A stretch of 32,000 nucleotides of DNA. Origin: Erysipelotrichaceae bacterium MTC7 (lineage in GTDB: Bacteria > Bacillota_I > Bacilli_A > Erysipelotrichales > Erysipelotrichaceae). A model generated the notes under the pieces. It was given only the letters and a program-made list of their open reading frames with translations. It was not told where the DNA came from and ran no database searches. Shown here one piece after another: positions 1-32,000 of the stretch. The stretch lies in NCBI GenBank assembly GCA_001695645.1, contig LVZN01000016.1, positions 1 through 32,000 on the forward strand, read 5' to 3'. The position numbers and the translations under genes were made by a program. Position 1 is the first letter of the stretch. Every line of letters starts with the position of its first letter.

Positions 1-416
1 TTGTAAGCTAGCATTGGGCGGTTATGCACAAGAGTAAGCTCTTTACCTTCATCAGCCATTTGTTGGTAGATGTCAGTGAAAGAAAGTTGCACTGGCTCAA
101 TTTCTTTAGCCTTGATGATAGGTGGAAGTTCTTCCACCATGAAGTCGGCATAAGGAATCATGCGTTCTTGTTTTGACTTTTGCTTGCTCAATGTTTTCTT
201 TAGAGCAGGAAGTATTGGTTTTAGTAGTTCGTTCAATTCGTTTACACTAGACGATGCTTTCTCTAAAGATCTTTGAAAAGAATAAGAGGATAAGAAATCT
301 TTTAGTTCTTTTGGTTGTTCATTTAGTAGAGTAAAAGCATCTAAGTAACCGGATAAAATGAATAAAGTTGAATTTAGATTGTTTAAGTTTTCGACAGTAT
401 GTGTTATAGTTTGCAT
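1..416 (-). CDS. hypothetical protein, N-terminal part (gene runs off the left window edge)
   Basis: Absent from the ORF track because it is edge-truncated. Hand translation of the minus strand from ATG 416..414 gives MQTITHTVENLNNLNSTLFILSGYLDAFTLLNEQPKELKDF...QLSFTDIYQQMADEGKELTLVHNRPMLAY with no stop down to base 1. An AAGGA Shine-Dalgarno (431..427, minus strand) lies 10 nt upstream. No family recognised. Confidence 0.6.
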   Translation of the reverse strand, partial: MQTITHTVENLNNLNSTLFILSGYLDAFTLLNEQPKELKDFLSSYSFQRSLEKASSSVNELNELLKPILPALKKTLSKQKSKQERMIPYADFMVEELPPIIKAKEIEPVQLSFTDIYQQMADEGKELTLVHNRPMLAY

Positions 417-596
417 TGGTGGAATATCCTTTCGTTTGTCGCAAACTATACGATACAGGTATTTCACCTTTTTTGATACAAAAAAGTGTGGAAAGTGAAT
501 AAAATGTTACAGTCAAACAGGCTGAACAGATAAAAAGTGAAAGTAGTGCAAAAATGACCTATTTTTGACACTACCGGTTAAACTTATAGGGGAGAA

Positions 597-1250
597 ATGA
601 TGAAAAAACGAGATACATTAATAATTTTGATAACCGTAGGAATGTCCATTCTTTCATTTATTACATTTTTTATCAACGGATATATGATAAATATCGCGTT
701 AATATGGAATCTAATACTTGCTTCCATACCAGTGCTTATTTCTGGACATGTTAGGAAAACACATTCTAAAATTAACGTTATATTGATAATCATTTGGATT
801 GTTTTTATACCGAATACGTTTTATATGGTAACTGATTTCATTCACTTATCACCAAATGTGATAAGTCAGACTAGTTATATGCAAGTAAGTGATACAAACA
901 ATATTACATTCTGGTTAAACTTATTTAATATGTATGCGTGTGTACAACTTGGTGTTATCTATGGTTGCATAAGCCTCCTTGATTTTCGAAAGATTGTCGG
1001 TAAGAAAATATATCTCTATGCACTACCGGTTTTGTCTATAATTATTAGTTTTGGGATCTACATGGGTAGATTCTTGCGGCTCAACTCCTGGGAATTTTTA
1101 AATGTACCTAAAATATTTTCTTCTCTGGTGGATAGCTTTGATATGTTTTCATTGCAGTTTATCATATTATTTTCGATTTTCATGTTCATCGTGAATGGAG
1201 TAGCACTAATCATCTATCAGTACGTAGAAAGTTATAACAAACTAGCATAA
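597..1250 (+). CDS. polytopic membrane protein, possibly DUF1361 family
   Basis: 217-aa ORF with about 6 hydrophobic helices. GGGGAG SD lies just upstream; the second ATG at 600 has better SD spacing. The PNTFYMVTDFIHL motif resembles my recollection of DUF1361, so the family call is tentative. Confidence 0.75.
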   Translation: MMKKRDTLIILITVGMSILSFITFFINGYMINIALIWNLILASIPVLISGHVRKTHSKINVILIIIWIVFIPNTFYMVTDFIHLSPNVISQTSYMQVSDTNNITFWLNLFNMYACVQLGVIYGCISLLDFRKIVGKKIYLYALPVLSIIISFGIYMGRFLRLNSWEFLNVPKIFSSLVDSFDMFSLQFIILFSIFMFIVNGVALIIYQYVESYNKLA

Positions 1251-1351
1251 GAGATAAAATCGAAACAGTTGGGCAGCTGGTCCAGATAACTTTCACGGTA
1301 TAGAATGTACGGTATCAAAAATAGACTAGAAGCAACAAAATGGAAAAATTG

Positions 1352-1415
1352 AATCAGCAATTGTAAAAGAATATATAACGTTTTCTCGTTAATTTACAAT
1401 TGCTGATTTTTATAT
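1352..1415 (+). terminator. long-arm hairpin followed by a T-rich tract
   Basis: AATCAGCAATTGTAAA (1352..1367) is the perfect reverse complement of TTTACAATTGCTGATT (1393..1408). The loop is 25 nt, followed by TTTTATATTTT. Confidence 0.65.
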
Positions 1416-1431
1416 TTTGTAAAGGGTTACA

Positions 1432-1460
1432 TTGCATTACTAGTTTCCAGAAAGTATAAT
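1432..1460 (+). promoter_or_regulatory. sigma-A type promoter for the sensor operon
   Basis: TTGCAT (1432..1437), 17-nt spacer, TATAAT (1455..1460), about 28 nt upstream of the response-regulator ATG. Confidence 0.55.
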
Positions 1461-1487
1461 GGCAATATAGAAGTTGGGGGTATTGAT

Positions 1488-3104
1488 ATGTACACTGTTG
1501 TCATTGCGGATGATGAATACGAATTACGAAAAGCCTTAATTCATACCATCGATTGGAATGGTTTGGGGTTTGAAGTTGTAGGGGAAGCGGAGAATGGTGC
1601 AGTTGCACTTGAACTTGTTGAATTGTTGCAACCAGACTTATTAATTACAGATATTCAAATGCCTTTTATTTCGGGGATTGAGCTAGCTCGACAAGCAAGA
1701 AACATTCGACCGTACATGAACATCGTGTTTATTAGTGGATACGATGATTTTTCATATGCACAACAAGCGATTCAATACAACATTATCAGTTATCTATTAA
1801 AGCCACTTTCATCAAGTGAACTGGAAGCAGAATTGGTAAATATACGACATAAAATAGATGATCGATTTGCGCAACTAAGTGGATCTTTACAAGAAGATCA
1901 AAATGAGAAAATTCAAAGTTTAAAAGTTAATGAGTTTTTAATGTCACAATTGCTTGATCAGAATGTTGCATTTGAAAAACGTGATGATGAAGAAGCGATA
2001 AAAAAAGATGCGTTGGCCTTGAATATCATCGATACAATGAGTGTCGATAATTATTATCAAACGTTGGTGTTAACGTTTATGGATGATGCAGGACATAATC
2101 AAACAGAAGAAAAACATGTAAAGTTCGCCAATACCATTGTAAAAAAATACTTGTTGCATGGTGCCTTTTACTCGCGTAAGAAAATCATTGTGGTTGTTAG
2201 TGGAACAAAAAAAGAATTGGAACGATGCTTACCAATAATTGCCACAGAATGTGTGCAAAGCGCCAAGCGTATTTTAAAGTACGATTGTATGATGGGTGTG
2301 AGCCACACCTATAACAATTGGTTGCAACTACCTGTATCTTATGATGAAGCCCTTGCCGCAATTCGTTTTACAAAACTGGATGAGCCGGTGCAATATGCAT
2401 CAGATATCTCAAAAAGTACAAAACATGACTTTGATGTGATTGGTCAGTTTGTTGATCAACTTGAACATTTAATCAAAACGGAAACACATGAAAAAATCGA
2501 TGCGTTTTTGAACGAAGTATTTAAACAACCGGAGTTTCAATATAGCAACACGTTGGATATGTTTATGATTCATGTATTTGCCAATGTCAGTGAAGCGGTA
2601 ACTGCGATTGCTTCAAAAGAGGAAATAACGAAGTTTTTAAACCATGTATATGGGTGGAATATCGAAAGTGCGAGTGGGCATTTGGAGACCACAAAAGAGA
2701 AGATTAGAAAAATTGCACATGAAGCATTGGATATCATTGCCGGCCAAAGAAAAGAAACAAGTGAACTGTTGTGTCAAAACGCACTGGATTTAATTCGTAA
2801 TCAATATGCAGATGAAGATATGTCCATTGCTAAAGCAAGTCAATTGTTGCACGTGAGTTCGAGCTATCTAAGTGCCATTATTAAAAAGAATACCAACAGT
2901 ACCTTTGGTACGTTATTAACAGAAAAACGAATGGAAAGTGCAAAAGAACTGTTGCTTTCTACCTCAGCTAAAATCATGGAAATTGCCAACAAGTGTGGAT
3001 ACAGTGATACACATTACTTTAGTTATTGTGTGAAACGTTATTTTGGTGACTCACCAAATAAAATTCGTGAAAAACAAAGGGAAGAACAACATGAAAAGGC
3101 TTAG
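1488..3104 (+). CDS. two-component response regulator, REC domain + AraC-type HTH (YesN-like)
   Basis: N-terminal receiver (VVIADDE...LLITDIQMPFISGIEL...ISYLLKP) and C-terminal AraC HTH (SIAKASQLLHVSSSYLSAIIKK...IANKCGYSDTHYFSYCVKRYFGDSP). GGGGG SD upstream. Confidence 0.9.
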   Translation: MYTVVIADDEYELRKALIHTIDWNGLGFEVVGEAENGAVALELVELLQPDLLITDIQMPFISGIELARQARNIRPYMNIVFISGYDDFSYAQQAIQYNIISYLLKPLSSSELEAELVNIRHKIDDRFAQLSGSLQEDQNEKIQSLKVNEFLMSQLLDQNVAFEKRDDEEAIKKDALALNIIDTMSVDNYYQTLVLTFMDDAGHNQTEEKHVKFANTIVKKYLLHGAFYSRKKIIVVVSGTKKELERCLPIIATECVQSAKRILKYDCMMGVSHTYNNWLQLPVSYDEALAAIRFTKLDEPVQYASDISKSTKHDFDVIGQFVDQLEHLIKTETHEKIDAFLNEVFKQPEFQYSNTLDMFMIHVFANVSEAVTAIASKEEITKFLNHVYGWNIESASGHLETTKEKIRKIAHEALDIIAGQRKETSELLCQNALDLIRNQYADEDMSIAKASQLLHVSSSYLSAIIKKNTNSTFGTLLTEKRMESAKELLLSTSAKIMEIANKCGYSDTHYFSYCVKRYFGDSPNKIREKQREEQHEKA

Positions 3105-4833
3105 GTTTAAATGGTCGGGCATTAGTTTGCAAATGGTTATCACTGCTGTGATGATTGGACTTTCTTTTGCGATTATTGTGTCTTTATCAACGTTCTTTAT
3201 AAACGCACACATTGAGAATATTGAAGAGGGTGCTTTACGTAACTCGCAGCAAGTTGTGATGCAAACAGCAACCTCCATTGATCAAATCAAAGCGCAAATG
3301 GAATCACGTGTAAAAAAGGTGCGCAGTGAAATTGAACATATGCAAAACCAAGAGGAGATTCAGCACTATCTCAATATCTTCAATGATTTGGAAGATGATG
3401 TTGAAGGTGTCTTCATTTATGATGATAGTGGTGATGTTTTGCTGCATGGCGACAATGGGAAAAACTTGAAGACAAATATGGTTGAAAATCTGTCCTTTGA
3501 TGATGTTCTATTCGTGAATAGTCAAAACGGAATTGCCATCATGCGGCCCCATGTAGAAAGTATCTTTGAAAACTATTATCCATGGGTGGTAACCCTAGGT
3601 ATTCGTTTGGATAGTGATGCTATAGCAAATTCACGGTATTTGGTGATTGACTATAAGTTCTCAGGGATTTCTAGTTATGTTGATAATATCGGGGTTGGAC
3701 AACGCGGTTATTGTTTTGTCGTTGATGATAATAATAATATAGTATATCACCCGAAACAGAGAATGATTAACAGTGGTGTAGTAAAAGAAAATACGTCAAC
3801 AATTAGTAAGCTTGAAGGAAATGAAGGTATTGTGGATGGTACGATTTATGTAAAAGAAGCTGTTGATAATGGACAGTGGAATATTGTTGGTGTAAGTTAT
3901 GTAAATGAACTAATTGCAGAGCAAGTAAAAGATTTTCAACTTTATGTATCGATTGTTGCCTTTGTTTCAATTTTAATTTCCATCATCTTAAGTATGATTG
4001 TTGCAACTAAGGTTTCTGGTCCAATCAAACGTTTGGTTCACGCGATGAAAGACTTTGAAAGCAACGTCGATTCATATAGTTATGAACCACAAGGTGGAGT
4101 TGTGGAAATTAAAAGTTTATCAACATCATTCTCTAAAATGGTAATTATCATTCGAAACTTAATCAAGCAAGCAAAAGAAGAAGAAGTAACTTTAAGAAAA
4201 ACGGAAATGAAGGCATTGGAGTCACAAATCAATCCACACTTTTTATACAACACCTTGGATTCCATTCAATGGATGTGTGAACAAGGGAAAATGGATGAGG
4301 CTGTGGATATGGTTGGTGCTTTAGCTAAACTCTTTAGAATTAGTATCAATAAAGGAAAACAACTGATTCCCATTCGTGAAGAAATTGATCATGCCATGCA
4401 TTATTTGATAATTCAAAAATATCGATATCGTGATCAGTTTACGTATGATTTTGATATTGATGAGCAAGCACTTGATTACTACACAAACAAAATTACGATT
4501 CAACCGATTTTAGAAAATGCAATTTATCACGGGATTGATCGCATGATTGATGAAGGGCATATACAAGTAAACGTACGTTTGGAAGAGGAAACGATTGTCA
4601 TCGAAGTGATTGATAATGGACTGGGGATGAGTCAGGAACAAATTGTTTCGATTCTTAGTAAAGATCAACATGGAAAAAATGGAATCGGTTTAAAAAATGT
4701 AAACGATCGAATTAAAATCTATTTTGGTGATTCGTATGGTGTATATGTAGAAAGTGAATTGGATGAAGGAACGAAGGTAACCATTCGTTTCCCTGCCTTT
4801 AAAGGAGAGGAGGATGACTTGTTTGAAAAGTAA
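3091..4833 (+). CDS. sensor histidine kinase, YesM-like (two TM helices flanking a ~250-aa extracytoplasmic domain, HAMP, His_kinase, HATPase_c)
   Basis: ESQINPHFLYNTLDSI H-box region, and ENAIYHGI...DNGLGM...NGIGLKNV ATPase motifs. I prefer ATG 3091 (MKRLRFKW, GGGAAG SD) over the track start at 3043. It overlaps the regulator stop by 14 nt. Confidence 0.88.
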   Translation: MKRLRFKWSGISLQMVITAVMIGLSFAIIVSLSTFFINAHIENIEEGALRNSQQVVMQTATSIDQIKAQMESRVKKVRSEIEHMQNQEEIQHYLNIFNDLEDDVEGVFIYDDSGDVLLHGDNGKNLKTNMVENLSFDDVLFVNSQNGIAIMRPHVESIFENYYPWVVTLGIRLDSDAIANSRYLVIDYKFSGISSYVDNIGVGQRGYCFVVDDNNNIVYHPKQRMINSGVVKENTSTISKLEGNEGIVDGTIYVKEAVDNGQWNIVGVSYVNELIAEQVKDFQLYVSIVAFVSILISIILSMIVATKVSGPIKRLVHAMKDFESNVDSYSYEPQGGVVEIKSLSTSFSKMVIIIRNLIKQAKEEEVTLRKTEMKALESQINPHFLYNTLDSIQWMCEQGKMDEAVDMVGALAKLFRISINKGKQLIPIREEIDHAMHYLIIQKYRYRDQFTYDFDIDEQALDYYTNKITIQPILENAIYHGIDRMIDEGHIQVNVRLEEETIVIEVIDNGLGMSQEQIVSILSKDQHGKNGIGLKNVNDRIKIYFGDSYGVYVESELDEGTKVTIRFPAFKGEEDDLFEK

Positions 4834-5788
4834 GAAATTATGGCTTGTTATGGCTTGCTTTTCATTAGCGATAACATTGATGGCTTGTTCAGCTAGTGTC
4901 AGTCATGAACAGGTGTATATTGCAGTCATTCCCAAACAAGGGAAATCGAGTTTTTTCCGTGAAGTAGCCAGTGGTGTAAACACAGCAGCAACAGAATACG
5001 GTGTTCGTACGACGTTTGAAGGAGCACAAAATGAAGAAGATTATGAGACGCAAAATAGTCTAATTAAACGGGCGATTCATGCAAATGCGGATGCGATTGT
5101 GATTTCTGCTATCGATGAAAACAAATCCAACGAATTGTTGGAAGAAGCAGTGAGTAAAGGAATTGTTGTAATTACCATTGATAGTGGCGTTACTTATGAT
5201 GGAATCAGTCAACATATCGGGACAGATAACAAAGAAAGTGGTCGCATTGCAGCAAAAGAACTTTGTTCCATGGAACCTGGACAATTAAACATTGGTATCG
5301 TGAATTTTGAAAAGCATACAAAAAATGCAATTGAACGTGAAGCTGGTTTCATGGAGCAAATGGAAAAAGAATCATCGGTTCGTATTATGGATTCCGTAAG
5401 TACGGTATCCAATGCTTCAGAAGCAGCAGATGCAACCAAAGAACTGCTCGAACAAAATCCAACCATCAATGCGATTGTTGCTTTTAATGAGTACACATCA
5501 CTTGGTGTTGGTTACATGATTCGTGAAATGAATCGACAAGACGACATTCATGTTGTGGCTTTTGACAACAATGCAGAAAGCATCGGCATGATTGAAAACA
5601 ATGAAATTGATCGTTTGATTGTGCAAAACCCCTTTGCGATGGGATACCTAGCCATTGAATCTGCACTAAAAGAAATAGAAAAAAGAGATACGCTTACGCC
5701 AGAGCAGTTTACCGAAGTACTGGTTGTCAGTCGTAGCAATCTTTACGAATATGAAAATCAAAAGTTTGTTTTTCCTTTTGAAGACTAA
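4814..5788 (+). CDS. periplasmic-binding-protein-fold lipoprotein (RbsB/XylFII-like), probable ligand-sensing partner of the kinase
   Basis: Signal peptide with lipobox (LMAC, then SAS). Type-I sugar-binding fold motifs (IAVIPK...ADAIVISAID...VVITIDSG...VVAFDN). GGAGAGGAGG SD. Overlaps the kinase stop by 20 nt. Confidence 0.85.
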   Translation: MTCLKSKKLWLVMACFSLAITLMACSASVSHEQVYIAVIPKQGKSSFFREVASGVNTAATEYGVRTTFEGAQNEEDYETQNSLIKRAIHANADAIVISAIDENKSNELLEEAVSKGIVVITIDSGVTYDGISQHIGTDNKESGRIAAKELCSMEPGQLNIGIVNFEKHTKNAIEREAGFMEQMEKESSVRIMDSVSTVSNASEAADATKELLEQNPTINAIVAFNEYTSLGVGYMIREMNRQDDIHVVAFDNNAESIGMIENNEIDRLIVQNPFAMGYLAIESALKEIEKRDTLTPEQFTEVLVVSRSNLYEYENQKFVFPFED

Positions 5789-5814
5789 AACACATTGAGA
5801 GATGTGTTTTTTTC
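5787..5814 (+). terminator. rho-independent terminator after the sensor operon
   Basis: ACACAT (5790..5795), loop TGAGAG, ATGTGT (5802..5807), then T7 (5808..5814); flanking A-run. Confidence 0.8.
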
Positions 5815-5870
5815 TATGGCACAACATGCAATGAAAATAGAATTTTACACATCTAGAAGATAATTTTCTA

Positions 5871-5899
5871 TTTTATTGATATCTGATGTTACCTATAAT
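5871..5899 (+). promoter_or_regulatory. candidate activator-dependent promoter of the mgl-like operon
   Basis: Perfect TATAAT (5894..5899) with only a weak -35 (TTTTAT at 17-nt spacing). Inverted repeat AAAATAGAA (5834..5842) / TTCTATTTT (5866..5874) lies immediately upstream. Confidence 0.4.
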
Positions 5900-5910
5900 A
5901 GAGACAGTTA

Positions 5911-5926
5911 AAGCAAGCGCTTACAT
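5911..5926. promoter_or_regulatory. cre-like catabolite-responsive element (CcpA site)
   Basis: The minus strand of 5912..5926 reads ATGTAAGCGCTTGCT, matching every fixed position of the degenerate cre consensus WTGNAANCGNWNNCW. It sits just downstream of the -10. Confidence 0.55.
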
Positions 5927-6144
5927 AAAGTGCTAGCGTTAATGATAGCCTGTACGTCTACTTTCAAAGTAGGTTGCATGCTATCAAGCATTTGATAAGT
6001 GTAGTGTCTTATCAAATTTATCAAGATGACAGTTCACATTCTCTTGTTTTGCATCAACAAGCTAAAAGTTCATCGAGAACATGTTCATGTTGCAATGGTA
6101 AATTCACATAACACTACCAATTACACAGAGGAGGAAATAAGTGT

Positions 6145-7245
6145 ATGATTAAGAGATTAGCGAAAATGCTATTCGTCGCATTAATGGCAGTTAGTTTAGT
6201 TGCCTGTGGTGGCGGTGATAGCGGATCAGGTGGCGATGGAGAAGCTAGCGTTCACGTGTTCTATTATGATTATGGTGATACGTACATTTCAACAGTACGT
6301 ACTGCATTAGACAAAGAATTAGATGGAATGGATGTTAGTTACACTGACTACGATGCAGCTGGTAAACAACAAACACAAACGGAACAAGTCCAAACTGCAT
6401 TATCAAGTGGGGCAACGATGCTTGTTGTAAATATCGTTGAAACTGGTTCAGATGACGCAGCGATGACAATTATCAATGCCGCAAAAGAAAAAGATGTTCC
6501 AGTTGTATTCTTCAACCGTGAAGTATCTAACGAAGTAGTTAACTCATACGAGAAATGTTCATTTGTAGGTACTGATGCTAAAGAAGCAGGTATCATGCAA
6601 GGGGAAATGATTGGTGATGAATTGGTTGCAAACTTCGATACATATGACTTAAACAAAGATGGAAAAATTTCTTACGCAATGTTTAAAGGTCAAGAAGGAA
6701 ACAACGAAGCAATCTACCGTACACAATACGCTGTAGAAGATGCTGACAAAAAATTAGAAGCAGCTGGAAAAGCAAAATTAGAATACTACGATTCAGCAAA
6801 CTCTGACAAATACCAAGTTGACCAAGATGGAACATGGTCTGCAAAAGCAGCGCAAGACTACCTTGCAACTGCATTAGGTAAATACAACGACGGTAACAAC
6901 AACATGATTGAACTTGTTATCTGTAACAACGACGGTATGGCTGAAGGTGCAATTTCTGCATTACAAACAGCAGGTTACAACAAAAAAGGTGGAGACAAAA
7001 CAATTCCTGTATACGGAGTTGATGCTACTAAAGCAGCAGTTGATTTAATTGGACAAGGCGTAATGGCAGGAACAATTAAACAAGATGCTGAAGGTATGGC
7101 AAAAGTAATCGCATTAGCAGTTAAAAATGACGTAGCTGGTGATGACACATTCAAAGGAATCGATGATTCAGGTGTAGAAGGTGTTAAAGTTGACGACGGT
7201 GTTGCTAAAGCACGTATCCCTTACCAAATTTACACAGGTGAGTAA
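6145..7245 (+). CDS. mglB: galactose/glucose ABC transporter substrate-binding lipoprotein (MglB-like)
   Basis: Lipobox LVAC, then GGGDSGSGG linker. Collinear similarity to E. coli MglB as I recall it (VVFFNRE, GTDAKEAGIMQG, Ca-loop-like DLNKDGKIS, VICNNDGMA, IPVYGVDA). GAGGAGG SD. Confidence 0.9.
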   Translation: MIKRLAKMLFVALMAVSLVACGGGDSGSGGDGEASVHVFYYDYGDTYISTVRTALDKELDGMDVSYTDYDAAGKQQTQTEQVQTALSSGATMLVVNIVETGSDDAAMTIINAAKEKDVPVVFFNREVSNEVVNSYEKCSFVGTDAKEAGIMQGEMIGDELVANFDTYDLNKDGKISYAMFKGQEGNNEAIYRTQYAVEDADKKLEAAGKAKLEYYDSANSDKYQVDQDGTWSAKAAQDYLATALGKYNDGNNNMIELVICNNDGMAEGAISALQTAGYNKKGGDKTIPVYGVDATKAAVDLIGQGVMAGTIKQDAEGMAKVIALAVKNDVAGDDTFKGIDDSGVEGVKVDDGVAKARIPYQIYTGE

Positions 7246-7272
7246 GACGAAAGCAATTTAAACATACATTGT

Positions 7273-7293
7273 GAGGACGTCATTGACGTCCTC
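7273..7293 (+). promoter_or_regulatory. intercistronic GC-rich hairpin between mglB and mglA
   Basis: GAGGACGTCA / TGACGTCCTC perfect inverted repeat, with no following T-run. Confidence 0.55.
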
Positions 7294-7316
7294 AAATTGT
7301 AGATAGGAGAACTAAC

Positions 7317-8810
7317 ATGAATGATGTAATTTTAGAAATGAAAAATATCAATAAAGAGTTTCCTGGGGTGAAGGCTCTTGACAATGTCTCATTTTCAGTA
7401 AAAAAAGGAAGCGTTCATGCACTTATGGGGGAAAACGGAGCCGGAAAATCAACGTTAATGAAATGTTTGTTTGGGATTTATTCAAAAGATTCTGGAGAGA
7501 TTATTCTGGATGGACAAACCGTTGAATTTAAGGATTCAAAACACGCGCTTGAAGCGGGAGTTGCCATGGTGCACCAAGAACTAAACCAAGCGTTGAAGCA
7601 AAATGTTATGGATAATATTTGGCTTGGACGTTACCCAAAAATTGGTGGCATTTTCACATCAGAGAAAAAGATGTTGCATGATACCAAAGAGATTTTTGAA
7701 CAAATGGGTGTTGATGTTGATCCCAAGCGCATTATGAGTACGATGTCAGTATCACAACGACAAATGGTGGAAATTGCCAAGGCTGTTTCTTACAATTCGA
7801 AAATAATTGTGTTTGATGAACCTACATCTTCCTTAACTGATAAAGAAGTAGAACATTTATTCAAGATTATCAATATGTTACGAGACCAAGGGGTTGGAAT
7901 CGTGTACATTTCACACAAGATGGACGAAATTTTGAGAATCTCAGATGAAGTAACCATCATGCGTGATGGACAATACATTGCCACAAAGGATGCAAAGGAT
8001 TTAACCATGAACGAGATTATTCGTTTGATGGTTGGTCGTGAACTGACAAATTTATATCCTGAAAAGACAAATACACCTGGTGAGATGGTACTTGATGTAA
8101 AAAATCTAACGGGTATGTATTCACATATCGAAGATGTCTCATTCCAAGTGCACCGCGGTGAAATTCTTGGAATCGCTGGACTTGATGGTTCAGGAAGAAC
8201 GGAAGTGTTGGAAACTGTATTTGGGATAGCAACAAAAAAATCTGGGGAGATTATACTTGATGGAAAAGTAATCAAGAACAATAGTTCACTTGAATCCATT
8301 AAAAATGGATTTGCCCTTGCAACGGAAGAAAGAAGAGCAACGGGAATCTTTGGAATTCTTTCCGTATTGGAAAATACTGTTATTTCCAATCTAAAAAAAT
8401 ACAAGAAAATGGGTTTACTAAACGACCATGAAATGCGTAAAGATACCGAGTGGTCCATTGATTCCATGCGAATCAAAACACCAAGTGCGGACACGCAAAT
8501 TCGTTCACTTTCTGGAGGTAACCAACAAAAAGTAATTCTTGGACGTTGGTTATTGACCGATCCAGAAGTGCTCCTGTTGGATGAACCAACAAGGGGAATT
8601 GATGTTGGAGCCAAGTATGAAATTTATCAATTGATTATTGATTTAGCTGCAAAAGGTAAATCGGTAGTTATGGTAAGTTCAGAAATGCCGGAACTACTTG
8701 GTGTATGTGACCGGATTATGGTGATGTCAAATGGTCGTGTGGCTGGTTCTTTACCAGTCAAACAAGCTAGTCAAGAAAAAATCATGGAACTAGCTGCGAA
8801 GTATTTATAG
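7317..8810 (+). CDS. mglA: sugar ABC transporter ATP-binding protein with duplicated NBD (MglA-like)
   Basis: Walker [10 protein letters not shown], Walker B IIVFDEPT, a degenerate second P-loop GLDGSGRTE, and signature [24 protein letters not shown]. Confidence 0.93.
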
Positions 8811-8820
8811 GAGGAAGTAT

Positions 8821-9888
8821 ATGTTTTTCAAAAATATAAAATCTCGATTCAATGAAATCAAAGAGATGGATACAAAAGATCGAAATCGTTTTATTAAGGA
8901 AACGTTAATTAACAACTCGCTTTTGATCTTTATGCTAATTGCAATTATTTATATTCAAATTCAAAGACCACAATTCTTAAGTCGTGAGTCAATTATCAAT
9001 ATTGTTTCATTATCGGCATCGGCGATGCCTTTAGCCTTAGGGGTTGCTGGAGCAATCATCCTAACTGGAACCGATTTATCCGCAGGACGCATTGTAGGAT
9101 TAACCGCATGTATTTCTGCTTCATTGTTGCAAGCAGTGGATTATTCAAACAAAATGTTTCCAGACTTGCCAGCAATTCCAATTATCATTGTCTTCTTATT
9201 GGTTATTGCACTAGGAGCACTGATTGGATTTGTGAATGGTTTCTGTGTGTCTAAATTCTCATTGCACCCATTCATTGTGACACTAGCTACACAATTAATG
9301 GTGTATGGAGTCATTCTTATGTACCTTATGAATGGTGACAACAACGGCCAGTCCATATCCGGGTTATCAAGTGGATTTACCGAGCTGACCAAAGGTAGTT
9401 TATTCAAAATTGGTGGAACACCGGTACCCAATTATGTATTGATGGCCATTGTTTTAACTGGTGTGATGTGGGTTGTTTGGAATAAAACAGCGTTTGGAAA
9501 GAACATGTTCGCTGTTGGGTCAAACCCAGAAGCTGCAAACGTTTCTGGAGTCAATGTTGCCTTAACGATTACACTAGTATTTACCTTAGCTGGAGCTTTG
9601 TATGCATTTTCAGGATTTATTGAAGCCGCACGTATTGGATCAAACTCTGCCAATACAGGATTGAACTATGAACTAGATGCGATTGCTGCTTGTGTTATTG
9701 GTGGTGTATCATTCGTTGGAGGGATTGGGAAAATCCGCGGAGTGGTACTTGGAGTTGTCCTCTTAAAACTGATTTTCGTTGGGTTGAACTTCTTAAGTGT
9801 AAGTGTAAATATGATTTACATTATCAAAGGGTTAATTATCTTAGTTGCTTGTGCAATTGATATGCGTAAATATCTCGTACGAAAATAG
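8821..9888 (+). CDS. mglC: sugar ABC transporter permease (MglC/RbsC family)
   Basis: About 10 hydrophobic helices, a TGTDLSAGR motif and an ELDAIAACVIGG motif typical of BPD_transp_2 sugar permeases. AGGAGG SD. Confidence 0.9.
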   Translation: MFFKNIKSRFNEIKEMDTKDRNRFIKETLINNSLLIFMLIAIIYIQIQRPQFLSRESIINIVSLSASAMPLALGVAGAIILTGTDLSAGRIVGLTACISASLLQAVDYSNKMFPDLPAIPIIIVFLLVIALGALIGFVNGFCVSKFSLHPFIVTLATQLMVYGVILMYLMNGDNNGQSISGLSSGFTELTKGSLFKIGGTPVPNYVLMAIVLTGVMWVVWNKTAFGKNMFAVGSNPEAANVSGVNVALTITLVFTLAGALYAFSGFIEAARIGSNSANTGLNYELDAIAACVIGGVSFVGGIGKIRGVVLGVVLLKLIFVGLNFLSVSVNMIYIIKGLIILVACAIDMRKYLVRK

Positions 9889-9896
9889 GAGGAACT

Positions 9897-10064
9897 ATGG
9901 AAAAAACAATCATTGAAACAACAGTAGAAATTAGTGAAGATAAACCACAGGTTACAAAAATTCAAGGGTTATATGATCGTGTGAACATTCCTGTCAAAGT
10001 GCTTGATCGTGTGATCTTTGGTGGCATTGGTCTAATCATTATGTTGATTCTTATTTCCTTATAG
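9897..10064 (+). CDS. unannotated 55-aa small membrane protein
   Basis: Below the ORF-track length cutoff. ATG at 9897 sits 5 nt after AGGAGG (9888..9893). Translation: MEKTIIETTVEISEDKPQVTKIQGLYDRVNIPVKVLDRVIFGGIGLIIMLILISL, an acidic N-terminus plus one C-terminal TM helix. It exactly fills the mglC-to-next-gene gap. Confidence 0.6.
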   Translation: MEKTIIETTVEISEDKPQVTKIQGLYDRVNIPVKVLDRVIFGGIGLIIMLILISL

Positions 10065-10079
10065 AAAGTTGAGCTATAT

Positions 10080-10469
10080 ATGGAAAAAGTAATTTATCAA
10101 AAACAACCAGAGATAGACTACGACAGTCTGGTTATGGTATTTCATCAAGGTGGAAAACGTTACTTCTCACATTCATTTATTTATCATGGACGTGATGGAA
10201 AGTACTTACAATTCTTTTATAAAGATCCACTTCCTGAAGGTGATTTTCTGAAAGGATGGAATTATTTGGATGATCATTCCTTTCGTATCGTGATGGTTCC
10301 TGAACCTTCGCAAGCTGTGGCAATTGATGACTTTATTGCCGCACATAATCCAATCAGTCAAATCAATGCAATCGAAATTATTGAAATTGGTGGCTTTGAT
10401 GAAATTGATGCGCTGTTGAAAGATCCAAGTATTGCCAGTCAAGAAATCATTTTCTTCGGTCGCAAATAA
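10080..10469 (+). CDS. conserved 129-aa protein of unknown function (copy 1), last gene of the mgl-like operon
   Basis: Complete ORF with no signal peptide or TM helix. Gapless alignment to the ORF at 13662..14051 gives 77/129 identical residues by hand count. No known family recognised. Confidence 0.8.
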   Translation: MEKVIYQKQPEIDYDSLVMVFHQGGKRYFSHSFIYHGRDGKYLQFFYKDPLPEGDFLKGWNYLDDHSFRIVMVPEPSQAVAIDDFIAAHNPISQINAIEIIEIGGFDEIDALLKDPSIASQEIIFFGRK

Positions 10470-10629
10470 GTTAATAATAAAGATGGTGACATCTTATTAT
10501 ACTGGTGACATGGACAAGTGTTGCCAACAATCTTTACTTGTTTAGCGTTCAAGTTTCCTCTATCTTCATGGATAATCTCGACGGAATGCTAAACGAATAC
10601 ACACACACTTACATCTCTCTGTAAGTAAA

Positions 10630-10662
10630 GTTAGGATGCACTTGATGCATCCTAACTTTTTT
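10630..10662 (+). terminator. rho-independent terminator
   Basis: GTTAGGATGCA (10630..10640), loop CTTGA, TGCATCCTAAC (10646..10656), T6 (10657..10662). Confidence 0.9.
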
Positions 10663-10741
10663 ATCGTGATTTGATTCTTTTGAAAAGACTAGACGAAGGT
10701 TTGCTTTACGCGTATACTTTGAATGCAAACCAAAGAAAGAA

Positions 10742-12223
10742 ATGATAATGAATAAATTTACAAACTATGGCTTTGATCAAGAAATCTTAACAGCAATTGA
10801 TAAACTTGGATATGTACAGCCTACCAAGGTACAAGAAGAACTGTTTCCTGTAATTCTTAGCCAACAAGACGCCATTGTGAAATCGCAAACAGGTAGTGGG
10901 AAAACCGCTGCTTTTGCCTTGCCAATTTTACAACAGTTGGATTGGAACATCCGTACACCACAAGTTTTGGTGCTTACACCAACACGAGAACTTGCTTTAC
11001 AAATCAAAGATGACATGTTTCATTTGGGTAGATATAAGCGTATGAACGTACAAGCAGTATTTGGAAAGATGTCATTTGAAGGACAACGCAAACAACTAGC
11101 ACAACGTACACATGTTGTAGTAGGAACACCAGGAAGAGTATTGGATCACTTAATCCAACATACGCTTGATGTCAGTGAAGTTGCCTATTTGGTGATTGAT
11201 GAAGCTGATGAAATGTTCACGATGGGATTTGAAGAAGAAATGCAAAAAATTCTAGAACGTTTACCAAAACAAAGACAAACGATTTTATTGTCGGCAACTT
11301 TGGATGAACGTATTGAAACCTTGTGTCAACAGCAAATGCATCAGCCTGCTTTTATTGATGTTATTTCAAAGCGTAATGTCTTTGATGTGATTGAACAACA
11401 AGCATACGAAGCTGTGGGTGATAAGGATCAATTGTTGGAAGATGTCTTAATGAAGGAAAATCCTGATAGTGCCATTATCTTTTGCAATACGCAAGAGATG
11501 GTCAACCATGTGGCTAATGAAGTGATTGGTTATCCAGAAGCAACAAGGAAACTACATGGTGGGATGGATCAAAAAGATCGAATTCAAGTAATCACAGATT
11601 TTAAACTGGGGTACTTTCGCTATTTGGTGGCAACAGATGTTGCTGCTCGTGGTCTTGATATTGAAAAAGTAGAACTTGTCATAAACTATGACGTTCCAAG
11701 TGATGTACAAACCTATGTTCATCGTATTGGACGAACAGGTCGTAAAGATCAACAAGGAAAAGCAATTACCTTAGTTACACCAAACGAAATGGGAATGCTG
11801 CACAAACTTGAAAGTGAGTTAGCAATTACCCTATCGATGCAACCAACCATTACGGAAGGCATGCGTAAAACATATGAACAAGCATTTGTAAGTAAACGTA
11901 GCCAAAACCGTACATTGGTTAAAGAAAAAAGTTTAGCATTTAAAGAGGATATTATGAAGTTGCATATCAACGCAGGTAAGAAAACCAAGATGCGTCCGGG
12001 TGATGTGGTTGGTGCGATTACATCCATTGAAGGGATACTTGCAACAGATATTGGTGTTATTTCCATTGTAGATGTTTCGACGTTTGTTGAAATCTTAAAT
12101 GGAAAAGGACAGCTTGTCTTTGATGCGCTTCAAGATTTACCCATCAAAGGCCGCATCCGCCGTATCAACAAAGCTAATGTTTCGCAATATGAAATTGATT
12201 ACTACAACCAAGAAAACAAATAA
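10742..12223 (+). CDS. dbpA: DEAD-box ATP-dependent RNA helicase with C-terminal DbpA/YxiN-type RNA-binding domain
   Basis: Motifs SQTGSGKT, PTRELA, DEAD (VIDEADEM), SAT and HRIGRTGR. The C-terminus (MKLHINAGKKTKMRPGDVVGAI...VEILNGKG...INKA) resembles the B. subtilis YxiN RNA-binding domain as I recall it. The start could be 10742 or 10748. Confidence 0.9.
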   Translation: MIMNKFTNYGFDQEILTAIDKLGYVQPTKVQEELFPVILSQQDAIVKSQTGSGKTAAFALPILQQLDWNIRTPQVLVLTPTRELALQIKDDMFHLGRYKRMNVQAVFGKMSFEGQRKQLAQRTHVVVGTPGRVLDHLIQHTLDVSEVAYLVIDEADEMFTMGFEEEMQKILERLPKQRQTILLSATLDERIETLCQQQMHQPAFIDVISKRNVFDVIEQQAYEAVGDKDQLLEDVLMKENPDSAIIFCNTQEMVNHVANEVIGYPEATRKLHGGMDQKDRIQVITDFKLGYFRYLVATDVAARGLDIEKVELVINYDVPSDVQTYVHRIGRTGRKDQQGKAITLVTPNEMGMLHKLESELAITLSMQPTITEGMRKTYEQAFVSKRSQNRTLVKEKSLAFKEDIMKLHINAGKKTKMRPGDVVGAITSIEGILATDIGVISIVDVSTFVEILNGKGQLVFDALQDLPIKGRIRRINKANVSQYEIDYYNQENK

Positions 12224-12227
12224 TAGT

Positions 12228-12263
12228 AAAGCATCGATTATATGTGTAGTCGATGCTTTTCTT
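12228..12263 (+). terminator. rho-independent terminator
   Basis: AAAGCATCGA / TCGATGCTTT arms with a 12-nt loop, followed by TTTTCTT. Confidence 0.8.
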
Positions 12264-12289
12264 ATGCTGATACAATTCGTGTTTCTCAT

Positions 12290-12317
12290 TTGTCTTTTCA
12301 AGAATAACTATTATAAT
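12290..12317 (+). promoter_or_regulatory. candidate sigma-A promoter of the second binding-protein gene
   Basis: TTGTCT (12290..12295), 16-nt spacer, TATAAT (12312..12317). Confidence 0.45.
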
Positions 12318-12415
12318 TAATATGTAATAATGAATATTCGTGGACTGGTGTACATATAAAATTCTGTGTATTAAATTCAGTCAGTGTGTAGGTCAAATAT
12401 TGACAAGGGGAAGCT

Positions 12416-13513
12416 ATGAAATTAAAAAACATTCTAAGTTTATGGATCGTTGGTGTCATGTGTATAGGGCTTGTTGGATGTAAAAGTGAAGAGAAAGAAA
12501 CCACCAAGGAAGCCAGTGTACATGTATTCTATTATGATTATAACGATGTGTATGTATCAACTGTGCGTGAACATCTAGAAACGGATTTCCATAAGAAGCA
12601 GGTTGCTTTTACAGCTTATGATGCTACAGGAGAACAACAAGTTCAACTACAACAAGTAGATCGAGCAATTGAAGATGGCGCTAGTGTGCTTGTTGTGAAT
12701 ATTGTGGAAACCGGAAGTGACGATGCGGCATTAGCTATTATCGAAAAAGCGAAAGCAAAACAATTACCAGTTATTTTCTTCAATCGTGAAGTCTCAGATG
12801 CTGTTGTTGCTGCATATGAAAACTGCGCATTTATTGGTACAGATGCAGCAGAAGCAGGAATCATGCAAGGACAAATGATCGGGGATCACTTATTAGAAAA
12901 CTTTGAGCAATTTGATTTGAATCATGATGGGCAAATTTCATATACTTTGTTTAAAGGTCAAGAGGGAAATGAAGAGGCCATCTACCGGACAAAATATGCA
13001 GTAGAGGAAGCCGATAAAAAGTTACATGCAGCAAATAAAAAACCATTGCTGTATTACGATTCATTAAACAGCAATAAATATCAAGTAGACCAAGATGGAA
13101 CATGGTCAAAAGCAGCTGCAAAGTCGTATTTACAAGAAGCATTGCTTTCTTACAATGAAAGCAATGGTAAGATGATAGAACTTGTGATTTGTAATAACGA
13201 TGACATGGCTTCTGGTGCGATTGAGGCCTTGCAAGAAGTTGGTTACAATCGTATTGGAGAAAATCGCAACATTCCAGTATATGGTGTAGATGCATCAAAT
13301 ACTGCAATAAAACTTATTGATGAAGGTATTATGGCTGGAACCATTAAACAAGATGCTGCAGGAATGGCAAAGTTGATAAGTTTTGCGACTAGCAATAGCA
13401 CAAAGGGAAATACTGCATTTCAAGCAATCGATACTGTTGGTATCAAAGATTTAACCATCGATAAAAAAGTTGCAAAAGCACGCATCCCATATGAAATGTT
13501 TTTTGGAAAATAA
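12416..13513 (+). CDS. second MglB-like substrate-binding lipoprotein, no adjacent permease or ATPase
   Basis: Lipobox LVGC. Long blocks identical to the 6145..7245 product (EASVHVFYYDY, LVVNIVETGSDDAA, FFNREVS, EAGIMQG, FKGQEGN, KYQVDQDGTWS, MIELVICNND, IPVYGVDA, MAGTIKQDA, VAKARIPY). AAGGGGAAG SD. Confidence 0.9.
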   Translation: MKLKNILSLWIVGVMCIGLVGCKSEEKETTKEASVHVFYYDYNDVYVSTVREHLETDFHKKQVAFTAYDATGEQQVQLQQVDRAIEDGASVLVVNIVETGSDDAALAIIEKAKAKQLPVIFFNREVSDAVVAAYENCAFIGTDAAEAGIMQGQMIGDHLLENFEQFDLNHDGQISYTLFKGQEGNEEAIYRTKYAVEEADKKLHAANKKPLLYYDSLNSNKYQVDQDGTWSKAAAKSYLQEALLSYNESNGKMIELVICNNDDMASGAIEALQEVGYNRIGENRNIPVYGVDASNTAIKLIDEGIMAGTIKQDAAGMAKLISFATSNSTKGNTAFQAIDTVGIKDLTIDKKVAKARIPYEMFFGK

Positions 13514-13519
13514 TACAAT

Positions 13520-13551
13520 AAAAAATGGTAGCTGTATTTGCTACTTTTTTT
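13520..13551 (+). terminator. weak terminator-like hairpin
   Basis: GTAGC / GCTAC 5-bp stem with a 7-nt loop, flanked by an A-run and T7. Probably leaky. Confidence 0.45.
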
Positions 13552-13661
13552 CGTGACTGAAAGACTATGCTAGAAATATGAGCCAAGCAAGGGACAAACG
13601 TGTAAAAGTTCGTTAGAATGAAGGTGTACAATTACGTATGTAAGGAAGGGAAATTGAAAGT

Positions 13662-14051
13662 ATGAAAAAAACGATATACCAAAAACAACCAGATTTGAAT
13701 TACAAAAGTTTAGTGATGGTATACTTCGATGGAGAAAATCGTTACATTGCCCACTCGTTTATTCATAACGGAAGGGAAGGAAAGTATTTATCTATCTTGT
13801 ATAAAGATCCATTACCAACTGGAGATTTTATTGCTGGCTGGAATTATTTGGATGACAATTCATTTTCGATGGTCATGATTCCAGAAAAAAACCAAGAGAT
13901 GGCTGTTGAAGATTTCTATGCTGCTTGGAATCCAGAAATGCTGGCACAAGGAATTGAAATTATTGAAGTTAAAGGGTTTGATGAAGTCAATCGTTTAATG
14001 ACAGATCCAGAAATCAACGAACAAGAATTTGTGTTCTTTGGACGCAAATAA
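13662..14051 (+). CDS. conserved 129-aa protein of unknown function (copy 2)
   Basis: Same length as the 10080..10469 product, with 77/129 identity and no gaps. AAGGAAGGGAA SD. No signal peptide or TM helix. Confidence 0.8.
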   Translation: MKKTIYQKQPDLNYKSLVMVYFDGENRYIAHSFIHNGREGKYLSILYKDPLPTGDFIAGWNYLDDNSFSMVMIPEKNQEMAVEDFYAAWNPEMLAQGIEIIEVKGFDEVNRLMTDPEINEQEFVFFGRK

Positions 14052-14114
14052 CAACAAGAAGTTACATGAGGGGTATGCATTCCTTTCATATGAACGTGCT
14101 ATTTGAATTCTAAG

Positions 14115-14146
14115 CCAAGTATGTTTGTACTTGGTTTTCTATTTTG
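14115..14146 (+). terminator. rho-independent terminator
   Basis: CCAAGTA (14115..14121), loop TGTTTG, TACTTGG (14128..14134), then TTTTCTATTTT. Confidence 0.8.
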
Positions 14147-14184
14147 GTACAGGATAGTGTGGTATACTTTTTACAGGTGATATT

Positions 14185-15243
14185 ATGAATAATGAATTTT
14201 TATTAATAGCTTTACTAGCACTGTTAATTGTGTTGCTTCTTGCAGTACTTTTTTTATTGTTGAAGCAAAACAAACACGATGACCATGAGGAACTTGATCG
14301 CATGCAAAAACAATTGCTCGATTTTCAATTGGCCATTAGCCAAAGTGTACGTAACGATATGAATATGTTAAATGAAAACACAACTGATAAATTAACTAAG
14401 ATGCAACAAAGTTTGAATCAACAAGTGAACGTCTCTTTTGAATCAACAGGAAAAGTATTCCGTGAAGTTATGACACAAATCGGTAAAATCGATAAAACCC
14501 AGGAACAATTAACACTGCTATCCCATGACATTTCCAGCTTGCATAGCATTCTCAATGACAAGAAAACACGTGGGATGTATGGGGAAGTAGAACTATACAA
14601 TATCTTAGAAAATGCATTTGGACTGGATTACACAAAGTATGACAAACAGTATAAATTGAGTAACAACCATATTGTGGATGCTATTATCTATGGAAATGAT
14701 GCGTTAGGTAAAATTCCTGTAGATTCTAAATTTCCTTTGGAAAACTTTAATCGATTGATGGATCCAGAGTTGTTGCAAGCACAGAAACAAGTTGTGTATA
14801 ACCAATTCAAGAACGATGTTAAAAAGCACATTGATGCCATTCATACAAAGTATTTGATTAAAGATGAAACAAGTGAATTTGCATATATGTTTATTCCAGC
14901 GGAAGCGATCTTTGCTTATATAACTGCAAATATGGATGAAGTTTTAACCTATGCTTATCAAAAACATGTATACCTTGTTTCGCCGACGACATTGATGGCA
15001 TACATTACAGCAATTAAAGCTTTGTATTTGGGGCAACAAAAAAATGAAAAAATGCAAGAGATACAAACAGAACTGAATAAACTTGCTGTTGAGTTTGATC
15101 GCTTTCATGATCGCTATCAAAGTGTCGCGACGGACATGCAACGCACGCAAAAAGACATGCAAACTGTTTTAATTACAGCAGAGAAAATTGAAAAGCGTTT
15201 TCGTAAAATTGAAGCAGTTGAATTAGAGGAACAAGAACACTAA
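14185..15243 (+). CDS. rmuC: DNA recombination protein RmuC
   Basis: N-terminal TM helix, coiled-coil region and a C-terminal RmuC-type domain (GEVELYNILE...VDAIIY...IPVDSKFPLENF...FAYMFIPAEAIF...YLVSPTTLMAYI). TGgTATACT extended -10 at 14160..14168; AGGTGA SD. Confidence 0.88.
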   Translation: MNNEFLLIALLALLIVLLLAVLFLLLKQNKHDDHEELDRMQKQLLDFQLAISQSVRNDMNMLNENTTDKLTKMQQSLNQQVNVSFESTGKVFREVMTQIGKIDKTQEQLTLLSHDISSLHSILNDKKTRGMYGEVELYNILENAFGLDYTKYDKQYKLSNNHIVDAIIYGNDALGKIPVDSKFPLENFNRLMDPELLQAQKQVVYNQFKNDVKKHIDAIHTKYLIKDETSEFAYMFIPAEAIFAYITANMDEVLTYAYQKHVYLVSPTTLMAYITAIKALYLGQQKNEKMQEIQTELNKLAVEFDRFHDRYQSVATDMQRTQKDMQTVLITAEKIEKRFRKIEAVELEEQEH

Positions 15244-15378
15244 CCAAAAATTCCGGTTCACCTTGAAAATCTTCCAATGTTTACTAGAAAGAAGAAAAAT
15301 CTTTGCAACTGCCGTATACTAAATGTAAGGAAAGAAGACTTAAGTGTTTGATAAGTCTTGCCAAATGGAGGTGATGCG

Positions 15379-15534
15379 ATGGTTAGCAAAGAAGTGAAAG
15401 CAATCAACCAAAGAAACATACAATTACAAAACAATATGAATAAAGGTTGGAGTATTGGACCGATAACCGTTGTATTGATGATGGTATTGTTTGCCATGTA
15501 TATGGCAAGCTTTGGTTTTGGCTGGTGGGGCTAA
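15379..15534 (+). CDS. unannotated 51-aa small membrane protein
   Basis: Below the ORF-track cutoff. ATG 15379 follows GGAGGTGA (15368..15375). Translation: MVSKEVKAINQRNIQLQNNMNKGWSIGPITVVLMMVLFAMYMASFGFGWWG, with one TM helix. A terminator follows. The track's minus-strand ORFs here have no SD. Confidence 0.5.
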   Translation: MVSKEVKAINQRNIQLQNNMNKGWSIGPITVVLMMVLFAMYMASFGFGWWG

Positions 15535-15561
15535 TCTTACCCGAAAAGAAATTAAGATATG

Positions 15562-15593
15562 AGTGAGGGTCATTTTGATACCTCACTTTTCTT
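15562..15593 (+). terminator. rho-independent terminator
   Basis: AGTGAGG (15562..15568) pairs with CCTCACT (15581..15587), followed by TTTTCTT. Confidence 0.7.
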
Positions 15594-15706
15594 ATACCAT
15601 CGTTAACAAAACATGATGTTTTATTAGTATGTGAAGGCTTATCATATGAATAGATGCTAAGGTGTAACTCCGTGTAAACATAATAAAAATATCTGAAACA
15701 AAAAGA

Positions 15707-15735
15707 TTGACATCATAGTTAAGTAGGTGTATTAT
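15707..15735 (+). promoter_or_regulatory. consensus sigma-A promoter of the marR-ABC operon
   Basis: TTGACA (15707..15712), 17-nt spacer, TATTAT (15730..15735). Confidence 0.75.
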
Positions 15736-15768
15736 TGCAATACTTAATAGTTAAGTAACTTAAGTAAT
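15715..15768. promoter_or_regulatory. array of TTAAGTA half-sites (putative MarR operator)
   Basis: ATAGTTAAGTA occurs at 15715..15725 and again at 15747..15757. Palindrome TACTTAA-tag-TTAAGTA spans 15741..15757. Tandem TTAAGTAAC/TTAAGTAAT spans 15751..15768. The sites run from the promoter spacer to the SD. Confidence 0.55.
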
Positions 15769-15780
15769 TGGGAGGTGACT

Positions 15781-16239
15781 ATGCCAAATAAGGATAGAGC
15801 AATACGATTTAGGGAATTAATGTATATGATGCGACGACTCAAACCACACGATGAGTGTTCGAAAGTTAAACACCAAGATATGATGTTTATGAACGGAATT
15901 ATGCGTGCTGGAAAAGGTGAACCGATTAAAGTCAGTCAAATCGCTAAAATGTTTCGTTTTAGTGCTCCTGCGGCAAGTCAAGTCGTACGTCGACTTGAAG
16001 AACGTGGATTTGTCGAACGAATCATTCGTGATGATGATCGACGTAGTGTCTACATTCAAGTGACGGATGATACAAAAAGGGAACTACGTAGAATTGAAGA
16101 TCAAATGAATCAACGGTTGGACCACATCCTTGATTATTTGGGTGATCATGATACGGAAGAATTGATGCGCATTATGGAAAAAGTCGTTCAATATATGGAT
16201 GAAGAAGAGAAAGGAACTTTACATGATAAAAACGTTTAA
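15781..16239 (+). CDS. MarR-family transcriptional regulator
   Basis: Winged-HTH pattern (VSQIAKMFRFSAPAASQVVRRLEERGFVERIIRDDDRRSVYIQVT). I prefer ATG 15781, 5 nt after GGAGG (15771..15775), over the track GTG at 15775. Confidence 0.85.
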   Translation: MPNKDRAIRFRELMYMMRRLKPHDECSKVKHQDMMFMNGIMRAGKGEPIKVSQIAKMFRFSAPAASQVVRRLEERGFVERIIRDDDRRSVYIQVTDDTKRELRRIEDQMNQRLDHILDYLGDHDTEELMRIMEKVVQYMDEEEKGTLHDKNV

Positions 16240-18484
16240 ATACTTGAAAAAGTATTGGTGGATGCTGTTACTTGTAGTTGGTTTATTATACGGACAAGCA
16301 CAAGCGGAATTGGCACTACCTGACTATATGAGTGAAATTATCAGCAACGGGATTCAATCCGGAGGTTTTAATAGTAGTGTACCAGAAATGATGAGTAAAG
16401 ATAGTTATGATCATACTTTGATTTTTATGGATGATAAAGATGCAAAAATTATGGAAGATAGTTATTCGTATATTCCGTTTGCAGACATTAAAAATGATGA
16501 ACTTCCAGAAGCGATTGATTTATCAAATAAAAGTGTCATTAAAGATAGTGGTATTTATGTATTGAACGATTTGAGTTCAACAAAATTTAAGCAGTTACAA
16601 AAAGTGATGGATGTTCCATTTTTGATGGTAAATGGAATGGAAAGCATCGGTCAAGGGGATACAAGTTTTATCTCTAAAGATCAAGCAAACCAAATGCAAG
16701 AAGTTATGGACAAATTACCAGAAGGGATGACCATCTTCGATGCCTTGCAAATGCAACCAAAAGAAGAAACTTTAAAAATGGTGGATGAGCAAAAAAGCAA
16801 ACTTGAAGAACTTGGTGATGTTGCAAGTATGTCCATGGTAAAAGGTGAATACGAACGCTTGGGTGTAAATACACAACGCGTGCAAAACAACTACATCTTT
16901 TCGACGGGAATTAAAATGTTAGCCATTTCTTTAGGTGGTGTGTTATGTGCGATTATGGTTGGCTTCTTTGCAAGTCTAATTGGTAATGGTGTTGCTCGTC
17001 GTATGCGTCAAGATGTCTTTGAAAAAGTCGAAAGCTTTTCAAACGAAGAGTTTAACAAGTTTTCAACAGCTAGTTTAATTACACGTACAACCAATGATAT
17101 TCAACAAATTCAAATGGTTCTTGTTATGGGAATGCGAATGATTATTTATTCACCAATTTTAGCTTTTGGTGCCATCATGCGTGTTCTAAATGATGGCTCT
17201 GGACTCATTTGGATTATTGTCCTTGTTGTTGTCGTAATCTTGGCGATCATGGTTGTAACTTTCGCAATCGCTGGACCGAAATTTAAAATTGTTCAAAAGT
17301 TAATCGATAAAATCAACTTAGTCATGCGTGAAGATTTGAGTGGAATGTTGGTCATTCGTGCTTTCCATACGGAAACATATGAAGAAGCAAGAATGGAAAA
17401 AGCAAACCGGGATCAAATGAAGGTACAATTATTTACGGGACGTACCATTGCCATAGTTATGCCATTGGTTCAATTTGTCTTTAGTGCATCAACATTATTA
17501 ATTGTATGGGTATCTGCCCAACAAATTGATTTAGGTAACATGCAAATTGGACAAATGATTGCCTTTATGCAATATGCTATGCAAATTATCATGTCATTTA
17601 TGATGATTGCGATGATTTCAATTATGCTTCCAAGAGCAAGTGCTTCTGCAGATCGTGTCTTTGAAGTTATCAATACAAAATTGAACATTCAAGATCCAAG
17701 TACACCTGAAACATTTGATACCAATGAAAAAGGATATGTCGAATTTAAAAACGTTTCATTCCGTTACCCAGGTGCGGAAGAAGATGTTTTACATGACATT
17801 AGTTTTGTGGCTAAGCCAAGACAAACAACAGCGTTTATTGGTAGTACTGGATCAGGGAAAAGTACAATTGTGAATTTGATTCCACGTTTCTTTGATACCA
17901 CAAGTGGTTCAATTAAAGTAGATGGTATGAACATTAAAGATGTAAAACAAACAGACTTACGAGAAAAAATTGGATTGGTTCCACAAAAAGGAGTTTTATT
18001 CTCAGGAACCATTGAAAGTAATATTAAATATAGTGATGAGCAAATGAGTGATGAACAAATGCAACTTGCTGCTGATGTAGCGCAAGCTACAGAATTCATT
18101 TCACAAAAACCAGAAGGATTCCAAAGTGAAATCGCACAAGGTGGAACTAACGTATCCGGAGGACAAAAACAAAGAATTTCAATTGCAAGAGCAGTTGCAA
18201 AAAACCCAGAGATTTACATCTTTGATGATAGTTTTAGTGCCTTAGACTTTAAGACAGATGCAACCGTACGTGAAGCGTTAAACAAACTTGTTGAGAAAAC
18301 AGGAAGTACGATTCTTGTGGTTGCGCAAAGAATATCTTCAATTATGCAAGCAGATCAAATCGTCGTGCTTGATGAAGGTCGCATTGTTGCAAAAGGAACA
18401 CATGACGAACTGATGGCTTCATGTGAGGTATATCAAGAAATTGCCTATTCACAATTAAGTAAGGAGGAGCTAGAAAATGAGTAA
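16223..18484 (+). CDS. ABC exporter half-transporter (TMD-NBD), degenerate-site subunit (TM287/LmrC/BmrC-like)
   Basis: Walker A GSTGSGKST and signature VSGGQKQRISIARA. Walker B is IYIFDDSFSALD, with Asp in place of the catalytic Glu. I prefer ATG 16223 (MIKTFKYLKKYWW, AAAGGAA SD). Overlaps the marR stop. Confidence 0.88.
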   Translation: MIKTFKYLKKYWWMLLLVVGLLYGQAQAELALPDYMSEIISNGIQSGGFNSSVPEMMSKDSYDHTLIFMDDKDAKIMEDSYSYIPFADIKNDELPEAIDLSNKSVIKDSGIYVLNDLSSTKFKQLQKVMDVPFLMVNGMESIGQGDTSFISKDQANQMQEVMDKLPEGMTIFDALQMQPKEETLKMVDEQKSKLEELGDVASMSMVKGEYERLGVNTQRVQNNYIFSTGIKMLAISLGGVLCAIMVGFFASLIGNGVARRMRQDVFEKVESFSNEEFNKFSTASLITRTTNDIQQIQMVLVMGMRMIIYSPILAFGAIMRVLNDGSGLIWIIVLVVVVILAIMVVTFAIAGPKFKIVQKLIDKINLVMREDLSGMLVIRAFHTETYEEARMEKANRDQMKVQLFTGRTIAIVMPLVQFVFSASTLLIVWVSAQQIDLGNMQIGQMIAFMQYAMQIIMSFMMIAMISIMLPRASASADRVFEVINTKLNIQDPSTPETFDTNEKGYVEFKNVSFRYPGAEEDVLHDISFVAKPRQTTAFIGSTGSGKSTIVNLIPRFFDTTSGSIKVDGMNIKDVKQTDLREKIGLVPQKGVLFSGTIESNIKYSDEQMSDEQMQLAADVAQATEFISQKPEGFQSEIAQGGTNVSGGQKQRISIARAVAKNPEIYIFDDSFSALDFKTDATVREALNKLVEKTGSTILVVAQRISSIMQADQIVVLDEGRIVAKGTHDELMASCEVYQEIAYSQLSKEELENE

Positions 18485-20390
18485 CGAACAACCAAAACAA
18501 AGAAAAGCTCCCCAAATGGGATTTGGTCGTGGTGGACACGGTCATGGTGCACCTGGTGAAAAAGCAAAAGACTTTAAAAAAGCTGTTCGCCAGTTGATTA
18601 GTTATGTCTCTGAGTATAAAGTTCGCTTAATTGTCATTATGATTTTTGCGATCTTAAGTATGGTGTTTGTCATTGTAGGACCTAAGATTTTAGGAGAAGC
18701 AACCGACTTGTTGGTTACCGGAATTGGTAACAAGATGTCAGGTAAAGGTGGCATCGATTTTGATGGCATCCTTGAAATTATTGTGAAGTTACTGGGTATG
18801 TACTTGTTTAGTGCTCTTTGTAATTACATTCAAGGGTTTATGATGACGGGAATGACACAAAAAATTGCGTATAACTTACGTAATGAAATTTCAGCAAAAA
18901 TCAACCGTTTACCACTTTCGTATTTTGATACAACAAGCCAAGGTGATGTATTGAGTCGTGTAACAAACGATGTGGATACCTTATCGCAAGGACTTCAACA
19001 ATCAGTCACAAACTTAATTACATCAATTATTCAAGTGGTTGGATACGCAATTATGATGTTTAGTGTTTCGTGGATGATGACGATTGTCGCGTTACTTGTC
19101 TTACCATTTTCAGCAATTATTATCATGTTGATAACGAAACGTTCGCAACCACTATTCTTCGCCCAACAACAATCACTTGGTGCTTTGAATGGTCATGTTG
19201 AAGAAATGTATGGTGGACACATGATTGTGAAAGCTTTCAACGGTGAAGAAGACAGTGTTGAACAATTCAAAGTGTATAATGATCAATTGTATAAATCTGG
19301 ATGGAAATCTCAATTCCTAAGTGGATTGATGATGCCAGTTACACAATTCATTGGAAATATTGGGTATGTACTTGTATGTTTAGTTGGTGGATACTTAAGT
19401 GTCAATCCAACTGTCAGCATTTTGGGGCTTACAATCACTGGTGTTGGAATTTCTATTGGTGGAATTCAATCCTTTATCCAGTATGTACGCTCATTTAACC
19501 AACCAATTAGTCAAATGGCGCAAATTATGAATCAACTGCAATCTGCTGCTGCTGCTAGTGAACGTGTCTTCCAATTCTTAGATGAAAAAGAAATGGAACC
19601 TGATACTGCAAATCCAGTTGAAATCTACGATGATAAAGGAAACATTATCATTCCAAGCACAGTAACATTTGATAACGTAAAATTTGGATATACACCAGAT
19701 AAAATCATTATCAATGACTTTAGTTTACGTGTAGGTGACGGACAAAAAGTTGCTATCGTTGGTCCAACTGGAGCAGGGAAAACAACCATTGTGAAGCTCT
19801 TGATGCGTTTCTATGAAGTGAATGGTGGTGGAATCTACGTTGGTGATCATAATATTGATGACTATCGACGTGCAGATTTACGAAGTATGTTTGGAATGGT
19901 ATTGCAAGATGCTTGGTTGTTTAGTGGTACTGTCATGGATAACTTACGCTATGCTAAACTTGATGCAACAGATGAAGAAGTTTACGCAGCAAGTAAAGCG
20001 GCACGTGTGGATCACTTTGTGAAAACATTGGATAATGGATATGAAACGATGTTGGATGAAGAAACAAGCAACATCTCACAAGGTCAAAAACAGTTGTTGA
20101 CCATCGCGCGAGCTTTCTTAGCAGATCCAAATATATTAATTCTTGATGAAGCAACAAGCAATGTGGATACACGTACGGAAGTGCTGATCCAAGAAGGTAT
20201 GGATGAATTGATGAAAGGTCGAACAAGTTTTGTTATTGCGCATAGACTATCTACGATTCGTAACGCTGATGTAATCATCGTTATGGATAAAGGAGACATC
20301 GTGGAAATTGGTGACCATGATGAACTGCTTGCAAAAGATGGATTCTACGCAAAATTATACAATGCACAATTCGAAGAGGGAGAAGAATAA
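18477..20390 (+). CDS. ABC exporter half-transporter (TMD-NBD), consensus-site subunit (TM288/LmrD/BmrD-like)
   Basis: Walker A GPTGAGKTT, canonical Walker B ILILDEATSNVD, and non-canonical signature ISQGQKQLLTIARA. ATGA overlap with the upstream gene. Confidence 0.9.
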   Translation: MSNEQPKQRKAPQMGFGRGGHGHGAPGEKAKDFKKAVRQLISYVSEYKVRLIVIMIFAILSMVFVIVGPKILGEATDLLVTGIGNKMSGKGGIDFDGILEIIVKLLGMYLFSALCNYIQGFMMTGMTQKIAYNLRNEISAKINRLPLSYFDTTSQGDVLSRVTNDVDTLSQGLQQSVTNLITSIIQVVGYAIMMFSVSWMMTIVALLVLPFSAIIIMLITKRSQPLFFAQQQSLGALNGHVEEMYGGHMIVKAFNGEEDSVEQFKVYNDQLYKSGWKSQFLSGLMMPVTQFIGNIGYVLVCLVGGYLSVNPTVSILGLTITGVGISIGGIQSFIQYVRSFNQPISQMAQIMNQLQSAAAASERVFQFLDEKEMEPDTANPVEIYDDKGNIIIPSTVTFDNVKFGYTPDKIIINDFSLRVGDGQKVAIVGPTGAGKTTIVKLLMRFYEVNGGGIYVGDHNIDDYRRADLRSMFGMVLQDAWLFSGTVMDNLRYAKLDATDEEVYAASKAARVDHFVKTLDNGYETMLDEETSNISQGQKQLLTIARAFLADPNILILDEATSNVDTRTEVLIQEGMDELMKGRTSFVIAHRLSTIRNADVIIVMDKGDIVEIGDHDELLAKDGFYAKLYNAQFEEGEE

Positions 20391-20406
20391 CCTTCTATAT
20401 ATGATG

Positions 20407-20434
20407 AAACTCCGTAGAAATACGGGGTTTTTTA
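20407..20434 (+). terminator. rho-independent terminator
   Basis: AAACTCCGTA / TACGGGGTTT stem with a GAAA loop, followed by a T-run. Confidence 0.8.
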
Positions 20435-20482
20435 TATTCATACCAATCATTATATAAAAATAAACATATTATCATTATGATA

Positions 20483-20510
20483 TTGACATTCAATAGAAAT
20501 AACTTATAAT
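20483..20510 (+). promoter_or_regulatory. near-consensus sigma-A promoter with no ORF behind it
   Basis: TTGACA (20483..20488), 16-nt spacer, TATAAT (20505..20510). Confidence 0.65.
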
Positions 20511-20516
20511 TTAATT

Positions 20517-20625
20517 AAGGATATAGTTATCTTGCTATTAGGGAAGGGATGTAATTATATACCTACCGATCTTTGCCAAAAGATCCTTACCGAGAAAAGG
20601 GTGGAATATGTTCCACCCTTTTCAT
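20517..20625 (+). ncRNA. candidate ~105-nt structured small RNA (unknown family)
   Basis: Bounded by the promoter above and a terminator (AAAAGGGTGGAA-tatg-TTCCACCCTTTT, 20595..20622). Hairpin 1 pairs 20518..20529 with 20552..20564 (12 bp, one bulge). Hairpin 2 is GATCTTT-gcca-AAAGATC (20568..20585). TACCGA repeats flank hairpin 2. Confidence 0.45.
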
Positions 20626-20672
20626 ATGTTTGGAACTGAGTGGTCTATTCTTTACTTTTTTTTGTGTGCAAA

Positions 20673-20681
20673 TGGTATAAT
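20673..20681 (+). promoter_or_regulatory. extended -10 promoter (TGgTATAAT) abutting the recG start codon
   Basis: TG at 20673..20674 and TATAAT at 20676..20681. Only 6 nt (ACAGAT) separate the -10 from the recG ATG at 20688. Confidence 0.5.
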
Positions 20682-20687
20682 ACAGAT

Positions 20688-22679
20688 ATGGATTTAAAAG
20701 CGATAAAAGTTACACCTAAGAAAAAAGAAATATTACATCAAATGGGTATCGAAAGTGTGGAAGAGTTACTTGTACACTACCCGTTTCGTTATGAAGATCA
20801 AAACGTAAAGCCTTTTGCTGATTGGAAGTTGGAAGAAAAGGTCTTTTTTTCGTGCACGATTATTAACCAAGCGAAAGTTCAATATTTTGGTGGACGTAGA
20901 AGTGTAACACGCTTCAAGGTGCTATATGACGAGGAAGAACTAAGCTTATCCCTTTTTAATCGACCTTGGATTTCAGCTTTTCGCGTGGGGAATGTGATTA
21001 CTGTTTCAGGAAAATATGAAGGTAATGGGAAAGTGCTAGTTATGTCATATAATTCACAACCGATTGAGGAACAATTGGGAATTATTCCCGTGTATAATAC
21101 AAAGGATGGCCTATCACAAAAGGATTTACGCAAATACTTAAGTCATGCATTAGAAGCGTGTTCGTTGACGGAGTTTGTTCCAGATGGTTTAAAGCAAATG
21201 TATCAGTTGGTCGCACGAAGCAAAGCGCTTCATGACATACACTTTCCTAGTTCGTATGATGCGGTAAAGCAAGCAGTGCGCTATTTAAAATATGAAGAAT
21301 TCTTGAAGTTTCAGTTAACGATTCAATACTATAAATCAAAACATATGGAAAAGAGTAAAGAGGCAAAGCAATTTGAGCAAACAGAAATTGATGCTCTTAT
21401 AACATCTTTACCATATAACTTAACCGACGATCAAAACCAAGCAATCACAGATGTGCTAGATGATATGAAGTCAAATCATATCATGTATCGTTTGGTCCAA
21501 GGAGATGTTGGTAGTGGGAAAACGATTGTGGCTACCATCGCTATGTATGCAAATACACTTGCAGGAAAACAAGCTGCACTATTAGCACCAACGGAAATAC
21601 TGGCAAAGCAACACTACGCAAATATTCAAAAGGTACTTGCTCCTTTGGGGATACGCATAGGCTTGCTGTATTCCGCACTGTCATCAAAAGAAAAGAATGA
21701 ACGGATCCACGAGATGGCAAGTGGTCAACTCGATTGTCTTGTTGGTACGCATGCACTGTTTCAAGAAGCAGTAAACTATAAGAACTTGGGACTGGTGATT
21801 GCGGATGAACAACATCGCTTTGGTGTGCAACAGCGTCGAAAACTGATTGAAAAAGGAAATGATGTAGATTTTCTTTTAATGAGTGCAACACCGATTCCGC
21901 GTACGCTTGCAACATCGCTGTATGGAGATATGGATGTAAGCAGTATTGAGCAAATGCCAGCAGGAAGAAAACCATCCATTACGACATTAATCAAGGAAAG
22001 CAGCATTCGCAGTATCATGGGTGAACTAAAAGCATTGTTAGATGCAAAAAATCAATGTTATATTGTTTGTCCAGCAATTGAAAAAAACAACGATTTCAAA
22101 TTACGTAATGTAGAAGAAATTTATCATAATTTACTGCCCGTTCTAGGGAAGACGTATCGCTTGGATTACTTGCATGGGAAAATGAGTAGTGAGCAAAAAG
22201 ACGACATTATGCAACAATTTAAAAACAAAGAAATTGATATTCTAATTTCTACAAGTGTGATTGAGGTTGGTGTGGATGTTCCAGATGCGAACGTGATGAT
22301 TATTTATGATGCAGAACGATTTGGCTTGAGTCAAATTCATCAACTTCGTGGTCGTATTGGACGTGCTGGTGGACAAGGGTATTGTTATTTATTATCAAAC
22401 AGCAAAGATCCAGACAGTTTGCGACGCCTGGAAATCCTGTGTGAAAGTAACGATGGCTTTGAAATCGCAAAACAAGATTTAATGATCCGAGGACCAGGTG
22501 ATTTACTGGGAAGTAGACAAAGTGGGATTCCTGGATTTATTCTTGGGGATGTCATTATGGATGAGAATATATTAGAAGTGGCAAAGAAAGATGCACTGAC
22601 TCTTTTAGAGAACTTAGACAAGTATCCAATCATCGCCGCTTACGTAGAGGAAAAAGAATACACAAGTACCATGGATTAG
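20688..22679 (+). CDS. recG: ATP-dependent DNA helicase RecG
   Basis: GDVGSGKT, DEQHRFG, TPIPRTL and QLRGRIGR motifs. The N-terminus MDLKAIKV...YPFRYED aligns with typical RecG starts. The track's 16-aa N-terminal extension from GTG 20640 is hydrophobic and unlikely. Confidence 0.92.
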   Translation: MDLKAIKVTPKKKEILHQMGIESVEELLVHYPFRYEDQNVKPFADWKLEEKVFFSCTIINQAKVQYFGGRRSVTRFKVLYDEEELSLSLFNRPWISAFRVGNVITVSGKYEGNGKVLVMSYNSQPIEEQLGIIPVYNTKDGLSQKDLRKYLSHALEACSLTEFVPDGLKQMYQLVARSKALHDIHFPSSYDAVKQAVRYLKYEEFLKFQLTIQYYKSKHMEKSKEAKQFEQTEIDALITSLPYNLTDDQNQAITDVLDDMKSNHIMYRLVQGDVGSGKTIVATIAMYANTLAGKQAALLAPTEILAKQHYANIQKVLAPLGIRIGLLYSALSSKEKNERIHEMASGQLDCLVGTHALFQEAVNYKNLGLVIADEQHRFGVQQRRKLIEKGNDVDFLLMSATPIPRTLATSLYGDMDVSSIEQMPAGRKPSITTLIKESSIRSIMGELKALLDAKNQCYIVCPAIEKNNDFKLRNVEEIYHNLLPVLGKTYRLDYLHGKMSSEQKDDIMQQFKNKEIDILISTSVIEVGVDVPDANVMIIYDAERFGLSQIHQLRGRIGRAGGQGYCYLLSNSKDPDSLRRLEILCESNDGFEIAKQDLMIRGPGDLLGSRQSGIPGFILGDVIMDENILEVAKKDALTLLENLDKYPIIAAYVEEKEYTSTMD

Positions 22680-22708
22680 GGTATACTTGAGTCAAAGAGG
22701 TGAAAACG

Positions 22709-23392
22709 ATGAATCCAATATTTAAATGGCTTGATGATCATGAGATTCCTTATACAAACAAGGATATTATTTTACAAGCATGTGTCCATACATCGTATTT
22801 GAATGAACACGCAGAATTACCAGGAGATAATGAACGTTTGGAATTTATGGGTGATGCAGTGTTGCAACTGTGGACAACAAATTTATTGTTTCATCATGAA
22901 CCAATGTTGAATGAAGGTCAAATGACAACCCTTCGTTCACAATTGGTTCGTGAGGAAGCGTTAGCAGAATACTCAAAGGAACTCGGGTGGGATCAGTTTT
23001 TACTACTTGGAGTTGGTGAGGAAAAATCAGGTGGTAGAGAAAGAAATTCTTTATTATGTGATTTGTTTGAAGCCATTTTAGGAGCAATCTATATTGATTG
23101 TGGGTATGTTCATGTAGCAAAAATCTTACAAGAAGTGATTCCCAAGTATGTAGATGCACCAAAAGCAGATGAAGTTGTTGATTATAAAACTAAACTTCAA
23201 GAATGCATCCAAGCGGATACAAGACAAACGGTTACCTACCATTTATTAAAAAGTACAGGTCCAAGCAACAATCCCCATTTTGAAATGGAAGTGCGCATGG
23301 ATACTATTGTACTTGGTAAAGGTAGTGGACCTAGTAAAAAGAAAGCAGAGCAAGCGGCAGCTAAGGATGCATTTCTTAAGGTCGCACGCTAG
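22709..23392 (+). CDS. rnc: ribonuclease III
   Basis: ERLEFMGDAVL signature and a C-terminal dsRBD (KTKLQE...GPSKKKAEQAAAKDA). ATG 22709 lies 8 nt after GAGG, so I prefer it to the GTG at 22700. Confidence 0.9.
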   Translation: MNPIFKWLDDHEIPYTNKDIILQACVHTSYLNEHAELPGDNERLEFMGDAVLQLWTTNLLFHHEPMLNEGQMTTLRSQLVREEALAEYSKELGWDQFLLLGVGEEKSGGRERNSLLCDLFEAILGAIYIDCGYVHVAKILQEVIPKYVDAPKADEVVDYKTKLQECIQADTRQTVTYHLLKSTGPSNNPHFEMEVRMDTIVLGKGSGPSKKKAEQAAAKDAFLKVAR

Positions 23393-24640
23393 ATGAAGAT
23401 ATTGATTGTATGCCAACTTTTACTTTCTTTGCTTGGTTTTCAAGAACCAAACAACCAACAAGTACCTACCATTTCTAATTTTGAGGAAACAATAACTCCG
23501 GTGTCAGTTGAAGCGGATTATGCTGTCGTATATAACGTAGAAAACGAAGTTACGTTGTATGATAAAGAAGCTGATGCAACGATCTATCCAGCAAGCATGA
23601 CTAAAATTATGACTGCGATCGTAGCTATGGATAAAATCGAGGATATGCAAGCAATGATAACCATGAGTGAACAAGCCTGGGCTGGACTTGTTGAAGCTAA
23701 TGCAAGTGTGGCAAATTTTCCAGTAGGAGCACAAGTCACGTATAAAGATCTATTAGCTGGTTTGCTGTTGCCTAGTGGTGCGGATGCAGCCAATCAACTT
23801 GCCATAAGTCTATATGGTAGTCAAGCAGCTATGGTTGATGCGATGAATGCAAAAGCTAAAGAACTTCATTTACAAGTGACACACTTTGAAAACACAACGG
23901 GTTTGCATGATCCAAAGCATGTAAGTACTGTGTATGAAATGGCACAAATACTAACACATGCCTGTACCATACCAGAACTGAAGACCATGATGTCAACCAG
24001 GCAATACGAGATTGATTACCTTCACTTAATTTTACATAGCACGCTTGGTGAAATGGAAAATGAACTACAAGTAACCAACTTGTTAATCGATGGTGGAAAA
24101 ACTGGATATACACCAGAAGCTGGTGTATGTTTAGCAAGCTTTCATGATAGTGAAGATGGTATGATGATTGCGGTTGTTGCCCATGTAGATGAAAATCATC
24201 GTCCTGCAATTGTGCAGGCAAGTCAACAATTGTATCAATATGTTGATGATACCTATTCACGCGTAACGCTTTTTGAAAAAGGAAAAGTCTTTAAAAAAGT
24301 GGATGTTCGCTATAGCTTTACGAAACGTGTTGGCTTAATGGTTGATGAATCGGTATCGGTCCTTGTGGCAAATCATCAAGAACCAGAAATTGATTATAAA
24401 ATTGAGCAACGTTATGATGCGCCTATTAAACTAGGTGAAACAATGGGGATGTTGCGCGTTCAAGTAGCCGGACAAGAAGCGTTGCATGTACCTATAGTCG
24501 CAGCAAATGCCACAAAGTTTAGTGTATTTGCTTTTATTTTGTACTATGTACAAAGCTATTGGTACCTTGTGGTTTTACTTCTTGCAATTGTTGTGGGAAG
24601 TATCGTATATATAATGAAACAAAAGAAACATAACGTCTAA
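23393..24640 (+). CDS. D-alanyl-D-alanine carboxypeptidase (S11, PBP5/DacB-like) with C-terminal membrane anchor
   Basis: SxxK (PASMTKIMT), KTG (GGKTGYT) and a hydrophobic C-terminal helix. The start ATG directly follows the rnc TAG. Confidence 0.85.
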   Translation: MKILIVCQLLLSLLGFQEPNNQQVPTISNFEETITPVSVEADYAVVYNVENEVTLYDKEADATIYPASMTKIMTAIVAMDKIEDMQAMITMSEQAWAGLVEANASVANFPVGAQVTYKDLLAGLLLPSGADAANQLAISLYGSQAAMVDAMNAKAKELHLQVTHFENTTGLHDPKHVSTVYEMAQILTHACTIPELKTMMSTRQYEIDYLHLILHSTLGEMENELQVTNLLIDGGKTGYTPEAGVCLASFHDSEDGMMIAVVAHVDENHRPAIVQASQQLYQYVDDTYSRVTLFEKGKVFKKVDVRYSFTKRVGLMVDESVSVLVANHQEPEIDYKIEQRYDAPIKLGETMGMLRVQVAGQEALHVPIVAANATKFSVFAFILYYVQSYWYLVVLLLAIVVGSIVYIMKQKKHNV

Positions 24641-24680
24641 AAGAAAGTGCATCTACGGATGGATTTTCTTTTCTTATTTT
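24639..24680 (+). terminator. AU-rich hairpin terminator
   Basis: 24639..24653 pairs with 24658..24672 (14 pairs, one G/G mismatch, loop TACG), then CTTATTTT. Confidence 0.5.
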
Positions 24681-24693
24681 GGCGGTGTCCACT

Positions 24694-24721
24694 TTCAAAT
24701 ACGCAGTGAGTTTGCTATAAT
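24694..24721 (+). promoter_or_regulatory. candidate polC promoter
   Basis: TTCAAA (24694..24699), 16-nt spacer, TATAAT (24716..24721). Confidence 0.5.
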
Positions 24722-24747
24722 GAAAGACAGAAATCGGTGGTAGGAAT

Positions 24748-27700
24748 ATGAATCAAGATGTATATGAAATTGCTCAACAAATTGGTGTGAGTGAAATGGA
24801 TGTTGAAGAATTTAAAGATGCGGTTTTTACAAAAAAACCGGTTTTTTATCGTGAATCAAATACATTAACAATGGAAATTCAAACAAAAGAACCTTTGCAC
24901 TTGCAAACCTATGAGCAACTTGTCAATAAATTGATTGTCCACTTTAAATGCAAAGTGGATTGTCGTATTTCTTGCCACAAACAAACAATGGGTGCAACTG
25001 CACTGAATCAATACATTCGTTTTATTGCAAGTAAGCATAAAGACCTTGAGATATTTGCCAAGTCATTTGCAAAAATTGAAGGGGAAAACATTGTCTTTTC
25101 GTATGAAAGTGCGGAAGCGCAAAATGAAGCCGCAAGTAAAATTCAACAGATGGCTAGTGAACTTGAACCTTATGGTATTTGCTTGCCACTTGTTGTAGAA
25201 GATTTTCAGGTAGATACAAACGTCGAAGTGGTTAAAGTTGATTATGATCCACTAGAGCGTCAAATCCCACAAGAAAGTGTAAAGCCAATGACGTATCAAC
25301 CACGTGTGAAAATGGAAAACTATCCATTGACACCAATTTCAGAGTTGGTTGATGGAATGGAAGAAGTGAAAATTCGCGGTGATGTTTTCTTAAGTGAAAT
25401 TCGCGAAATTTCCAATGGACGCCAAATTCGTTCGTTATACCTTGTTGATAAAGATGCGTGTATCGTTGCACAACGGTTTGAAAAAACAGCAGATGTATTG
25501 CCAGAAGATAATTTTAAAGAAGGAGATACGGTTGAAATCAGTGGAAAAGCACAATATTCACCATATTTAAAAGATGTCGTGTTTTCTGCAAATAACCGTG
25601 GACGTTCCATTGTGAAAGTACCAAAGGTAAGAAAACAAGACCATGCAACACGTAAACGGGTGGAACTTCATGCACATTCAAAATTAAGTGAAATGGATGG
25701 AGTGAGCGCAATTGGTGATTACTTAAAACAAGCCAATGCTTGGGGACATGATGCTTTTGCCATTACCGATCATAATGTTGTACAAGGATATCCAACAGCA
25801 CAACGTCTTGTGAATGGAATCAACAGTGATCGTCAAACAAAATTCAAAATGATCTATGGAATTGAGATGAGTATGATTGATGAAGAGTTAAACATTGTCT
25901 ACAATCCAAACGATCGTGAAATACACAATGCACGCTATTGTGTGTTTGACTTAGAGACAACAGGTTTATCAAGTAAATACGATCACATTATCGAATTCGG
26001 TGCACAAATCATCGAAAACAATATGCCAAAAGAAACGATGCAAATGTTTATTAAGCCACCTGTTCCAATTTCAGCGAAAATTACGGATCTTACAAACATT
26101 AGCAATCAAGAAGTTGAACATGCAAAAACCATTGAAGAAGCGATGGATGATATTCTTGCGTTTATTGGTGACAGCATCTTGGTTGCTCACAACGCAGGAT
26201 TTGACTACGGTTTCATGAATGAAGCGCTTGTGCGCATGGGAAAAGAAAAACTACAGAATCCGGTTATCGATACGTTGGATTTAGCTAAAGCACTGTTAAC
26301 GGAATCCAAACGGTTTGCATTGGGGAATGTTGCACGGCATTTTAAAATTACCTATGATGCAGATGTAGCACACCGGGCAGACTATGATGCACAAGTATTG
26401 GCAGAAGTGTTCTTACGCATGCTGCAAGAAATGAAGTCACAAAAGACCTTGCTTGATGTATGTTCATTAAACAAGGTGAGTCAAATCGGAACGATTCGTG
26501 ATAAACACATTGTTGTATTAGCGAAAAATCAAGCGGGTATTCAGGATGTTTATGAACTTGTTAGTCGTTCACATACCGATTATTTAGCTGCGGTTAGTAA
26601 AAGCAACAATAAACCAATTTGTCAGCCGCGAATTCCACGAAGTGAAATTGAAGCGAAAAAACAAGCGGGAAATATTCTTGTAGGTAGTGCTTGTCAAAAT
26701 GGTGAAGTTTTTGATGCTGCCCTAACAAAAAGTGATGATATTGTACGTGATTTGATGAAGTTTTACGATTATATTGAAGTACAACCACCAGAAAACTATA
26801 TGAACTTGGTAAATCGTGGAGCTTTGAATTCGATTAAAGAAGTAGAAATGATTGTCGCAAATATCGTTGATCTTGCAAAAGAATTGGATAAAGTCGTGGT
26901 AGCAACTGGAGATGCCCACTATGTCGAAGAAGAAAAGAAAGAAGTGCGTGATATTTTCATCAATGCGCAAGGAATTGGTGGAGTTCGTCACCCGCTATAT
27001 ATTTATAAAAAGGAAATTCGTCAATCGACATCTGCTCCAAATCAACACTTTCGTACAACCCAAGAGATGTTAAACTGCTTTGCTTTTTTAGGTGAAAATC
27101 TCGCTTATGAAATTGTTGTTGAAAACACAAATATGATTGCCGATGGCATTGAATACACATATCCTGTGAAAAAAGACCTATATCCGCCAGAAATTGAGAA
27201 TTGTGATCAAATGTTGCGAGATATTTGTTACGATACTGCACATGGCATTTATGGTGAAAACTTGCCAGAGATTGTTGAAGCTCGATTAGAAAAAGAGTTG
27301 AACAGTATTATCGGAAATGGTTTCGAGGTTGTTTATTATGTAAGTCACTTATTGGTAAAACACTCATTAGATGATGGATATTTGGTTGGTTCCAGAGGGT
27401 CTGTAGGTAGTAGTTTTGTTGCCACAATGGCAAATATTACCGAGGTAAACCCGCTTGCTCCACACTATATATGTCCTTCATGTAAGTATAGTGAGTTTGT
27501 TGATGATGCAAGTATCAACTCAGGATTTGATTTACCGGATAAAGAATGTCCGCACTGTCATACACATATGCGTGGAGATGGGCAAAATATTCCGTTTGAA
27601 ACATTCTTGGGATTTGAAGGAGATAAAGTTCCAGATATCGATTTGAACTTTTCTGGAGAATACCAAGGAAAAGCACATAAATTCTTGCAAGAATACTTTG

Positions 27701-29121
27701 GTGATGCTCATGCATATCGTGCAGGAACCATTGCGACGGTTGCAAGTAAAACGGCTTTTGGATATGTCAAAGGGTACCAAGAAGAAATGGGAAAAGAAGG
27801 AACCATGAACAATGCGCGCATGACCTATCTTGCAGAGCAATGTGATGGGGTTCGTCGTAGTACCGGGCAACACCCAGGAGGGATTATTGTATTCCCGCAA
27901 CATATGAGTGTGAATGAATTTACACCGGTGCAATTTCCTAGTAATAACCCATATGAAGATATGAAAACAACCCACCTTGATTACCATGATATTGAAGCCA
28001 ATGTTTTGAAGTTTGATATTCTTGGACACGTAGATCCGACGGCAATGAAGATATTAGAGGAAAGTAGTGGTGTTGATGTTCGAAAAATTCCAATGAACGA
28101 TCCGGATACGATGGCCATATTCTCAAAACCAGATACACTTGAAATTGATACAACCCAAAACACAGAGAAAACTGGGGCTGCTGGAATTCCTGAGTTTGGG
28201 ACAAAGTTTGTCCGGGGAATTCTAGAGGAAACAAAACCAAAGACGTTTAGTGAACTTGTTACTATTTCAGGGTTGTCTCATGGGACCGATGTTTGGTTGA
28301 ACAACGCGAAAAACTTAGTTGATGATGACAAAGCGAAGTATCGTCAAGAACTTGGACTTGATCACAAATTAACCCTACGCGATGTTATCGGGTGTCGTGA
28401 TGATATTATGGTTGATTTGATGAAAAAAGGATTGAAACCAAAGACTGCATTCACCATTATGGAAAGTGTCCGTAAAGGACGCGGATTACGTGATGAGTGG
28501 ATTGAAGATATGAAAGAAAATAATGTAGAACCGTATTACATCGATTCGTGTAAAAAAATCAAATATATGTTCCCGAAAGCCCATGCGGTAGCATATGTAA
28601 TGATGGCGGTTCGTATTGCATGGTTTAAAGTTCATAAGCCACTGCATTACTATGGGATGTTTTTCTCAATTCGTTGTGATGCTTACGATATTGATGCGAT
28701 GACCAAAGGGTTAGAAACCATCAAAGCTCGCATGAGTGACATTGATCAAAGACGCAATAACCCGGAAACAAAAAATGAGGTTAGTGCAAAAGAACATAAT
28801 GTGTATGATGCCTTGGAACTTGCCTTAGAAATGTATTTACGTGGGTTCAAAATTCAAAAGTTGGATATCAACCGTTCACCAGCGACACGATTTGTTGTAG
28901 ATGATGAACATGAAAACAGTTTACTTCCAGCTTTTACCAGTGTTGATGGACTTGGAACCAACGTTGCGATCAGTATTGTTGAAGCGCGTGAAGCGCATCC
29001 GTTCATTTCAAAAGAAGACTTATTGAACCGAACACAATTAAGTAAGACCCTTGTTGAAAAACTTGCACAACTTGGTGCACTTGAAGGCTTACAAGACGAA
29101 AACCAAATGTCTTTATTTTAA
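24748..29121 (+). CDS. polC: DNA polymerase III PolC-type (alpha subunit with intrinsic 3'-5' exonuclease)
   Basis: 1457 aa. PHP motif VELHAHSKLSEMDG, exonuclease motif CVFDLETTGLS...HNAGFDYGF, zinc module CPSCKYSEF...CPHCH, and a polymerase core. Confidence 0.97.
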   Translation: MNQDVYEIAQQIGVSEMDVEEFKDAVFTKKPVFYRESNTLTMEIQTKEPLHLQTYEQLVNKLIVHFKCKVDCRISCHKQTMGATALNQYIRFIASKHKDLEIFAKSFAKIEGENIVFSYESAEAQNEAASKIQQMASELEPYGICLPLVVEDFQVDTNVEVVKVDYDPLERQIPQESVKPMTYQPRVKMENYPLTPISELVDGMEEVKIRGDVFLSEIREISNGRQIRSLYLVDKDACIVAQRFEKTADVLPEDNFKEGDTVEISGKAQYSPYLKDVVFSANNRGRSIVKVPKVRKQDHATRKRVELHAHSKLSEMDGVSAIGDYLKQANAWGHDAFAITDHNVVQGYPTAQRLVNGINSDRQTKFKMIYGIEMSMIDEELNIVYNPNDREIHNARYCVFDLETTGLSSKYDHIIEFGAQIIENNMPKETMQMFIKPPVPISAKITDLTNISNQEVEHAKTIEEAMDDILAFIGDSILVAHNAGFDYGFMNEALVRMGKEKLQNPVIDTLDLAKALLTESKRFALGNVARHFKITYDADVAHRADYDAQVLAEVFLRMLQEMKSQKTLLDVCSLNKVSQIGTIRDKHIVVLAKNQAGIQDVYELVSRSHTDYLAAVSKSNNKPICQPRIPRSEIEAKKQAGNILVGSACQNGEVFDAALTKSDDIVRDLMKFYDYIEVQPPENYMNLVNRGALNSIKEVEMIVANIVDLAKELDKVVVATGDAHYVEEEKKEVRDIFINAQGIGGVRHPLYIYKKEIRQSTSAPNQHFRTTQEMLNCFAFLGENLAYEIVVENTNMIADGIEYTYPVKKDLYPPEIENCDQMLRDICYDTAHGIYGENLPEIVEARLEKELNSIIGNGFEVVYYVSHLLVKHSLDDGYLVGSRGSVGSSFVATMANITEVNPLAPHYICPSCKYSEFVDDASINSGFDLPDKECPHCHTHMRGDGQNIPFETFLGFEGDKVPDIDLNFSGEYQGKAHKFLQEYFGDAHAYRAGTIATVASKTAFGYVKGYQEEMGKEGTMNNARMTYLAEQCDGVRRSTGQHPGGIIVFPQHMSVNEFTPVQFPSNNPYEDMKTTHLDYHDIEANVLKFDILGHVDPTAMKILEESSGVDVRKIPMNDPDTMAIFSKPDTLEIDTTQNTEKTGAAGIPEFGTKFVRGILEETKPKTFSELVTISGLSHGTDVWLNNAKNLVDDDKAKYRQELGLDHKLTLRDVIGCRDDIMVDLMKKGLKPKTAFTIMESVRKGRGLRDEWIEDMKENNVEPYYIDSCKKIKYMFPKAHAVAYVMMAVRIAWFKVHKPLHYYGMFFSIRCDAYDIDAMTKGLETIKARMSDIDQRRNNPETKNEVSAKEHNVYDALELALEMYLRGFKIQKLDINRSPATRFVVDDEHENSLLPAFTSVDGLGTNVAISIVEAREAHPFISKEDLLNRTQLSKTLVEKLAQLGALEGLQDENQMSLF

Positions 29122-29133
29122 TAATAAAATGAG

Positions 29134-29168
29134 CACATGTAAGAATAATTTCTTGCATGTGTTTTTTT
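29134..29168 (+). terminator. rho-independent terminator
   Basis: CACATGTAAGAA (29134..29145), loop TAAT, TTCTTGCATGTG (29150..29161; one G-U pair), T7. Confidence 0.85.
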
Positions 29169-29366
29169 ATGTGAATTCGTATTGTCAAAAAAATCAGATA
29201 AAAAAATAAGTCATCACTCGTATCTAAGCAGCACGCAAGACATTTTGCTTATTTTTTGCACGCAATGAATAATCTTGGTCCAAATCACTACTTATATAAT
29301 ATATCTTTCTTTTTAACTTTTTTCATATTTTCATGTTTTGTACTATGATTTTAACCAGTTTTTCGC

Positions 29367-29372
29367 TATAAT
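29367..29372 (+). promoter_or_regulatory. -10 element of the putative dcw/mraZ promoter
   Basis: TATAAT at 29367..29372; no convincing -35. Confidence 0.4.
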
Positions 29373-29420
29373 GGTGGTAGAAAGTAGCAAAAAGTGTAGG
29401 AAAATGGAGGAAAGTGGGTG
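29371..29420 (+). promoter_or_regulatory. 10-bp-phased array of AAAGTG-like boxes (putative MraZ operator)
   Basis: Consecutive decamers atgGTGGtag, aaaGTAGcaa, aaaGTGTagg, aaaATGGagg and aaaGTGGgtg start at 29371, 29381, 29391, 29401 and 29411. Confidence 0.6.
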
Positions 29421-29425
29421 ATTAT

Positions 29426-29881
29426 ATGACTAATGTGTTAGCGCAAGCCAATTTCATCGGTGAATATGCACACAATATTGATAAAAAAGGTCGTATCATC
29501 ATTCCGGCTCGTTTTCGTGATGAATTAAGCGGTAAAATCGTTGTTGCTAAAGGATTGGATGGATGTTTAAACATTTATACACAACAACAATGGGCATTGT
29601 TAATGGAACAATTGGCAAGTTTACCTAACACAAAAAGAGAAGCACGTGTCTATCGTCGTAATATTTTGGCGAAAGCAAGTGAATGCGAAATCGATAGTCA
29701 AGGAAGAATTTTGATTCCTTCGGTTCTTGTTGAAGAAGCGAAGATAGAAAAAGAGTGTGTGATTGCCGGAGTTGGAAATCTCATTGAAATTTGGAGTAAA
29801 GAACGCTGGGATGCATTTATGGATGCACACAGTGATGACTTTGAAGAAGTTGCTGAAGGCTTAACGGAGTTCTTACAGTAA
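29426..29881 (+). CDS. mraZ: transcriptional regulator MraZ
   Basis: Two SpoVT-AbrB repeats (NIDKKGRIIIPARFR and EIDSQGRILIPSVL). The start is ambiguous. GTG 29414 is only 3 nt from GGAGG (29406..29410), and ATG 29426 is 15 nt from it. I list ATG 29426. Confidence 0.85.
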   Translation: MTNVLAQANFIGEYAHNIDKKGRIIIPARFRDELSGKIVVAKGLDGCLNIYTQQQWALLMEQLASLPNTKREARVYRRNILAKASECEIDSQGRILIPSVLVEEAKIEKECVIAGVGNLIEIWSKERWDAFMDAHSDDFEEVAEGLTEFLQ

Positions 29882-30813
29882 TGAAGCACTATTCCGTATT
29901 ATTAGAAGAATCAATCGAATACCTTGATATTAAAGAAGATGGAATTTATGTAGATGGGACTTTAGGTCGTGGAGGACATAGTAGTGAAATACTAAAACGA
30001 ATTCCTCACGGGCACCTATATGCATTTGATAAAGATGAAACTGCAATTGCAGAATCAAAGAAGCGTTTGTTAGAAGTCGGTGATAATTTCACCATCATTC
30101 ACAAAGGCTTTGAAGAATTAGAACAAGTCATTGAAGAATATAACATTCCTGGAATTGATGGATTGTTACTGGATATCGGTGTTAGTTCACCACAGTTTGA
30201 TGATGGAGAACGCGGATTTAGTTATCGCTATGATGCAAGACTGGATATGCGTATGGATCAAAGTCAAACACTCAGTGCATATGAAGTAGTTAATGACTAT
30301 TCATTTCATGACTTGATGCATGTATTTCGCAACTATGGGGAAGAGCCATTTGCTAAACAAATTGCAAGAAAAATTGAACAACGAAGAATGGAAAAACCAA
30401 TTGAAACAACATTTGAATTGGTGGATGTGATAAAAAGTGCTTTACCAAGTAAGGTGCTAAACAAAAAAGGACACCCCGCAAAAAAGGTGTTCCAAGCTTT
30501 ACGAATTGAAGTGAATAATGAGTTGGGTGCTTTAGAGAGCGTTCTAGAATCAGGGATTCAACATTTAAATGATAAAGGACGTGTGTGTGTGATTACGTTT
30601 CATTCTTTAGAAGATCGAATCGTAAAACAAATATTTCAGAAATACGCGAAGCCAGAAAAAACAGATAAACGGATACCGTTATTGCCAGAAGAGGTGAAGC
30701 AAAAACCGTATACGCTTATAACTAGAAAACCGATTGTCGCTAATAAGGAAGAATTAGACGAGAATCATCGTTCGCATAGTGCGAAATTAAGAGTACTTGG
30801 AAAGGGTAGGTAG
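29881..30813 (+). CDS. rsmH: 16S rRNA (cytosine1402-N4)-methyltransferase RsmH
   Basis: GTLGRGGHS and DIGVSSPQFD motifs. TAATG overlap with mraZ. Confidence 0.93.
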   Translation: MKHYSVLLEESIEYLDIKEDGIYVDGTLGRGGHSSEILKRIPHGHLYAFDKDETAIAESKKRLLEVGDNFTIIHKGFEELEQVIEEYNIPGIDGLLLDIGVSSPQFDDGERGFSYRYDARLDMRMDQSQTLSAYEVVNDYSFHDLMHVFRNYGEEPFAKQIARKIEQRRMEKPIETTFELVDVIKSALPSKVLNKKGHPAKKVFQALRIEVNNELGALESVLESGIQHLNDKGRVCVITFHSLEDRIVKQIFQKYAKPEKTDKRIPLLPEEVKQKPYTLITRKPIVANKEELDENHRSHSAKLRVLGKGR

Positions 30814-30817
30814 GACC

Positions 30818-31120
30818 ATGAAAATCGTAAAAAAGAATCGTAAAATCCGCATTGAGGGAATTGTATCGTTAGTATTTATTATCACGTTACTCATGTATTT
30901 TTGTTCAGTAACATTATTACACTCTCACAATGTTGTTTTGGCGTCGCAAGAGACTCGATTGGAAAAGGAAATTGGAAAAACCAAAAACGATGTGCTTAAC
31001 TTAGAATTAGAAGTTAAGAAATTAGCAAATCGTGATCGTATCATTGAAATTGCAGAAAAGCATGAATTGCGTCAAAATGAAGGTCAAATTGTATCTGTAG
31101 TTACTAACGAAAACGAATAG
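30818..31120 (+). CDS. ftsL: cell division protein FtsL-like (single TM helix + coiled coil)
   Basis: Position between rsmH and the PBP gene. Basic N-terminus, TM helix (IVSLVFIITLLMYFCSV) and a coiled-coil tail. I prefer ATG 30818 over the track TTG at 30797. Confidence 0.7.
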   Translation: MKIVKKNRKIRIEGIVSLVFIITLLMYFCSVTLLHSHNVVLASQETRLEKEIGKTKNDVLNLELEVKKLANRDRIIEIAEKHELRQNEGQIVSVVTNENE

Positions 31121-31133
31121 ATTAAGGATATAT

Positions 31134-32000
31134 ATGAAGGCAAAGAGGAAGGTACTAAATTTTAAAAAATCTGTCAAAACGACAGGTAGAATCGGAATCG
31201 TTATGGGCATTATCGTGTCACTTGTTGTCGCAAATGTCCTTTTTACTATGATTACAGGAATTCACTTACGTAGTGGAGAAAATGTATTGGCACACAAATC
31301 CGGAAGCGGGAGTTCTACTGAAACAATAGTAGCTAACCGTGGCTACATTCGTGACTATAGCGGTGAGATTATTGCACAAGATGTCGAAAGTTATGACGTA
31401 ATTGCGTATGTGGATAAAAATCGAGTAAATGCAACAAAAAAACCTGTTTATGTAGTTGATCCTGAGGATACTGCAAGAAAACTTGCAGAAGTAATTAGTC
31501 CTGAAGCAGAAGTGCAAGAAAAGGCGTATGCAGATATTCTTGCAAAGATTAAGGATGCTCAAGCAGCAGGTAGTTATCAAACAAATCTTGGTAGTTATTC
31601 ACGGAATCTTACAGCAGAGCAAAAAAAGCAAATTGAAGAACTGGAATTACCGGGATTGGATTTTGAAAAAAGTGTATCAAGAGCATATCCAACAGGTAAT
31701 TTTGCTAGTCAATTGATTGGCTATACTAATTATGATGATGATCGTAATCTTGTCGGGGTTACGGGTCTTGAGGCGGCCTTTAATGATGAGTTAACTGGTG
31801 TAAATGGGAAAGTAGTATATCAAACAGATAGTGAAAACAATCGGTTGCCAGATACACAAAAAATAGTTAAATTGGCAGAAAACGGACAAGATGTTTGGTT
31901 AACTTTCAATTATGATACACAATTAGCTATGGAAAAAGCATTGGCTGATACAATGGAAAGTAATAAGGCGAAATATGCATGGGCAATAGCAATGGATATT
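31134..32000 (+). CDS. penicillin-binding protein 2B/FtsI-like transpeptidase, N-terminal part (runs off the right edge)
   Basis: Absent from the ORF track because it is edge-truncated. ATG 31134 lies 5 nt after AAGGA. Hand translation: MKAKRKVLNFKKSVKTTGRIGIVMGIIVSLVV...ANRGYIRDYSGEIIAQD...RAYPTGNFASQLIGYT...GLEAAFNDELTG. TM anchor plus PBP dimerisation-domain motifs, open to base 32000. Confidence 0.85.
   Translation, partial: MKAKRKVLNFKKSVKTTGRIGIVMGIIVSLVVANVLFTMITGIHLRSGENVLAHKSGSGSSTETIVANRGYIRDYSGEIIAQDVESYDVIAYVDKNRVNATKKPVYVVDPEDTARKLAEVISPEAEVQEKAYADILAKIKDAQAAGSYQTNLGSYSRNLTAEQKKQIEELELPGLDFEKSVSRAYPTGNFASQLIGYTNYDDDRNLVGVTGLEAAFNDELTGVNGKVVYQTDSENNRLPDTQKIVKLAENGQDVWLTFNYDTQLAMEKALADTMESNKAKYAWAIAMDI

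Follow-up and report, generated by a model that had tools for sequence, protein, structure and literature searches.

The Mgl importer is textbook knowledge, and the pathway of galactose utilisation is considered fully mapped. Sugar-uptake operons that carry a small cytoplasmic accessory gene are already known: the RbsD/FucU proteins (PF05025) and RhaM/YiiL are soluble single-domain proteins of 100-140 aa, encoded within or at the end of sugar transporter operons, and stand outside the translocator itself. Other small factors, such as EIIA-Glc acting on MalK and SgrT acting on PtsG, modulate sugar importers. What is apparently new here is an undescribed protein family, hereafter X, found as an extra cistron on the textbook operon. 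The operon lies in a 32,000-nucleotide stretch of DNA from Erysipelotrichaceae bacterium MTC7 (the window) and resembles the mglBAC operon of the E. coli type in encoding, in the order B-A-C, a GGBP-like lipoprotein that carries a Ca-loop, a tandem-ABC MglA and the permease MglC. It differs in two respects: it adds two cistrons, one for a small membrane protein and one for X, and its control would come from an upstream three-component sensor rather than from GalS/GalR. The features concerned are collected in Table 1.

Table 1. Position and description of the features discussed, in window coordinates
Feature	Position	Strand	Description
Three-component sugar sensor	1488..5788	+	directly upstream of mglBAC; made up of the next three rows
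AraC-type response regulator	1488..3104	+	part of the three-component sensor
LytS-type histidine kinase		+	between the regulator and sensor PBP genes; PF06580 and dCache domain
Sensor periplasmic-binding protein (PBP)	4814..5788	+	part of the three-component sensor
mglB1	6145..7245	+	Peripla_BP_4 (E 2.9e-40); lipobox/lipoprotein signal; EF-hand-like Ca-loop DLNKDGKISY; glucose/galactose-binding protein homologue
mglA	7317..8810	+	tandem-ABC ATPase; ABC_tran x2 (E 2.1e-55)
mglC	8821..9888	+	permease; BPD_transp_2 (E 5.3e-35)
55-aa ORF	9897..10064	+	strong RBS AGGAGG; predicted C-terminal TM helix (hydrophobic window at residues 31-55), putative tail-anchored topology
X1	10080..10469	+	129-aa ORF, ATG to TAA; predicted soluble, acidic alpha/beta protein; signature Y47-K-D-x-L-P ... 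G-W-N-Y-L-D ... D84-F85
Intrinsic terminator-like hairpin	10627..10659	+	14-bp stem; with T-run 10627..10667; likely end of the mglBAC-55aa-X1 transcript
mglB2	12416..13513	+	orphan MglB paralogue just upstream of X2; 59% identical to MglB1; same Ca-loop motif
X2	13662..14051	+	X1 paralogue; apparently monocistronic, between orphan mglB2 and rmuC

The co-directional genes at 6145..9888 combine Peripla_BP_4, tandem ABC_tran and BPD_transp_2 domains and thus encode an Mgl-type (CUT2) importer; domains and gene order both bear out the first-pass annotation, which had described an mglBAC-type operon. X1 is the fifth gene of the string mglB-mglA-mglC-55-aa ORF-X1. The gap between mglC and the 55-aa ORF is 8 nt, and that between the 55-aa ORF and X1 is 15 nt, one less than previously counted. 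The single strong terminator that had been reported downstream of X1 was recovered, with its position corrected from 10630..10662 to 10627..10659; it is the first strong terminator-like hairpin after mglB. Promoter-like matches across the operon region were no commoner than in shuffled sequence. Breznakia keeps the same order of three-component sensor, mglBAC, 55-aa ORF and X, including the arrangement of AraC regulator, LytS kinase and sensor PBP upstream of mglBAC. From the short gaps, the position of the terminator, and a placement conserved in Breznakia and in four lineages at 50-56% identity, we infer that X1 is co-transcribed with mglBAC as its last cistron, the place it had been given at first reading.

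The sensor is of the XylFII-LytS-YesN/CuaDSR type of three-component system (PMC10384115). The mechanically called TTG start of its kinase gene, at 3043, overlaps the regulator gene, and an ATG at about 3091 (MKRLRF...) is the likelier start. At the other end of the operon, the spacer between the X1 stop and the terminator (10470..10626) is unusually long, at 157 nt. It opens with an 11-bp hairpin at about 10473..10500 whose sequence has a weakly conserved counterpart (81% over 26 nt) directly behind the stop codon of X1 in Breznakia; the remainder of the spacer is not conserved in Breznakia, and no match to a structured RNA (Rfam) or tRNA was obtained in the window, this spacer included. A literature search on MTC7 and on mglBAC in Erysipelotrichaceae returned nothing relevant.

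The 129-aa ORF is exactly as first delimited. It has no hydrophobic 19-residue window, its N-terminus is polar, its pI is 4.9 and it contains no cysteine, in agreement with the earlier view that it has neither signal peptide nor TM helix; X1 is presumably cytoplasmic. That it encodes a real protein, as had been argued from blocks common to its paralogue, is now established on broader grounds. All these blocks (IYQKQP, SLVMV, HSFI, GKYL, YKDPLP, GDF, GWNYLDD, IEIIE, GFDE and FFGRK) are present in the alignment of X1 with X2. The dN/dS ratios fall between 0.10 and 0.21 (0.17-0.20 for X1 against its Breznakia orthologues, 0.10 for X2 against its own, 0.21 for X1 against X2), at a synonymous divergence of 0.8-1.6 in these comparisons of orthologues and paralogues. 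The ten nearest homologues are all 129 aa long and share 43 invariant columns. X1 is a genuine gene under purifying selection.

The two copies in the window are 60% identical over 129 of 129 residues, without gaps (E 1e-61), and X2 is identical to a database entry (P0004) annotated as 'hypothetical protein'. Only dbpA and the orphan mglB2 lie between X1 and X2. X2 is flanked by terminator-like hairpins at 13527..13545 and 14112..14137, and a promoter-like site is found at 13591..13619; mglB2 has no adjoining mglA or mglC and is followed by the first of these hairpins and then by X2. Breznakia blatticola also has two X copies (L011, L012) and lacks mglB2; the Breznakia X2 orthologue stands between the DbpA helicase gene (or a divergent TetR gene) and rmuC, with no adjoining transporter. 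A metagenome lineage with a single X copy (P0006, locus L005) merges both contexts of the window in one locus, mglAC-114aa-X-galM-...-rmuC-marR-ABC-ABC-recG. MglB1 and MglB2 have diverged as much as X1 and X2 (59% and 60% identity), which suggests that mglB and X were duplicated together. The simplest reading would be one duplication of an mglB...X segment, followed by loss of mglAC and the small ORF from the second copy; in Breznakia, mglB2 would later have disappeared and the two X loci moved apart. The block rmuC-marR-ABC exporter-ABC exporter-recG (14185..22679 in the window) is syntenic in the window, in Breznakia (L001) and in L005, and marks the ancestral location of X. Beyond recG, the window continues with rnc, a D-Ala-D-Ala carboxypeptidase gene, a polC-type gene for DNA polymerase III alpha, mraZ and rsmH (mraW).

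Profile searches place X in no described family, as the first-pass annotation had suspected when it found X1 unlike RbsD/FucU and YhcH. Scans of X1 and X2 against Pfam and NCBIfam, mutarotase models included, gave no match at E<=10 beyond noise (Parvo_coat, FAINT), and a Pfam scan of 25 aligned members gave none that was consistent at E<=0.1, only scattered noise in single members. PHROGs and PADLOC scans of X1 and X2 were empty, and profile searches of PDB sequences with alignments of 10 and 25 members produced no significant match. A tblastn search of phage and plasmid collections returned nothing, so a mobile-element origin finds no support. The predicted fold is no more familiar. The AlphaFold (AF2) model of X1 is confident (pLDDT 88.5) and of alpha/beta type; compared by Foldseek with 350,542 PDB chains, it had a best match at E 0.58, with TM<=0.32. 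Two models (pLDDT 82 and 88.5) searched against PDB and BFVD yielded nothing with E<0.07 or TM>0.36. The confident profile or structural match to a characterised family that had been named as counting against an unrecognised protein was found neither by HMMER and PDB searches nor by AlphaFold with Foldseek, and X apparently has a new fold, as far as the predicted models can tell.

Several candidate identities were considered and set aside. RbsD/FucU gave no profile match in Pfam or NCBIfam and was absent from the Foldseek matches listed; YhcH was likewise without a Pfam or NCBIfam match. GalM (PF01263) is a beta-sandwich of about 340 aa, to be compared with 129 aa and a predicted alpha/beta fold for X; it gave no Pfam match, and a separate Aldose_epim gene adjoins X in three loci (L005, L045 and L020). 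The immunity proteins among the Foldseek entries (TriX, EsaG, DUF600) are noise, with TM around 0.2. Domain fusions offered no functional clue: what look like longer members (P0031, P0036) come from frameshifted or garbage gene calls, and odd-length members generally from frameshifted or fragmentary ones.

The family is small. A word-indexed search of 5.8 billion proteins recovered 8 clusters, from Breznakia and Erysipelotrichaceae bacterium MTC7, called 'hypothetical protein' where named. When 1.84 billion cluster representatives were searched exhaustively with a HMMER profile, 30 proteins were obtained at E<=1e-3, essentially all of 127-136 aa and nearly without exception from Erysipelotrichaceae; X members are single-domain, and of roughly 15 billion proteins clustered at 50% identity they fill about 30 clusters. 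Loci were located by scanning one genome per GTDB species with a 16-sequence alignment and the pattern WNYLD[DE][NTH]S, which biases the loci it finds toward that motif. The scan yielded 34 loci, nearly all in Erysipelotrichaceae (Breznakia, Anaerorhabdus, Solobacterium, Bulleidia, Holdemania and MAGs), with two MAGs labelled Lachnospiraceae; Solobacterium MAGs are also the source of another, divergent branch. Judged from these searches, X is an undescribed family confined almost wholly to Erysipelotrichaceae and absent from Pfam and NCBIfam. Its members are uniformly acidic (pI 4.3-5.9). In the profile-derived alignment of 25 sequences (A2) on which statements of invariance are based, W60, N61, L63, D64, D84 and F85 are invariant, and G37, Y47, L51 and P52 nearly so.

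We mapped the neighbours of X with the window proteins as probes, all-against-all clustering and Pfam/NCBIfam scans. In four lineages of 50-56% identity, X lies between transporter and Leloir-pathway genes with gaps of 8-45 nt: galR-galK-mglB-mglA-mglC-114aa-X-galM (L045), GH1-galR-galK-mglBAC-114aa-X (L046), mglAC-114aa-X-galM-flavin reductase-rmuC (L005), and 114aa-X with a GalE-like NAD epimerase gene 8 nt downstream (L048). Other orders link X to the same functions: X-galM-galK-mglBAC in Holdemania (L020), mglC-sensor PBP-HK-RR-esterase-carboxylesterase-X with a 12-nt gap before X (L022/L023), and mglBAC-aldo-keto reductase-DUF6553-X, with DUF6553 on the opposite strand (L034). The Holdemania cluster is headed by a gene for a 208-aa soluble protein without Pfam match (3145..3771 in L020), 33 nt upstream of X, which may belong to it. 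X is also found in divergent orientation beside a galactosamine/GalNAc cluster that encodes an AgaS-family isomerase, AgaF IIA, an AraC regulator and galactosamine-type PTS IIB/IIC/IID (L040/41/43), and the same PTS lies a few kb from X in L039. In one Solobacterium (L025), a SIS-domain gene (GlmS/NagB-II-like) and Man-family PTS IIA/IIB/IIC/IID genes are inserted directly downstream of X (8533..12076), pushing a His-phosphatase gene about 6.5 kb away in comparison with the sibling loci L024 and L026-L033.

Many other loci have no such partners. Most Solobacterium carry amidohydrolase-HflX-M18 aminopeptidase-X-double His phosphatase-rhodanese-PfkB kinase, with a 16-22 nt gap before X and no sugar transporter. 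Anaerorhabdus and relatives (in the L013..L021 range), equally without one, have X after the gene for a 1173-aa pyruvate:ferredoxin oxidoreductase (PFOR), in the order PFOR-X-GT4-pilin-like-LPG_synthase_TM-GT4/RecX-HD; the pilin-like protein matches N_methyl/PilJ_C, HD stands for an HD/OB-fold protein, and the fusion of GT4 to RecX-like HTH domains is unusual. The rumen branch of Solobacterium shows SAM synthetase-Exo_endo_phos-X, ISL3 transposase-X, chromate transporter-X, and X-isocitrate dehydrogenase-Dak next to GlnRS on the opposite strand. Singleton neighbours outside sugar metabolism include FeoB, MnmE, a Cna_B adhesin, NusG, a BrnA antitoxin, an ARMT1-like phosphatase and Schlafen/AlbA_2. 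Altogether, sugar linkage is seen in about 8-9 of some 19 distinct contexts, roughly half or more lacking a sugar transporter, and association with sugar-transport genes is not obligatory in the family. The description of X1 as a dedicated accessory of an Mgl-type importer was therefore too narrow: counted at species level, about two thirds of the loci lack a sugar transporter within 8 kb, and X2 is apparently monocistronic. The possibility that homologues occur mostly away from sugar-transport genes, raised in the first-pass annotation as an argument against such a role, holds for the family as a whole and fails for the 129-aa subfamily that includes X1, which is consistently mgl/gal-linked. 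No alignment column distinguishes sugar-linked from unlinked members. Mgl/gal linkage is found on three separate deep branches of a neighbour-joining tree, with gene orders that differ, and X has kept its terminal place in the Mgl operon, or a place within a complete gal-mgl operon, in lineages with saturated synonymous sites (dS 0.8-1.4).

The gene that precedes X in the mgl-linked loci has a history of its own. Breznakia has kept the 55-aa ORF (67% identity, dN/dS 0.23); the P0005-P0008 clade (L005/L045-48) has in its slot a gene for a 114-aa protein (2338..2682 in L005) that combines a CxxC...CxxC zinc ribbon with two TM helices. The 55-aa and 114-aa proteins showed no homology when compared, and this is a non-homologous replacement at a fixed position immediately before X. 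Every member of the 129-aa mgl-linked clade has X directly after a small membrane protein whose N-terminal segment is cytoplasmic; the small membrane ORF is absent from Holdemania, L022 and L034.

Our preferred reading, which we hold tentatively, is that X serves galacto-sugar utilisation as an accessory protein in the cytoplasm, not as a transporter subunit, and that it would most likely bind, and possibly convert, an imported sugar or early metabolite. Its linkage to mgl, gal and aga loci in several deep branches, together with its placement in operons and the apparent joint duplication of mglB and X, argues for such a role. X1 would form the last part of the mglBAC transcript, under control of the three-component sensor, and the protein would act in the cytoplasm on galacto-sugars: galactose here, galactosamine/GalNAc in other lineages. 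Binding, and possibly interconversion, of the substrate may involve the invariant W60, N61, D64 and D84, with Y47/K48, on helices 1 and 2 of the predicted model; polar and aromatic residues of this type are the kind that builds sugar-binding sites. X would thereby stand functionally between Mgl import and GalM/GalK, by analogy with RbsD, FucU and RhaM in their own operons and with an unrelated fold. A simple mutarotase role would be redundant, since galM already adjoins X in several loci; this frequent presence of a canonical galM, along with the many members outside sugar operons, leads us to argue that the activity of X would be generic rather than plain mutarotation. A bolder proposal, which we regard as unlikely, is that X represents a new-fold family of small cytoplasmic proteins, peculiar to Erysipelotrichaceae, that handle sugars. 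Its members could act on galacto-configured sugars after import and ahead of the Leloir or tagatose-type pathways, as a hitherto unknown enzyme or sensor (for instance an anomer or ring-form converter, or a metabolite sensor), or else form a new class of membrane-tethered regulators of ABC importers, acting with the upstream small membrane protein.

Linkage is an argument to be handled with care, as Erysipelotrichaceae genomes are rich in sugar loci and part of the mgl/gal linkage could be synteny inherited within one bacterial family. Taken to its end, this leads to an explanation that we consider somewhat unlikely: X would have a context-independent function (housekeeping, stress or another non-sugar role), and the linkage would reflect inherited gene order and chance, small genes settling at the ends of operons. 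The high heterogeneity of its neighbours speaks in favour, as do the many apparently monocistronic members, with 100-270 nt to the next gene on either side, the promoter-like and terminator-like sites that X2 has of its own, the identity of the conserved core in sugar-linked and unlinked members, and the usual position of X, alone or last in a gene string. Simple inherited synteny, however, would hardly produce an mgl/gal linkage that recurs in three deep branches with different orders, nor does it sit easily with a 129-aa clade that keeps X between mglC and galM or galE-like genes despite saturated synonymous sites, or with the additional adjacency to Aga-type PTS clusters.

Alternatively, X might tune transport through protein-protein contacts, as a regulator or adaptor docked on MglA or the upstream small membrane protein. 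In favour of this, two unrelated small membrane proteins fill the slot right before X, and the uniform acidity of X, shared with many protein-binding adaptors, as well as the scarcity of invariant residues that look catalytic, are compatible with it. We nevertheless think it quite improbable, as most members lack both an Mgl system and a small membrane protein as neighbours and some mgl-linked loci have no small membrane ORF. Least probable by far is that X is a divergent member of a known small family of sugar operons (RbsD/FucU, RhaM, YhcH/EbgC-like or PTS EIIB-like). Size and operon position recall RbsD, FucU and RhaM, and the sole PDB profile match, over positions 81-128 in the C-terminal half, is to a galactitol PTS IIB (5gqs_A), at a weak E 0.37 and 14 bits. 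Solved structures of RbsD, FucU, RhaM, YhcH and EIIB are all present in the PDB, and yet the confident model of X1 has no Foldseek match there with E<0.5 or TM>0.32; the profile scans described above are equally empty. We reject the galactitol EIIB identity in particular: besides being weak, the match has no fold support and no counterpart in Pfam PTS_IIB (PF02302), and X1, having no cysteine, cannot be a Cys-phosphotransfer EIIB, a type whose phospho-accepting Cys lies in the first beta-alpha loop.

With a role in galacto-sugar utilisation as the preferred reading, the presence, throughout a clade of gut-associated Erysipelotrichaceae, of a conserved extra cistron between mglC and galM whose product has a novel-looking fold would suggest that the use of galacto-sugars includes a step or a point of control so far overlooked. 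X would also add a new protein family and a new fold to the catalogues. The scope is that of about 30 clusters in one bacterial family, with a link to sugar uptake that is not universal.

Three kinds of known system can be set beside X. Lineage-restricted families of the DUF type resemble it in being narrow and single-domain, with members called 'hypothetical protein' or left unnamed; X differs in that it is not yet in Pfam or NCBIfam and that its confidently predicted fold has no PDB or BFVD match. Small modulators of sugar importers such as EIIA-Glc and SgrT offer a functional likeness into which X and the small membrane protein beside mglC would fit; X has no homology to them, however, and most of its homologues are not beside a transporter. 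RbsD/FucU and RhaM differ from X in sequence and fold, and X is often beside a canonical GalM and has no catalytic His conserved across the 25-sequence alignment of the family. In their soluble single-domain build, their size, their place in or at the end of a sugar transporter operon and their position outside the translocator, these proteins and X are alike.

Follow-up and report, generated by a model that had tools for sequence, protein, structure and literature searches.

Autonomous transcription units in a second mglB-p129 gene pair downstream of the mgl operon of Erysipelotrichaceae bacterium MTC7

In Erysipelotrichaceae bacterium MTC7 an mgl-type sugar transport operon is followed by a second gene for an MglB-type binding protein (mglB2) and, directly after it, a second gene for a 129-residue protein (p129_2). 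The first-pass annotation took the retention of exactly these two genes as a sign of functional, possibly physical, coupling between an extracellular binding protein and a cytoplasmic protein, a topology that it found puzzling. The locus raises the question of whether the two genes form a retained module or are neighbours with separate histories. The analysis covered the window, which is the whole stretch of 32 000 nucleotides from contig LVZN01000016.1, and extended to related genomes. The reading that we favour, and consider probable, is that the second pair represents two autonomous units and not a co-selected module, with MglB2 an orphan binding protein and p129 an accessory of sugar uptake. 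Without a check of distribution, a duplication of this type could be misread as a new cross-membrane signalling topology.

The two copies and their transcription signals

The operon is preceded on the forward strand by a sensor module (1488 to 5788), which comprises an AraC-type response regulator (1488-3104), a YesM-like histidine kinase with the Pfam domains His_kinase (PF06580), HATPase_c and dCache (3043-4833) and a sensor-type binding protein of 324 aa with a Peripla_BP_4 domain (4814-5788); the same order ahead of mglBAC was found in Breznakia and Anaerorhabdus. The transporter operon, on the same strand, opens with mglB1 (6145 to 7245), which encodes an MglB-type lipoprotein of 366 aa (Peripla_BP_4, 2.9e-40), and continues with mglA (7317-8810, a double-NBD ATPase), mglC (8821-9888, the permease), orf55 (9897 to 10064, a small single-pass membrane protein) and, 15 nt further, the terminal gene p129_1 (10080 to 10469). 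The gene for the DEAD-box RNA helicase DbpA (10742 to 12223; DEAD, Helicase_C and DbpA domains) lies between the two copies, as annotated previously, and is followed on the forward strand by mglB2 (12416 to 13513, 365 aa) and p129_2 (13662 to 14051, 129 aa) and then by rmuC (14185-15243). When each operon protein was compared with the window by tblastn, a second copy came back for MglB and p129 only; mglA, mglC and orf55 were found once each, confirming that the ATPase, the permease and the 55-aa ORF are not duplicated. No structured RNAs or tRNAs were found in the window, and the literature on strain MTC7 was confined to incidental mentions.

MglB1 is 95% identical to its Breznakia orthologue (dN/dS 0.057) and the mglA and mglC products are 94-97% identical to theirs, orf55 is kept after mglC in both Breznakia (65%) and Anaerorhabdus (48 aa), and DbpA is 71% identical to the Breznakia protein. 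Recent transfer of mglBAC was considered as the cause of the 95% identity of MglB1 between genera; the dS of mglB and mglA does lie below that of the flanks, but values of 0.64-1.36 point mainly to strong constraint or codon bias.

The second binding protein shares with MglB1 the long identical blocks noted at first pass (215/365 identical residues, 59%, E=7e-163), and its residues 38-321 match PF13407 (Peripla_BP_4, E=3.5e-37), a type I periplasmic-binding-protein fold. Both MglB1 and MglB2 are Peripla_BP_4 proteins with lipoprotein signals read from the sequence (LVAC and LVGC respectively), and for both the top family matches are MglB/GGBP. The NCBIfam MglB equivalog model NF011924, with a cutoff of 420 bits, was matched at 191.1 bits by MglB1 and at 189.4 bits by MglB2; MglB is the best-matching family, yet by these scores neither protein is an equivalog of enterobacterial MglB. 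The resemblance of DLNHDGQIS in MglB2 to a calcium loop was borne out by its alignment with the E. coli GGBP loop DLNKDGQIQ, although the EF-hand matches at this position were weak and under the Pfam cutoff. Together with this loop, MglB2 keeps the conserved sugar-contact residues as they occur in MglB1, which suggests that it may still bind a galactose- or glucose-like sugar.

The second p129 gene aligns with the first without gaps at 77/129 identical residues (60%, E=1e-61), exactly the figure previously counted by hand. The p129_1 product shares 72-74% identity with the correspondingly placed Breznakia orthologue, and the p129_2 product is 83% identical to its counterpart at the syntenic site. 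With dN/dS at 0.17 for p129_1 and 0.11 for p129_2, both copies are under purifying selection and functional. No signal peptide or transmembrane segment is evident in the p129 sequence and MglB2 carries a lipoprotein signal; the two products are predicted to be separated by the membrane.

Terminators were located on the forward strand after each of these units. The mgl-orf55-p129_1 operon ends in an intrinsic terminator at 10627 to 10659 (14-bp stem followed by a U-run; -20.9 kcal/mol, z=-5.9) and dbpA in another at 12228 to 12261, with UUUUC directly after it (-17.1 kcal/mol, z=-5.5). The weak hairpin reported 3' of mglB2 proved to be real, lying at 13521 to 13551 with a core stem at 13527-13545 (-9.4 kcal/mol, z=-3.9), an A-tract before it and a U-tract after it. 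The terminator 3' of p129_2, ahead of rmuC, is at 14112 to 14137 (11-bp stem; -12.0 kcal/mol, z=-4.9). Flanked by dbpA and p129_2, mglB2 is bracketed by terminators, has no cognate ATPase or permease gene adjoining it and is monocistronic; a promoter-like site upstream of it (TTGTCT-16-TATAAT, 12290-12317) is weak evidence.

Upstream of p129_2 is a conserved leader of 82 nt (13580 to 13661, forward strand), which contains a ribosome-binding site (AAGGAAGGGA) and the GGGACA-17-TAGAAT sequence proposed at first pass as a possible promoter (13591-13619). Taken alone this sequence is no more frequent than chance predicts (18 sites, with 18.3 expected), but it gains weight because an xxGACA-17-TAnAAT arrangement is also kept in the Breznakia p129_2 leader. 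The leader is identical to that of Breznakia at 55/84 positions, against 25-39% in a forced alignment further upstream, and at 84/84 positions between Breznakia strains with different upstream genes. A comparison of the mglB1, mglB2 and p129_2 upstream regions for a shared motif gave nothing above chance 9-10-mers, and among these regions a cre-like site was found only before mglB1. With dbpA, mglB2 and p129_2 each having its own terminator, and p129_2 a conserved leader, mglB2 and p129_2 are therefore neighbouring autonomous transcription units and not a retained module; the partial transcriptional uncoupling suggested earlier is stronger than was proposed.

Distribution and descent of the two genes

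The lineage was sampled by MTC7 and a small number of Breznakia assemblies. In all three Breznakia assemblies examined, one of them Breznakia blatticola, the p129_2 orthologue precedes rmuC and has no binding-protein gene beside it. The gene order in Breznakia is dbpA-p129_2-rmuC-marR-ABC, except that one assembly (L002) carries a TetR gene and two ABC-exporter genes upstream of p129_2, which marks the site between dbpA and p129_2 as prone to rearrangement. The Breznakia strain L001 is without an 18.6-kb block carrying mglBAC-orf55-p129_1 at that locus, yet has kept p129_2; the flanks of the missing block are 97-98% identical to those in L004. The mgl operon of Anaerorhabdus has orf48 and is without p129. 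No MglB2 orthologue was found among 5.8 billion proteins, the best non-self match being 61% identical. These data suggest that p129_2 arose as a paralogue of p129_1 before MTC7 and Breznakia diverged. It occupies a conserved site upstream of rmuC, is equipped with a conserved promoter region and a terminator of its own, and is retained in relatives with no binding-protein gene beside it. MglB2 is best read as an orphan, fast-evolving binding protein, seen in MTC7 only, which may deliver its sugar to the sole MglAC translocator or to a sensor.

A couple of extracellular binding protein and cytoplasmic p129, whether functional, physical or signalling, that is kept by selection now appears very improbable. 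mglB2 and p129_2 are indeed adjacent and co-oriented in MTC7, and p129 is linked to binding-protein-dependent CUT2 transporters in several lineages; but the two families are distributed independently in relatives, p129_2 standing in Breznakia without a binding-protein gene and MglB2 lacking an orthologue. Among the contexts examined p129 directly follows a binding-protein gene only at MTC7 p129_2, and in the conserved operon cases the preceding gene is a permease, small membrane ORF or esterase gene, never one for a binding protein. MglB-type binding proteins gave 3110 matches, thousands of them without p129, against 32 p129 clusters. The terminator and the separate conserved promoter region between the two genes, and the opposite membrane sides of their products, also count against coupling.

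Phylogenies of the two families were compared, using neighbour-joining (NJ) trees with bootstrap and a maximum likelihood (ML) topology test for MglB. The MglB and p129 trees do not obviously agree on timing. p129_1 and p129_2 each group with the Breznakia orthologue (95% and 98.5% bootstrap respectively) and the two groups together form one clade (97.5%). For MglB, the NJ tree placed MglB1 with the Breznakia, Anaerorhabdus and P0043 proteins in a 100% clade from which MglB2 was excluded, and the ML test preferred MglB2 outside the MglB1/Breznakia/Anaerorhabdus clade (RELL 0.575). The terminal branch of MglB2 measures 0.64 substitutions per site, ~4x longer than that of MglB1. Dating of the duplications by dS was rejected, as dS was saturated (1.3-2.5). 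MglB2 probably diverged from the MglB1 lineage no later than the radiation giving rise to the Breznakia and Anaerorhabdus orthologues, and it has evolved ~4x faster than MglB1.

Pure coincidence is unlikely to have set a binding-protein paralogue immediately before a p129 paralogue in the order and orientation of the operon. The pair may instead stem from one segmental duplication of mglB-mglA-mglC-orf55-p129 in the MTC7/Breznakia ancestor, after which mglA-mglC-orf55 were deleted, p129_2 gained a promoter, Breznakia later lost mglB2 and the orphaned MglB2 sped up, so that the adjacency would be a remnant of decay with no selection on the pair. We hold this history to be possible, if doubtful. 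It accounts for gene order and strand being the same as in the operon, and for paralogue identity (59% and 60%) and dN (0.34 and 0.33) being nearly equal in the two pairs, as a single duplication predicts; deletion at the site is in keeping with the rearrangement seen in L002. The topology that it requires, which pairs MglB2 with the MTC7/Breznakia MglB1 as sisters, is disfavoured and not rejected (RELL 0.086, delta lnL -3.7), and the great length of the MglB2 branch is compatible with relaxed constraint or a new function and may have led to long-branch misplacement. However, ML and NJ both set MglB2 outside the clade that contains Anaerorhabdus, and of 20 lineage-specific sites MglB2 agrees with MTC7/Breznakia at 2 and with the ancestral Anaerorhabdus/P0043 state at 6. 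Measured against the MTC7-Breznakia split, the paralogue split is ~7 times as deep for MglB (from ML branch lengths) and ~2 times as deep for p129 (from identities). No remnant of mglA, mglC or orf55 was found in the 148-bp spacer between mglB2 and p129_2, and the sequences flanking the two copies are not similar to each other, scores being at the level of shuffled sequences in both cases. Under the favoured reading of two autonomous units, MglB2 is a clean case of an orphan, rapidly diverging binding protein, the ligand specificity of which may have shifted.

The p129 family and its gene neighbourhoods

A word-indexed search returned 8 clusters of p129 sequences and a profile search 32 clusters among 1.84 billion representatives, with full-length members at E=1e-61 to 1e-17. 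The family is thus very small, and its members are single-domain proteins of ~125-136 aa, acidic and predicted to be cytoplasmic, mostly from Erysipelotrichaceae of gut, oral and rumen origin. They share the motif LYKDxLP-x(5-7)-GWNYLD(D/E)NS and a later (V/I)(E/D)DF helix, both of which are present in the two copies in the window. Across 23 sequences W60, N61, L63, D64, D84 and F85 are invariant, and Y47 and S67 nearly so. Neither Pfam, NCBIfam nor the PDB gave a match by sequence or profile, and none of the 23 members matched a Pfam family at E<=10. A place among anti-phage defence or phage families was not supported, PADLOC giving 0 matches and PHROG scattered singletons at E>=0.012.

An earlier structural model built from 7 sequences was poor (pLDDT 65) and its fold matches were meaningless. 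The AF2 model from 23 sequences (pLDDT 89.6, pTM 0.85) shows an alpha/beta fold, for which Foldseek returned nothing below E=0.07 (TM <=0.31 in the PDB and <=0.42 in BFVD) and no PDB match with E<0.25. p129 is an uncharacterised protein, compact and amenable to experiment, whose confidently predicted fold is unmatched in these two collections.

The gene recurs as the last of a CUT2 sugar-ABC cluster in four lineages (MTC7/Breznakia, L026, L035/L036/L039 and L044), 1-18 nt from the preceding gene. A functional link thus survives from the first-pass annotation in a weaker version, to the transporter cluster and not to the binding protein; as the link is to the cytoplasmic side of the transporter operon, the topological puzzle disappears. 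Linkage of p129 to an MglB-type binding-protein gene is not obligate. At least 12 other contexts have no transporter, p129 being free-standing in most lineages, and a metagenome scan with a 9-sequence alignment mostly returned known contexts again.

Gene context suggests that p129 assists sugar uptake from the cytoplasmic side. It could do so as a small protein that binds or converts the sugar, analogous and not homologous to RbsD/FucU/RhaM, or alternatively could modulate the transporter ATPase. That p129 is unrelated to sugar transport, a drifting small housekeeping, stress or immunity-type protein that reached the end of operons by read-through hitch-hiking, we regard as unlikely. Most of its contexts are non-transport (neighbours include HflX-M18 peptidase, NusG, MnmE, FeoB, MetK/Exo_endo_phos and a flavodiiron protein) and many copies are monocistronic between opposite-strand genes. 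Against this, the four lineages with a tightly spaced terminal p129 include clusters (L026 and L035) whose binding proteins are only 28-31% identical to MglB1/2, and we estimate, from genome content in general, that a given gene would directly follow a CUT2 cluster with a probability well under 1%. Further neighbours elsewhere are sugar-related, namely a GT4 glycosyltransferase, Mga/PTS-Man, SIS-domain proteins, an aldolase and an aldo-keto reductase, and the defence and phage libraries gave p129 no place.

A bolder proposal is that p129 represents a new fold and family and a dedicated cytoplasmic partner of CUT2 importers, which either gates uptake by docking on the MglA-type ATPase or processes the incoming sugar, with p129_2 freed in MTC7/Breznakia as a constitutive regulator. 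This we consider decidedly unlikely; if true, it would define a new class of ABC-importer accessory factor. The CUT2 transporter class is regarded as fully described, and should p129 prove to be a sugar-uptake enzyme or regulator, a component would be added to it. Breznakia blatticola DSM 28867, a deposited culture-collection strain, offers a test bed, and natural variants without the operon copy of p129 exist.

Comparison with known systems

The closest known counterpart of MglB1 and MglB2 is MglB of E. coli and Salmonella (GGBP; PDB 2GBP, 1GLG, 2FVY), the D-galactose/D-glucose-binding protein of the CUT2 importer MglBAC. Both proteins share with it the Peripla_BP_4 fold, an end-to-end alignment (E=4e-43), an EF-hand-like calcium loop (DLN-DG-I-) and a Glu matching E205. 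In the literature numbering of GGBP, D14, N91, R158, W183, N211 and D236 are conserved in the two proteins, and the contacts changed are F16 to Y, H152 to N, D154 to E and N256 to Q, the set being identical in both. Unlike GGBP they are lipoproteins of the Gram-positive kind and contain ~25 additional residues as an insert, and MglB2 has no ATPase or permease gene adjoining it.

Small cytoplasmic proteins of ~100-140 aa, such as the pyranase-mutarotases RbsD/FucU and RhaM, occur in sugar-transport and catabolic operons, and structures of RbsD, FucU and RhaM are contained in the PDB. p129 resembles them in size, cytoplasmic location, place in sugar-ABC operons and optional presence, and its aromatic and Asp/Asn set (W60, N61, D64, D84, F85; Y47, S67) is of the kind found in sugar sites. 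It differs from RbsD/FucU in having no match to PF05025 or another Pfam family, and from all three in having no structural match in the PDB; the likeness would be at most one of functional analogy.

Extra or orphan binding proteins are known that feed a sensor or share one ABC translocator, as HisJ and ArgT share HisQMP. In Ruminiclostridium cellulolyticum CuaD is a second binding protein beside a two-component system (PMC10384115; reviewed in PMC8050422). MglB2 resembles such cases as a stand-alone paralogue of the operon's binding protein, encoded close to one translocator and one three-component sensor (the 324-aa binding protein, histidine kinase and response regulator); it differs from HisJ/ArgT and CuaD in being confined to one genome and unusually divergent. 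Three-component sugar sensors that depend on a binding protein, of the XylFII-LytS-YesN type, have been reviewed (PMC8050422), and the genes upstream of mglB1 are similar to these, since a Peripla_BP_4 protein of 324 aa is encoded there separately from the His_kinase(PF06580)/dCache kinase and the AraC-type response regulator. MglB2 and p129 lie outside this sensor module in all genomes examined, except that in L044 p129 ends such a cluster.

Gene layout and the two copies

The window encodes proteins of Erysipelotrichaceae bacterium MTC7, with A4S06_10120 matching p129_2 and A4S06_10115 matching MglB2 at 100% identity, and all the genes described here are on the + strand. Genes for an AraC-type response regulator (1488-3104), a YesM-like kinase (3043-4833) and a sensor-type binding protein of 324 aa (4814-5788) precede mglB1 (6145-7245), mglA (7317-8810), mglC (8821-9888), orf55 (9897-10064) and p129_1 (10080-10469). 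These are followed by dbpA (10742-12223), mglB2 (12416-13513), p129_2 (13662-14051), rmuC (14185-15243), marR (15775-16239) and ABC exporter genes (from 16199). As called, the kinase ORF has a TTG start and a 62-nt overlap with the 3' end of the response-regulator gene (3043-3104); an in-frame Met at ~3091 (MKRLRFKW...) is the more plausible start. Gene overlaps within the sensor cluster were also seen in Breznakia and Anaerorhabdus.

The second MglB-like gene described in the first-pass annotation is real, MglB1 and MglB2 being 59% identical across 365 residues. The 129-aa proteins align without gaps at 77/129 identical residues, and the duplication is limited to these two genes, as no other second copies were found inside the window. 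Both MglB proteins have a lipobox and a GGBP-like Ca loop, and they are identical at residues aligned to the sugar-contact positions of Escherichia coli GGBP (residue numbering from the literature). MglB2 is a predicted exported lipoprotein whose GGBP-like binding site is intact.

The gene orf55 comes straight after that for the CUT2 permease and encodes a small membrane protein with 65% identity to its Breznakia counterpart (locus L010, 9815-9982). An Anaerorhabdus homologue of 48 aa (L024, 13743-13889) has the motif YDRVNIxxKxLDRIIFG in common with orf55, with a single TM helix behind the motif. No family match for orf55 was found in Pfam or NCBIfam and it occurs independently of p129; it is a real, conserved protein. 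Compared with Breznakia (6145-8810 versus L010 6064-8725), dS was 0.64 for mglB1 and 0.88 for mglA versus 1.0-1.7 for flanking genes, and the two proteins are 94-95% identical versus 65-89% for their neighbours. Pronounced codon bias or constraint could explain this pattern, as could a later exchange between the lineages that involved the transporter core.

Distribution in Breznakia and transcription signals

Breznakia are the nearest relatives of MTC7 (orthologues 71-97% identical), and both p129 paralogues are present in B. blatticola DSM 28867. Breznakia p129_1 (72-74% identical) is the last gene of the RR-HK-PBP-mglBAC-orf55 operon, as in MTC7 (L010 and L004), while p129_2 (83% identical) has dbpA on one side and rmuC-marR-ABC on the other (L009, L003 and L001). 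No binding-protein gene was found beside p129_2 at these last three loci, where the spacer is only 165 bp. L002 comes from a further Breznakia assembly and has a TetR gene plus two ABC-exporter genes between dbpA and p129_2; p129_2 therefore has three different upstream neighbours (dbpA, mglB2 or TetR/ABC-exporter genes) in three genomes. The insertion at L002 (1830-5998), with its genes on the opposite strand, reaches almost to where the conserved p129_2 leader begins. The occupation of this intergenic site by mglB2 in MTC7 and by the TetR/ABC insertion in L002 suggests a rearrangement hot spot.

No MglB2 orthologue was detected in a search of 5.8 billion proteins, where the top matches other than MglB2 itself had 59-61% identity. 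The proposal that binding protein and 129-aa protein had been retained together through functional or physical coupling is not supported by these data: the two families are independently distributed in related genomes, the outcome named beforehand as counting against it. Nothing demands contact between MglB2 and p129_2, and the topology puzzle raised by an extracellular protein paired with a cytoplasmic one dissolves. Non-conservation of the pair is strengthened by L001 (GCA_029892945.1), which lacks an 18.6-kb block at the locus corresponding to L004, running from the response regulator via mglBAC-orf55-p129_1 to a PTS/GH1 cluster, with both flanks 97-98% identical, and which still carries an identical p129_2. 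The block holds RR-HK-PBP-mglBAC-orf55-p129_1, a 269-aa gene, cellobiose-type PTS genes, a PRD regulator, GH1 and EamA, and its neighbours are galM and the gene of an ECF-like sigma factor (L001 4106-4654 versus L004 1378-20018). This sugar-uptake island is a natural presence/absence variant among Breznakia strains.

The hairpin 3' of mglB2 and the GGGACA-17-TAGAAT site both exist, and the suggested transcriptional uncoupling of the second pair is upheld. Terminators were predicted after p129_1 (-20.9 kcal/mol), dbpA (-17.1), mglB2 (-9.4) and p129_2 (-12.0), all with z below -3.9, which points to mglB2 and p129_2 as separate monocistronic units. The 82 nt 5' of the p129_2 ATG are conserved (55/84 identical between MTC7 and Breznakia; 84/84 among Breznakia strains with differing upstream genes). 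Beyond the 5' end of this block the similarity stops. The block holds xxGACA-17-TAnAAT and a ribosome-binding site; p129_2 is probably expressed from these signals of its own. A cre-like palindrome, AGCAAGCGCTTACAT, matching WTGNAANCGNWNNCW, is located in the mglB1 promoter region (5912-5926, match on the - strand), and none was found upstream of mglB2 or p129_2. The window contains two cre-like matches versus 0.8 expected, and the evidence is positional only.

Origin of the second pair

In the p129 tree p129_1 and p129_2 each cluster with their Breznakia orthologue (95% and 98.5%) and all four form a clade (97.5%), which places the p129 duplication in the MTC7/Breznakia stem lineage. The MglB tree differs: MglB1, Breznakia MglB (96%), Anaerorhabdus MglB (80%) and the sequence P0043 (82%) fall in one clade (100%), with MglB2 outside it. 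The orthologous Anaerorhabdus operon has a small membrane ORF, orf48, that is clearly an orf55 homologue, and no p129. Five placements of MglB2 were compared by maximum likelihood (BLOSUM62-derived rate matrix, gamma rates, RELL bootstrap). Placement outside this clade was preferred (RELL 0.575), and the co-duplication topology was disfavoured yet not rejected (delta lnL -3.7, RELL 0.086). Of 20 sites splitting MTC7/Breznakia from Anaerorhabdus/P0043, MglB2 agrees with MTC7/Breznakia at 2 and with Anaerorhabdus/P0043 at 6, and it differs from both at 12. The terminal branch leading to MglB2 measures 0.64 substitutions per site, and the path from its node to MglB1 0.17. The paralogue split is deeper than the MTC7-Breznakia split by a factor of ~7 for MglB (ML branch lengths) and ~2 for p129 (calculated from pairwise identities).

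Separate origins of mglB2 and p129_2 are given slightly less than an even chance. A single duplication, leaving a decayed duplicate operon from which Breznakia later lost mglB2, is rather unlikely given an MglB tree that puts MglB2 outside a clade including Anaerorhabdus MglB; yet gene order and orientation match the operon, both paralogue pairs are nearly equal in identity and dN, and juxtaposition by chance is improbable a priori. Whichever the origin, the mglB2-p129_2 adjacency is not maintained as a unit today.

The p129 family and its possible role

In about 18-20 distinct p129 contexts surveyed, the gene is the last of a CUT2 sugar-ABC cluster in four lineages, 1-18 nt from the preceding gene: MTC7/Breznakia (RR-HK-PBP-mglBAC-orf55-p129_1), L026 (galK, galM, LacI-SBP-ATPase-permease-orf110-p129), L035/L036/L039 (SBP-ATPase-permease-p129) and L044 (permease-PBP-HK-RR-two esterases-p129). 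At only 28-31% identity to MglB1/2, the L026 and L035 SBPs are distant enough to place these operons in different CUT2 subfamilies. The L026 orf110 product, in the position of orf55, is a different membrane protein of 110 aa with two CxxC pairs and two TM segments. At L021 and L014 a CUT2 operon lies 2-5 kb upstream. From general genome content, the chance of a given gene lying directly downstream of a CUT2 cluster is estimated at well under 1%; with four lineages of about 20, the association is real, is with the transporter operon and is facultative. Outside the MTC7 second copy, no surveyed context has p129 directly after an SBP gene. The earlier functional link thus survives as a weaker, operon-level link to CUT2 importers and fails for the binding protein. 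Conserved p129 genes are, judging by their tight spacing after importer genes, often co-transcribed with them.

Other neighbourhoods include p129 before a Mga/PRD regulator and PTS-Man genes (L027), HflX-M18 aminopeptidase-p129-histidine phosphatase or SIS protein (many Solobacterium contigs), NusG-p129-AI-2E transporter, SIS-p129-AI-2E and several unrelated ones. A GT4 glycosyltransferase gene directly follows p129 at L011 and L030/L031, with a gap of 3 nt in two p129 lineages (L011 346-1758; L030 2360-3747; L031 1514-2901), and is followed by an LPG_synthase_TM protein in L011 and by signal peptidase, GTPase and RNase HII in L030. This second recurrent, tightly coupled context may bear on function (NDP-sugar or glycolipid metabolism).

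The p129 family is very small. A word-indexed search gave 8 clusters, and 1.84 billion representatives, scanned exhaustively with a HMMER profile, gave 32 at 50% identity, all members of the latter being ~105-156 aa without fusions. Genome matches came from Breznakia, Solobacterium, Bulleidia, unnamed Erysipelotrichaceae MAGs and one MAG labelled Lachnospiraceae. Both MTC7 copies are under purifying selection (dN/dS 0.17 for p129_1, 0.11 for p129_2) and are acidic (pI 4.7-4.9) and hydrophilic, without Cys, signal peptide or TM segments, which marks them as predicted cytoplasmic proteins. W60, N61, L63, D64, D84 and F85 are invariant, and G37, Y47, L51, P52 and S67 nearly so. No homology was found in profile libraries or a PDB sequence search. 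An AlphaFold model from 23 sequences is confidently alpha/beta (pLDDT 89.6, pTM 0.85), an N-terminal beta-meander preceding beta-alpha units, and the conserved residues map to the beta4-alpha1 loop and helices alpha1 and alpha2. Foldseek found no neighbours of the model in the PDB (best E=0.25, TM at most 0.31) or BFVD (best E=0.075, TM 0.42); judged against these, a new fold is a possibility.

The significance lies in the orphan p129 family rather than in the duplication. p129 would serve sugar uptake from within the cytoplasm, perhaps as a small sugar-binding or sugar-converting accessory with a role analogous to that of RbsD/FucU/RhaM, or alternatively as a modulator of the transporter ATPase. 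The invariant aromatic and Asp/Asn residues suit a sugar site, and a sugar-related role of this kind, put forward tentatively, is rated as less likely than not. MglB2 would most likely supply the one MglAC translocator, or a sensor, with a related sugar, like the extra SBPs that feed a shared translocator or sensor in other systems (PMC10384115, PMC8050422). A sugar ABC operon with an orphan SBP paralogue, here with an uncharacterized accessory gene, is an arrangement already known in kind.
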